In this document: positions 1 to 64,000 of the stretch, piece by piece
How positions within the stretch are numbered: position 1 is the first letter of the stretch
How the letters are laid out: the number at the start of each line of letters is the position of its first letter
Assembly (NCBI GenBank): GCA_052327205.1
Contig: CM126209.1
Location: 183,644,001 to 183,708,000 of the forward strand
Length of the DNA: 64,000 nucleotides
Direction: 5' to 3'
Source: Somniosus microcephalus
Taxonomy: Eukaryota
Made by a program: the position numbers and the translations under genes
The notes under the pieces: generated by a model
Seen by the model: only the letters and a program-made list of their open reading frames with translations
Told to the model about the DNA's origin: nothing
Databases searched by the model: none

Positions 1-14
1 ATCACCAGGTTCCC

Positions 15-1496
15 GTGCACCCGCAAGATGTCCCGAAAACCGCAGTCATCACCCCTTTTGGCCTCTTTGAGTTCCTACGGATGCCGTTTGGCTTGAAGAA
101 CGCGACACAGGCTTTCCAGCGCTTAATGGACTCCGTGCTCCGTGACCTAAACTTCATCTTCGTCTACCTTGATGACATTCTCATCGCCACTGCTAGCAAG
201 GAAGAGCACATCTCCCATTTGTGTACCGTCTTTACACGCCTCAGCCAGCACGGTTTAATCACCAACCCGGCCAAGTGCCAGTTCGGCCTGCAGCGGATCG
301 ATTTCTTGGGACCCCGCATAACATCGGACGGCGCCGTCCCCTTACTGACGAAGGTGGAAGCTGTTACCTCTTTCCCGCGCCCGCCAACCGTCAAGGCCCT
401 GCAAGAGTTCCTGGGGATGGTCAACTTCTATCACCGGTTCGTCCCAAAGGCGGCTCAGCTAATGCAGCCTTTGTACAGGGCCCTCAAGGGCAAGTCCGGT
501 AAGGATCCAATCAGCTGGATGGCTGAGATGGACCAGGTGTTCGTCAACACCAAGAGCGCTTTGGCCAACGCAACCATGCTGGCACACCCGCTTCAAGGTG
601 CCACCATCGCCTTTACCACAGGCGCGTCAGACTACGCCATCGGCGCAGTGCAGGAGCAGTGGGTGAACGGCACGTGGCAACCGCTGCCGTTTTTCAGCCG
701 TCAACTACGGAAAAATGAAAAAAAATACAGCACCTTCGATCGGGAGTTACTGGCCCTTTTCCTAGCCATTCGCCATTTCCGCTTCTTATTAGAAGGACGT
801 CCCTTCACGGCTTTTGTTGACCACAAGCCTCTAACGTTCGCCAATGCCAAGACCACTGAACTGTGGTCCGCTCGTCAACAACGTCACCTATCGTTTATTT
901 CTGAATTTACCACGGACATTCAACATGTGTCTGGTAAAGACAACCTGGTAGCGGATTGCCTCTCCCGCGCGATGGTCCATGCGGTTCACCTGGGGATTGA
1001 CTACGCCCTCATGGCTGCGGATCAGGCCTCGGACCCAGAGGTCCAATCATACAGAACCGTCCCATTTAGTTTCCAAGCGACCGACGTCAGTTTCCAGGCC
1101 GCAGGCACCACTCTCCTTTGCGACGTCTCCATGGGCGTTCCCCGACCTATCGTGCCAGTCGCATGGCGCCGGAAGGAGTTTGACGCCATACACGGGTTGT
1201 CGCACCCTGGTATGGAGGCTTCACAATGGCTAATGTCGGCAAAGTTCGTCTGGAAGGGTATGCACCTCGATGTCCATGACTGGGCCAACACCTGCATGGT
1301 CTGCCAGAAGGCCAAGGTCCAGCGTCATGTTAAAGCTCCAGTGGCTACGTTCGCTGTTCCGGAGCGTCGTTTCGACCACGTGCATGTGGACCTTGTGGGG
1401 CCACTTCCGCCTTCTCATGGTTATACGCATCTCCTCACCATGGTGGACCGCACCACTAGGTGGCCAGAGGCAATTCCTTTGGTTGCCACCACTTCA
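15..1496 (+). pseudogene. Gypsy pol, RT (YLDD)-RNase H-integrase N-terminal half, cut by insertion
   Basis: MPFGLKNA, YLDDILI, RNase H YSTFDRELLA/DHKPL, HHCC zinc finger (H-G-L-S-H...CMVC), integrase VDLVGP. Confidence 0.92.
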
Positions 1497-1603
1497 TAAG
1501 AACATAAGAAATAGGAGCAGGAGTAGGCCAATCGGCCCCTCGAGCCTGCTCCGCCATTCAATAACTAGTACGATAGCAAAATACTGCAGATGTTGGAAAT
1601 CCG

Positions 1604-1905
1604 AAATAACAACAGAAAATGCTGGAAAAACTCAGCAAGTCAGGCAACATCCGTGGAGAGAAATTTGAGTTGACGTTTCGGGTTTGACCCTTCTTCAAAA
1701 CTGGAGAGAAAAGGAACTAGATCGAAGGCAGGGCTGCGATCGGACAAAAGAATAAAAGAACCAAAAGAAGTAAAAGAGATTAGAAGCTAGACGAGATGGT
1801 AATAGGCTGTGATTAGGTGTAAAGTGTACTGGCAGGGCAAAAGATAGCTGCCAGGTGTGAGAGAGAAACAAAAGGAAAGGGGGGGGGGAAAGGAAAGGAG
1901 TGGAA
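1604..1905 (-). repeat. Inverted copy of the PLE pseudo-LTR (partner 3681-3981)
   Basis: ~300 bp, essentially perfect reverse complement of 3681-3981; this copy extends a further ~39 nt (1565-1603). Confidence 0.93.
1668..1702 (-). ncRNA. Second copy of the minimal hammerhead motif, in the inverted pseudo-LTR
   Basis: Exact reverse complement of 3883-3917. Confidence 0.68.
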
Positions 1906-3648
1906 GCTGAACGCCAACTCTCCGACACCTGCTCCTACCTCCACCTGGACCATGACCCCACTACCGAACATCAAACCACCGTTTCCAAGACTGTCACTGA
2001 CCTCATCTCCTCTGGAGATCTTCCCCCCGCTGCCACCAACCTCATAGTTCCCCAACCCCGCACAGCCCGCTTCTACCTCCTTCCCAAGATCCACAAACAG
2101 GACTGCCCTGGTAGACCCATCGTTTCAGCCTGTTCTTGCCCTACGGAACTTATCTCTTCCTATCTTGACTCTATCTTTTCTCCCCTTGTCCAGTCTCTTC
2201 CCACCTACATCCGCGACTCTTCAGACGCCCTCCGCCACTTTAACAGTTTCCAGTTTCCTGGCCCCAACCGTCTCCTTTTCACCATGGACGTACAATCCCT
2301 CTACACCTCCATCCCCCACCCGGATGGCCTGAGGGCACTCCGCTTCTTCCTCGAACAGAGGCCCGACCAGTCCCCATCCACCACGACCCTCCTCCGCCTG
2401 GCTGAACTTCTTCTCACATTGAACAACTTCTCCTTTAACTCCACTCATTTCCTCCAAATCAAAGGTGTTGCCATGGGTACCCGCATGGGTCCTAGCTATG
2501 CCTGCCTTTTCGTGGGCTATGTGGAACAATCTTTGTTCCAGTCCTACTCGGGTCCCCTCCCTCACCTCTTTTTCCGATACATTGATGACTGTATCGGTGC
2601 CGTTTCCTGCTCTCGCCCCGAACTTGACAATTTCATTCACTTTGCCTCCAATTTCCACCCTTCCCTCACCTTCACATGGTCCATCTCTGACTCTTCCCTT
2701 CCCTTCCTCGACTTCTCCGTCTCCATCTCTGGGGATAGGTTATCGACCAATATTTACTACAAGCCCACTGACTCCCACAGCTACCTGGACTACACTTCCT
2801 CCCACCCCGCTTCCTGTAAGGACTCTATTCCATTCTCCCAGTTTCTCCGCCTCCGCCGTATCTGCTCCGACGATGCCACCTTCCACACCAGTGCTTCAGA
2901 CATGTCTTCCTTTTTCCGCAACCGAGGATTCCCCTCTACCGTGGTTGACACTGCCCTCGACCGTGTCAGTTCTATCTCCCGCACCTCTGCCCTCACCCCT
3001 GCCCCTCCCTCCCGGAACCACGATAGGGTTCCCCTTGTCCTCACCTTTCACCCCACCAGCCTCCACATTCAACGGATCATCCTCCGGCATTTCCGCTACC
3101 TCCAAAGTGATCCCACCACCAAACGTATCTTCCCCTCCCCTCCCCTTTCAGCATTCCGCAGGGACCGCTCTCTCCGAGACACCCTAGTCCACTCCTCTAT
3201 CACCCCAAACAGCCCTTCCCCTTCGCCTGGCACCTTCCCGTGCAAGCGGAGGAGATGTAACACCTGCCCCTATACCTCCCCCCTCCCCACTGTCCAGGGC
3301 CCCAAACACCCCTTCCAGGTGAAACAGCGATTTACTTGTACTTCTCGCAATCTAGTATACTGTATTCGCTGCTCACGATGCGGTCTCCTCTACATTGGGG
3401 AGACCAAACGCAGATTGGGTGACCGCTTTGCGGAACACCTCCGTTCAGTCCGTAAGGGTGACCCCGAGCTTCCGGTCGCCTGTCATTTCAATTCACCGCT
3501 CCATTCCCACTCGGACCTCACTGTCCTTGGCCTCTTGTACTGTTCCACGGAAGCTCAACGTAAACTCGAGGAACAGCACCTCATCTTCCGATTAGGCAGT
3601 CTGCAGCCTTCCGGTCTCAATATCGAGTTCAACAATTTCAGATCATAA
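1900..3648 (+). CDS. Penelope-like RT-GIY-YIG polyprotein, N-terminally truncated but uninterrupted for 582 aa
   Basis: FYLLPKIHK, GRPIVS, DVQSLYTSIP, GVAMGT, RYIDD; Cys linker CKRRRCNTC; NLVYCIRCSRCGLLYIGET...RFAEH...GLN. Confidence 0.92.
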   Translation: MEAERQLSDTCSYLHLDHDPTTEHQTTVSKTVTDLISSGDLPPAATNLIVPQPRTARFYLLPKIHKQDCPGRPIVSACSCPTELISSYLDSIFSPLVQSLPTYIRDSSDALRHFNSFQFPGPNRLLFTMDVQSLYTSIPHPDGLRALRFFLEQRPDQSPSTTTLLRLAELLLTLNNFSFNSTHFLQIKGVAMGTRMGPSYACLFVGYVEQSLFQSYSGPLPHLFFRYIDDCIGAVSCSRPELDNFIHFASNFHPSLTFTWSISDSSLPFLDFSVSISGDRLSTNIYYKPTDSHSYLDYTSSHPASCKDSIPFSQFLRLRRICSDDATFHTSASDMSSFFRNRGFPSTVVDTALDRVSSISRTSALTPAPPSRNHDRVPLVLTFHPTSLHIQRIILRHFRYLQSDPTTKRIFPSPPLSAFRRDRSLRDTLVHSSITPNSPSPSPGTFPCKRRRCNTCPYTSPLPTVQGPKHPFQVKQRFTCTSRNLVYCIRCSRCGLLYIGETKRRLGDRFAEHLRSVRKGDPELPVACHFNSPLHSHSDLTVLGLLYCSTEAQRKLEEQHLIFRLGSLQPSGLNIEFNNFRS

Positions 3649-3882
3649 CCTCGGCCCCTATTTCATTTTCACTTACATTTTTCCACTCCTTTCCTTTCCC
3701 CCCCCCTTTCCTTTTGTTTCTCTCTCACACCTGGCAGCTATCTTTTGCCCTGCCAGTACACTTTACACCTAATCACAGCCTATTACCATCTCGTCTAGCT
3801 TCTAATCTCTTTTACTTCTTTTGGTTCTTTTATTCTTTTGTCCGATCGCAGCCCTGCCTTCGATCTAGTTCCTTTTCTCTCC

Positions 3883-3917
3883 AGTTTTGAAGAAGGGTCA
3901 AACCCGAAACGTCAACT
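3883..3917 (+). ncRNA. Minimal type-I hammerhead ribozyme motif in PLE pseudo-LTR
   Basis: AGUU-UUGAAGA-A-GGG(UCAAA)CCC-GAAA-CG-UC-AACU: stem I AGUU/AACU, core with C3U, stem II, palindromic ACGU stem III, GUC cleavage triplet. Confidence 0.7.
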
Positions 3918-4152
3918 CAAATTTCTCTCCACGGATGTTGCCTGACTTGCTGAGTTTTTCCAGCATTTTCTGTTGTTATTTCCGCCATTCAATAAGATCA
4001 TGGCTGATCTGATCCTAACCGCCAATCCACTATCACAGAACCATCTCCTGAATCTAACAGAATTAGACACACGAAATAGGAGCAGGATCAGGCTACACGG
4101 CCCCTGGGCCCGCTCCGCTGCCCACAGGGCCATGACCGATCCGAACCTAGAC

Positions 4153-7104
4153 TCATGTCCAAATTCCTGCCCGCTCCCCGTAACCCTTAATTCCCTTTAC
4201 TTCTAGGAAACTGTCTATTTCTGTTTTAAATTTATGTAATGATGTAGCTTCTACAGCTTTTTGGGGCAGCATATTCCATGGACCTACCACCCTCTGAGTG
4301 AAGTAGTTCCTCCTCATCTCAGTTTTGAAAGAGCAGCCCCTTATTCTAAGACTATGCCCCCTAGTTCTAGTTTCACCCATCATTGGGAACATCCTTACCG
4401 CATCCACCCGATCAAGCCCCTTCACAATCTTATATGTTTCAATAAGATCGCCTCTCATTCTTCTGAACTCCAATGAGTAGAGTCCCAATCTACTCAACCT
4501 CTCCTCATATGTTCATCCCCTCATCCCCGGGATTAACCGAGTGAACCTTCTTTGTACTGACTCGAGAGCAAGTATGTCCTTTCTTAAGTATGGACACCAA
4601 AACTGTACGCAGTATTCCAAGTGCGGCCTCACCAGTACCTTGTACAACTGAAGCAATACCTCCCTATTTTTATATTCTATCCCCCTAGCAATGAAAGCCA
4701 ACATTCCATTGGCCTTCTTAATCACGTGCTGCACCTGCATACTAACCTTTTGAGTTTTGTGCACCAGGACCCCCAGATCCCTTTGTACTTCAGTACTTTC
4801 AAGTTTCTTGCCATTAAGATAATAACTTGCTCTACGATTTTTCCTGCCAAAGTGCATAACCTCACACTTTCCAGTATTGTATCCCATCTGCCAAATCTCT
4901 GCCCACTTACTTAGCCTGTCGATGTCCCCTTGCAGGTTTTTTATGTCCTCCTCACTCACTACTTTCCCTCCCATCTTAGTATCATCTACAAACTTTGATA
5001 TGTTACACGTGGTCCCCTCCTCCAAATCGTTAATATAGATTGTAAAGAGTTGGGGACCCAGCACTGACCCCTGCGGAACACCACTAGTTACTGATTGCCA
5101 GTCTGAGAATGAACCATTTATCCCAACTCTCTGCCTTCTGTTAGATAGCCAATCCTCTATCCATGCCAGAATATTACCCCCAATCCCGTGATTTTTTATC
5201 TTAAGCAATAATCTTTTGTGTGGCACCTTGTCAACTGCCTTTTGGAAGTCTAAATACACTACGTCCACTGGCTCCCCTTTATCCACCCTATACGTTACTT
5301 CCTCAAAGAACTCCAGCAAATTTGTCAAACATGACTTCTCCTTCATAAAACCATGCTGATTTTGTCCTATTAAATTATGATTATCCAAATGTCCTGTTAC
5401 TGTCTCCTTAATAATGGACTCCAAAATTTTACCTACCACAGATGTTAGGCTAACCGGTCTATAGTTTCCAGCCTTCTGTCTACTGCCCTTTTTAAATAAG
5501 GGTGTTACATTAGCAGTTTTCCAGTCTGCCAGGACCTTTGCCGAGTCCAGGGAGTTTTGGAAAATTATTACCAATGCATCCACAATCCCTACCGCCACTT
5601 CCCTCAAGACCCTTGGATGTAAGCCATCGGGTCCAGGTGATTTATCTGCCTTGAGTCCCATTATTTTACCGAGTACCACTTCCTTAGTGATTTTGATCGT
5701 GTTTATCTCCTCCCCCCCTTTAGCCCCCTGTTTGTCCAGTGTTGGGATATTCTTAGTGTCTTCTACTGTAAAGACTGATGTAAAATATTCATTCAGTGTT
5801 TTTGCCATCTCCATATTTTCCACCATTAATTTCCCGGTCTCATCCTCTAAGGGACCAACATTTACTTTAGCCACCCTTTTTCTTTTTATATAACTGTAAA
5901 AACTCTTACTATCTGTTTTTATATTTTGTGCTAATTTACTTTCATAATCTATCTTCCCTTTCTTAATCAATCTTTTTGTTATTTTTTGCTGTCTTTTAAA
6001 GTTTTCCCAATCCTCTATCCTCCCACTAGATTTGGCTACCTTATATGCCCTTGTTTTTCGTCGAATACTATCCTTAATTTCTTTACTTAGCCACGGATGG
6101 CTGTCTTTTCTTTTACACCCTTTTCTTCTCAGTGGAATATATATTTTTTGGAAGTTGTAAAATAACTCCTTGAATGTACACCACTGATCATGTATCGTCT
6201 TACCCTTTAATCTATTTTCCCAATCCACTCTACTCAATTCCGCTCTCATACCTTCATAGTCTCCTTTATTCAAGCTCAGCACGCTTGTTTGAGATCCAAC
6301 CTTCTCACCCTCTAATTGAATATGGAATTCAACCATGTTATGGTCACTCATTCCAAGGGGATCCTTTACTAGGACATTTTTAATTAATCCCGTCTCGTTA
6401 CACAGGACCAGATCTAAGGTTGCTTGCCCCCTGGTCGGTTCAGTTACATACTGCTCAAGAAACCCATCCCTAATACAGTCAATGAACTCATCCTCAAGGC
6501 TGCTCTGCCCAATTTGATTTGTCCAATTAATATGATAGTTGAAATCCCCCATAATTATAGATGTTCCCTTATTACAAGCCTCAACTATTTCCTGATTGAT
6601 ACTCCGTCCAACAGAGTTGCAACTGTTCGGAGGCCTATAGACTACGCCCACTAGTGTTTTTTTCCCCTTATTATTCCTTACCTCCACCCAAACTGTTTCA
6701 TTATCCTGATCTTTTGACCCAATATCATTTCTCTGTATTACAGTGATTCCTTCCTTTATTAACATAGCCACCCCACCTCCCCTTCCTTCCTGCCTGTCCT
6801 TCCTGATCGTTAAATAACCTGGTATGTTTAATTCCCAGGCATTGTCACCCTGCAGCCATGTTTCTGTAATGGCCACAAGATCATACCCATATGTAGTTAT
6901 TTGTGCCATTAACTCATCTATTTTGTTACGAATGCTACGTGCATTCAGATAGAGAACTTTCAAAGTTGTTTTGTGACACTTAGTTCCTGCTTTTGCCCTT
7001 TTTATTACTTTACCTTTTACTCCATACCTTCTGCCCCTTCCTGACATGCTCTGGTTTTTAATTTCCCCACTGCTACCTAAGTCTATTACCTTCTCTGTTG
7101 TCAT
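4153..7104 (-). pseudogene. CR1 ORF2 (APE endonuclease + reverse transcriptase), one frameshift near 4500-4513
   Basis: [24 protein letters not shown] (APE); [23 protein letters not shown] (variant of FADD); C-terminal RRMRGDLIETYK/TRGHSL in ORF 4153..4497. Confidence 0.93.
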
Positions 7105-7141
7105 TTTTATTATTTGCTCTCTAGAACCTCCCCCCCACTAG

Positions 7142-8087
7142 TTAGTTTAAAGCCCTCTCTACAGCCCTAGTTATATGATCCGCCAGGACTCTAGTCCCAG
7201 CACTGGCCAAGTGAAGCCCGTCCCAACAGAACAGCTCCCTCCTGCCCCAGTACTGGTGCCAGTGTCCCAGGAAGCAAAACCCATTTCTCCCACACCAGTC
7301 TTTGAGCCACGCATTTAACTCTCTAATTTTATTTGTCCTAGCCAAATTCGCTCATGGCTCAGGTAATAATTACCCTTGTGTTTCTGCTTTTTAATTTGAC
7401 CCCTAGCTGCTCAAACTCCCTCAGCAGAACCTCCTTCCTTGTCCTATCTATGTCGTTGGTACCAACATGGACCACGACAACTGGATCCTCCCCCTCCCAC
7501 TCCAAGTTTCTCTCCAGTCCAGAGGAGATGTCCTTAACCCTGGCACCGGGCAGGCAACACAGCCTTCGGGACTCTCGCTCTCGGCTGCAAAAAACTCTAT
7601 CTATCCCCCTAACGATACTATCCCCTACCACTACAACATTTCTTTTAACTCCCCCTACTTGAATGGCCCCCTGCTCCACGGTGCTGTGGCCAGGTTGCTC
7701 ATCCTCCCTGCAGTCCCTGCTCCTGTCCCCACAGGGAGTAAGAGCCTCGAACCTGTTGGACAAGTGCAAGGGCTGCGGCTCCTCCAACACTACCTCCTGG
7801 ATCCCCGTACCTGCCTCACTTCTAGTCACACCATCCTGACCCTGGCCACGGACTACATCTGAATTAATTAATCTAATTGGTGTGACTACCTCATGATACA
7901 CAGAGTCCAGGTAACTCTCCCCCTCCCTGATGTGTCTCAGTGTTTGAAGCTCGGTCTCCAGCTCTTCAACATGGAGCCGGAGTTCCTCGAGCAGCCAACA
8001 CTTACTGCAAATGTGATCACCGTGAGCATCAATGGTGTCCACCAGCTCCCACATATTGCAGCAGTAACACATCACCTGATCTCCCAT
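7142..8087 (-). pseudogene. CR1 ORF1 (CxxC zinc finger/leucine zipper + SGNH esterase), frameshifted by a short deletion near 7365
   Basis: CYCC...CSKC, LEELRLHVEELETEL, VVGDSIVRG, HVGTND, DGLHL; deletion visible against the second copy at ~57640. Confidence 0.9.
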
Positions 8088-8299
8088 TCTATGTAATTAA
8101 TTAAATTTATTAATAGTATTCCTAAATACCCTCTGCTCCGATCCTAGATGGTGAATATCACACCTTAGAAACTATAAACCAAAGAGATTTAAGCTTAAAA
8201 AGGGAGAAATACTTACCAACCAATCACTTACCCGCTTTCTGGTGATGTCACACTTGGATTACTTTTGACCTCCCTCCTCCCAGACTGGAGATTGGTAAA

Positions 8300-9510
8300 C
8301 CTTACCTGGTCTCTGGGACTTTTATAGCCCCGCTCTGCCGCTCAGGATTCCCGCCGACGCACTGAGGCCTTGCCTGGTCTCTGGGACTTTTATAGCCCCG
8401 CTCTGCCGCTCAGGATTCCCGCCGACGCTGTGAGGCCTTACCTGGTCTCTGGGACTTTTATAGCCCCGCTCTGCCGCTCAGGATTCCCGCCGACGCTGTG
8501 AGACCTTACCTGGTCTCTGGGACTTTTATAGCCCCGCTCTGCCGCTCAGGATTCCCGCCGACGCACTGAGGCCTTACCTGGTCTCTGGGACTTTTATAGC
8601 CCCGCTCTGCCGCTGAGTTCCCGCCGACGCTGTGAGGCCTTACCTGGTCTCTGGGGCTTTTATAGACCCGCTCTGCCGCTCAGGATTCCCGCCGACACAC
8701 TGAGGCCTTACCTGGTCTCTGGGGCTTTTATAGCCCCGCTCTGCCGCTCAGGATTCCCGCCGACGCTGTGAGGCCTTACCTGGTCTCTGGGACTTTTATA
8801 GCCCCGCTCTGCCGCTCAGGATTCCCGCCGACGCTGTGAGGCCTTACCTGGTCTCTGGGACTTTTATAGCTCCGCTCTGCCGCTCAGGATTCCCGCCGAC
8901 GCTGTGAGGCCTTACCTGGTCTCTGGGACTTTTATAGCCTCGCTGCTGCCGCTCAGGATTCCCGCCGACGCTGTGAGGCCTTACCTGGTCTCTGGGACTT
9001 TTATAGCCCCGCTCTGCCGCTCAGGTTTCCTGCCGACGCTGTGAGGCCTTACCTGGTCTCTGGGACTTTTATAGCCCCGCTCTGCCGCTCAGGATTCCCG
9101 CCGACGCTGTGAGGCCTTACCTGGTCTCTGGGACTTTTATAGCCCCGCTGCTGCCGCTCAGGTTTCCTGCCGACGCGGTGAGGCCTTACCTGGTCTCTGG
9201 GACTTTTATAGCCCCGCTCTGCCGCTCGAGATTCCCGCCGACGCTGAGGCCTTACCTGGTCTCTGGGACTTTTATACCCCGCTCTGCCGCTCAGGATTCC
9301 CGCCGACGCACTGAAGCCTTACCTGGTCTCTGGGACTTTTATACCCCGCTCTGCCGCTCAGGATTCCCGCCGACGCACTGAAGCCTTACCTGGTCTCTGG
9401 GACTTTTATACCCCGCTCTGCCGCTCAGGATTCCCGCCGACGCACTGAAGCCTTACCTGGTCTCTGGGGCCTTTTATACCCCGCTCTGCCGCTCAGGATT
9501 CCCGCCGACG
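8300..9510 (-). repeat. 18 tandem copies of a ~68-bp GC-rich monomer forming the CR1 5' end; each has TATA box, Inr-like site and splice donor
   Basis: Unit starts at 8300, 8368, 8436, 8504, 8572...9451; minus-strand unit CCTCA(CA/GT)GCGTCGGCGGGAATCCTGAGCGGCAGAGCGGGGCTATAAAAGTCCCAGAGACCAGGTAAGG. Confidence 0.95.
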
Positions 9511-10390
9511 TCGCTAGAGCTTTCACCTCCTGTTGGGTTGCCCGTTTCGGGGTACCGGCAGACATCTCTTCCGACCGTGGGCCACAATTTTCCTCGGAGC
9601 TCTGGAACGCTGTAGCTCAGGGGCTCGGCACCAAACTTCATCGCACCACCGCCTATCATCCACAGGCGAACGGCCTTTGCGAGCGATTCCACAGGTCGCT
9701 TAAAGCCACCCTTCGGGCCAGTCTTCAAGGTGCAAGATGGGTGGACAAACTCCCACAGGTCCTTTTGGGTCTTCGTACGGTGCCCAAAGAAGACCTGCAA
9801 TCGTCCTCAGCCGAACTCGTTTATGGCCAGCCTCTCCGTGTACCAGCGGATTTCCTCACTTCTCCCACAGAGCCATGGTCCACCTCCCAGCAACTCGTCA
9901 GCCACCAGGAAGCGGCCAGATGCTTCGCTCCAGTGCCTACATCAAATCACGGCTTACAGAGCTCCCATGTGCCAGCGGAGCTGAAGAATGCCAAGTACGT
10001 ATTTATCCGCCACAACACTCACCGGGATCCGCTCAAGCCCCCTTACACTGGTCCTTTCCGCGTCATCGAATCGGGAGACAAATCCTTTTCGGTCGATATC
10101 GGAGGAAAGCCGGATCAAATTTCAGTGGACCGGTTGAAGCCGGCTCACCTGGACCTGGACCGCCCAGTCGTCGTCGCTCAACCGCCGAAACGTGGCCGAC
10201 CGCCTGCAGCTGCCATGCCAGATCAACCACAGCCGCCCGCCAACTCGACCACACTCGCCACGCCAGCTCAACCACAACCGCCTGCGAGCTCGACCACCGT
10301 TCATCAGCTTCCTCTGCAAGGTTACCGAAGTCGCTTGGACAGACTTGTCAGGCCTCCTCGACGTCTCACTTTTGCTGGTAAAGATAATTC
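9504..10390 (+). pseudogene. Gypsy integrase C-terminal half (frameshifted)
   Basis: SDRGPQF core motif, YHPQANGLCERFHRSLK, LLGLRT...SSAELVYG, LKPPYTGPFRV, SVDRLKPAHL. Confidence 0.88.
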
Positions 10391-10401
10391 TGGGGGCCGC
10401 A

Positions 10402-10763
10402 TGTGGCGAAGCCACCAAAGGACTCAGATCATTTGTAAATAATTCCTTTAACAACATGTTAGCTACAGTCTGTGTCTGTATCTTTATTTATGCTGTTTAA
10501 CTGTACAGAGTGTGGTTGCTTTAACAGTGCGGCTAAAACGTGATGACGTCACACCGTTCATCACGTGATCCCCCACTGGCGGGAAAATGTGATGACGTCA
10601 TGACGTCAGCCACAGGACTGCAGGAGCAGTCCTCGTGGAGCCTCCAGAGAGAGCAGACCTACATTCGATGTTATCCTGCAGTTTCTTGTTAAAGCCTGTT
10701 TGCTTCATTAAAGTTCGTTTTGTTTGATCGCCTGAGTAGAACTCAATCTTTTAGTTAGGAACA
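10402..10763 (+). repeat. Putative 3' LTR of the Gypsy element
   Basis: Begins TGTGG just after the purine tract; ATTAAA poly(A)-signal-like motif ~10707; 3' boundary (CA at ~10763) uncertain because the 5' LTR is outside the window. Confidence 0.55.
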
Positions 10764-10784
10764 GCCCAAACAATTTCAAGGTAA

Positions 10785-11570
10785 ATAGAAACATAGAAGA
10801 TAGGAGCAGGAGTAGGCCATTCGGCCCCTCGAGCCTGTTCCGCCATTTAATGAGATCATGGCTGATCATCCAAATTCAGTACCCTGTACCTGCTTTCTCC
10901 CCATATCCCTTGATCCCTTTAGCCTTAAGAAATATATATAACTCCTTCTTGAATAGATTTAATGAATTGGCCTCAACTGCCTTCTGTGGTAGAGAATTCC
11001 ACAGGTTCACCACTCTCTGGGTGAAGAGATTCCTCCTCATCTCAGTCCTAAATGGTTTACCCTTTATCCTTAGACTGTGACCCCAGGTTCTGGACTCCCC
11101 CACCATCGGGAACATCCTTCCTGCACTTAGTCTGTCTAGTCCTGTTAGAATTTTATAAGTTTCAATGAGATCCCCTCTCATTCTTCTAAACTCCAGCGAA
11201 TATAAGCCTAATCGACCCAATCTCTCCTCATATGTCATTCCTGCCATCCCAGGTATCAGTCTGGTGAATCTTCGCTGCACTCTCTCCATGGCAAGAACAT
11301 CCTTCCTCAGATAAGGTGACCAAAACTGCACACAATACTCAAGGTGTGGTCTCAACAAGGCCCTGTACAACTGCAGCAAGACATCCTTGCTCCTATACTC
11401 GAATCCTCTCGCTATGAAGGCCAACATACCATTTGCCTTCTTAACTGCCTGCTGCACCTGCATGCTTACCCTCAGCGACTGGTGCACAAGGACACCCAGG
11501 TCTCGTTGCACTTCCCCTTTTGCCAATCTATTGCCGTTCAGATAATAATCTGCCTTCCTGTTTTTGACAC
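10785..11570 (-). mobile_element. 5'-truncated CR1 LINE (second family; related to 23521-27851)
   Basis: ORF 10876..11526 is the CR1 ORF2 C-terminus; 3' UTR stem-loop and TAGAAACA-type tail at ~10785-10870. Confidence 0.9.
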
Positions 11571-11789
11571 CGGGCCTTAGGCCTTTTAAAGATCCTTGTT
11601 GTAACTTTCTTTTTGTTTCCAGCTGGCACCTAGGCTTTCATGAGCCTTTGTGCCAGGTGCAATTAAGTAGTTATATTGCCCTGAGCTTCCTTTATTGGCA
11701 CCAGAGGGTTTGCCATCAGGAATCCTTTGAACTGACATGTTCAGGTAAAAAGGGAACTAGCAGAAGGATGCCAGTCAGTTCAGGCTGCC

Positions 11790-11970
11790 CACCATGGCCT
11801 CACCCCTCCCTATCTCTGTAACCTCCTCCAGACCGACAACCCCGCCCACACACCCCCTGCCCCCCACCCCGCTGAGATATCTGTGCTCCTCCAATTCTGG
11901 CCTCTTGCACATCCCTGATTTTAATCACTCCATCATTAGTGGTCATGCCTTCAGCTGCCGAGGCCATAAA
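11790..11970 (+). mobile_element. Old L2-like LINE 3' fragment
   Basis: CCCTATCTCTGTAACCTCCTCCAG...TCCTCCAATTCTGGCCTCTTG...GCCTTCAGCTGCC resembles the L2 ORF2 C-terminal region. Confidence 0.5.
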
Positions 11971-13342
11971 CAAATGATGGAGCGTGCACCCCCTCGACGC
12001 TCTGCCCATTTGAGCGGCCTAACCAGCACTCAAAAAATGCACGAACTTGTGCTTCTCCGTGAATCAAAAAAAAACTCCTGCATGCTGCCAGCTCGTGCAA
12101 GGCCCCCTCTGAGATGGCCTCCTCCCCCACTCGGGCTCCAACTTGGCAGGCTCTGCGGAGAAGCCAGCCGATTACCGGCCCTCACTGATCAGCGAGCTGC
12201 CTTGGACTGCCAGCTTGAACCCGCAGCGCACCTTCAACCTGTGAATGAGGCCTGGCCTCAAAATGGCTCGGGCCTCACGGCGATCACAATGGACAGGCAT
12301 TGCGAGCACTCCACCTACTTACTGCCCGTTGTGTGACTAAAATTAAAATCAGCCCCATTAGGCAAATAAAGTTGGACACAAACATTTGTGTGCTGTTAGC
12401 ACTTGGGATTCTGGCCAATCTTAAACTGTGCAAAGTAAATCGAACCGTTTTAGACCTGAAGATGAAAATCAGCCCTAATATGTTCTTGGTAATCCATTAA
12501 CCCCCCAAAAATACAATGGCTCAGCAGTTGCTATTGCTGCCATATATTTTCACGTCACTGTCCTCTCTCTTATCCTTTCCCTGATATTCAGTCACCCATG
12601 CTACTAATAGTCCACCTGCCAAATATGGACAAAATAAAGGAGAAAATGATTCAATGCACATTATAATGAATAAGAAAGAGTGAGGAGTGAGTTTTGGCAT
12701 TCTGCTCATCATAAACCGCTTGAGATTCGCCCTTATAGTTTATGATATCATGAGAACTACTCGACTTGAATTATTGATTTGTAACTTACTGCCAACTATT
12801 TATTATCCAATATGTTTTCTTCAGGAGCTGGCATTTCATATTATTTGTGTCCACACACTATGTAATGAAATATGTCTTGTATTAAGCAAAGCCTCCCCTT
12901 TCTCTGTAACCTTAAGTAAAATATTAGTCAACTCAAAAATCCCCAATATTTGGTTGATGTTAATGCAGATCATTTGTTGGGGACCTGTCAGCCTCTGTCA
13001 TTCAAAGCAGTACGTATTGTTAAAATACAATTACTGTTGGGGGAGTATCAGTCCTCCAGAACAGGCAGAAATTGTTTACAGGGAGGATTGAAGAGATCTT
13101 TTTAATACTTTAGGTAGCACTCAGTAACAAAGAGAAGGGAAACTGAAAATATTTTGACAAATTGTTATGTAAGAAACGATTCAACTATGTTTTTACTTGT
13201 TTACTGCATTCGCTTTGGAAATAGCATTGTCAGAAAGAATCTATGGGGAATAAGGCTAATTGATTTTATATAAAAATTGCAGCAAGAGTGAAGAAATCAT
13301 CCAGACAGTGAGTGGAGAACTGTCCAGGTAGATTCAGGATTG

Positions 13343-13799
13343 TCAGCTGTGGCTCAGTTGGTAGCACTCTCACCTCTGAGTTAGAAGGTTGTGGGTTCAG
13401 AGTCCCACTCCAGAGACTTGAGGACAAAAATCTAGGCTGACACTCAAGTGCAGTACTGAGGGAGTGCTGCACTGTCGGAGGTGCCATCTTTCGGATGAGA
13501 CATTAAACCGAGGCCCCATCTGCTTTCAGGTGGATGTAAAAGATCCCATGGCACTATTTCGAAGAAGAGCAGGGGAGTTATCCCCGGTGTCCTGGCCAAT
13601 ATTATGGCCCTCAATCAACATCACTAAAACAGATTATCTGGTCATTATCACATTGCTGTTTGTGGGAGCTTGCTGTGAGCAAATTGGCTGCCACATTTCC
13701 TACATTACCGCAGAGACTACACTTAAAAAAAAAGTACTTCATTGGCTGTAAAGTGCTTTGGGATGTCTGGTGGCCATGAAAGGTGCTATATAAATGCAA
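13343..13799 (+). mobile_element. tRNA-headed DeuSINE (SacSINE1-like)
   Basis: A box TGGCTCAGTTGG, B-box-like GGGTTCAGAGTCCC; central GGTGCCATCTTTCGGATGAGACATTAAACCGAGG; L2-type tail GCTATATAAATGCAA. Confidence 0.75.
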
Positions 13800-14072
13800 A
13801 AAATTTTTTTATTGTTGACTTATTTTGAGATATCAATCTGCACACTGTATTGGGAATCATTGGCCCCGATAATAACTTCGAGCCGTGTTCGGAGGGATGC
13901 GATGTCGGGTGGGAAACCCGGAAGAACTTTCAGAGCATCTGTCTGTGGTAGTTAACACAGCCACCTAATTAGAATATTACTTACGGGTTTAGTGTCGAAT
14001 GCGCGGCAGCAGGCCTGGTGTGAACTCACATGATGCAATCTCACCACAAGTATTTATAGAACCAATCCAAAG

Positions 14073-15319
14073 GTGGAATTTGGTAGAGTTAGGAGTTTGC
14101 GCATAGAGAGGGAGAAGTTTCATCATGGATTCAGTGAGATACTTTTCCCCAGCAACGGGAGAAGGAAACCTACTGCTGCTGCAATGAAGAAAGCATGGGT
14201 GGAGGTGGCTGAGGAGGTCAGCTGCAGGAACGTTGTGCCAGGCTCCTGGATTCAGTGGAGGAAGCATTTTAACAACCTAACTAGGTCAGGAAAGGTGAGT
14301 ACATTTGCACATTCACCTACATCCTATTGAGCACATCACCCCCCCTCACTCTGCCTTGTCAAGCCTAGTCTATCCTATCACTCTTCACACCCACTTACCT
14401 TGCAAGCGCACCCATCATTCTCTTTCTATGCACTTCCTCACATCCCACCTATCCATCCAGTACTCCCACTCACCCTGACCCTTGGGCAATTTGATGCCTG
14501 TCCTGATAGTCACCCTCACCAAATGCACTGCATCCACCGGGTGAATATGTACCATTACTGTCACTATGGGTCTGTTCTTTCACCCTATGCAGGAGAAGAG
14601 AGCACAGAACATGAGGGAGAGGGAGAGGACCGGAGGTGGTCCTCCACAGATTTGCCAATTGACAACTGCAGCGGAGGAAGCACTGGAGATCAGTGGAGTT
14701 TCGGCATCCCTGGCCATCAGAGATGGAGAGATTGGGAACTTGCAGCTACCTGGCGACACAATTAAATATCAGCGACCCACATTTCATACAACACTCAGTC
14801 ATGTTGACTTGATTTCAGCAGTGAGTGAATCACAACAGCAATCTTTGGAGCTCTTGGTTGATGAAACCTCAGAGGAGCTGATTCCTTCTAAGGGTGCACC
14901 ATCACAGGACATACAGCCATGCATCAGCGCAGATACCCGCACTTCGGTGGGACTATGTAGACAGATAGTTGGTTTTTCACCTGGTGAGTCACATTTCGCA
15001 AGTGAGGAAGAGGACATGATAGTAGCAGGGACAGCAGTGGAGAGTCCGTGTTGGAAGGCGCAGCCCTCTCCAAGCTCTGCTCAGCTGGACACTGATGCTG
15101 TACCCCGGGGGCCATCGATGAAAAGGCAATCCTTGAGGGGCAGCAGAAAATCTGCCACGTACTGGCAAGCCTTCCATGCACACTGTCCATGATTGCAGAG
15201 AGAATAGAGGGGTCCACCTCAGGCATGGATAGAGTGGCCAACTCTGCAGAACATCAATCATGGCAATCAAATGAATCCATGCACGCCTTGACCATGGCCA
15301 TGCAGATTCTGGATGCCAA
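14073..15319 (+). pseudogene. Harbinger Myb/SANT-like partner gene remnant (spliced)
   Basis: LFPSNGRRKP...KKAWVEVAEEVS...QWRKHFNNLTRSGK then GTGAGT donor at ~14296; exon 2 after TATGCAG at ~14593 (EKRAQNMRERERTGGGPP). Confidence 0.7.
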
Positions 15320-15525
15320 TGTAGTAACCTGGGAGGTTATGAGTAACCTGATCCACCAGGTGGTGCTGTGGCAATTGGTCTCCTGAGTTAAGTCTGGTCT
15401 GTACTGGTTGTACTCTTTGTTTTTGCTGCCTCATGGCAGAAGCTTTTATGTGCAAGTGTTGATTAAACGATGTTACAGAGTTAACCTGTGTCCATCTCCA
15501 TCTATGGCCACCTCAAGATACCACA
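15320..15525 (+). repeat. 5' LTR
   Basis: TGTAGTAACC...GATACCACA, direct repeat of 19844-20048. Confidence 0.95.
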
Positions 15526-15527
15526 TA

Positions 15528-15540
15528 TGGCGACGAGAAT
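15528..15540 (+). promoter_or_regulatory. Primer-binding site, probably tRNA-Ser(GCU)
   Basis: TGGCGACGAGAAT two nt after the LTR; complementary to ...CUCGUCG-CCA; tRNA assignment is from memory. Confidence 0.65.
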
Positions 15541-15676
15541 AAAGGACGGAAAAGTTTTGGTGTATTCGGAAGAGGTGCTCGGATTGGTTAGCAAACTAGT
15601 CGGAAAAGCACGAGGCTAGGCCGCGGGAGTCGAAACGGAGTTTGATTTTTTTGGCTGCAGTGACCGGACTCCAAGG

Positions 15677-16504
15677 ATGGCAGGAACGGTAGGCTCCGTG
15701 GCACCTTTTGACAGCAAGTCGCAGTCTTGGGAGGAGTATTGTGAAATACTGAGCCATTTCTTTATGGCAAACGAGGTGGACAGTGCTGAAAAGAAAAGGG
15801 CCATTTTACTGAGTTGTGTGGGAGCGCAAACCTATACACGGATGAGGAATCTGCTGAGCCCGGAGCGGCCAGGAGAAAAATCTTTTGACGAGTTGGTGAG
15901 TCTAATAAAGAATCATTTCAATCCGAAACCTAGTGAAATAGTACAGAGATGGAAATTCAATTCGAGGGTTAGGAGGCCGGAAGAAAGCGTTACTGAGTAT
16001 GTGGAGGAGCTTCGGAAGCTCGCACAGGACTGTAATTTTGGAAATGCGCTCACAGTCATGTTAAGGGACAGACTAGTATGCGGAGTTAACGACGACAGTA
16101 TACAGCAAAGGTTGCTGTCAGAAGAAGGATTAACATTTGAGACGACACTTAAAAAAGCACAAGCCATGGAGACGGCTAACAAGGACATTAAGGACTTAAA
16201 CAGTATGAGCAAGGAGAAATGGAGTAAACCAGTGGGAGGAGCTGTTTTCAAGATGGAAGCTGGCGCAAAAAGTCCACCAGTCGGGGTTGGGGATTGCTAC
16301 CGATGTGGCGGGACAAGCCATTATGCAAAGGACTGCAGGTTTGCAAAGACAAAGTGCCACAATTGTGGAAAAATAGGGAACTTAAAGAAAGTCTGTAAAA
16401 GGGCAGTGAGTGAGAGAAGCAGTGCTAAAGGGCAAAGCATGCTAAAGGGGGAGGGAGAAGTATACAAAGCGGGCAAATTACATACAAGAGGAGGAAGAGT
16501 CTAG
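15677..16504 (+). CDS. Gypsy gag with CCHC zinc knuckle(s); frameshift separates it from pol
   Basis: LRDRLVCG capsid motif; CYRCGGTSHYAKDC and degenerate CHNCGKIGNLKKVC. Confidence 0.88.
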   Translation: MAGTVGSVAPFDSKSQSWEEYCEILSHFFMANEVDSAEKKRAILLSCVGAQTYTRMRNLLSPERPGEKSFDELVSLIKNHFNPKPSEIVQRWKFNSRVRRPEESVTEYVEELRKLAQDCNFGNALTVMLRDRLVCGVNDDSIQQRLLSEEGLTFETTLKKAQAMETANKDIKDLNSMSKEKWSKPVGGAVFKMEAGAKSPPVGVGDCYRCGGTSHYAKDCRFAKTKCHNCGKIGNLKKVCKRAVSERSSAKGQSMLKGEGEVYKAGKLHTRGGRV

Positions 16505-16580
16505 TGAGTCTAGTGAGGAGGTTTTCACTATATACAGTATAGACACTTCAAAGCCCAACGTACCCCCTCTCACTCAGTAT

Positions 16581-19500
16581 TTGACAGTGAACAGAGGTCA
16601 AGTGAAGTTTGAGATTGACACCGGATGTAGTGTAACCATAATGTCGCAGACTGAGTACGCCAAGCTATGGGGGGAAGCAAAAGTACCAGAGCGAGGTACA
16701 TGCCCCATTAGTCTCAAAACCTACACAGGACAGAAGGTGGACATTTTGGGGGTCGCCAAAGTACAAGTGGAACACAAAGGAGTCACCAAAGAGCTTACGG
16801 TGGTAGTGGTAGCAGGGTCAGGGCCAAACCTGTTAGGGCGAGGGTGGATCAGTGAGTTGAGTGTGGACTGGCAGGCAATGAATAAAATGGAGGACAGTAC
16901 AGAGGCACTGCAAGAAGTGCTGATGAAGCATGAGTTAGTGTTCAAGGACGAACTGGGCACCTTAAGGGGAGCCACAGCCAAGATTCATGTAGCCAGTGAT
17001 GCCACGCCTCATTTCTTTAAACCAAGGTCGGTACCTTTTGCAATGAAAACCAAGGTTGAGGCGGAACTAGATCACCTGCTAAAGGACAAAGTAATAGAAC
17101 CAGTGAAATTTTCAGACTGGGCGGCACCAATAGTCCCGGTATTGAAGCCCGACGGTAATGTAAGGGTGTGTGGTGACTATAAGTTAACAGTGAACAGAGT
17201 ATCATCACTGGAACAGTACCCCATTCTGAGAATGGAGGAGATTTTAACATCGCTCACTGGGGGAGAAAGATTCAGCAAACTGGACATGAGTCATGCGTAT
17301 CAGCAGATATTGCTAGATGAAGAATCAAAAAAGTTTGTCACGGTGAACACGCACAAGGGGCTGTTCACGTATGCCAGGTTACCATTTGGTGTCAGTTCTA
17401 GCCCAGCAATGTTCCAATGGACTATGAAGGGCGTTCTGCAGGGCATTCCAAAGGTGGCCGTGTACTTAGATGATATTCTGCTAACAGGAAGTGACAATCA
17501 GGATCACGTAAAGACACTGGACAAAGTGCTACAGCGGCTGGAAGAGGCGGGGCTATGCCTGAAACGGAGTAAGTGTAGTTTCATGGAGAAGGAAGTTACA
17601 TTCCTGGGACATCGGGTGGATGCCACAGGCCTCCATCCATTACCAGGGAAAGTGCGGGCAGTGCAGGATGCACCTGCACCCACCTCAGTGACTGAACTGA
17701 AAGCTTATCTAGGGCTCCTGAATTATTATAACCGGTTTCTTCCAAACTTATCGATGCTGCTGGCACCCCTGCACAAACTGCTGAGAAAGGAGGAGCCATG
17801 GCGTTGGGGGCCAGAGCAAGCGAAAGCGTTTCAGCAGTCAAAGGAGCTACTTCAGTCCAGCAGGGTGTTAGTGCATTACGACGAGAAGAAGGAGCTGATA
17901 ATGTCCTGCGACGCATCACCCTATGGAGTGGGGGCAGTGTTGGCCCACCGCATGCCAGATGGAGCGGAAAGGCCCATTGGGTTTTCTTCACGCACGCTCA
18001 CAGCTGCGGAAAAGAACTCTCGGGAGCCGCAAGCCTACATTTCGTTGTACTGCACTTGTGCACTAACAATGACAATAAAAGTTGATTTGATTTGATTGAT
18101 TTGATTTGATAAAGAGGGGTTAGCCATTATATTTGGAGTAAAGAAATTCCATAAGTACATATATGGGAGGAAGTTTGTAATCAGTACTGACCACAAGCCT
18201 CTTATTAGCTTACTGAATGTGATGAAAGCAGTGCCTCAAGTGGCATCACAGAGAATAATGAGATGGGCAGTAATACTAAGAGCCTATGAATATGTGATCA
18301 AGTATAGAGCCGGCAAGGAAAACGGGAACGCTGATGCTCTCAGCCGCCTGCCCCTCTCAAAATCTCCTTGCAGTACTTCCCCTGAGGAGCACGTCCTGAT
18401 GCTGGATCAGGAGATCAGTCCTCTGATGAATTCAGTGCAAATCCAGGGCTGGGCAGCCAAGGACCCCGTTCTGTCAAGGGTCCGTGAGTATGTGTTGAAA
18501 GGCTGGCCAGATCACCGTGAGGGACCGGAGTTTGCGCCGTACAGACAGAGACAGCATGAGCTCAGTGTCCAAGATGGATGTGTGCTATGGGTAGCACGCA
18601 TCATAGTCTCAGAGCGGGGGCGCTCAACTTTGATGGAACAGTTGCATCAATCGCACCCAGGAATGACTAGAATGAAAGGACTGGCTAGGAGCTAATTTGG
18701 ATGCTGAAATTGAGTCAATGGTAAAGTCATGCACTATATGTCAGGAACAAAGGAAAGCATCTGCTGGGGCACCACTCCATCCCTGGGAGTGGCCCAGCAA
18801 ACTCTGGAGGAGAATTCACATAGACTATGCGGGACCTTTTATGGGCAAAATGTTTTTGGTGCTGGTATACGCTCACTCAAAGTGGATTGACGTTTATCCA
18901 GTGAGCTCTGCAACGACTGATGCCACACTGGATTGTCTTAGGAACAGCTTCAGCACGCATGGTATTCCAGAAATGATTGTATCCGACAATGCACAGTGTT
19001 TTGTTAGTGAAGGGAGCAAAGAATTCATGGTAAGGAATGGAATCACACATGTCACCTCGGCTCCATATCACCCAGCCTCAAATGGGTTAGCCGAGCGAGC
19101 TGTGCAGACTTTTAAGGAAGAGCTCAGGTGACACCCTGGAGACCAAGCTCAATAGAGCCTTGTTTAGTTATCGTATAACACCCCAAGCTACCACGGGGCT
19201 TTCTCCGGCTGAGTTGATGATGGGGAGAAAGTTGCGGTGCACGTTAGCCCTGATACACCCAGATCTCAAAAGCAAGGTTGAGACAAAACAAACAAACCAA
19301 AAAGCGTATCATGACAAACATACTAAAGCTCACCATTTCGCCATAGGAGACTCTGTGTACACCCGGAACTTCGGCTATGGACCTAAATGGATACCAGGAC
19401 TAATCCAGGACATTACAGGACCTGTGTCATACTCCGTGCTACTAGGGGATGGTCGAGGGGTTCGTCGGCATGTGGATCAGCTTTTCAGCCGGCAGCAGGG

Positions 19501-19735
19501 GGAACTGCCTCAGGTGGAACAAAGGGCAGTAGAGGAGGCTGTTCCAGGACCCAGCACGGCTTATAAGGTGCCAGTGGACACTGGTACTGCCAGGCCACAG
19601 CGGGACAGAGTAAAACCAACATCAGAGACTACTCCAATCTCAAGTGCGAGTGAATCTGAGAATCCACCACAAGTGGAATTAAGACGTTCACAAAGGATTC
19701 GCAAGCAACCAGAAAGACTTATACAAACCTGTTAA
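16581..19735 (+). pseudogene. Gypsy pol (protease, RT, RNase H, integrase), broken into several ORFs
   Basis: IDTG protease, YLDD, CDASPYG, IHIDYAGP, VSDN, YHPASNGLAERAVQTFK; insertion at ~18020 and small deletions at ~18695 and ~19125. Confidence 0.92.
18020..18106 (+). mobile_element. ~85-bp LINE/SINE 3'-end fragment inserted in Gypsy RNase H
   Basis: Interrupts AEKN...DKEGLAIIFG; ends ATGACAATAAAAG followed by (TTTGA)n microsatellite tail. Confidence 0.65.
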
Positions 19736-19843
19736 ATTAGTCAGGGGTTAACCATGGTTAGAGCATACTGGTTAATTAAAATGTAGTACCTAGTAAGGGT
19801 TATTGTTTAAGAATTGCATACGGCAATCTTAAGGGGGGAGGAG

Positions 19844-20048
19844 TGTAGTAACCTGGGAGGTTATGAGTAACCTGATCCACCAGGTGGTGCTGTGGCAATT
19901 GGTCTCTGAGTTAAGTCTGGTCTGTACTGGTTGTACTCTTTGTTTTTGCTGCCTCATGGCAGAAGCTTTTATGTGCAAGTGTTGATTAAACCATGTTAAG
20001 GAGTTAACCTGTGTCCGTCTCCATCTATGGCCACCTCAAGATACCACA
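19844..20048 (+). repeat. 3' LTR
   Basis: Follows PPT; near-identical to 15320-15525. Confidence 0.95.
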
Positions 20049-20734
20049 GCACCTGAAATAGGATGACAGCAAGTCATTGATCTGCATCAAGCTGCTCTCC
20101 AGCAGAATGGTAGCAGTAAGATGGATGATGGCAAAACGGAATATGGAACTGGGAACTCCACTCAAAGTGCTTCCACTTATCACCCATTGCCCACACCCCA
20201 CACCCCCTCAGTCAGTAGCCCACAGACTGCCTTGTCGCCCGATGGCCAAGTCTGCCCCTGCACAAGTTCAGGAGGAGCAGTCTTTGGTGGTGCCCTCACG
20301 GGTTCCAACACACAGAGGTCTTCAGCTAGGAGCATCTCAGCAATCAGAGCAGGGATCTGTGCAGCCTGCCTCTACCTCTGCTCAAGCCACAGGGGTTGCA
20401 CCATGTAGAAGTGGTAGGAAAAGGAAGAGGAAAGCTTTGTTATATGCACATGTGTGTATGATAAAATGTTATGTTAAGATTCTGTTGTTCAGTAGAATCA
20501 CATAAAATGTATTACTTGCTTCTATTTTTGGTTGCTGGGAGGCAACTTGCCTTTTAAATTGGTTGCTGATGAATGGGAAGACATGAATTGACAGGGACCA
20601 ATAGGGAAAGTGCAATGGGTGGATGATTGGTTATACAACTGCTTTGTGTCAGTGGGATTGGGAGGCGGGGGTGGGTGGCAGTGGTGATTGGCCATTGGGT
20701 GTGATTGTTACATCAATACAGTGGTAGTAATTTG

Positions 20735-21040
20735 AATCATAGAATGGTTACAGCACAGAAGGAGATCATTCAGCCTGTCAAGCCTATGCTGGGCAAGAGC
20801 ACTTCAGCTGGTCCCACTCCCCCACCCTTTCCCCGTAGCCCTGCAATTTATCTTCCTTCAGGTACTTATCCAACTCCCTTTTGAAAGCCATGATTGAATC
20901 TGCCTCCACCACCCTTTCAGGCAGTGCATTCCAGATCATAACCACCGCTGTGTAAAAAAGTTTTTCCTCATGTTGCCTTTGGTTCTTCTGCCTAACACCT
21001 TAAATCTGAGTCCTCTGGTTCTCGACCCTTCTGCCAACTT
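20735..21040 (-). mobile_element. Short old CR1 3' fragment
   Basis: AATCATAGAA tail, GGAGATCATTCAGCC 3' UTR, antisense of ORF2 C-terminus. Confidence 0.7.
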
Positions 21041-21334
21041 TACAGCGATAAGGGAATCCCTGGCCTCCTGGGCAGCAATGTGAGCGGCTGATGCTGTGTT
21101 GAGGTCGCCATCTTTCTATCTTCCTCAGATCTGTCCGCAGACGATGTGTGCTCAGAGCCTTGTTCCTCCTGCAGCTCCAATCTTCCCTGCTGTGCAATGT
21201 GACTGGGAGATCCTGGATATGTCTCAAGTAATGCTCTGGAAGGATCCGGAGGCACTTTGCTGGTGGTGGTCACTTTCACAGCCACGGGTAATGCTTGGGC
21301 ACCAGGTCCAGCCGGGAGCAGGTCTTCCTTTTTT

Positions 21335-23520
21335 TAAAAGAATTTGTTTATGCGATGTGGGCATCGCTGGCAAGGCCAGCATTTATTGCCCATCCCTAAT
21401 TGCTCTCGAGAAGGTGCTGATGAGACGCCTTCTTGAACCAGTGCAGTCCGTGTGGTGAAGGTACCCCCACAGTGCTGTTAGGGAGGGCGTTCCAGGATTT
21501 TGACCCAGCGACGATGAAGGATCAGTGATATATTTCCAAGTCAGGATGTTGTGTGACTTGGAGGGGAACTTGGAAGTGGTGGTGTTCCCATGCGCCTGCT
21601 GCCCTTGTCCTTCTATGTGGTAGAGGTCGCGGGTTTGGGAGGCGCTGCTGAAGAAGCCTTGGCGAGGTGCTGCAGTGCATCTTGTAGATGGTACACACTG
21701 CAGCCAGGGTACGCCAGTGGTGGAGGGAGTGAATGTTTAAGGTGGTGGATGGGGTGCCAATCAAGCGGGCTGCTTTGTCCTGGATGGTGTCGAGCTTCTT
21801 GAGTGTTGTTGGAGCTGCACTCATCCAGGCAAGTGGAGAGTATTCCATCACAATCCTTACTTGTGCCTTGTAGATGGTGGAAAGGCTTTGGGGAGTCAGG
21901 AGGTGAGACACTCAATGCAGAATACCTAGCCTCTGACCTGCTCTTGTAGTCACAGTATTTATGTGACTGGTCCAGTTAAGTTTGTGGTCAATGGTGACCC
22001 CCAGGATGTTGATGGTGGGAGACTGGGTGATGGTAATGCCATTGAATGTCAAGGGGCGGTGGTTAGGCTCTCGCTTGTTGGAGCTAGTCATTGCCTGGCA
22101 CTTCTGTGGCGCGAATGTTATCTGCCACTTATCAGCCCAAGCCTGAATGTCACCCAGGGCTTGTTGCATGTGGGCATGGACTGCTTCATTCTCTGAGGAG
22201 TTGTGGATGGCACTGAACACTGTGCACTCATCAGCGAACATCCCCATTTCTGACCTTATGTTGGAGGGAAGGTTGATGAAGCAGCTGAAGATGGTTGGAC
22301 CTAGGACACTGCCCTGAGAAACTCCTGCAGCGATGTCCTGGGGCTGTGATGATTGACCTTCAACACCACAACCATCTTCCTTTGTGCTAGGTATGACTCC
22401 AGCCAGTGGAGATTTCCACCCCCCCCCCCGATTCTCATTGACTTCAGTTTTACTAGGGTTCCTTGATGCCACACTCGGTCAAATGCTGCCTTGATGTCTA
22501 GGGCAGTCACTCTCACCTCACCTCTGAAATTCAGCTCCTTTGTCCATGCTTGGACCAAGACTGTAATAAGGTCGGGAGCCAAGTGGTCTTGGTGGAACCC
22601 AAACTGGGCATCAGTGAGCAGGTTATTGGTGAGTAAGTGACGCTTGATAGCACTGTCGATGACATCTTCCATCACTTTGCTGATGATTGAGAGTAGACCG
22701 ATGGGATGGTAATTGGCTAGAATGGATTTGTCCTGCTTTTTGTGGACAGGACATACCTAGGCAGTTATCCACATTGCCGGATAGATGCCAGTGTTGTAGC
22801 TGTACTGAAACAGCTTGGCTAGAGGCGTGGCTAGTTCTGGAGCACAAGTCTTCAGCACGATAGCTGGAATGTTGTATCCAGTGCACTCAGCCGTTTCTTG
22901 ATATCCCATGGAGTGAATCGAATTAGCTGAAGATTGGCTTCTGCGATAGTGGGGACCTCAGGAGTAGGCCGCTATCAATCATCCACTCAGCACTTCTGGC
23001 TGAAGATGGTTGCAAACGCTTCTGCCTTGTCTTTTGACTCATGTACTGGGCTCCACCATCATTGAGGATGGGGATATTCAGGGAGCCTCCTCCTCCCGTT
23101 AGTTGTGTAATGGTCGACCACCATTCACGACTGGATGTGGCTGGGCTGCAGTGCTTTGATCTGATCTGTTGATTGTGGGATCGTTTAGCCCTGTCTATAG
23201 CATGCTGGTTTCACTGTTTAGCATGCATGCAGTCCTGTGCTGCAGCTTCCCCAGGTTGGCGCCTCATTTTTAGGTACGCCTGGTGCTGCTCCTGGCATGC
23301 TCTTCTACACTCCTTATTGAACCAGGGTTGGTCTCCTGGCTTGATGGTAATGGTAGAGGGAGGGCTATGCCAGGCCATGAGGTTACAGATTGTGGTGGAA
23401 TACAATTGTGCTGCTGCTGATGGCCTACAGTGCCTCATGGATACCCTGTTTTGAGCTGCTAGATCTGTTCTGAATCTATCCCATTTAGCACGGTGGTAGT
23501 ACCACACAACACAATGTAGG
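21335..23520 (-). mobile_element. Degenerate LINE of a distinct CR1/Jockey-group family (RT + 3' UTR)
   Basis: ALDIKAAFDRVWH, GVSQGSVLGP, FADE, TIYKAQVR...EYSPLAWMSAA; same family at 51808-52505 and 60500-61520. Confidence 0.85.
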
Positions 23521-26500
23521 GCTTCCTGCGCTATGTGGGAAATCAGGGGCACTTCCTGTGTCCCTGATGATCATGTGTGCGGGAAGTGTATCCAGCTGCA
23601 GCTGCTGACAGACCGCATTGCGGTGCTGGAGCTGTGAATGGATACATACTGGAGCATTCGCGATGCTGAGGACATCGTGGATAGCACGTTTAAGGAGTTG
23701 GTCACACCGCAGGTAAAGGCTGCACAGGCAGGAAGGGGATGGGTGACCACCAGGCAGAGTAGTAGGCACAGGCAGGTAGTGCAGGGGTCCCCCGTGGCCA
23801 TCCCCCTTGCAAACAGATATACAACTTTGGATATTGTTGAGAGAGATGGCTTATTGGAGGAAGGCAGCAGCAGCCAACTTCCTGGCACCATGGGTGGTCC
23901 TGCTGCACAGGACAGGAGGAAAAAGAGTGGGAGAGCTATAGTGATAGGGCATTCTATTTTAAGGGGACTAGATAGGCATTTCTGCGGCCGCAAATGAGAC
24001 TCCAGGATGGTATGTTACCTCCCTGGTGCAAGGGTCAAGGAAGTCTCGGAGCAGCTGCAGGGCATTCTGGAGAGGGAGGGTGAACAGCCAGTTGTCGTGG
24101 TGCATATAGGTACCAACGATATAGGTTAAAAAAAAAGGATGAGGTCCTAAAAGCTGAATATAGGGAGTTAGGAGGTAAATTAAAAAATAGGACCTCAAAG
24201 GTAGTAATCTCAGGATTGCTACCAGTGCCACGTGCTAGTCAGAGTAGAAATAGAAGGATATTTCAGATGAATACAGGAAACTTTGTGCTATCCGGCACCG
24301 ATGGGACCGAGCTGTTGCAGTTCCCTCAAAACTGCCGGACACACCAGCGTTAATGTTGAAGCATACAGAGCTTTTCATCTCTGTATCTGACAACAAACAC
24401 TGTTGCTTAGCAACAGCTTCTAAACAGTCAGCCCGTGCCTTGGAAGCGTCTCTCTGAAGCTGTTGCTAAGCTACAGAGACTTTGCAGAGCCTGACTGTTG
24501 AAAAAAAAAGGCCACGAGAAGAAAAAAAACCTAACAAAACGGCTCCTGATTTTTGCCGGTGGCTCGAGCTTGCTGGACAGTTAGCCTCCGGATAACACAA
24601 AGTTTCCTGTATATGGCTAGAAGAATGGTGCAAGGGGGAGGGATTCAAATTCCTGGGACATTGGAACCGGTTCTGGGGGAGGTGGGACCAGTACAATCTG
24701 GACGGTTTGCACCTGGGCGGAACCAGAACCAATGTCCTAGGGGGAGTGTTTGCTAGTGCTGTTGGGGAGGGTTTAAATTAAAATGGCAGGGGGTTGGGAA
24801 GCTGTGCAAGGAGACAGAGGAAAGGGAAGCAAGGATAGAAACAAAAGACAGGAAGGAGAAAAGCAAAAGTGGAAGGCAGAGAAATCAAGGGTGTAAATCA
24901 AACAGGGCCACAGTAAATAAGAGTTCTAAAAGGACTAAGCGTTAAAAAATCAATCCTGAAGGCTTTGTGTCTTAATGCGAGAAGCATTCGTAATAAGGTG
25001 GATGAATTAGCTTGCAAATAGATGTAAATGGATATGATATAATTGGGATTATGGAGACATGGCTCCAGGGTGACCAAGACAGGGAATTCAACATCCAGGG
25101 GTATTCAATATTCAGGAAGGACAGGAGAAAAGGAAAAGGAGGTGGGGTAGCATTACTGGTTAAAGAAGAGATTTACACAATAGTAAGGAAAGATATTAGC
25201 TCTGATGATGTGTAATCTCTATGGGCAGAGCTGATAAATACCATGGGGCAGAAAACGTTAGTGGGAGTTATATACAGACCCCCAAACAGTAATGCTGAGG
25301 TTGGGGATGGCATTAAATGGGAAATTAGAGACACGTGCAATAAGGGCACAGCAGTTATCATGGGTGACTTTAATCTACATATAGACTGGGCTAACAAAAT
25401 TAGTAACAATACTGAGGAGGAGGAATTCCTAGAGTGTATACGGGATGGTTTCCTGGACCAATATGTCAAGGAACCAACTAAAGATCAGGCCATCTTAGAC
25501 TGGGTATTATGTAATGAGAAGGGATTAATTAGCAATCTTGTTGTGCGAATCCCCTTGGGGAGGAGCGATCATAATATGATAGAATTCTTCATAAAAATGG
25601 AGAGTGAAGTAGTTGACTCAGAGACTAGGGTCCTGAATTTAAATAGAGGAAACTATGATGCTATGAGGCACGAGTTGGCTAGGATGGATTGGGGAACGTT
25701 ACTTAAAGGGTTGATGGTGGATAGGCAATGGCAAACATTTAAAGATCGCATGGATGAACTATAGAATTTGTTCATCCCTGTTTGGCCTAAAAATAAAACA
25801 AAAAAGGGTGACTCAACCGTGGCTAACAAGGGAAATTAGGGATAGTATAAGATTCAAGGAGAGGACATATAATGTGGCCAGAAAAAGCAGCAAACCTGAG
25901 GATTGGGAGCAGTTTAGGATTCAGCAAAGGACGACAAAAGGATTAATTAAGAGGGGAAAAATAGATTATTAGAGTAAGCTTGCAGGGAACATAAAAACTG
26001 ACTGTAAAAGCTACTATAGATATGTGAAAAGATAAAGAATGGTGAAGTCAAGCATAGGTCCCTTGCAGTCAGAATCGGAGGAATTTCTAATGGGAACAAT
26101 GAAATGGCAGACCAATTAAATACATATTTTGGTTCTGTCTTCACAAAGGAGGACACAAATAATCTCCCAGAGATGTCGGGGAACATAGGGGCTAATGAGA
26201 GAGAGGAACTGAATGAAATCAGTATTTGTAGGGAAATGGTGTTAGGGAAATTGATGGGATTGAAGGCTGATAAATCCCCAGGGCCTGATAATCTACATCC
26301 TAGGGGACATAAGGAAGTGGCCCTACAAATCATAGATGCATTGCTGGTCATCTTCCAAAATTCTATAGACTCTGGAACAGTTCCCATGGATTGGAGGGTA
26401 GCTAATGTAACCCCACTATTTAAGAAGGGTGGTAGAGAGAAAATGGGGAATTATAGACCGGTAAGCCTGACATTGGTAGTGGGGAAAATGCTAGAGTCCA

Positions 26501-27851
26501 TTGTAAAAGATGTCATAGCAGAGCACTTGGAAAACAGTGACAAGATCGGACACAGTCAACATGGATTTACAAAAGGTAAATCATGCTTGACTAATCTACT
26601 GGAATTTTTTGAGAATGTAACTGGTAGAATAGATAAGGGAGAACCAGTGGATGTGGTGTATTTGGACTTTCAGAAGGCTTTAGATAAGGTCCCGCATAAG
26701 AGATTAGCGTGTAACTTTAAAACACATGGCATTGGGGGTAAGGTACTGTTTTGGATAGAGAACTGGTTGGCAGACAGGAAGCAAAGAGTTGGAATAAACA
26801 GGTCTTTTTCTGAGTGGCTGGCAGTGACTAGTGGGGTACCACAGGGATCGGTGCCAGGACCCCAGCTATTCACAATATATATAAATGATCTAGACGAGGG
26901 AACTAGATGTAACATCTCCAAGTTTGCAGATGACACAAAACTGGGTGGGCGTGTGTGCTGTGAGGATGCTGCAGAGAAACTCCAGTACGATTTGGACAGG
27001 TTGGGTGATTGGGCAGATGCATGGCAGATGCAGCATAATGTGGATAAATGCGAGGTTATCCACTTCGGTGGCAAAAACAGGAAGGCAGATTATTATCTGA
27101 ATGGCAATAGATTGGGAAAAGGGGAAGTGCAACGAGACCTGGGTGTCCTTGTGCACCAGTCGCTGAAGGTAAGCATGCAGGTGCAGCAGGCGGTTAAGAA
27201 GGCAAATGGTATGTTGGCCTTCATAGCGAGAGGATTTGAGTACAGGAGCAAGGAAGTCTTGCTGCAATTGTACAGGGCCTTGGTGAGACCACACCTTGAG
27301 TATTGTGTGCAGTTTTGTGTGCCTTATCTGCGGAAAGATGTTCTTGCCATGGAGGGAGTGCAGCGAAGATTCACCAGACTGATTCCTGAGATAGCAGGAA
27401 TGACGTATGAGGAGCAATTGGGTCAATTAGGCTTATATTCACTAGAGTTTAGAAGAATGAGAGGGGATCTCATTGAAACTTATAAAATTCTAACAGGAGT
27501 AGAGAGACTAGATGCAGGAAGGATGTTCCCGATGGTGGGGGAGTCCAGAACCAGGGGTCACAGTCTAAGGATAAGGGGTAAGCCATTTAGGACTGAGATG
27601 AGGAGGAATTTCTTCACCCAGAGAGTGGTGAACCTGTGGAATTCTCTGCCACAGAAGGCAGTTGAGGCCAATTCATTAAATATATTCAAGAAGGAGTTGG
27701 ATATATTTCTTGAGCCTAAAGGATCAAGGGATATGGAGAGAAAGCAGGGACAGAGTACTGAATTTGGATGATCAGCCATGATATGATTAAATGGTGGAGC
27801 ATGCTCAAGGGGCCGAATGGCCTACTCCTGCTCCTATCTTCTATGTTTCTA
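23521..27851 (+). mobile_element. CR1 LINE with decayed ORF1 esterase and ORF2
   Basis: ORF1 remnants 23525-24780 (VIGHSILRG, HIGTND); ORF2 pieces 25012-27771 incl. 555-aa RT (FADD); CTATGTTTCTA tail at ~27850. Confidence 0.9.
24274..24609. mobile_element. Tc1/pogo-type MITE inserted in CR1 ORF1
   Basis: TIR CAGGAAACTTTGTG(C/T)TATCCGG at both ends; TA duplication at 24272-24273 and 24610-24611. Confidence 0.88.
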
Positions 27852-27944
27852 CTGATGCCTGGTACCACCTGACATGTCAACCTCAGCCTGCGGAAACATT
27901 GCTGTTCCGAGAGAAGCTGAGCCTTTGCCCATACACCCTATTAC

Positions 27945-28095
27945 ATAAGTACATAAGAAATAGGAGCAGGAGTAGGCCATATGGACCTTCAAGCCTGCTC
28001 TGCCATTCAATAAGGTCATGGCTGATCTTTGACATCAACTCCACCTTTCCACCCTATCCCTATATCGCTTGATTCCTTTAGTGTCCATAAATAGT
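27945..28095 (-). mobile_element. CR1 3'-end fragment
   Basis: ACATAAGAAATAGGAGCAGGAGTAGGCC...TCATGGCTGATC, same 3' UTR as other CR1 copies. Confidence 0.75.
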
Positions 28096-29387
28096 TACAC
28101 AGGTAGTGCCTCTTGTGAGCTCAACCCCTCTGCTGCTCCATTCTCTGCTGCCCCCCTCTGTGCTGACCACCCAGTGGTCCACAGCAGGCTATTGCTGCTG
28201 CTGATGGTCAACTTGCTCCTCGTCAGAGGTCCAATCTAAGGTAACCATGGCACCACCCATCCTGATCTTGAGTCTCAATACCTCCAAGGTGCAGAAATTA
28301 GCCTCTTACCACAAGTACTCTCAACAAACCCTTTCCCAGTGGTAGGTAAGGAAGCAGCTGTGAGCACTGAGTATTGCAGTCGTATGCCTGACTTTTAATG
28401 AGCCCATGAATTGCCGTTCTCTTCTCTTGTTGGTTTCAATGGCGAGTTTCAGGAAGCTCGGGAAGTCTGTGCATTCACCGTTAAGTTTAAATGCTGGTTA
28501 AAATATCGTGGCAGTTCACTGATTTAAATATTCTAATCGCTAACCTGCCTCTCTGGAGGTGGTTACGCACATGCAGCCAAACGCGCTTGCGTTAAACTTG
28601 GAATTCAGTACGTTGAATCCGGCTTCTGGACGCGATCACATTTTCCACGACTTTAACCCCCCATCCACACCTAAATCCACATTGTTAAAATTCTCCCCAA
28701 GACAACACTAACAAAATCTGCTGGTATTGTAATATTTATATTGATAGTCAAATAGAACATTTAAACAGATATGGACATAAGTTAGTCACTGTTAACAAGT
28801 CTATGGAGTATATTTTTCTCCATTCACTCACATTAGCAACCAAAGGAAAATATATCCATCTATCTCAACCAAAAGAATGAGAACTGGATGTATTAGCAGA
28901 GAAGATAATGACCAGAAAGACAGCACTGTTGTGGAAGAAAAGAGAACTCCCTATCTATAATCTAAAGGGGATGCACAACAGACTATAACTTGAAATTGTA
29001 AAGCAACGTCAACAATAGGTACATGACAGCTACATTAAAAAGGTTCAACAACAGTAAATGACTTGCAAATGAAAAATTGACTTTCAATGGAAAAATATTC
29101 CAAGGAACAGTGGAACTTAGAACCAGCCAACATTATCTGCAGCATTTTTACAATTCTTTCCTTCAGAGATAATACAGACAGGTGGAGGAGTTGGAGACGG
29201 GTAATAGCTCTACCAACTTAGGTAAATTAATCTTTGCCATATCTGCTAATAACATGCATAATAGCATACTTATTTTTTCAATGCAATGAATGCAACATGG
29301 TTTTAGAAATGTGGAATCTACAGACGTGAGGATGTGGAACTGAGTAATGTCATCCTAATGTCTTTCATTTCTTCTCTGCACTATGGA

Positions 29388-31869
29388 GAGGCAATTTTTT
29401 TCACTGGAGGTGGGTTTCGGTTTGGGTGGGTTTGAAATCTGCCTCCACTGATAGTTTTCAAAAATTTGCGATTTTCCCATGATTGGCCACTTGATTTCAG
29501 AGGTGTGGGATTGATCAATTAGTGTTTTGGGACTGAAACTCGCCTCTGCTGACTTCACTTTTTCAGTCTGATTTTATGGCTTCTTGCTGCCTTGGCTCAT
29601 TCCACAGGATTTCTGCCTATGCTGCACCACCTGCAACATATTCTGAGAAACCACTATCTCCAATTCCAAGGCAAGGGCCTCCCCGAGGCTCTCAGATGAG
29701 GCGCTGCAAATGTTGTTTGAGGAGGTGACAACTAGCAGGGAGGTGTTCTTCCACTGATCTGGGAGGAAAAGGCCTCCCAAAGAAACCAAGGCTGTGTGGG
29801 TACAGCTGGCAAGGGATATAATTTCCAGATCCGTGTGCAGATTGGGAGAATGTTTCTGTGTATTGATGAACTGCCATCCCTGTTGGAAAGCATTAAAATA
29901 TTTTGATGCCAAAATGTTGGCGTTATGGCATCTGTTCTTTCACCTTAGGCAGCTCCACATTGCGGGCTCCGCCACACTTGCGTTATCAGGTTGGCGGCCA
30001 GAGTGAAAGGAGGCCAGAGAGTCATGTCCATTGTCAATGATGTCTTAGGTTGGAGCCAAGGACATGTGCCAACTTGGGCAACCTATGCAAATCTAGCCAG
30101 GATAAGTTCATCCCTTGCGTCCCGAGCAGCCATGTGCTCGCGTGCTGCCACGGCCGCTGGTCAATACACCAGCGCTCTGACCTCCTCCTGCTCTGCCCCC
30201 TCCTTCTGCTCCTCCTCCTCCTCCTCCTCCTCCAGATCCTCCTCCTCCTCATCCTCATCTGAGGAGGGCTGAAACTGATTCACTTGCTCATCAGGAAGCT
30301 GCAAGCCATGACGCTGTGTGATGTTGTGCAGTGCACAGCAGACCACGGCCATTCTGGAGACCCTGTATAGTGTATACTGCAGGGCTCCATCTGATCGGTC
30401 AAGGCAACAGAAGCGCATCTTCAACAACCTAATGGTTTGCTTGAGGATGGGCCTGGTCGAAGTGTGGCAGGCGTTGTAGTGCTCTTCAGCCTTGTTAGCT
30501 GGCCTCCTGATCAGCGTCGTTAGCCACTTCTTCAGGGGGTAGCCTTTGTCACCAAGGAGCCATCCGTTAAGTTGGTTTGGTGGATTGAAAGGCGGAGGAA
30601 CACTAGACTGCCGCAGGATGAAAGACTCATGGCAACTACCACAGAACTTGACGCAAACATGCAAGAACTCCTTCTTGTGGTTACACACCAGTTGTACGTT
30701 GAGGGAGTGGAAGCCCTTTCGGTTGACAAAGATAGCTGGGTTGTGATGGGGTATCCTAAGGGCCACATGTGTGCAGTCTATGACGCCCTGCACCATTGGC
30801 ATGCCTGCCATATTTGCAAAGCCAACCGAACAGGCGGTTATACTTGCTTGATCCCTTGAGAACTGAATGTAATTGTAGGCCTTAGCAAAAAGGGCATCGG
30901 TAACCTGCATGATGCAATTGTGGGTGGCCGACTGGGAGATGCTGCTAATGTCCGCTGATGATCCCTGGAAGGAGCCTGAGACAAAGAAGTTGAGTGCGGT
31001 GGTGACTTTGACAGTCACTGGTAAGGGGTGTCCACCCATTCCTCTGGGCACCAGGTCTTACTGCAGCAGTCCGCAGATCTCTCGGACAAACTCTCGCGAA
31101 AGTCTCAACCTCCTTTGGCACTGCTGCTCACTCATGTTGAGGTAGCTCATCCTCTGTCTGTAAACCCTCTGTCGGGGGTATCTCCTGCGGCGAGGTGCCT
31201 CGATGCGCCGGCGCCTTCTGCCCTGTGCAGCATCAGGTGGCTGAGCAGGAGGTTGGAGCTCCTGCTGCTGTTGCTCCTGAGCTGCCTGGTTCTGATGCTG
31301 CCGTGGATGCTCCTCATCTGAATCTGAGGTCCATGGAGAAAGAAACAAATGGTTCCCATGCTGCTTGCAGATGCCTCTGTTGGGGAAGTGCTCATTGCAA
31401 GCAAGGAGGTCCCACAGTTGATAGATTCAAGCTGCAGCACCTCCGACTTCGGAAGGCCTTCCAAAAGTGCTCAAAGACCTTTTAAAGCAAAGTTCTGGCA
31501 CCTGCAACTAATCCCTGCTGAAATAAATGATTTCTTGTTGCACCTGCAGCTGTGAGGAGACCCCAACGAGTCAACCCACCCGGTTTAGTTGGCGTGGTTT
31601 AGGAGGGTCGTGGAACATGCCGAAATGCTCGAAAAATCACGAGGGCTTCTGAAAATAGGCTTAGAGAGGCCCTTAACAAGCATTTAATCATCTTAACAAG
31701 CACTATGGCCAGCTGGAGGCGGGACCATTACCCGCCCTCCAAAACCTGCACCGGCAAAATCTCGTGGAGGTGGGTTGGAGGCGGGTTCCAAACCCGTCCT
31801 CATTGTTTCTGATGTTCCCGCCTTTCCCACCTCTAAACCCGCCTCCTCGGACGTCAGAAAATCATCCCC
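29388..31869. mobile_element. Internally deleted PIF/Harbinger transposon
   Basis: Transposase on -; Myb exon-1 remnant on + at ~29670-29830; GG-starting degenerate TIRs, right end GAAAATCATCCCC. Confidence 0.7.
30020..31360 (-). pseudogene. Harbinger (HARBI1-like) DDE transposase with stop/frameshifts
   Basis: [46 protein letters not shown], acidic tail; stop at 31058. Confidence 0.9.
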
Positions 31870-32040
31870 ATGTACACTTGGGGTATCAGGTTTAGCAACT
31901 CGTCATAAATCACCTGTACCTCGAACAACCCCAGCTGTGTAACAGCCAGCAGGCCCCACAGTCCCGCTCAAAGATTGTATCATATTGCAATTGCTGCTTG
32001 TAATATGCAAATTAAAGTCCTTGAAGATAAATGGGATAAT

Positions 32041-32798
32041 GGCTCAGATTTTACAATGCCTATGACTGCGTACGCACAACATACGCCATCATTAATGCCC
32101 CGCAAGTTCCGGGTTTCCACATGCGATGTGCACGCGCAAAAACCCGGAACTTGCGATCTGTCAAGCTTCTTCTTGGCAGATCGTACCCATCCACTGGAAA
32201 TTCACTTTCGCTGGCGTAGTGCTGGGCTATTTGCCCAACTACTGCCCAGCGAATACCCACCTAACCCTTACACCTGTTAAAAGCAGGCGTAAGGCCTTCT
32301 TTTACCAGCGTAAGGGTTAAAATAAATGTTAAAATAGAATGTTTTAAATGATCTAAGCATTCACTTACTTTTAAAATTAGTTTAGGTCAATTTTGACCCA
32401 GTTAAAAACATTTAAATTTATTTTTCAAAATATTATTTTAAATGCTTAATTAAAGGGTATTTTAATTAATTTTGAACCTGATCATTTATTTTTATTTAAA
32501 TGGTGTGAAACTTTATCAGGTGGTTTCTATTGTACTTATGCAGATTCCATATGTAAATGGGATCCCCATAAGCATAATAGGAATCCTCCTTTGTCATTGG
32601 TTGGCCTGGCCCACGTGATCCCAGGGACACTTGTGAATCACATGCACCCCTGGGATGCGTGGGCCTTTATGCAGGCGCAGGCCTGCAGGCCCAAGACCGC
32701 AAGAGTCCGAAGCTCCGGATACAGCAGGTAAGTACATACTTTTCTTGCGGTTCGGAGGCGTATGTGGGCTGCAAGCCTCCAACCGCAATTTCCAGGCC
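32041..32798. mobile_element. Non-autonomous Harbinger-type MITE
   Basis: Ends GGCTCAGATTTT / AATTTCCAGGCC with AAT duplication on both sides; AT-rich centre. Confidence 0.7.
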
Positions 32799-33135
32799 AA
32801 TGATTTTAGGTATAAATGGGCAGAGCGCACGCCACTGTTGCACTGCCCTTTTGTACTGGTGAATGGCCTAATGTGTCGATAAGTGGACTTATGTCGATTA
32901 ACCATCTTCTCCGTAGATTCGTCATCTGATTAAATTGTCTAAGTCATAGTTTACTTCATAGTAGTATCTACTTTTCTTTTGGATGTCTCTAACAAAATAA
33001 GCTAACAAAACATTAGTAACATCCCCTGCAAAGACACACTCATCTCTTACAGAACTAACATGGCCAGGTGAGGAAGGTACATTGCAGGGCACAGCCAATG
33101 CAAACAGGAGCAACTGAAACAGGAAATTGGAGATA

Positions 33136-34207
33136 CAGGTAGACTATCCTTTATCCGAAATTCTGAAAGCCGAAAACCTCTAAAAACCGAAAGTTTTTTC
33201 GTTCAGCGTAAGTCGTGCGCACGACATGACCAGAGTGGCGCACGACTTACGCTGAGCAGGGCAGAGGGTCACAGAGTTCCCTCCTGGGTAGGAGATTGCA
33301 GGCCGAGCCAGGCAGTGTGAAGGAGGTACCGGGAGAGTGAACCCAACAATACAGCGGCCGGTCCGATAGCTGCAGCGGCCCGTCCGATATTCTTTTCTCC
33401 CCCGACCCGACCCGAACTGAACCGCGGCCCGTCCGATATTCTTTTCTCCCCCCGACCCGACCCCCGACCCGTCCGATATTCTTTTCTCCGGACCCGACCC
33501 GAACCGCAGCCCGTCCGATATTCTTTTCTACCCCCACCCGACCTGAACCGCGGCCCGTCCAATATTCTTTTCTCCCCCCTGACCCCCCCGGACCCCCCCC
33601 GACCCCCCCGGACTCCCCCCGACGACCCCCCCGACCCCGCCCGGACTCCCCCCGAGCCCCCTGACCCCGACGACCCCCCCGACCCCGCCCGGACTCCCCC
33701 CGAGCCCCCTGACACCGACACCCTCCCGACCCCCCCGACCCCCCCCGACCCCGACCCCCCCCCGACCCCCCCCCGGACACCCCCGACCCCGACCCCCCCC
33801 ACAAGACACCGCCCGGACCCCCACCAGACCCCCCCAACCCCGACCCCCCCCAGACCCCCCCCCAGACACGCCCCCCCGGACCCCCCCCGGACCCCCCCCT
33901 GGACCCCCCCCAGACCCCCCCCGACCCTGACCTGAACAGCGGCCCGTCCGATATTCTTTTCTCCCCCCCCCCCCCACCCGACCTGATTTGCGGGTCAGCT
34001 TAGTAGGAGTCAGCCGATATCCGGCTTTCCAGAGAAGCAGAAAGGGGAATGAGACACGGAACAGTCGCAAGAGGTAGCCTGAACTTTAAAAATTTATATT
34101 AAATACAAATTTCCCAGTCTTATAATAATACCTTCTGAAATCCGAAAAATTCCGAAAACCGAAACTCAGCTGGTCCCAAGGCTTTCGGATAAGGGATGGT
34201 GTACCTG
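33136..34207. mobile_element. pogo/Tigger-like non-autonomous element with internal C-rich repeats
   Basis: TIR CAGGTAGACTATCCTTTATCCGAAA / CAGGTACACCATCCCTTATCCGAAA; TA duplication; subterminal CCGAAA repeats. Confidence 0.85.
33355..33985. repeat. C-rich low-complexity array (CCGACCCC-type) flanked by repeats of GCGGCCCGTCCGATATTCTTTTCTCCCC
   Basis: Directly visible; source of the spurious Gly-rich ORFs. Confidence 0.9.
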
Positions 34208-35356
34208 TACCACCAGGAAACTTTCAAGGAAAGAGTTCTAATGAACAGTACGGTTCCAAGCAGGCAGTCAAAGCATTCCACTTTATCCTGCATAAAAGAC
34301 TAGTGAACATCATCGATTCCTTCCTTGCACAGTGTCCTTTTGGGTTCAAAAATGGCTGTCATCCATTCCAATGTTACACATTCTAATAACTGCTGCTGAA
34401 TCATCAGTGACCTAACCAAAGTCAATTTTGAAGTAAAGGCTTCCAGATTTCAGATAAAGATTTCAGTTATCTGCAGGATAAAAGCCTGCTGAGGTCAGAC
34501 AAAGATTGCAGGCTTCCACGAGGGAAGGTTTGTCACAGGTGAGGAATTCCATCTAGACCGGTTTCAGTTGAGCTGCCTTGATTGTATGGAAGCTATGCTG
34601 CAGGAAACTTCAGATACCTAAAGGAGGACAATGATGCTCATGCCACCAATCTGCTTTTGGCTGTATATCGCTCAAATGTTGTATCCACTGAAGCATAAGG
34701 AGTAGACATCGATCCCTCCAGGCAGATGGATCAAGACATCCAATGCTCTGATGCAGTCATCAGCCAGTGCTGTTGAAGCGTTTGTTATCCAGCAAACTGA
34801 ACATCTGCCCATTAATGTAATTCCTTCCACACCTTGTATTTCTGTGGCAGAGGGTTCAACAGGGTTAAAATCTTGCCATGCTGTGCACCTGCTAAAAAGT
34901 ACCAGGCTGCTCGACATTTAAACATATGGCACAAAACTGCACATATATTTCATTTAACAAAGTCACTCCCATTGTGTTGTTATCAGGGGCTAGAATGCAC
35001 GCCCGAACACAGAGGCCCGATGCTGGCTAAATTTGGATCTCTGGCTTCAACTAATTATTCTGGGTGAGCCTGTTACACCTCCATAGGCAGCTCACCCTTC
35101 AGGAGGATTGAATTTTAGGCCAGTTGCCTTGCTAGCAGCAGCAGTCATGTAAGTCTCAAGTTGGGGGTGGTGGGGGCGGGGGAGAAGGATAGCAGGAGTG
35201 GCTTGATCACAGAGGAGTACTGTGGATCCTGCTCCTTTTGACTCCACATTAAAGTAAGTTTTTTTGAACTAAAATCTTACCTGTTTGGCTGTCGCCGGTT
35301 AGGTCACAGGAAACTCCTGTAAAGCTGGGGCGCTTAAAAAAAAAATGGGTTCACGG

Positions 35357-36085
35357 TGGCAATAGGATATTTTTCTTTGCCTATGTTTCATCATTCATCA
35401 AAAGATGTTTGCATTTTTCTCTGAAGGAAAATCACCTCTCGAAGATTTTTTTGCTACACATATAAATGACAATTGCAGTTTCTATTTCTTATAATTGTCG
35501 CATTCTTTGTGCATGTGTTTTGTATTGAGTTGTGTTGGATAATGATACAAGTGCTGATTTTAACCCCCCACACCTGACAAGAAAATAGAGGCAGCCTCCT
35601 GCCCTCTGGCTCATTGCTACACAAAGCATGCCAATTTAGCAGTGTCAAATCCACACAGGCGTTTGTCCCACCAAATGAGCGACTGAGCATTAAGATGGTG
35701 TCTGGGTTTGAATTTCTCCATCAGACCCGGAATTTTGAATTCTAATGAGGCCCGTACTCGCCTGCAGCGAAGGCCTCACACATGTCCCAAAACCCGGGAG
35801 TTAAAGTTACAGCTGGCGTAAGTGCAGCAAACAGCCAGAGGGCAGGAGGCTGCCTCTATTTTCTCGTCAGGTGCGGGGGGGTTAAAATCAGCACTCGTAT
35901 CATTATCCAACACAACTCATACAAAACACATCCACAAAGATGGTGACAATGATAAGAAATAGAAAGTGCAATTGTCATTTTAATAAATCAGCAAAAAAAT
36001 CTTCAAGCGATTTTCCTTCAGAGAAAGATGCAAACATCTTTCGATGAATGATGAAAAATAAGCAAAGAAAAATATCCTACTGCCA
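35357..36085. mobile_element. Foldback-like element with ~255-bp terminal inverted repeats, family unassigned
   Basis: 35357-35611 is the reverse complement (diverged) of 35833-36085; ~220-bp spacer; termini (T)GGCARTAGGATATTTTTC. Confidence 0.8.
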
Positions 36086-36753
36086 TCATTATTAGGCCCA
36101 AATTCTAATTTCCTTCAGATTAAATTTATTGGCCAAGTTCACAACAATTCAGCTTCTAGATCCGGAGTCAGTGGCAGTCTTGATGTTCGCTCCAAGGTGG
36201 GGACCAAATCGCCTTCCTTCGGCATGAGATCAGTGAGAGAAAAAATACACAGAATTAATATTCTGCTATTTCTGTGTGTGTTCAAATTAACACTGCATTT
36301 TATTATGTAGTCTATTAAAAGTAGATATAGTATATAAATATAACCTCAAGATTTATGGCTCCAATTAAGTTAATTGTTTAATACTTAATTATAAAGTATT
36401 TGGGGGTACCACAAAAAGAATGTAATTGAGAATTAATTGTCTTATTCCAGCATTTCAACTAATTACTGTATTTAAGCAAATTAAAACATTAATCCAAGTT
36501 AATGTTGATTTTACTCATTACATCCTCTTATGGCATTCTTACCACAAGTAATGGGGGTTGAAAGGATGAATGGTAGGAGTAAATCTTTCTTCTCATGAAT
36601 TTACATTTAGTCAAAAAATGACATTCTTTTTATACTGAAAGAACAAACCCAATTTCTTGCATATTGTTCCAAAATCTCATCAAAGTACAAAGGCGTTCGC
36701 TTTCCTTAGACTTAGTGATAGCTCTTCTCATGAATATAGTGGAGCAGATTCCT

Positions 36754-37578
36754 GGGGGGGAATTTTGCAGGTGCTCAGGATGCAGGTTTGGAGGTGGGAC
36801 TGCTGGCAAAATTGCAAAGATTGACAGCGGGTCCCGAAACCGATGTCAACCCGCCTCCATACAATCCTCTCAAGTGTCGGGTCCCTGACACCTAACGGCA
36901 GGAAGAGGATTATAGGCACTTAACTGCCTGTTAACAGGTAGTTAACAGGCAGCTAAGAGGCTTTTTTCAATTTTGCCATGTCGACTGTGGGCTTCCCAAC
37001 ATCCGGACATCATGCCAGTTAAGTGTTGCGTGCTGTGGGTCTACTGTAAGGTTTGTGCATTGATGACAGCTGCAGAAGTGGTGTGAAGGATTCAATGGTA
37101 CACTGGTGAGTTTCAGAGGTAAGAAAATGTTGGGAATATCATTTTTAATGTCTTTATACTTTTCTGTAGGTAACAAGGTTTGAAATGTTTGTGTAGTCCC
37201 ACCTCATTGGGAGAACCTCTCTCACCAGTGACAGATTGCTTCTGTAACCTTACCTGCAGCTGCCATCTGTTTTATCCTAAGGAGAGAGTCTCTGGAGAGC
37301 CTGGGTGCAAGGGCTCACCTTTGCACAGTGAATGGCAGTGTTTGCAGCACCTCTGTCAAAAAAAAATGAGCGTGTCCCTTTTAAGAAAACTGGCAGATGA
37401 TGCGTCAACATCTGATGCTGGCTTTCTCTTAATTACCGGCAAGCCTACAGGGCGGGCTTAACAAGGCCAATTGACGTAAAGTTACGACTGTGCATTGGAC
37501 GTCGTTGGGGGCGGGATCGGAACCCGCAAGTCAGCTGACCTACTCCCAACTTGTACCGAATGGTAAGATCGCACCCCC
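36754..37578. mobile_element. Harbinger-type MITE (degenerate)
   Basis: GGGGGGGAATTTTGC left end, GTAAGATCGCACCCCC right end; GC-rich subterminal motifs shared with neighbouring Harbingers. Confidence 0.55.
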
Positions 37579-38080
37579 TTGAATATGCTGCTGCCTGGCT
37601 GGGATGTGAAGCAGGAAAACAAACTAACAAAATTGATGCTATATTATTATTTTACATATATGAACAGAAAGAAAGGCAAATTTTGAAAAGGTTGTAACTA
37701 ATGATCATAACTTTGTTCTCACAATGTGGCATCAGTGGCAAATTATTATAAATTCCATATTTGCAAAGACCTTTTGAAAGCATATTCCACTGACATTACT
37801 AAATGTAAATTGGATGGTGATAACTTAAGTGCCACAGGATTACAAGGTCCATGTCATCCAACCCAATTGCAAACAGAAAAGAATAAGTTCTGAAAGTTAC
37901 AAATGACTGAGTTTAAAATTATTTTTAAAAAAACACACAAGAACCTGAAACTAGAAGAAAATCACAAATGTAAGTAAGTGTCTTTTTTAAATCAAAATTC
38001 TAGTGACAAATTGAAATGTTTTTGAGAACTTCTTTGATCTGTAGTTGAAACAAAGTTCTCAAATATTGAAAAGAAAAAGA

Positions 38081-38349
38081 GAGATCTTGCATTTATATAG
38101 CGCCTTTCATGACCTCAGTACTTTTGAATTGTAGTCACTGTTGTAATGCATCAAATGCATCAGCACAGCAAGGTCCCACAAACAGCAATGTGATAATGAC
38201 CAGATAATATGTTTTAGTGATGTTGGTTGAGGTATAAATATTGGCCAGAACATGGAGGGAAAACTCCCCTGCGCTTCTTCGAAATAGTGTCATGGGATCC
38301 TTTACGTCCACCCGAGAGGGCAGATATGGCCTTGGCTTAATGTCTCAGG
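38081..38349 (-). mobile_element. DeuSINE 3' fragment
   Basis: Reverse complement of the 3' half of 13343-13799 (CTTGCATTTATATAGCGCC...). Confidence 0.75.
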
Positions 38350-38731
38350 CTGAGATTTTTTCACTTTCTACCCTGAGTTGGAAAAAAATACCTAGCCAGG
38401 TGCAAAGCTACTTATTGAAATGTGTGGCATTAACAAACACATCACTTATAATGTCAATTGTAAATGGTTTTGTGCTGTCATAAGAACTTTGAAAATAGGC
38501 CCATGGTGGTGATGCACGCTGATGGTAGAATATAGTGAATCCATACATGGTCAAATAATACGACTATTTCGTGAGGTTTGGGATACAACAAAGACAGATA
38601 TGCAGCAGTGATAGAATTTTTGAAACAAATCATAGGAACAGGAGTAGGCCATTGAGCCACTCGAGTCTGTTCCACCATTCAATGAGATCATGGCTGATCT
38701 GCGACCTAACTCCATATTAGCCCCATGCTAT

Positions 38732-40010
38732 AGAGATAGAAAAATTTGGTTTGTTTCACTATCGCCCATTTTGCGCTACTGCCCAAGACCAAATTTCATC
38801 CCCAGAATTCTTTTACAGTTAGGAGAAAGTGAATGCTGCAACCTGTACTCTCAGAACATTAAGGTGATAAAATTCGGTATCGACCATTTTGGGGCACTAA
38901 CATCGCCCGGGCGTTAACTTTAGCGCCCGGTGCTAATTAGCGCCGGCGACCGTGAAATTCAGTTTTAGCACCCCAGAGGGAAGTGGAGCTCTAAATCAAG
39001 CACTACACACTTCTCTTAGGGCGCAAACATCGGGGAGCGATGAGCTACCACAGAGCACTACTCAAACTCAGACGCTGTCAATTTCAAGTACTCTGGCAGA
39101 CTGGCGTCTTCTAGTTCTCACCCTGATCATTGCTGCTTGTGACCTGAGCCTGCAAGGAGGTGCAATCCATCAACCACAAATATCATGGCTGATCAGAGGC
39201 CCAGGGAGAGAGCTTGCCGGTTCAGCGACCAGTCTTTGGAGGTGCTGCTTACGGCTGTGGAATGCCGATGGGCAGTGCTGTTCCCAGACACTGGCAGGAG
39301 GCCATTGCCGCAGGAGCTCAGGAGGATGTGGAGGGAGGTGGCCCAGCACGTCTCAGCCAGAAGCGTGGTCCACAGGACTCTCACCCAGTGCCGCAAGAAG
39401 TTCAACGACATCACTCGGGTGGTCAGGGTGAGTACATGCTTCAAAAACATCTACATCCCACCTTCTCAACACACAGATGGTATAAACCACAGAATCCCCA
39501 CCACTCACCCACCAACTATGCCCATGTACCAAAAGTCACATCCACATCTCATGCCTTGCATACATTAACAGCTATTCAACTATGGTAGGCACATCTGCCA
39601 AACACATGGCTGCACACTCACTCACACACTGTACTTTTTCTTGCAGGCCAAGCTTGCTCATAACAGGAGGGAGCAGCAAAGCACAGGAGGAGGTCAGGTG
39701 GAGCTGCACCCCTTTACACAGCTGGAGGAGCGAGTGCGCAGCATCATTGTGGCCTAGGTCGTGGGCGCTGCGGCAGTCGGAGAGGTCGACCCTCTTAGAG
39801 ACAACAATGGTATGTTCATCACCTCTCCCTCTTATCTCATACCACTTCCCCCTCACAACACAAGCCCTTCCCACTTTCCATCTAAATCTCCATTCCTTGC
39901 TCCCTTCCTGCCCCCATCCCCTGACGTTAAACCCACTCTTGTGCCTTAATGCTTTCAGATAATCAGCCACCATCTGACCAGCCTGTCCCTCAGTCTCAGT
40001 GGCAGCGACA
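38732..40010 (+). mobile_element. Truncated Harbinger arm with Myb/SANT partner gene exons 1-2
   Basis: 39185-39428 MADQRPRERACRFSDQSLEVLL...MWREVA...QCRKKFNDITRVVR then GTGAGT; exon 2 after TTGCAG at ~39647 (AKLAHNRREQQSTGGG). Confidence 0.8.
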
Positions 40011-40340
40011 TGTACTAAGGGAGTGCTGCACTGTCAGAGATGCCATCTTTCAAATGAGATGTTAAATTGAGGCCCCGTCTTCTCTCTCAGGTGGAAGTAG
40101 GGCAGGGGAATTATCCCTGATGATCTGGCCAATAATTATCCCTAAATCAACATCACTAAAACAGATGCTCTGGTCATTAACACGTTGCTGTTTGTGGGAG
40201 CTTGCTGTGTGTAAATTGGCTGCCGCATTTCCTGTGTTACAACAGTGACTACATTTCAAAAAGTACTTCATTGGCTGTAATGTGCTTTGAGACGTCCGGT
40301 GGTGAAATGTGCTTTATAAATGCAAGTCTTTCTTTTTCTT
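40010..40340 (+). mobile_element. DeuSINE, 5'-truncated
   Basis: Matches 13455-13799 (GGGAGTGCTGCACTGTC...TATAAATGCAAGTC). Confidence 0.78.
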
Positions 40341-40461
40341 TTAAAGACTAACGCATTCATGCTTATCTTTGCCATGTTAAATTACATGATAATTGCCCAG
40401 CTCTCCTCTAAACTTATCATGGGGGAAGCTTTCCTCGTGCGTTAGCTGTAGTGAAATCATA

Positions 40462-40862
40462 GCCCGCGATTTTGCCAGCGGAGGCAAAGTGACCAGCTGT
40501 GAAATGGTAGCTTTCATACCACTTTTGGAGCTGTCACCTATTCACAGCAACGGGGAGACATAGAGAACCCGACCTACTTACCTGACGTGATCCCCGAACG
40601 ATGGGAACTTCGTAAAAAAAGTAGTAAAATAGAAATAGGCTGGCAAAATTGTAGTTAACAAGCATTTAACAAGCATCTAACTATCTTAAATGCCTCCCCC
40701 ACTGCTTGGTGTCGGGTCTGTTCTGAAATCACAGACCCAACACTTTGGAAACTTACATGGAGGTGGGTTCAGAGCGGGCTCCCAACCCACTGTCAATCAT
40801 TTCGATTTTGACAGCGGACCCGCCTCCGAACCCGTACTCTGAGCACCGGCAAAATTCAGCCC
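40462..40862. mobile_element. Harbinger-type MITE
   Basis: GCCCGCGATTTTGCC / GGCAAAATTCAGCCC termini with ATA duplication. Confidence 0.65.
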
Positions 40863-41379
40863 ATAAACCCACTTACAAAGAATAGATTTTGCAGTTTTGC
40901 TCCCCTTCCCACACCTCGTGTAGCTGAGTGAACTAACACACTGTTAAATAATAAATTACTCCTCGCTAATAACAGAGCTGGATGTTGTATTAATTTTTTC
41001 AGGCTAAGGAGCATTGAAATGAATCTTGCAGATCATTGGGAACTGGTAGCTTTGGTTTTACAGTACTTATTCTTTGCCTGTGCACTGACTGAATCTCTTA
41101 ATTGCATAGCTGAGAAATAGGCATTCCAGGCCTGCTGCAGCAAACAGATTCAAGAATTAGAATCATTTGATATAAGTTTTCAACCTGACCTAAAACTGAG
41201 TAAATGAATGTGATACATTACATCAAGTGCTCACTCTATCTGAACCCGAGTGTGCTGTTTTTATTCAATGAAATTGTCAAACAGAAGTGCTCAGTCAGTC
41301 AGTGCCTAATATAGTGAAACTCCTCATAACATGGCAGTAATGGAATATTTTCTGTGGGACAGAAAATACAGTGTGTGCG

Positions 41380-41850
41380 TACACCCCTAGGTCTCTCTGC
41401 TTCTCTTTTAAAATTGTACCATTTAGTTTATATTACCTCTTCGTATTCTTCCCATCAAAATGCATCACTTCATACTTCGCTGCATTAAATTGCATCTGCC
41501 ATATGTTGGCCCATTGAACCAGCCTGTCTACATCCTCCTGAAGTCCGTTTCTATCTTCCTCACTGTTTACTACATTTCCAGGTTTTGTGTCATCTGCAAA
41601 CTTTGAAAATTATGCCCTGTAAACCCAAGTCTGGGTCATTAATTTATATCAAAAAGAGCAGTGGTCCTAATACTGATCCCTGGGGAACACAACTGCATAC
41701 TTCCCTTCAGTCTGAGAAAACAACTAATCACCGTTACTCTCTGCTTTCTGTCTTTTAGCCAATTTGATATCCATGCTACCACTTTCCCTTTAATACCATG
41801 GGCTTCAATTTTGCTAACATGTCTAATATGTAGTACTTAATCAAACGCTT
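41380..41850 (-). mobile_element. Old CR1 RT fragment
   Basis: Antisense of [10 protein letters not shown] and KFADDTK coding regions (TGTGTCATCTGCAAACTT). Confidence 0.75.
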
Positions 41851-44777
41851 TTCGAATGGGTGAAAATAAAAACTGTACTACCATCAAATGGCCCCAAAAT
41901 ACTTATTTTCAACTCCCACCTAAAAATAAAAACCTTTAAGCACACACGGATATGAAATCCACAATGAACAGCGTAAAATGAAGAAACAAAGACCCTGAAA
42001 ATGCATAGGCCTTCATGCAGACTCCTGCTCTAACTCCAGCAGGAGTTCAGTGGAAGACCTGGGAAATGGGCTGGAACCCAGATACTGGGGGTCTGGTCTA
42101 GGACAAAATCTCTATTCACCCCAAACATGCTATTCCAAGTCAGAAGGAAGGAGGCCAGGGTCCCCCTAAACTGGGAGCTCCTGCTTCCCAGGCCTCAGTG
42201 AGAACCGATGTAAGTGTGGAGGCTGGTTATTCCCAGTGAAGTAACAGGGCTGATGGGGGTCAGCAAACCATTTTACCAGGAGAGATAGCAGCAGGGTACT
42301 GAAGTTTCCAGCCCATGTAGGTTGATGGGCACCTAAGATCCACCCGTAGTGGTACAGGTGCTCGCTGGGCCCATGAAATTAGATGTCCTCCCACTGACCC
42401 AGCATACACCACCAGGTCAGTGCTGGAGGGCACCAACAGGCACATTCCTGGTGTAACTGCTGGGATTACGTCCCCTTCCAAATATGCGGCCACAGTTCAT
42501 GATTGTCCCCCTTTAAGACCGACCCCGCTGACAATAGTCATTTGAAATTTTTAAAATAAATTCTATGTTATTAGTGATACTCTCACTTAACAGGAAGGTG
42601 AGCCTTTGCGGCATTCATTCATGTGACCAGAAAACCATGGCACATTCATTTTGGGCACTTAGTAAGCCTAGAGAGTACGTGCTTGTGTTGTTGACACCCT
42701 CCCATGATCTGCACGACAAATGAGAAAATCTGCCCTTTAGTTCCCAGTGAAATGCAAAGTTGTAAATTATTGAGAAAATCACACTTAGAGCTCCAGTAAC
42801 ACAAAAACGGACAAAAGAAGTGAGTGGGATGTGGTGAGTCATCATCACATCAAATAGAATATAATTGGAATAAATCCATATTTGTATTATGGTTATAATG
42901 GTGTATAGTGTTTAGAAGTTGTTTTTAATATTAATGGGGTAAATTTTACCACTCCATCATGGAGCCTCGCTCGATGCGAGGGCTAATCGGACAGTCAGGT
43001 GCGGGTCAGTGCACTAGATTCATGACCCTTCCATTTTTCTAGTTATTAATTTTAGTTTGGAGAAATTTAACCCACACAACCCTGATTGCCTTTCAAACTT
43101 TCTCTGTCTAGTTATCCAAAAAGGTTGTAACATTTAGAAACCAAGGTCCTGAAATTACACTGTAGGATCGTAACGTACAAACACTTTGATCTGAAATTCC
43201 TCTCTGTTATTTTAGTGGAGCCAATGATCTGTTTAACATCATTAGGTTTAAAGACTCCGCTGATATAGCACAGGATGGTATTTTGTCCACAGTATCCCAT
43301 ATTGTAATTTCAGGCCAAAGTGTCCACCATCTTTATTAACTCTGCTTAATTTCAAACCCATTAAACCTTTAATCTATAACAATCTGTAAACCTGAGTGTC
43401 ATCCAACCAGAATGTCTCCAATCAATCAATCAAAGGTTTCACATTCCTCATCGAGTACAGTACCTGAGTGCATCATATTTGTGACATCACACCTGAGCAT
43501 CACACTTTGGGTCACACTTTCTGCTTTGCTCAAATTTCTTATTCATAAGTTAGTGAAAAAACGCAACAGAACAGATACAAGCCAATCAGCATGGAGGAAT
43601 GAAAACTATCCATACAGCAATTTAAAAAAACTTCCAATCGGAAATTGGCACGAGAATGACGGCTGCTTATAGCAAGTAGCAGGCGATGCAGAGAATGAAA
43701 GTAAACTAAAAAATGTTTTTAATTCTTTCAATTACCATCTTAGTTTTGTCCAATCAGCTAAGCATTTACTTCAGAAAATAAGGTTTGTAACATAATGAGA
43801 TAAATATAATAATTCCAATAAAAATGAGTATACTTTGGAGTCACATTTTCTGTATACAGAATGTATCTAAGAATGCATTCTCTCAGATCCTCAGAAGCCG
43901 AGGGCTTAACTTGATATTCTTGCCAGAGCCAGTATTGGTAGCTGAAGGCTCCACCTAACACCTACATCTAAAATGTCCAACATGCCACAGACTGAGCATG
44001 TGCACTGTGGAGAAATTCCCCAGCATGCATCAGTGTGATTATCTGCAACTAATCTGTACATTACAATTCGAAGTGAGAGTATTATAGCAGTAATTACCAG
44101 TTTGTTTTTTTATATAAAGACTTGAAAAACAAGATAAAACATGAAGTGTGTGACCTTGAGGTAGGTTTTGACAGGAATTCTCATTTCAAGGCCTTATTGT
44201 TACAGAGACATGAAAAGAGAGAGAGGAGGTAAAGGGAGAGACAGAGGGACAGTGACAAATAGGGCCAGATTGGCCACAGGCCATCCCACTGCTAAAAAGG
44301 CGTGCATTGTGCGTTTTACGCCTGAAAAATGGGCACAATGCATACCAATTTTTGCCCCATAATGTGAGAGAAACAGAGATCGACATGGAGAGAGAGAGAG
44401 AGACAAACACACACATTTTATATTTTGTAAAGTATTCTAAATGATTACAGAAGGTGTTGTTCAGATAAATGGTTTATATCTATTTACTTTCCTGTAGGGA
44501 ATAAGGAAAGCATTATTTTATTTTCAAGGAACCAATCAAAAACAACTGACAGTCTCTGGTGAGATCATTTACAAACTTTTTTCCACATTCTTTCACTGTT
44601 CCACAGCCAACAATCTTACCCCAGCCCCCTCTCGTAGCAGTGTGATGCCTGACTCACTATTAACAATCTTGTGGGAGATCACAAATGTTTTATATCACAC
44701 ACATTCAATGCAATACATTTCAATTGTTATATGCTCGGTGTCACACCTCAGACTTCACACTTGAACTGCAAAGTACA

Positions 44778-44948
44778 GGGGTAAAACTTAACATCAGAGT
44801 GGGAGTAAAAGGGCCCCTATCAGATCGGCTGACCATTATACATCTTGCCCGATAAAGTCAATGGAAAAGAAAGTCAGGCAAGGTGTAGAACAGGCAACCT
44901 ATTCACTACCGCCTGTTTTGAACCCCCGCCGATGTTGAATTTATCCCC
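44778..44948. mobile_element. Short Harbinger-type MITE
   Basis: GGGGTAAAACTTAACATC / GATGTTGAATTTATCCCC termini. Confidence 0.55.
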
Positions 44949-45415
44949 TATGTGTCACACTTGTACCCGATTGGCTCAATTTTAACATTCATAAAATTGC
45001 AACAAATCACAATTGAAAGGCATGGAATTCATGACTCAAATACATATAAATTCCCAGCGAGGAACAATTATGGACTTATGAAATCAAATCAAACATGAGC
45101 AGTCAGCAAAATTAAATAACTCCAAATATTTTTTTAAATCCTATTGGCAGCCATCTTGGGTTCAATACCAAGATGAGCACGTACTACTTGAAATAAAGCT
45201 CGTGACATAATAAAGACATAAAAAATACAATATTTCCAGAAAATTATTATACAATAGCAGTTTCTGTGTTTGTAATGTCAATAACATGTTTTCCACCAGA
45301 GTTTGTGCCAACGTTAGATGCCTGATCAGTGTAAGTTCCCAACCTATCATCATTAGCTGAAGACTCAAGCGACTATGCTACAATGCCCAACAATCTCCTA
45401 TGCATAAAACATCTA

Positions 45416-46036
45416 GGGGGAAAAATTTGGTTGCTTTGCGCCTCCCGTTAGCGCCGTGCGCAGTGCCCCACTTGCACCCCGGCCGCCATCTTCGATAGCG
45501 TCCCCTGACTTATCACCGGACGCTATGTCCGACGGGGTCAGGGGGGCCTACCTGCGGCCAGGGCGGCGCTAATTAAAGGCGAAGTGCTGGGCGGCCATTT
45601 TTGTTGCTGGCCGCCTGCCAGCACCTACCCCCGTTGCCGGCCTCCTGATTAGCCCCCCCACAGAGTGCCAGCTGTTCTCCGTGAGCCCGGCAATTCTCTT
45701 GAGTGCCGGGCTCTTTTGCTGGCACTCCGATCCCTGGTGGCCCAGCTGGGCCCCGGGTCGCGCTGCGCAAGGCCCCTCCCCTTTAAGAAGGGGCGGAAGG
45801 CCAGCAGTACCACCGCGTGACGTGCCGCAGTGCCATTGCACCGCGGCACATAGTGCTGCAGTATTCCCTCTCAGTGCCCCTAGAGGGAGACGGGGCACTT
45901 CCAGTAGCACCCCGCTTCCCTCTTGGGGCGCTACCAATGAATTTCGGCCAAGGGGCACTAATTTTTTCAGGGCGCAAAAAGTAGTGCCCCAGCAAAGTTA
46001 GTGCCCCAAAGGGGCCACGACTCAATTTTCCCCCCC
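45416..46036. mobile_element. GC-rich Harbinger MITE
   Basis: GGGGGAAAAATT / AATTTTCCCCCC termini inside TCTA...TAGA; shares GCGCTAATTAAAGG and CCCCTTTAAG motifs with 52819-60315. Confidence 0.75.
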
Positions 46037-46606
46037 TAGACATTTTATGATTGAATGCAAGACTGGCCATTCACAGAGCATGCCAGCTGTTTATCAGCCT
46101 TAGTGCTTCCAATGGAAAAGTTCTGGAATGAAAATCCCCAAGGAAACTATTTTTTTTTGTTAGGAGCAACCAGAATTTGTTTTTGTTCCTGTAGAAAACA
46201 TCAGAATAAAGTAAAGCTTGAACACTACAAATTTTTTCTGAAGTAGCTCTGAAAACAAGAACATGCATACTGCATATTAGCTGATGTTCCGCAATTGTAA
46301 TCCGCAAAAAAGAGCCAAAGACAGACACAGTTGAGCGGGGGGAGAAAAAGAGTGGTTTCTATCCAATAGCCAACTTTCTATTCATGTTATTACATTTCCT
46401 TTTATACCATATGGCTGAATTTTTTGTAACAAGCCTCCTGTGAGACATCTTATTGAATGCTTTCTGTGTTCCCTTTGCCTACCCAATCAGTCACTTAATC
46501 AAAAACTATTACTTTTGTCAAACAAAAAATTACTTAACAAGTTTGTGCTGGCTAGCCTAGATTAACCCATTTGTCACTAAATTTTATCTTCAGTTATGGA
46601 TTCTAA

Positions 46607-47096
46607 GGGCTGAATCTTAACTCACAAAAATGGGTGAGTTGGGTTCAGGTGAAATGTTAAAACTTTAAAAATCTCAAACCCGGACTTGACCCCAACCCAC
46701 CCACTTCCGGGTTTAACGGAGGCGGGACAAGTGGCGGGCAGCCAACCTGCTCCCAGGAGGCAGTTTGGCCAATTAAATATTTTAGTGAGGCTGTCAGCTC
46801 CCCCCCACCCCCCGTCACCCCCACAAACCAGACCACCCCCATATACACCCCACCCCTCCCCGGGGCCGGGGATCGACCCCCACCCCTGCCACACACTCCC
46901 ATTAGCAGCAGCTGGCGACTTACCTGCGGCTGCAACCTCCTCTGGAGTGCTCTCCATCCAACTGGAAGCCAAGCCTGTCAATCAGACTGACTTCTGGGCG
47001 GGGAACCTGTCAATGCAAAATTCTACAGCATGCAGGGAATCGCAAACTTCCGGGTTTCCCGAGAGAAATTCTGCCCGTCCGTCAAAATTCAGCCCC
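46607..47096. mobile_element. Harbinger-type MITE
   Basis: GGGCTGAATCTT / AAAATTCAGCCCC termini. Confidence 0.7.
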
Positions 47097-47139
47097 AAGA
47101 GTTTGCCTGTAACTGATGTTGAACTAAGTGGTTGCAGTT

Positions 47140-48624
47140 TGTAAGGCTCGCAAAATTTTACAGATTCCCCCCCCCCAAACCAAGAAAAGGAGAAATTTTG
47201 GACTGTTTTAAAGAATATTGGGACAAAAGGGACTTAAAGTCAAAACCCCAGGAAGATTTGGCTATTTTAAAATGCATGTCCAGGCCTGTGGAAAGCTGCA
47301 ACAAAGGAACTGAGTTGGGCACTGTGGGACAGACAGTTTGAGTATTGGATAAGGCCAGATTGTCTGAGAATGTTCTGGACCATCCCAGTCATTCTACATA
47401 AAGACAATAGGCCCACGGAAGGACAGTTCCCGCCAAAAACCTACAGGGCCATCAAGAACATGAATAATACAATACATGTCACTAATCAACAAAAGAGACC
47501 CTGACCCCAGCAGGAGAAGAAAATCGAACAACAGTTTAAACCCACTCAGAGAGACATCCAAAACCACTTCGCACACTTAAACTGATTTCGAAGCAATCCC
47601 GAAACTAGTTAAAAGGTCAATTAAAAATAGATGGGACCAGCCCCGAAACTCGATAAGAATTTAAAAACTATTAAAATTAACAAGCCTGCCAAAATTAACA
47701 ATGGGCCAGAGGAGATTTGGCGGTCAGATAAGCCAGACCTCAAAACAATATAATTGAGACCTGCTTGTACACAGAAGGCAGTGCAGTTCACAGTGCAGTG
47801 CATCTGAGAAGCAGTGTTCACCTCACAGTACGTCCCGATACGAACAGCCTCTCGGAACAACCACATGGGAGAAGAAGGTACTACTCATCATCGTCAGAGA
47901 ATCGGAGACTTGAGGAAAGAAGGACGAAATGAAAGGAGAACGGAATCGCGGCAACCAAAGGCCTCAAGAAACCAACAACTAACAATATTACCACCAACTA
48001 GGTAATATTGGGCCACCATGAGCAACAAGAAACCAACCTGGAAGAAACCGAAGATTTACAAACTTGTTTCCACTCTACAAGCTAGCCTGATTTACCCCTG
48101 GGTAAGATTTAACACAAAAGACTCTAAAAACTATACCTAACCAAAGGAAATTGGGTACTTACCTGATAAATCCAAATACGCACCCAACCGCATCAGCGGA
48201 CTCGCGAAGACTGAAAACCCAATGCAGGTGCAGTCTTCCACCACGTCCGGGGTACAGCAGCTAGAGAGAACCCTGAAATTGCGAACCTCTACAACTGTCA
48301 AGAAAGTCGTTTGCTGAGCATTTCCTGCTCCTCTGGAATTCAACCTAGTTGGTGTAGTGGGATTGGGAGGGGTAAGGTATTTTGTCTATTGTCATTCTCC
48401 CTCGCATATTCCAAAGTGTTCCCCCTTTTAGAGTATAAGATTTATTGTATTGTATATTTTCCTGTCTCAAAGTGAAATCTCAATTCTTTTGACCAACTCA
48501 GGTGTCTGTTGCAATTTCATTACAACCCCCAAATAAGTCCAAAGTCTAGAACCAAGGGAGTGGGAGTGATTCGAACTGCTCAGGGAGTCAGAGGCAAGGC
48601 TGACCACACACACCACCCCTTACA
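47140..48624 (+). mobile_element. Probable ~1.5-kb solo LTR
   Basis: Termini TGTAAGG...CCTTACA (inverted, TG/CA), GTT on both flanks, no coding capacity, inserted in an old LINE-like fragment; strand tentative. Confidence 0.6.
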
Positions 48625-48998
48625 GTTACCCATTTTATCTTCCTTTCAGTTTTTCCATCGCTCCTTTTTTAAACAGAAAGTTTACATTTGCTATCCTTCA
48701 AACTGCCAGGACAATTCCAAGAACGGTTGAAAAGAGCCTCTGCAGAGATTCAGATCAGTGCTTTAAATTTTGTAATCTATTCTAATTGGCTACAACAGTT
48801 ATTTGATATAAGAACAATGATTGTTTTTCAATTCAAATATAAACAAAGCAAGTTCTGGAAGGACCGAAACAGTATTCAAGTTTACAAGGATGTTCTGAAT
48901 TAAAGTACTGAATTTAAACTTTTGTTTAAGAATATTTTGTAAAATTAAGTCTGTTGCAGAAATGTTTGGTAAATAACGCAAGATCTTTTCTTAAGTTA

Positions 48999-49894
48999 TC
49001 TATATGTATAAACGGATCGTTCTTTCTGTCTGTCTGTCTATCTGTCTGTCCTTCTGTCTGTCCTCGGGTGTGCGTCTGTCCGGCTATGCGCTCGAAAGTT
49101 ATACAGCGTACCTACGCGCGCGTTACCTCCGAAGAAAGCTTACGCTTCCGGGACGCTCGTAAGCATATTTACTTTTCGGTCGGACGAAAATTGTTCGCGC
49201 CTTATGCAAAAAACCTTCAAAATTAAACTCATTATCTGCTAGCATTGATTGACTGACGTCAAAGTTCGACCAATCCTGTGCCATCACGATTGACCAATCC
49301 TACAGTACGGTCCCCTGATGGTTGGCCAATCGGTGTGTGTGTGTGTGGGCGGGACTAATCGTTTTCATCTCAGGGATCTGGCAGCCATTGTTTCACTGCC
49401 ATTACTTCAGCTTCCAGCTCAAACTACTTTGATCATCCAGCTTTGAAAAAGTTAGTATCTCTTTTAAAAATAACATAAGATTTACCAAAAACGTTTTCTA
49501 AGTACTTTCACTTTCATCTTTCAAGGTATTAAAAGGTAGAAATGTTGCCCGGCAGCAGATTCACACAGAGAGAGAGAGTGACAGGGCCTGAAAGCCCTTT
49601 GATCATCCAGCTTTGAAAAAGTTAGTATCTCTTTTAAAAATAACATAAGATTTACCAAAAACGTTTTATAAGTACTTTCACTTTCATCTTTCAAGGTATT
49701 AAAAGGTAGAAATGTTGCCTGGCAGCAGATTCACAGAGGGACAGACAGACAGGGCCTGAAAGCCTGGGACTCGATTTAAAATGTTGCCCGGCAGCAGATT
49801 CACAGAGGGACACAGAGAGGCCCCAAAGCCTGGGACTCGATTTAAACCGCCCGGCCCAAAACAGCCCTGGCAAAGCCGGGCTCCCCCCAGCTAG
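48999..49894 (+). mobile_element. Non-autonomous Helitron
   Basis: A|TC 5' end (TCTATATGTATAAA), (TCTG)n tract, 3' hairpin GCCCTGGC-AAA-GCCGGGC at 49864-49881, CTAG|T 3' end, no TSD. Confidence 0.85.
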
Positions 49895-51341
49895 TATGTA
49901 TATATTTTGAACTACTCGATGAATATCAGTACCATAAGCAGATGAACAGTAAAGAGCTACTCCTCCATCTTACATGCAGACATTTAATTATTTACACAAG
50001 TGTGGTTTATGAGGAAAGACATTTATTATTTATCTACCCACCTGAAGTGGGTGAGGAAAATATAATTTGTTTTCCAGGATCCAATTAAAAAAAAGACTTG
50101 CTTCTCATGCTCTGTGGAGATCTATTACAAACTTCTTTCCAAATCCTTCCAGTGGAGATGGGCACTTAGTCACCCCAGCATCCACTCCCACATTGTATTA
50201 TCGGTCTCATTATAATGAGCATCAAAGGAGATATGCAAATTGTGATATAAATCTTTATGTTGGTTCTGCATTATTTCCCGTTCTTCTAAAACAAATATTT
50301 TCATTTATTTTTAAAAGTTGCTAATACCAGGTATAAGTGGGAACATAATTCAAGATTCTATGCACTACCTGCAAATCAGAATGTGGAACTTAAAATGCTG
50401 GGTTGGAGAAGATATAGGAAATTATTTGGAATACTATGTTGGAAAATCATCCCTCTAGCTAGTTATTGCTCATTATTCCCTTACTAACAGGAGACATTAT
50501 CTAGACTGGATACAGCCAAACAAACACATTTGAACCAAAGTATCAGTGATATTTCCAAGGCCAATACTAGTCCACAAAACCCATATGTCCCTATGGGTAT
50601 GGCTCACTGGACCTTATTTGGAGCTGCTAGCTTTAGGGTCCCATATAGTGACTTTGAAGTTTCCTCTGTCCAATTAAGTCACCTGTTTGGCACAATTAAG
50701 ATCAATTAAGCCTTTATATGTGTGCAAATACATGCAATCTAGAGATAATGTTAATTTTTCAATTCCACCTTTACCTTTACTCAATTCTATATCCAACTAT
50801 TTTATAACATCAGCTCAATTGAAACATTCTGTAGTTTATCCAAATTCCTGGAAAGAACAATTGCTTGTGATATGAACAGGCGAGTGGTAGCTCAAGCAAG
50901 TTTCTATAAGATTCCCTTAAGATTAGAGATCTTATAAATCTTAGAATCTCCTTCTTATTAAAAGCACGTGTTAAATCAACCATTTTGCTCCTAAAATAAT
51001 AAGGCAAGCCCTCGGCTTTTAATAATAAATATCCACGTCCTTCCCCAAAGCAATTGCGTTCTGATGTAGGTAGGTTTGTATTAAAAAAATTGAAATTCTA
51101 AGTTGATATCCTTAGGGCTAGTAATTACTTTCCCATCTTTCTTCCAAATTCCCATAATAACCTTACTTGACTCCTCCTTAGGTGAACAAGAAACTCAATT
51201 GAATGGTCTTCATGTTGAAAATAGCTTCTTCTGTTTTTTTCCAAAAGACATTTTCCAATTTGGAGTTTATTAATGTTTCAAGTTCACATTTCAGTCTTTC
51301 AGATTTTCATTCTCAGTTTATTCCAAGTCCTTTAACTCAAT

Positions 51342-52748
51342 GGCTTGGATTTTGTGGTCAGCTGCAAAGTGATGGCTGCCTTCAAAGATCTAGCGATCTC
51401 TGTGGCATGGATTTCACCTTTCCTGCTGTTAATTTCATTCTGGCACCACCTGTAGGGGATCTCCGCTATCCAGCAACAGTGATGTCAGCAAGCAGACTAA
51501 GTAACCAATCACATTGAAGAATTCTCACAGACAGCAAACCAGGAAGTAAAAAGCATGGATTATCATTCACTTTTTAATCATTTTACAGAGAGCAAAATAA
51601 AGATTGGATCATACACATGGGATTAAGGTAAAAGCTGAAATATCAAACGTATAATAAATATTTTAAGTCAATCGAATTTGTATCATAATGGAGAAATTTG
51701 ACATTCCACAAATATAAAATTAGTTTTTCAGGGCCAGAGAGGTTATTCAGCAGTAATTACGATTCAGTATACCATTAAAAACCCAGTAACACCTCATTTC
51801 AACAAGGTAACATTCATGCCACACAAGTGCCAGGCAATGACTATCTCCAACAAGCAAGTATCTAACCACCGCCCCTTGACATTCAATGGCATTACCACCA
51901 CCGAATCCCCCACCATCAATATCCTGCGGGTCACCATTGACCAGAAACTTAACTGGACGAGCCACATATATAATGTGCCAACTGGACCAGCCACATATAT
52001 ACTGTGGCAACAAGAGCAGGTCAGAGGCTGGATATTCTGCAGCAAGTGTCTCACCTCCTGACTCCCTAAAGCCTTTCCACCATCTACAAGGCAAAAGTCA
52101 GAAGTGTGATGGAATACTCTCCACTTGCCTGGATGAGTGCAGCTCCAACAACACTCAAGAAGCTCGACACCATCCAATGTGTACCATCTACAAGATGCAC
52201 TGCAGCAACTCGCCAAGGCTTCTTCGGCAGCACCTCCCAAAACCGTGACCTGTACCACCTAGAAGAACAAGGGCAGCAGGCACATGGGAACACCATCACC
52301 TTCAAGTTCCCCTCCAAGTCACACACCATCCTGACTTGGAAGTATATCGCCGATCCTTCATCGTCACTGGGTCAAAATCCTGGAACTCCCTCCCTAACAA
52401 CACTGAGGGAGTAGCTTCACCACACGTACTGCAGCGGCTCAAGAAGGCGGCTCACCACCACCTTCTCAAGGGCCTTGCCAGCGATGCCCACATCCCTTGA
52501 ACAAATAATTCAGAGGTTTTTACTGCGAGATTAGAGCGTAAAAAGTGGAAGTTTATGTGAATTTAAGTGATTTCTAAGATTTCCATCTGCGAGGACTTCA
52601 AGAGGCGCAGCCTATGGAGGAGCCGGGAATCACCAACAGTAACTTCTGGATTTCTGAATTTAAATGCATATGTGTGGCCGCCAGTTTCACAGAATAATTA
52701 CAGTGAGTGCTGACAGTTTCGTCATCATACAACCACAAATTCTGGGTC
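51342..52748. mobile_element. Harbinger-type MITE containing a LINE 3' fragment (51808-52505, +)
   Basis: GGCTTGGATTTTGTGGT / ACCACAAATTCTGGGTC termini, AAT duplication; inner EYSPLAWMSAAPTTLKKLDTIQ. Confidence 0.7.
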
Positions 52749-53318
52749 AATGTTATGTACTTGTTTCGAGATTGTTAATTACTGTTTCTAAATCTTTAAC
52801 TTTCTCTTGATTTTGTTTGGCCTAGAAATTCAGTTGCGTTCGCCAGCCATTAGCGCCATAAGAGGAGTAGATCTCGAGCGCTAGGCACTTAGCGGCCGGG
52901 CGCAGAACGATCTGCGCCTACGCCCAACTTCAGTAGACATTTAGCGCCGGCGCAAAGTGTTTGCGCGCGCTCAGCTGCGCGTGCAACTTATGACGTCATT
53001 TCGTCGTGCAACGCCGTTTGTGCGCCCCAAACCGGAACTTCAGTGGCGCCCGCCCAATGTGGGCGTGGCGCTGTTAAGAACTGTGAAGTGGAACGCAGCA
53101 GAGGCCCTGTGGGCCTCGGGGAGCGCTAATTAAAGGGCACTTAGACTGAACTATAAAGGGCAGCCATTTTGCTGCAATGACTTTAGTGCAACAGATTTCT
53201 GGACAGAGACCAAGGAAGAGACCTTACTGATTTGGGCCAACATAGGAGAGGTATTTTTGGCTTCTGGCCAGAGCTTGGAAATTTGACTCATTGTGATTTC
53301 ACTGTTTGCAAGTATATT

Positions 53319-54464
53319 ATGGGGGCTGCATGGGGTTCCAATCCTCAGTTCCAGCATTATGTGCGAAGGGCTCGCAGACGCTGTGTGAGAGGGGCAGCCA
53401 TGCCTAGACGCAGAGGGGCCATCAGGCGTCGGCAACGTAGGCCTTACCCACTCAGGGAATACCGCCAGCAGGTGTCCTATCTCACCATGACTGCCGCGCA
53501 GTGTGTTAAGAGGCTGCGCTTCAGAAGGGAGGTGGTTGCAGAGATCTGCCAGCTGCTTCACAGAGATCTGCGTCCACAGCTGATGTGCAGGACGTCTCTG
53601 TCAGTGGAAGTGAAGGTCACGGTGGCTCTGAACTTTTATGCAAGCGGCTCCTTCCAAGCCGCTGCTGGGGACATAGCTAACATCTCCCAGTTCGCCGTGC
53701 ATCGCTGCATCCGGCAGGTCACCGATGCCCCTTTCACAAGGAGACACCAATTCATCTCCTTCCCCATGACCCTAGAGAGGCAGGAGCAGCGTGCAGTTGG
53801 ATTTGCGAGGATCGCCGACTTCCCCATGGTGCAGGGCGCCATTGACTGCACGCATGTGGCTTTGCGGGCACCTATCGACAATGCCGAGGATTACTGCAAC
53901 CGGAAGGGCTACCATTCCCTCAATGTACAGCTGGTGTGTGACCACAGGCAGCGCATCCTAGCTGTCAATGCCCGCTTTCCAGGCAGCAGCCACGATGCAT
54001 TTATCCTGCGCCAGACTACTGTGGCTGACATGTTCCAGGCACAGCCTCCCCCAAGAGGATGGCTTATCGGGGACAAAGGCTATCCTTTGTGTACATGGCT
54101 CATGACCCCGCTCCGCGCGCCCAGGACCCCTGCTGAGGAGGCATACAATGAAAGCCATCAAGCCACAAGGAACATCATAGAGCAAACGATTGGCATCCTC
54201 AAGCAACGGTTCCACTGCCTGGATCGCTCCGGCGGATCTCTGCAGTATTCGCCGGATAGAGTCTCCCAGTTCGTCGTCGTTTGCTGCATGCTGCACAACC
54301 TGGCTATCCGCAGGACTCAGGCACTGCCACCTCACGTTGGACCACCACCTCAGGAGGACGAGCAGGAGGACCATGAGGAGGAGGAGGAGGAGGAGTACCA
54401 GCCCAGGAGGGAGCCACAAGGTCCAAGGGCCGTCCGTCGGCGGCTTATTGAACGACACTTCTAG
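53319..54464 (+). CDS. Harbinger DDE transposase (HARBI1-like), intact ORF
   Basis: First ATG at 53319; ALNFYASGSFQ, GAIDCTHV, NRKGYHSLNVQ, GSSHDAF, GDKGYP, IIEQTIGILKQRF, CCMLHN; upstream TATAAA at 53152. Confidence 0.92.
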   Translation: MGAAWGSNPQFQHYVRRARRRCVRGAAMPRRRGAIRRRQRRPYPLREYRQQVSYLTMTAAQCVKRLRFRREVVAEICQLLHRDLRPQLMCRTSLSVEVKVTVALNFYASGSFQAAAGDIANISQFAVHRCIRQVTDAPFTRRHQFISFPMTLERQEQRAVGFARIADFPMVQGAIDCTHVALRAPIDNAEDYCNRKGYHSLNVQLVCDHRQRILAVNARFPGSSHDAFILRQTTVADMFQAQPPPRGWLIGDKGYPLCTWLMTPLRAPRTPAEEAYNESHQATRNIIEQTIGILKQRFHCLDRSGGSLQYSPDRVSQFVVVCCMLHNLAIRRTQALPPHVGPPPQEDEQEDHEEEEEEEYQPRREPQGPRAVRRRLIERHF

Positions 54465-54470
54465 GCCCCC

Positions 54471-57377
54471 TACTTCTAGGAAACTATCTATTTCTGTTTT
54501 AAATTTATTTAATGATGTAGCTTCCACAGCTTTCTGGGGCAGCAAATTCCACAAACCTACCACCCTCTGAGTGAAGAAGTTTCTCCTCATCTCAGTTTTG
54601 AATGAGCAGCCCCTTATTTTAAGATTATGCCCCCTAGTTCTAGTTTCACCCATCATTGGGAACATCCTCACCGCATCCACCCGATCAAGCCCCTTCACAA
54701 TCTTATATGTTTCAATAAGATCGCCTCTCATTCTTCTGAACTCCAATGAGTAGAGTCCCAATCTACTCAACCTCTCCTCATATGACCACCCCCTCATCCC
54801 CGGGATTAACCGAGTGAACCTTCTTTGTACTGACTCGAGAGCAAGTATGTCTTTTCTTAAGTATGGACAACAAAACTGTATGCAGTATTCCAGGTGCGGC
54901 CTCACCAATACCTTGTACAACTGCAGCAATACCTCCCTGTTTTTATATTCCAACCCCCTAGCAATAAAAGCCAACATTCCATTGGCCTTCTTAATCACTT
55001 GCTGCACCTGCATACTAATTTTTTGAGTTTCGTGCACCAGGACCCCCAGATCCCTTTGTACTACAGTACTTTCCAGTTTCTTGCCATTAAGATAATAACT
55101 TGCTCTATGATTTTTCCTGCCAAAGTGCATAACCTCACACTTTCCAGTATTGTATTCCATCTGTCAAATCTCTGCCCACTTACTTAGCCTGTCTATGTCC
55201 CTTTGCAGGTTTTTTATGTCCTCCTCACTCACTACTTTCCGTCCCATCTTTGTATCATCTGCAAACTTTGATATGTTACACTCGGTCCCCTCCTCCAAAT
55301 CATTAATATAGATTGTAAAGAGTTGGGGACCCAGCACTGACCCCTGCGGAACACCACTAGTTACTGGTTGCCAATCTGAGAACGAACCATTTATCCCAAC
55401 TCTCTGCTTTCTGTTAGAGAGCCAATCCTCCACCCACGCCAGAATATTACCCCCAATCCCGTGATTTTTTATCTTGAGCAATAATCTTTTGTGTGGCACC
55501 TTGTCAAATGCCTTTTGGAAGTCTAAATACACTACGTCCACTGGTTCCCCTTTATCCACCCTGTATGTTACTTCCTCAAAAAACTCAAGCAAATTTGTTA
55601 AACATGACTTCCCCTTCATGAAACCATGCTGAGTTTGCCCTATTAAATTATGTTTATCCAAATGTCCCGTTACTGTCTCCTTAATAATGGACTCTAACAT
55701 TTTACCAACCACAGATGTTAGGCTAACAGGTCTATAGTTTCCAGCCTTCTGCCTACTACCCTTTTTAAATAAGGGTGTTACATTAGCAGTTTTCCAATCT
55801 GCCGGGACCTTTGCTGAGTCCAGTGAGTTTTGGAAAATTATTACCAATGCATCCACAATCCCTACCGCTACTTCCCTCAAGACCCTAGGATGCAAGCCAT
55901 CAGGTCCAGGGGATTTATCCGCCTTGAGTCCCATTATTTTACCAAGTACCACTTCCTTAGTGATTTTAATTGTATTTAGTTCCTCCCCCCCTAGAGCCCC
56001 CTGTTTGTCCAGTGTTGGGATATTCTTAGTGTCCTCTACTGTAAAGACTGATACAAAATAATTGTTCAGTGTTTTTGCCATCTCCATGTTTCCCACCATT
56101 AATTTCCCGGTCTCATCCTCTAAGGGAACAACATTTACTTTAGCCACCCTTTTTCTTTTTATATAACTATAGAAACTTTTACTGTCTGTTTTTATATTTT
56201 TTGCTAATTTACTTTCATAATCTATCTTCCCTTTCTTAATCAATCTTTTTGTTATTTTTTGCTGTCTTTTAAAGACTTCCCAATCTTCCATCCTCCCACT
56301 AGATTTGGCTACCTTATATGCCCTTGTTTTTAGTCGGATACTATCCTTAATTACTTTACTTAGCCACGGATGGCTATCTTTTCTTTTACACCCTTTTTTC
56401 CTCAGTGGAATATATTTTTTTTGGAAGTTGTAAAATAACTCCTTAAATGTACACCACTGGTCATGTACCGTCTTACCCTTTAATCTATTTTCCCAGTCCA
56501 CTCTAATTAATTCCGCTCTCATACCTTCATAGCCTCCTTTATTCAAGCTCAGCATGCTTGTTTGAGATCCAACCTTCTCACCCTCTAATTGAATATGGAA
56601 TTCAACCATGTTATGGTCACTCATTCCAAGGGGATCCTTTACTAGGACATTTTTAATTAATCCCGTCTCATTACACAGGACCAGATCTAAGGTTGCTTGC
56701 CCCCTGGTCGGTTCAGTTACATACTGCTCAAGAAACCCATCCCTAATACACTCAATGAACTCTTCCTCAAGGCTGCTCTGCCCAATTTGATTTGTCCAGT
56801 TAATATGATAATTAAAATCCCCCATAATTATAGCTGTTCCCTTATTACAAGCCTCAACTATTTCCTGATTAATACTCCGTCCAACAGAGTTGCAACTGTT
56901 CGGAGGCCTATAGACTACACCCACTAGTGTTTTTTTCCCCTTATTATTCCTTACCTCCACCCAAACTGTTTCACTATCCTGCTCCTTTGACCCAATATCA
57001 TTTCTCTGTATTATAGTGATTCCTTCCTTTATTAACATAGCCACCCCACCTCCTCTCCCTTCCTGCCTGTCCTTCCTGATTGTTAAATAACCTGGTATGT
57101 TTAATTCCCAGTCATGGTCACCCTGCAGCCATGTTTCTGTAATGGCCACAAGATCATACCCATATGTCATTATTTGTGCCGTTAACTCATTCATTTTGTT
57201 ACGAATGCTACGTGCATTCAGATAAAGAACTTTCAAATATGTTTTGCAACACTTAGTTCCTGTTTTTTCCCTTTTTATTACTTTACTTTTTACTCCATAC
57301 CTTCTGTCCCTTCCTGACACATTCTGTTTTTTAATTCCCCCACTGCTACCTAAGTCTATGACCTTCTCTGTTGTCAT
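54471..57377 (-). pseudogene. CR1 ORF2 with one TGG>TGA stop at 55164-55166 and loss of the last few codons
   Basis: 737-aa ORF and the ORF from 55160 are in the same frame; KWAEI*QMEY vs KWAEIWQMGY in copy 1; FADD intact. Confidence 0.92.
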
Positions 57378-57415
57378 TTCTATTATTTGCTCTCTAGAAA
57401 CCTCCCCCCCACTAA

Positions 57416-58339
57416 TTAGTTTAAAGCCCTCTCTACAGCCCTAGTTAAATGATTCGCCAGGACTCTAGTCCCAGCACTGGCCAAGTGGAGTCCGTCCCAA
57501 CAGAACAGCTCCCTCCTGTCCCAGTACTGGTGCCAGTGTCCCAAGAAGCAAAACCCATTTCTCCCACACCAGTCTTTGAGCCACGCATTTAACTCTTTAA
57601 TTTTATTTATCCTAGCCAAATTCGCTCGTGGCTCAGGTAATAACCCAGAGATTATTACCCTTGAGGTTCTGTTTTTTAATTTGACCCCTAGCTGCTCATA
57701 CTCCTTTAACAGAACCGTCTTCCTTGTCCTATCTACGTCGTTTGTACCAACATGGACCATGACAACTGGATCCTCCCCCTCCCACTGCAAGTTTCTTTCC
57801 AGCCCAGAAGAGATGTCCTTAACCCTGGCACCAGGCAGGCAACACAGCCTTCGGGACTCCCGCTCTTGACTGCAGAGAACCCTATCTATCCCCCTAATGA
57901 TACTATCCCCTACCACTACAACATTTCTTTTTACTCCCTCCACTTGAATGGCCCCCTGTACCACGGTGCTGTGGCCAGGTTGCTCATCCTCCCTGCAGTC
58001 CCCGCTCCCGCCCTCACAGGGAGTAAGAACCTCGATCCTGCTGGACAAGAACAAGGGCTGCGTCTCCTTCAACACTACATCCTGGATCCCTGTACCTTCC
58101 TCACTCATAGTCACACCGTCCTGTCCCTGACCACGGACTACATCTGCAGTAATTAACTTCATAGGTGTGACCATCTCCTGAAACATAGAGTCCAGGAACT
58201 TCTCCCCCTTCCTGATGTGTCGCAGTGTCCGAAGCTCGGTCTCAAGCTCCATAACATGGAACTTGAGTTCCTCTAGCAGCAAACACTTGTCGCAGATGTA
58301 ATCACCGTTAGCCTCAATGGGGTTCACCGGCTCCCACAT
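57416..58339 (-). CDS. CR1 ORF1 (zinc finger/leucine zipper + SGNH esterase)
   Basis: [25 protein letters not shown]; the true start may lie slightly upstream. Confidence 0.88.
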
Positions 58340-58615
58340 CTCGCAACAGTATTATTAGTTATGAAGACCCTGCCCGGATATATATGATAATATCACACCA
58401 CTATTCAATAGGACTTACCAACTTAAAGGTATGAAAGAGAAGAGAAGGAAGAAAACCAACCAACCAGCTGATCACCAACCTCCTCCTTGAATACTGTCTG
58501 TGGAGCCTGTTTGGTTGACTCGTCTCGCTGCTCCGCCTCCACAGTGCTGTCTAAGCCTGGGAGTGGGGAACAAAACAGAGCAAAAAACACACCCTCACCT
58601 CCCACTTATCCGAAC

Positions 58616-58861
58616 TCTCCCACTTAGCAAAACTCCAACAGCACTCAATGCACAAAGCACTCCGTGCACTGCACTAGCCCCTCCCCTTTTATACCCGGAT
58701 TCTACTTCCTGTTTAAACTGCCCAAGAGTTTAAAAAACCCTTAAAAAATTAAACTTACTTCAAATAATTGCCTTCTTAACACACTAAAATTCACAAAATA
58801 CACTTAAATGATTTTTCTCCCACTTAGCAAAACTCCAACAGCACTCAATGCACAAAGCACT
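58616..58861 (-). promoter_or_regulatory. CR1 5' terminal module: 46-bp direct repeat at 200-bp spacing with internal ETS-like site and TATA box
   Basis: Identical 58616-58661 and 58816-58861; minus strand CAGGAAGT-AGAATCCGGG-TATAAAAGGGG with first T at 58693. Confidence 0.7.
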
Positions 58862-58864
58862 ACA

Positions 58865-59077
58865 CTACACTCCCCTGCAACACTTCCCCCCTCTGGGGAG
58901 AAGGCCGCCGAGCTGCCCGACCCTTCCCGCGTGGCTGGACGCCACTGGGCACAGGAGCTACACTCCCCTGCAACACTTCCCCCCTCTGGGGAGAAGGCAG
59001 CCGAGCTGGCCGACCCTTCCCGCTTGGCTGGACGCCACTGGGCACAGGAGCTACACTCCCCTGCAACACTTCCCCCT
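58865..59077 (-). repeat. 93-bp coding tandem repeat (2.3 copies) in Myb-gene exon 3
   Basis: Unit starts 58865, 58958, 59051; encodes EVLQGSVAPVPSGVQPSGKGRPARLPSPQRG. Confidence 0.9.
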
Positions 59078-59954
59078 GGCTCTCCTCCAGGGAAGACGTG
59101 TCCCCTCCATTGCCATCCCCTGGCGCGGATGAGGGTTCCCCCGATGTGCCGCCTTCCTCTTGCTCCTCCTCGTCCTCCTCTTCCGAGGGACTGACACTCA
59201 CAGCTTCAGGGACCTCCTCCTCACCAGCTGAAAGCAGGAAGGCACAAGAGTAGCTTTAGAGTGAGGACAGGGCGTCAGTGAGGGAGGCATGAGTGGTGGC
59301 ATTCTGCGCATTGGTTGGACAGTGGCAAAGGATGTAGATCTGAAGCGCAAGGGGAATGAGAGAGGTCCAAACGGTCATGTCCTTACCATTGGGGCCCAGC
59401 ACAGGGTCGGCATCTCCAATTGCAACGGGGCCAATCACCCGGGCACCCATGACTCGGCCCACGCGCTCCTCCAGGTCACTGAGCTGCTGGAACTGGGCAC
59501 GGCCTCCCCCGGTGACAGTCCGGCTCTTCAGATTCTGGGCCAGCTTGACCTGCAAGAGAAAGGACGGCCTCTAAGTGCAGTGTGGTGCCCTGTTGTTGTG
59601 TGCACTGCCTCCCATGATCGAATAGCTTGGCCAGTGTGTCAAGTGCAGAAAGTGCAATTGATGTTCATGCCAGTGCCATAGCTGCTGGATGAGGAGGACA
59701 CTGGAAAGGGTACTCACCCTGACAATCCGAGTGAGGTCGTTAAACTTTTTCCGGCATTGGACACCAGTCCTGGGGACATCGCTGTTGGCTGTGACCCTCT
59801 GGGCGATTTCCCTCCAGGCTCTCCTGTACACCCTCTTGGGAGGCTTCTTGCCACTGTCCGGGAACAAGATATGGCTTCTCTTCTCCAAAGCCCTAACCAG
59901 CACCTTTAAATCATGGGCAGAGAAGCGCTGCGCTCGCTCACGGGCCCTCTGCAT
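58865..59954 (-). pseudogene. Harbinger Myb/SANT-like DNA-binding partner gene; exons 59954-59718, 59549-59387, 59227-; exon 3 cut by CR1
   Basis: RFSAHDLKVLV...AWREIA...RTGVQCRKKFNDL; GT-AG introns (GTGAGT/TTGCAG; GTAAGG/TTTCAG) keep frame into AGEEVPEAVSVSPSEEE. Confidence 0.85.
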
Positions 59955-60499
59955 CCTTTCTGGCGCTATTTCTCTCCAGCAGCAGTGTTTAGGCCTAGCT
60001 GGAGGGCTGCAGTATCCAGGGCGTGGCAGCAGACCAAGTCGACCCTTCCCCCTTTAAGAGCTGGCCGGCGCCAGGGTGTCTGCTGTCAATCAAAACATGA
60101 CTGCACATGCGCTGCGCCCGGCCTCGACGGTATCAGTCTGCACCGCCGGCTTAGCGCCTAAAGATAGCCGTGCAATGCCAGTTTTAGCGCTCGAGCGAAC
60201 TCCTTGGCCAAAGCTACTGAATATCGGCGAAGTGGCCTCCACTTTCCGGCGGGCGCAAACTTTAGCGGCCGCCCGACTTTACCGCCCCAAAGTGGCTATA
60301 CTGAATTTCTAGGCCTTTGTCTTTAAACTGTATGGCTCATATGGAATCAATTTCTGTTTTTACACTGCCTCTCCCCCTTTATTCAGTTGATTATTCACAT
60401 TTACATAAAAAAATTACTGGCTCTGTAATTCCACGCGGATTCGCGCAGTCCCTTGCCATCACACCAGCTGGAAATTGGCAAGATGCTTACGCTTTAAAA

Positions 60500-61520
60500 A
60501 AAATTCATTCCTGGGACGTGGGCGCCACCAGCAAGGCCAGCATTTATTGCCCATCGCTAATTGCCCTTGAGAAGGTGCTGGTGAGCCGCCTTCTTGAACC
60601 GCTGCAGTCCGTGTGGTGAAGGTACTCCCATAGTGCTGTTAGGGAGGGAGTTCCAGGATTTTGACCCAGTGACTATGAAGGAACGGTGATATATTTCCAA
60701 GTCAGGATGGTAAGTAACTTGGAGGGAAACTTGGTGGTGGTGTTCCCATGCGTCTGTTACCCTTGTCCTTCTAGGTGGTAGAGGTCACGCATTTGGGAGG
60801 TGCTGCTGAAGAAACCTTGACGAGTTGCTGCAGTGCATCTTGTAGATGGTACACACTGCAGCCACGGTACCTCGGTGGTGGAGGGAGTGAATGTTTAAGG
60901 TGGTGGATGGGGTGCCAATCAAGCAGGCTGCTTTGTCTTGGATGGTTATGAGCTTCTTGAGTGTTGTTGGAGCTGCACTCATCCAGGCAAGTGGAGAGTA
61001 TTCCATCACTCTCCTGACTTGTACCTTGTAGATGGTGGAAAGGCTTTGGGGAGTCTGGAAGTGAGACACTCACTGCAGAATTCCCAGCCTCTGACCTGCT
61101 CTTGTAGCCACAGTATTTATGTGGCTGGTCCAGTTAAGTTTGTGGTTAATGGTGACCCCCAGGATGTTATGTTGGGGGATTCCGCAATGGTAATGCCATT
61201 GAATGTCAAGGGTTGGTGGTTAGATGCTCTCTTGTTGGAGATAGTCATTGGCTTGCACTTGTGTCACACGAATGTTACTTGCCACTTATCAGCCCAAGCC
61301 TGAATGTCATCCAGGTCTTGCTGCATGTGGGCATGGAATACTTCATTATCTGAGGAGTTACGAATGGAACTGAACACTGTGCAATATGCCCACTTCTGAC
61401 CTTATGATTGTGGGAAGGTAATTGTTGAAGCAGCTGAAGATGGTTGGGCCCAGGACACTGCTCTAAGGAACTCCTGCAGCGATGTCCTGGGGCTGAGATG
61501 ATTGACCTATGACTCCAGCC
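60500..61520 (-). mobile_element. LINE 3' fragment (family of 21335-23520)
   Basis: STIYKVQVRRVMEYSPLAWMSAA; same 3' UTR. Confidence 0.85.
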
Positions 61521-62094
61521 AGTGGAGTGTCTTTCCCCTGATTCCAACTGACATCGCCTTGGGGGTTCCACCAGTCCCTCGCCAGTGTTACAGGGGGGGT
61601 GACAAGGAGAACACTCACAGATTTTCAGGGTCAATGCTTGGGCATGCATTAAGTCTCCACAGGGAGAATAGACCCAGGTCCAGGACATTTAGTTTAACTC
61701 ATGCCAGGGTGACCAGACTCAGTAAGGACCTGTATTTGCTACATGTAATTTTGTTCACTAGAACTGAGGGAGAGGGAAAAGTAACTCAAACTCTTTGCAC
61801 TTGAGTTCACCAGTTAGCATGCTTCAGTGAAGCTCATTGCAATCACAGTCGTTCCCCCAATGCCAGCACGCTCCCCCTGCCCAGGCACCCCCCCCCACAC
61901 AAACACAATTAACCTTTATGTTTGTTTTATCCTCTCTATTTACAAGCTCCCACAAATCCAGTGTAAGGTTCTGTCAAGTGATTTTCAGTTCACCCTATAA
62001 GCTCAGAAGACAAATCCAAAGGAAAGTAAGAAATTCCAGGCTGGTTTCGTACAAATATACATAGTAAATCTTGAGTTCTACTATAGCCAAGAAT

Positions 62095-62456
62095 TCACAG
62101 AATCACAGAATCACAGAAACCCCACAGTGCAGATAGAGGCCATTTCGGCCCATCGAGCCTGCACCGACACATATCCCACCCGATCCCCGTAACCCCTACA
62201 CCAACACATATCCCACCCTATCCCCGTAACCCCACGTATTTAATCCCCCTAACACTAAGGGTCAATTTATCATAGCCAATCAACCTAACCTGCACATCTT
62301 TGGACTGTGGGAGGAAACCGGAGCACCCGGAGTAAACCCACGCAAACACAGGGAGAATGTGCAAACTCCACACAGACAGTCGCCCGAGGCCAGATTCAAA
62401 CCCGGGTCCCTGGCGCTGTGAGGCAACAGTGCTAACCACTATGCCACCGTGCTGCC
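62095..62456 (-). mobile_element. tRNA-headed V-SINE (HE1-like) with CR1-type tail
   Basis: A box GTGGCATAGTGG, B-box-like GGTTTGAATC; V-domain TGTGTGGAGTTTGCACATTCTCC...GGTGCTCCGGTTTCCTCCCACAGTCCAAAGA; (TTCTGTGA)n tail. Confidence 0.85.
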
Positions 62457-63304
62457 ATCCTTCCATTAACCAACCTTCCCTCGCTTTTGTGGATCTCGAT
62501 GGCATGTGCCTGTAGCCCTTTAATGAAAGAGTTCCCATTTTCCTACCATTACAAGGGGAGTGCAGCACATTCCCCAATTTCACCTTTTCCTCAGTATCTT
62601 GGCCTCATTTGTTTAATGCATCTCCTTTATTTGAGCAACATCTGTATCCCCCCACCCCCCATTTTTTAAATTTAATCAGGTTTCTTGCACATTTTGTGGC
62701 TACAAATTTTCTTTGAGTTTTCTGGTAATCAACGAACAGCATTATCAATATTCTCAACCATGTGGAACATTGGGTAATTTATGCAGCAAGGCTTCCTTGC
62801 TTTAAATAATGATTATCAGGATTAGAAAAGTTGGGGTTGTACACATCAATGCTTTTTATACTGTGGATTCTGTACTTCTGAACTCTTCTCAAGCTAGAAA
62901 CAATCTTTTATGATAAACTTTCAATATACATATTCTGAACAAAATACTACAAAAAGAGGCACTTTGCCTGTAACAGATATGCAAAGATTAATGGTTGCAT
63001 AATAAAGGCTGCACTTGAATTCATTTTCATACAGAAGGAAATTATACTAAATGCACACTTTTTTAATTAAATGCAATTCTTTGATCTGCGCCAAGTTCAT
63101 AGAAACTATTTATTCATGATACATCCCAAACAACAGAAGCATGTGTCATGTTGCAAAGCAATTATTATGTAAGAATATTGCTAGGTAACAGCATTAGAAA
63201 CCAGAGAAGCTGTCGCAGGTTGGCTGATGCATGTTTCAGTTTGGTTGAAAGTAAATTTAAAAAAAATGATCTTTCTATTCCTCAAATGGACATCAAACAA
63301 GAAA

Positions 63305-63885
63305 TACGATAGTAAAATATTGCGGATGCTGGAAATCCAAAATAACATCAGAAAATGCTGGAAAAACTCAGCAGGCCAGGCAACATCCGTGGAGAGAGAA
63401 ACAAAGTCAACGTTTTGGGTCGAAACCCTTCTACAGAACTGAGAAAAAAAAGGCAGGAAATGAAACAGATTAAAAGGCAGTTTGGGGGCTGGGAAATGGG
63501 GAAGGGGATGAAAGAAGAGACATTAAGAAATATTCAAGGTGAGACGAGATAGTAATAGGACAGGTAAAGAAACAGACAATGGCTCTAGATGAAGTGTGAA
63601 ATGCGCTGGCAGAGTGAAAGACAGCTGCCACGTGGGAGAGAGAAAAAAAAAGGAAAAGGCACAAACCAAAAGTGTGGATAAAAGATATAAAAATATAATA
63701 GGGGCCGAGGTTATGATCTGAAATTGTTGAACTCGATATTGAGTCCGGAAGGCTGTTAAGTGCCTAATCGGAAGATGAGGTGCTGTCTCTTGAGTTTACG
63801 CTGAGCTTCCGTGGAACAATGCAAGAGGCCGCAGACGGTGAGATCTGAGCGGGAATGGAATGGTGAATTGAAATGACAGGCGACC
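63305..63885 (-). mobile_element. Penelope-like element 3' fragment (relative of 1565-3980)
   Basis: 63700-63885 is antisense to the GIY-YIG C-terminus (cf. 3474-3660); 63305-63660 is a diverged pseudo-LTR with a mutated hammerhead at 63405-63440. Confidence 0.85.
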
Positions 63886-64000
63886 AAGAAACAAGAAATG
63901 TCAGCTGAAAAGAAAATGTTGTATCAGTTTGGTGCTGAAAAGGACTGGTGGGATATGCATGAATGAATACAATACTCCACAATCTTAGTTGCTTTCTCTG

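What the first reader, a model, noticed from the sequence alone, without database searches (positions are those of the whole stretch)
8300..9510. CR1 5' end is an array of 18 self-contained core promoters (TATA + Inr at exact spacing)
Seen: on the element's sense strand each 68-bp monomer reads GGGG(C)TATAAAAG-TCCCAGAGACCAGGTAAGG-C(C/T)TCA(C/G). The A of (C)TCA is base 32 counting from the first T of TATA, i.e. TATA at -31. Established: that is canonical TATA-Inr geometry, the same as the adenovirus major late promoter (GGGGCTATAAAAG...CCTCAC). LINEs normally need internal, TATA-less promoters because anything upstream of +1 is lost on retrotransposition; mouse L1 uses tandem monomers but they are TATA-less. 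Seen: the element's 5' junction (9504-9510) lies only 4-11 nt inside the predicted +1 of a monomer. Inference: each monomer drives transcription starting in the next one, so the LINE can use an upstream TATA promoter and spend one or more monomers per generation, refilling by array expansion. I do not know of this being described for CR1.
Basis: partly seen in the sequence, partly recalled or inferred. Interest (0 to 1): 0.8.

Follow-up and report, generated by a model that had tools for sequence, protein, structure and literature searches.

The report
TATA-box promoter arrays on CR1 LINEs
A jumping gene of the CR1 type carries a row of spare TATA-box promoters at its front end, and its copies across the genome tend to begin just where such a promoter would start RNA, so it seems to use up a promoter unit each time it copies itself, much like mouse LINE-1 but with an ordinary upstream promoter.

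Summary
The array is real: about 18 copies of a 68-bp unit, each with TATAAAAG, at the 5' end of a CR1-type LINE. The predicted phasing holds. 48 of 89 independent copies begin 30-38 bases after the first T of a TATA box (12% expected), with a sharp upstream edge. 21 of 21 arrays found by monomer lead into the CR1 UTR. A sister CR1 in the same window (ORF2 93% identical) carries an unrelated 200-bp monomer whose best match to the 68-mer is the TATA box; 35 of 56 of its copies begin at TATA+27..42. Duplicated copies differ by whole units, so arrays change length after insertion. Best reading: TATA-positioned initiation that spends upstream units. Not shown: capped ends or TATA dependence. Minor monomers have degenerate boxes, and RNA-seq was uninformative. 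Phased monomer promoters are known in mouse L1 (TATA-less), 5' repeats in CR1-group elements are mentioned in one figure legend, and this scan noted phased monomers on a CR1/L2 LINE in another genome. New variant of a known kind.

The parts
8300..9510 (-). Tandem array of about 18 68-bp monomers, each with TATAAAAG (base 1), a CAG|GTAAGG splice-donor-like motif (base 22) and, in 17 units, TCA (A at base 32 or 33); CpG-rich (5 CpG per unit)
9507..9510 (-). 5' junction of the CR1: 4-base microhomology with the Gypsy target, monomer base 36-40, no target duplication
   Evidence: (4 uninterrupted target copies)
8088..8299 (-). Unique 5' UTR (tether) between array and ORF1, with two more GTAAGT donor-like motifs and pyrimidine-AG tracts; a 35-mer from it has 1176 exact matches in the genome
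7359..8087 (-). ORF1 (Cys-rich N-terminus, esterase-type by 93% DNA identity to the sister copy); cut short by a frameshift near 7370 in this copy, no Pfam hit on its own
4153..7137 (-). ORF2, APE endonuclease + reverse transcriptase; in-frame stop at 4513-4515
3981..4152 (-). 3' UTR, first part (interrupted by the Penelope-like element)
1603..3982 (+). Penelope-like element (RT + GIY-YIG ORF 1861-3648, 303-bp inverted terminal repeats) inserted in the CR1 3' UTR; not part of the promoter system
   Evidence: (both Pfam hits below curated cut-offs)
1496..1563 (-). True 3' end of the CR1, ending in an 8-bp-repeat tail rather than poly-A
9511..10442 (+). Right half of the Gypsy integrase region into which the CR1 inserted (left half ends at 1495)
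58617..58861 (-). 5' end of a sister CR1: remnant of an unrelated 200-bp monomer array, one TATAAAAG left (first T 58693), 5' end at base 33 of the preceding unit
54471..58351 (-). Body of the sister CR1 (esterase ORF1, APE-RT ORF2 93% identical in protein to the array-bearing copy)

Best explanation
The array is the element's promoter. Each unit is a Pol II core promoter in which a TATA box positions initiation about 31 bases downstream, at the C31-A32 step (C30-G31 in the 200-bp sister monomer). The RNA lacks the TATA box that fired and everything upstream, but keeps all downstream units. Full-length reverse transcription ends at or a few bases inside +1 (5' joining by short microhomology), so each new copy has at least one TATA box fewer than its parent. 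Copies are refilled by tandem-repeat instability after insertion. Shown: anatomy, linkage to CR1, phasing, the same TATA offset in an unrelated monomer, post-insertion length change. Inferred: that the phased ends are capped starts, that TBP/TATA sets them, and that expansion balances loss.
For: 48 of 89 independent copies end at base 30-38 (uniform 13%, caller null 12%; p about 1e-19 to 1e-21), circular mean 32.3. The edge is sharp: 2 ends at 25-29 against 35 at 30-34, and 11 at 16-29 against 56 at 30-43. A second sample gives 17 of 39. In the 200-bp family 35 of 56 TATA-bearing copies end at 27-42 (8% of the unit) and 4 of 7 copies with no TATA left end 27-34 after the position of the last TATA. 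The best local match between the two monomers is an 11-base stretch over the TATA box. Bases 1-32 of the 68-mer are 98-99% conserved against 91% for non-CpG bases 35-68 over 635 units. Spacing fits the -29 to -32 optimum with a pyrimidine-purine start (PMC1779604). 21 of 21 arrays lead into the CR1 UTR and 28 of 30 UTR copies carry monomers. Same-flank duplicates differ by whole units (2128/611/542 and 821/413 bases), and neighbouring units are more alike than distant ones (3.1 against 4.2 differences). In the 68-mer the peak is not at predicted RNA-structure barriers (base 32 ranks 9-54 of 68).
Against: There is no direct 5'-cap or reporter evidence. The RNA lay listed no start pile-up in the array (8 of 10 rows shown; fragmented, not cleanly stranded libraries). 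An extra 5' G was not significant (10 of 43 against 4 of 46, p=0.08) and rare in the 200-bp family (3 of 39). 41 of 89 ends lie outside 30-38. Minor monomer types have non-canonical boxes (TACAAATA, TACAAGAG, TTGAAAAA, TTCAAAAA), yet the few scored end at similar offsets, so a canonical TATA may not be required. In the 200-bp and TACAAATA monomers a modest hairpin ends near base 30-33. The 11-base shared match is only marginal against shuffles (11 of 300). The direction of array length change is not known.
Confidence: 0.78

Rival explanations
1. The monomers are promoters and the phased ends are start sites, but the start is set by the initiator and neighbouring elements (the nearly invariant GAGACCAGGTAAGG block or downstream factor sites), as with YY1/AP-1 in mouse L1; the A/T box is a helper or incidental.
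For: Bases 18-27 are the most conserved part of the 68-mer (99.8%) and persist in variants that have lost a canonical TATA; a few such copies end at the equivalent place.
Against: The 200-bp monomer lacks that block and TCA, shares only the TATA stretch, has a single TATAWAWR per unit, and still ends at the same offset. Canonical-TATA monomers dominate the UTR-anchored sample.
Confidence: 0.13
2. The phase is a truncation hotspot: reverse transcriptase stalls at a hairpin or joins by microhomology at a favoured place in every unit, and transcription starts elsewhere (upstream host promoters).
For: Short hairpins end near base 30-33 in the 200-bp and TACAAATA monomers (base 32 ranks 2-11 of 200 and 8-65 of 68). 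Microhomology is seen at the window junction. One of four 68-mer structure profiles correlated weakly with ends (rho 0.29, p 0.018).
Against: The strongest barriers in the 68-mer are at bases 13-17 and 1-6, which hold only minor groups of ends (10 at 11-18 and 5 at 1-6 of 89). The other profiles show no correlation. A hotspot would have to fall about 31 bases behind a TATA box in two unrelated sequences, and RT reads through up to 34 or more units.
Confidence: 0.07
3. The array is a neutral minisatellite or a splice-donor array that happens to sit at the CR1 5' end.
For: Each unit has a strong donor-like motif; the 200-bp unit has one too.
Against: Never found free of CR1 (0 of 21); phasing; no spliced retrocopy in 33 ORF1-anchored loci and no splice joint among the 15 of 29 joint rows shown; the TACAAATA monomer has no donor.
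Confidence: 0.02

Closest known systems
Mouse L1Md monomeric promoters (A, Tf, Gf monomers plus tether; PMC6454616, PMC7778262, passages read)
   Same: Tandem monomers of variable number at the 5' end, a tether to ORF1, 5' ends of genomic copies concentrated at one place in the monomer (matched to CAGE starts in mouse), refill by duplication or unequal crossing-over.
   Different: Different LINE clade (esterase ORF1, 8-bp tail). Mouse monomers are TATA-less with starts near internal YY1/AP-1 sites (PMC2894050, PMC6454616 passages). Here a TATA box lies about 31 bases upstream of the ends, units are 68 bp, and arrays are longer (median 7.6 against means near 3).
Drosophila HeT-A tandem promoter and Penelope pseudo-LTR (as described in PMC2377424, passages read)
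   Same: Sequence upstream of the transcribed unit drives the downstream copy and is not carried in the RNA.
   Different: There the upstream part is the 3' end of a neighbouring element, and the Penelope promoter is described as TATA-less; here it is a dedicated 5' array.
5' repeating subunits in ORF1-less CR1-group elements (PMC13343379, Fig. 4 legend)
   Same: Tandem subunits near the 5' UTR of CR1-group LINEs, species-specific.
   Different: Reported for ORF1(-) elements, 1-5 units of 100-500 bp. The main text has no occurrence of 'promoter', 'monomer' or 'tandem'. Here ORF1(+) elements, up to 40+ units, with TATA and phasing.
CR1 subfamilies with replaced 5' UTRs (Haas et al. 2001; title seen in a reference list only)
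   Same: Near-identical ORF2 with unrelated 5' regulatory regions.
   Different: Here both unrelated regions are TATA monomer arrays.

Membership tests
CR1-group LINE | ORF2 with APE endonuclease and RT | tested here: met
   Pfam RVT_1 6e-28, Exo_endo_phos 6e-13
CR1-group LINE | Esterase-type ORF1 | tested here: met
   Sister copy: Lipase_GDSL_2 1e-9, PDB 4c1b 3e-28. The window's frameshifted ORF1 has no Pfam hit but lies in the 93%-identical block.
CR1-group LINE | Short-repeat 3' tail rather than poly-A | tested here: met
   8-bp repeat tail in the window and in 9 of 10 longer loci; the tenth lacks its 3' part
Canonical CR1 (versus L2) | RT phylogeny with reference elements | not tested
   No reference RT set at hand; the label CR1 rests on the features above and on recalled ORF2 motifs
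TATA-Inr Pol II core promoter | TATAWAWR box | tested here: met
   18 of 18 window units; 551 of 681 units in the sample, which includes variant types
TATA-Inr Pol II core promoter | Pyrimidine-purine start 29-32 bases from the box | tested here: met
   C31-A32 in 16 of 18 units; C30-G31 in the 200-bp unit; norm from PMC1779604
TATA-Inr Pol II core promoter | Capped RNA 5' ends at the predicted base | tested here: inconclusive
   Only the genomic proxy; RNA-seq lay lists no pile-up in the array; extra G not significant
TATA-Inr Pol II core promoter | Activity depends on the TATA box | not testable with these tools
   Needs a reporter assay
Mouse-L1-type monomer promoter | Variable-number tandem monomers plus tether | tested here: met
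   1-34 units in 89 copies, 7 more run past the fetched stretch
Mouse-L1-type monomer promoter | 5' ends phased within the monomer | tested here: met
Mouse-L1-type monomer promoter | TATA-less, on an L1-clade element | tested here: not met
   TATA present; esterase ORF1 and 8-bp tail. It works like one but is not a member.
Free minisatellite | Occurs unlinked to the retroelement | tested here: not met
   0 of 21 monomer-anchored arrays lacked the CR1 UTR (arrays from the first 117 Mb of contig C1 only)

The most novel reading that the evidence does not exclude
This CR1 lineage has given up the internal-promoter rule as a general strategy. It carries exchangeable cassettes of expendable, classical upstream TATA promoters, acquired independently at least twice (68-bp and 200-bp units, perhaps a third) on the same ORF2. 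Each copy's remaining TATA count is a counter of generations left unless the array re-expands, and thousands of such arrays seed TATA promoters and splice donors across the host genome.
Probability: 0.55. Interest if true: 0.75.

Novelty: new variant of a known kind. Interest (0 to 1): 0.62.

Why it matters
LINE promoters are generally described as internal and TATA-less because upstream sequence is lost on copying. A vertebrate CR1 that uses ordinary upstream TATA promoters and pays for them with repeat units is a clear exception. It repeats the mouse L1 monomer solution in another clade, twice, with unrelated sequences. Because a TATA box fixes the start to within a few bases, these copies give a genomic read-out of start sites and of promoter units lost per generation. 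That makes the open question of how monomer arrays are maintained (PMC6454616 calls the mechanism unclear) countable. More than a thousand copies in each family may also supply promoters to host genes.

Tried and rejected
RNA: no RNA holder listed. Two raw RNA runs added by species label cover the array at about 10-30-fold lower depth than ORF2, but list no start pile-up in the array and no splice joint in the rows shown; this could be read-through and is not used as support. Extra 5' G as a cap trace: not significant. Spliced retrocopies from the monomer donor: 0 of 33 ORF1-anchored loci. Target-site duplications: none evident by eye at 9 copies with both ends or in the window. RNA-structure stall: not supported for the 68-mer, not excluded for two other monomers. 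The automatic calls for the TACAAATA monomer were unreliable (over-extended 3 of 9); by eye, 7 of 8 independent pure arrays end at base 31-37 and one at about 41, so I treat this as weak. Searches for the rarer monomer types gave only 2 and 3 matches. (first half) and 67 failed on script bugs and were rerun. Literature searches listed nothing on TATA monomer arrays in CR1; Repbase, Dfam and subscription journals could not be searched.

Full report
Observation. The - strand of 8300-9510 is a tandem array of 17.9 units of 68 bp, 95% matches, with 18 TATAAAAG boxes. The A of TCA is base 32 from the first T in 16 of 18 units, base 33 in the 5'-most unit, and absent after the last box, which runs into a 212-bp unique UTR. 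Downstream lie ORF1 (8087-7359, frameshifted) and an APE-RT ORF2 (7137-4153, one stop). The 3' end is at 1496, beyond a Penelope-like insertion, and ends in an 8-bp repeat tail. The element sits in a Gypsy integrase. Four uninterrupted target copies show 4 bases of microhomology and a short target loss, so its 5' end is monomer base 36-40. The genome is 6.4 Gb; a cartilaginous-fish host is my impression from recall, not tested.

Phasing, first family. I took 120 loci: 30 best DNA matches and 90 of the 97 exact matches to the array/UTR junction. Seven were dropped because the array ran off the fetched stretch and 24 were collapsed as same-flank duplicates. I then dropped 2 with divergent monomers and restored 2 that were separate insertions into one repeat family, leaving 89. 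A few of these carry variant monomers and were scored against the window's profile, so their phase is approximate. 48 of 89 ends fall at base 30-38, against 13% for uniform and 12% in 1500 simulated random cuts; the circular mean is 32.3. The upstream edge is sharp: 2 ends at 25-29, 35 at 30-34. Calls at 30-31 can be chance or target matches. A second sample anchored on the UTR or the monomer (48 loci; 6 with fewer than two recognised boxes and 3 edge cases not counted) gave 17 of 39, p 3e-6; it includes one locus shared with the first sample and one duplicate pair. One UTR copy starts about 34 bases after where the last TATA would be and has no box left, as the model predicts (L249).

Linkage and refill. 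21 of 21 monomer-anchored arrays lead into the CR1 UTR, and 28 of 30 UTR-anchored copies carry monomers. Unit number ranges from 1 to 34, median 7.6, with longer ones unresolved. Copies with the same flank differ by whole units (2128, 611, 542; 821, 413; eight histone-cluster copies 461-1014, mixed monomer types). Adjacent units differ less (3.1) than distant ones (4.2) or units of other arrays (7.1). Arrays therefore change length in place; the direction is not known.

Independent replication. A second CR1 in the window (58861-54471) has an ORF2 identical at 685 of 737 residues but an unrelated 200-bp, AT-rich monomer with one TATAAAAG. The best local match between the two monomers is 11 bases over the TATA box, marginal against shuffles (11 of 300). 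I scored the first 70 of 1445 UTR-anchored matches, all on contig C1, and dropped 2 duplicates and 5 copies with internal deletions. 35 of 56 TATA-bearing copies end at base 27-42 and 24 of 56 at 30-38 (p 1e-24 and 5e-18); 4 of 7 copies with no TATA end at 27-34. Most copies (40 of 63) keep one TATA. A biased earlier sample gave 22 of 27 at 27-39. This monomer has no TCA at 32 but a C30-G31 step. Both spacings fit the -29 to -32 window with a pyrimidine-purine start reported for mouse TATA promoters (PMC1779604; abstract and one results section read).

Results against. Minor monomers on the first family's UTR or a related one have degenerate boxes (TACAAATA, TACAAGAG, TTGAAAAA, TTCAAAAA), and the few that could be read end at similar offsets, so a canonical TATA may not be needed. 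The donor-like block at bases 18-27 is slightly more conserved than the TATA box (99.8% against 98.2%). RNA structure upstream of the cut does not explain the peak in the 68-mer, whose strongest barriers are at 13-17 and 1-6, but modest hairpins end near 30-33 in the 200-bp and TACAAATA monomers. An extra 5' G was not significant. RNA-seq reads cover the array but list no start pile-up or splice joint in the rows shown, and no spliced retrocopy was seen in 33 loci. Nothing here shows a cap or TATA dependence directly.

Mechanism. Most likely (0.78) each TATA box positions initiation about 31 bases downstream. The RNA loses that box and keeps the rest, full-length cDNA joins at or a few bases inside +1, and tandem instability refills the array. 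Rivals: start sites set by initiator or neighbouring elements rather than TATA (0.13), a reverse-transcription hotspot (0.07), a neutral or splice-related repeat (0.02).

Comparison with what is known. Mouse L1 has tandem monomer promoters whose genomic 5' ends cluster at CAGE-confirmed starts near AP-1 or YY1 sites, with refill by duplication or crossing-over (PMC6454616, passages; PMC7778262, passages); these are described as TATA-less (PMC2894050, passages). HeT-A and Penelope use upstream tandem copies (PMC2377424, passages). A 2026 survey of CR1-group elements mentions 1-5 repeated subunits of 100-500 bp near the 5' UTR of ORF1-less elements in a figure legend, with no occurrence of 'promoter' in the main text (PMC13343379, passages; supplements not read and could bear on this). 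PMC5381506, PMC2881922 and PMC8535693 (passages) add no TATA monomer case. Searches listed none either, but Repbase, Dfam and closed journals were out of reach.

Verdict. It works like the mouse L1 monomer promoter but is not a member of that family. What appears new is an upstream TATA box as the positioning signal, in a CR1, found twice in unrelated monomers. New variant of a known kind; interest 0.62.

Noticed in passing
window 58617-58861 (-); L126-L155, L171-L240: Sister CR1 family (1445 exact UTR matches, many 99-100% identical) with a 200-bp TATA monomer array; arrays of 11 or more units exist (L131).
   Followed up: yes
L098/L157 and L119/L160: Two CR1 subfamilies with different monomers joined head to head, both beginning near their predicted +1; L124 shows an inverted array piece.
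   Followed up: partly
L055, L067, L058, L248, L156-L170: At least five further monomer types (59-90 bp) on the same or a related UTR, some arrays mixing types; the A/T box varies while the donor-like block is kept in most.
   Followed up: partly
window 8300-9510 and 8199-8233; 200-bp unit base 136: Strong 5' splice-site-like motifs in each 68-bp unit, in the UTR and in the 200-bp unit; no spliced product found. A U1-binding role is possible (speculation).
   Followed up: partly
L065 group (contigs C7, C89): An array-bearing CR1 sits just downstream of a histone H1-like gene and was duplicated at least 8 times with different array lengths.
   Followed up: partly
window 1549-1563 and 3981-3995: The Penelope-like insertion in the CR1 3' UTR has 303-bp inverted terminal repeats and is flanked by a 15-bp duplication of CR1 sequence.
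   Followed up: partly
L191: A 200-bp-family copy has an internal junction from base 10 of one unit straight to base 31 of the next; a microhomology deletion or a 5' end joined onto another array.
   Followed up: no
window 30161-31426 (-), 53187-54464 (+), 39143-39568 (+), 59571-60053 (-), 15620-19735 (+): ORFs that look by recall like PIF/Harbinger nucleases and Myb/SANT partners, and a second Gypsy pol region.
   Followed up: no
window 58865-59076: A 93-bp, 2.3-copy tandem repeat abuts the 5' end of the sister CR1; it belongs to the flank, not to the 200-bp monomer.
   Followed up: no

Follow-up and report, generated by a model that had tools for sequence, protein, structure and literature searches.

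The window analysed here, a 64,000-nucleotide stretch of Somniosus microcephalus DNA, contains a CR1 element whose 5′ end carries a 200-bp unit. This unit is a genuine tandem monomer, and the subfamily to which it belongs is multi-copy. Its repeat is present in the copy itself, arrays of at least two units occur in RNA, many variant copies exist, and a homologous end is found in a catshark consensus. In the following, R denotes the 46-bp repeat, U the 154 bases between the R copies, and R+U the 200-nt monomer. The 5′ end is probably an array of tandem TATA promoters of the form R-(U-R)n-leader, in which one promoter is spent per jump and the spares are kept. The activity of the units as promoters, the position of the start, the part played by the TATA box, and the way in which the array is refilled are predicted.

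Structure of the 5′ end and of the element behind it

All parts of the CR1 copy lie on the minus strand. The outer R (58816..58861) forms the extreme 5′ end and the inner R (58616..58661) recurs inside. The perfect 46-bp repeat that the first-pass annotation had placed at 58861 and 58661 is indeed identical between 58861-58816 and 58661-58616, with an offset of exactly 200; it does not extend on either side, and no other similarity lies on the same diagonal. An exact 46-mer has a log10 p of about −27 per site, and the number of site pairs is about 10^9.3, which excludes a chance origin. The other exact repeats of at least 25 nt with a spacing of 20-1000 in the window, in a scan that left out the 68-bp and C-rich arrays, all came from the 170-bp and 93-bp tandem arrays. 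A blastn search of the element against the window gave no match for R or U elsewhere in the element or in a sister CR1.

Between the two R copies, U (58662..58815) consists of an AT-rich spacer, an ETS-like site, and a TATA box; the monomer has 37% GC and a CpG o/e of 0.43. The consensus TATA box occupies 58686..58693 and its first T, at 58693, is 32 nt ahead of the inner R, so that the inner copy begins at base 33 from this T, as annotated earlier. The putative ETS-like 8-mer (58704..58711) starts at 58711, ahead of the TATA box, again as annotated, and a 5′ splice-donor-like hexamer lies at 58753..58758. ETS, E2F, initiator, and splice donor are what we take these and the corresponding motifs below to be. 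Outside the 68-bp array, the background of TATAWAWR in the window is 0.49 per kb. The inner R is the predicted head of an RNA driven by the internal TATA box. Position 58661 is a GA step, and the pyrimidine-purine start sites closest to it are at 58663 and 58665; therefore, +1 may lie 2-4 nt upstream of R. A single-copy leader, or tether, of 264 nt (58352..58615) connects the inner R to ORF1 and for the most part shows no relation to the sister's leader.

At the outer junction, the 93-bp unit of the host element is traceable to 58865, and R begins at 58861. The three bases in between (58862..58864) match neither host nor monomer. Reads from other copies of the host, a Harbinger, depart from the window sequence at 58864-58870, which confirms a host end near 58865. 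The earlier description of about 5 nt of junction ambiguity stands in part, as the bases can be read as a 5-nt duplication and also as three unplaced bases (58864-58862).

Judged by its coding sequence, the element is a near full-length but broken CR1 with an esterase ORF1, inserted in a Harbinger. ORF1 (57416..58351) encodes a Cys-rich N-terminus, a leucine-rich stretch, and a GDSL/SGNH esterase (PF13472, E 1e-9), and is stopped at the position where its relatives start. Its best named matches are from stingray (74%), catshark (59%), and chimaera (49%), which makes a cartilaginous fish the most likely source of the DNA; no related loci were found in viral and metagenome contigs. ORF2 (54471..57440) matches APE endonuclease and reverse transcriptase domains (PF03372, PF14529, PF00078) and has an in-frame stop at codon 759. 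The copy ends prematurely at about 54471; the sister extends about 130 nt further at its 3′ end and retains the conserved CR1 3′ tail, which is lost here. It is dead, since stops replace the ORF1 start, ORF2 is interrupted, and this 3′ end is missing.

The insertion cut the Myb/SANT gene of the Harbinger (PF13873; 58865..60053, minus strand), which contains the 93-bp coding repeats. The Harbinger-type DDE transposase ORF (PF13359; 53187..54464, plus strand) adjoins the broken 3′ end of CR1, with no more than a few bases between this end and the stop codon of the transposase (54465-54471), and the two Harbinger genes are convergent. Host DNA between them seems to have been lost too, and it seems that one deletion removed both this DNA and the CR1 tail. 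The number of 93-bp repeats in the Myb gene varies, and the coverage of this gene in the RNA run described below is deeper than that of CR1.

Tandem units in public reads

Four of 22 listed public runs were mapped on 58200-58950. Three of these (X1, X2, and X4) are contig sets of unrecorded kind, labelled as organisms A, B, and C, with 5931, 3936, and 706 records, respectively. Among the data sets listed as containing the stretch, none is recorded as RNA. The fourth, X20, is an RNA run of 101-nt reads, about 24% of which was read, with 2490 reads mapped. In X20, seven reads with three different starts join 58815 back to 58616 and thus read U-R-U head to tail with a 200-nt period. On their short side, they extend 32 letters past the shared 46. 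They amount to about 0.19-0.59 of the U depth, and few 101-nt reads can span the joint. Seven such reads seem too many for library template switching, though they come from a single run and could include such switches, which counts against the promoter array. The joint is in none of the contigs of X1, X2, and X4, as expected given that the 46-nt repeat exceeds the word length of the assembly.

In the three runs labelled as three organisms, many variant contigs cover U. Summed contig depth, which is not copy number, was higher over U than over the leader by factors of 1.85 (X1), 1.35 (X2), and 1.63 (X4), and in each run, all five U bins exceeded the highest of the nine leader bins. The depth of the two R places summed to 718k, 914k, and 8.6k, compared to 751k, 983k, and 9.6k for U plus leader. 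As far as summed depth can be equated with units, these values fit R-(U-R)n-leader, where n would be about 1.4-1.9.

The first-pass annotation had considered that the duplication might be unique to this insertion and that other copies might lack the 200-bp periodicity. Neither was found, given the U-R-U reads, the greater depth of U, the catshark homolog, and an RNA joint that leads back exactly 200 nt. A one-off duplication, arising by a template switch in this insertion or by an assembly error, would agree with the single copy of this 5′ end within the window and with the fact that no listed contig covers the whole stretch. It is largely refuted by the many variant contigs with U deeper than the leader, by the U-R-U reads in X20, and by the same layout in the catshark consensus, and we regard it as highly improbable.

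The greater depth of U also argues against plain 5′ truncation, which predicts the opposite gradient. A narrower explanation is that the monomers are real and that this particular 5′ end arose by ordinary truncation or later deletion, which by chance stopped at the R boundary. The slope of depth across U bears on this, as phased ends predict 0 and random ends 0.39 of leader depth. The slopes were −0.06 (X1), 0.35 (X2), and 0.40 (X4), so that X2 and X4 fit random truncation, whereas X1 is flat. One loose end in X2 has a variant R ending several bases inside, and the locus was rearranged, given the loss of the copy's 3′ end and of host DNA; both observations are in favour of truncation. Its prior chance is about 0.045, and the same phase recurs in the sister element and in the available openings of five published consensuses. 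Together with the flat slope in X1, this makes a chance truncation very unlikely.

Two earlier claims on the tandem promoter array are upheld in part. The expectation that copies consist of whole 200-bp units agrees with the 200-nt period in RNA; as to a common start base, the slope fits random phase in two of the three runs. The claim that the RNA began at +1 of an upstream 200-bp monomer gains from the existence of a tandem multi-copy monomer, but X20, an ordinary RNA-seq run of which about 24% was read, has no pile-up of read starts at 58661 or at 58861.

The reads also bear on the history of the copy. At 58638 and 58641, the inner and outer R have the same alleles and many other copies have different ones; the lineage has thus been homogenised, in a way compatible with more than one mechanism. 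Reads with a leader of the sister type leave the window sequence at 58351 in all four runs, and depth dips at 58356-58381. There is thus a sharp swap point of the 5′ UTR at the ORF1 start (58351-58352), which indicates that the ORF1 N-terminus was replaced in this copy or its subfamily. A 20-mer from R had two matches in metagenomes, two in prokaryote genomes, and none in viruses; all four match just those 20 bases and were dismissed as chance.

TATA boxes and 5′ ends of related elements

The sister CR1 (4066-9510) is 93% identical to this copy over 3881 nt, and the similarity ends at the ORF1 start. Upstream, on the minus strand, its 68-bp units form an array (8300..9510) that contains 18 TATA boxes. 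The 68-bp unit has 61% GC and a CpG o/e of 0.79, i.e., it is CpG-richer than the 200-nt unit, and contains an E2F-like motif. An initiator-like TCAGT follows each TATA box by 32 nt, and the opening of the array is about 36 nt downstream of the box position and 4 nt beyond TCAGT. The 5′ end thus lies 32 nt after a TATA box in one element and about 36 nt in the other, whose 68-mer is unrelated, and the established spacing between TATA box and start is about 30 nt. The chance of both ends falling within a window of 28-36 is 0.045 × 0.13 = 0.006. The 68-bp array adjoins an integrase-like fragment at 9315-10442 (plus strand). A third, older CR1 (about 23500-27700, plus strand) has no unit or TATA box in the 480 bases read upstream of ORF1.

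Published CR1-group consensuses (PMC13343379, Table S2) were read by eye over the first 400 nt of each. The 116 elasmobranch CR1 rows covered comprise stingray (19), whale shark (16), catshark (23), dogfish (20), white shark (20), sawfish (12), and skate (6); the table has additional rows for dogfish, white shark, whale shark, and chimaera beyond these, and many rows start inside ORFs. Over this part of the table, a tandem 5′ unit is present in 17 of the 116 consensuses, 11 of them with a TATA-like box and six without. Tandem TATA-bearing 5′ units are thus apparently common in shark and ray CR1s. Five of the 11 open 28-36 nt after the box, compared to an expected 0.97 (P 0.001), and among canonical boxes alone, three of seven are in phase, compared to an expected 0.65 (P 0.02), both calculated with approximate unit lengths. 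The in-phase openings are HypSab-12 (29 nt), RhiTyp-2a (32 nt), ScyCan-11b (34 nt), RhiTyp-7 (35 nt), and SquAca-15b (35 nt), although two of these five boxes are non-canonical and were chosen after looking. RhiTyp-11, ScyCan-19, ScyCan-6, CarCar-14, PriPec-4, and LeuEri-1 are out of phase. In the visible part of the table, HypSab_CR1-1 has two different TATA-like units stacked in series, which suggests that unrelated promoters can pile up, a possible route to 5′ UTR replacement.

The catshark consensus ScyCan_CR1-11b has a homologous R, an AT-rich U, and a TATA box in a unit of 289 nt, and by eye opens 34 nt after the box. The motif that it shares with the present element has one match in the window, at 58647-58663 (the inner R), and none in 100 shuffles. 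The distance from the TATA box to a shared GCAC is 36 nt in the visible catshark consensus and 26 nt here, while the ends lie at 34 and 32 nt. The spacing of GCAC shifts by 10 nt and the end does not, so that, for one copy compared to one consensus, the 5′ end follows the box. The dogfish consensus SquAca_CR1-15b is, by eye, a homolog of the 68-bp array with a degenerate box; it shares the leader and the ORF1 start with the sister CR1 and was classed as LINE/CR1 by its authors. The openings of these two homologs 34 and 35 nt after their boxes, again by eye, favour the connection that had been drawn with the relay of tandem TATA boxes at 8300-9510. Outside the elasmobranchs, the available tortoise consensus reads R-U(TATA)-R with an opening at 44, and that of a sturgeon R-U-R with no obvious TATA box. 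A 10-mer from R had no match in the visible part of the published consensuses.

The monomers could also be real and the promoter TATA-less, located at or downstream of the start, in R or in the leader, an arrangement known from other LINEs. The TATA box would then be incidental or part of an enhancer, no promoter would be lost per jump, and this copy would not be on its last one. Regulatory regions of L1 have been described as lacking TATA boxes (PMC7778262, available part), and the 5′ UTR of chicken CR1-B acts as an internal promoter (PMC2734521, available part). The six tandem consensuses without a box and the degenerate box of the dogfish homolog point the same way. Against a TATA-less promoter, the window has a canonical TATA box at the right distance in two unrelated monomers, the catshark end tracks the box across the 10-nt change in spacing, and the openings available show an in-phase excess for canonical boxes. 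We therefore consider it rather unlikely. The tandem TATA promoter array has to accommodate, in turn, that 58661 is not a pyrimidine-purine step, that the tortoise consensus opens at 44, and that six of the 11 boxed consensuses, as far as visible, are out of phase.

Promoter relay and comparison with known systems

According to the general description, a LINE needs a promoter that is internal and TATA-less, since an upstream promoter is lost at each jump. With a tandem TATA array, the upstream sites and the TATA box of U in each 200-nt unit would drive an RNA polymerase II start where the next R begins, about 30 nt downstream. The U that fired would be absent from the RNA, all downstream units would be retained, and the new insertion would start at R with n−1 promoters. 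The present copy would then stem from a parent with at least two units, one of which was kept. Arrays would need re-extension, by unequal crossing-over or by a jump of reverse transcriptase between R copies, or else lineages would run out. The earlier suggestion that this copy is on its last promoter would apply only if the leader is without a TATA-less promoter, and the point is moot here because of the ORF2 stop, the lost ORF1 start, and the lost 3′ tail.

We can also conceive, with considerable doubt, of R-U-R as an LTR-like module in a non-LTR element, in which U acts as a TATA-bearing U3 and R as the transcribed repeat. Reverse transcriptase reaching the 5′ end of the RNA would jump to the internal R and recopy U, so that the spent promoter would be regained within one cycle. 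If widespread, such a module would explain how elasmobranch CR1s, a quarter to a third of the genome, keep and swap conventional upstream promoters.

The relay idea is the known mouse L1 monomer model, and Loeb 1986 is cited for the monomer promoters of mouse L1Md. As in the present element, the L1Md types A, Tf, and Gf have tandem units of about 200 bp in variable number ahead of a single-copy tether, according to the available parts of PMC6454616, PMC9022269, and PMC7778262. Their spare units preserve the promoter, as proposed here. The 5′ ends of L1Md cluster at one unit phase that matches CAGE starts (PMC6454616 and PMC9022269, available parts); here, this copy, its sister, and five of the 11 visible consensuses are in phase, and the depth slope fits random phase in two of three runs. 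Unequal crossing-over and extension during cDNA synthesis have been proposed for the refill of mouse L1 arrays (PMC6454616, available part). L1Md belongs to the L1 clade and is CpG-rich and TATA-less with YY1/AP-1 sites, and the available text of PMC6454616 and PMC9022269 makes no mention of TATA. In contrast, the present element belongs to the CR1 clade, its unit is AT-rich with a canonical TATA box that lies entirely ahead of the predicted start, and a different, unrelated unit occurs on a 93%-identical body. Given its CR1-type ORFs, GC content, CpG o/e, and canonical TATA box, it is not a member of the L1Md class, though it would work like one.

Other systems share single aspects. In vertebrates, ORF1-less elements of the CR1 group have one to five subunits of 100-500 bp near the 5′ UTR (PMC13343379). 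In the available text, these are reported just for ORF1-less elements and without a function, whereas the element here has an esterase ORF1, and the main text, as far as available, does not mention TATA, promoter, tandem, or monomer. CR1 subfamilies of chicken, turtle, and pufferfish swap 5′ UTRs on a conserved body, as here, and a 32-bp direct repeat is mentioned in the turtle and pufferfish 5′ UTRs (PMC2734521, available part). Unlike the present element, chicken CR1-B has an E-box internal promoter of about 240 bp, and the same text makes no mention of TATA or a start site. HeT-A, TART, and Penelope have a promoter upstream of the start that derives from a tandem repeat, as proposed here, and for TART, a template jump between direct repeats has been proposed (PMC1636488 and PMC2377424, available parts). 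In those elements the promoter comes from the 3′ end of an upstream element or repeat, and that of Penelope is TATA-less according to the same partial texts; here, R and U had no match to the 3′ end of either CR1 in a blastn search against the window, unlike the HeT-A/Penelope type.

The present 5′ end is apparently the counterpart, in CR1 and with a TATA box, of the monomer promoter of mouse L1, and we found no earlier description of it. The literature was searched by title and abstract opening, with subscription journals and Repbase reports outside its scope, and gave nothing on TATA monomers in CR1. If true, stacked TATA units would be a second solution to promoter loss, found in a group, CR1, that accounts for 22-34% of the genome in sharks and rays (PMC13343379, available part). 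Since a TATA box sets the start to an accuracy of a few bases, the loss and gain of units could be counted copy by copy. Monomer-array refill, also a question in mouse L1, would thereby become directly testable. Moreover, with each full-length copy, TATA promoters would be spread across the genome of the host. The presence of two unrelated units on bodies with 93% identity also shows that promoters are replaced rapidly outside mammals, where, for L1, the available part of PMC5381506 reports no sign of an arms race of this kind.

A 5′ splice-donor-like motif, which may have a role in U1 binding, is present in both unrelated units of the window (58753-58758 and 8300-9510, both minus strand), and several published units have, by eye and in their visible part, a splice-donor-like motif just ahead of the TATA box. 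No splice joints were listed in X20 for 58200-58950, with about 24% of the run read. The window further contains a C-rich repeat region with 44-49 bp units (33350-33990), a 170-bp tandem duplication (49427-49764), and nested inverted repeats resembling a MITE (35357-36085).
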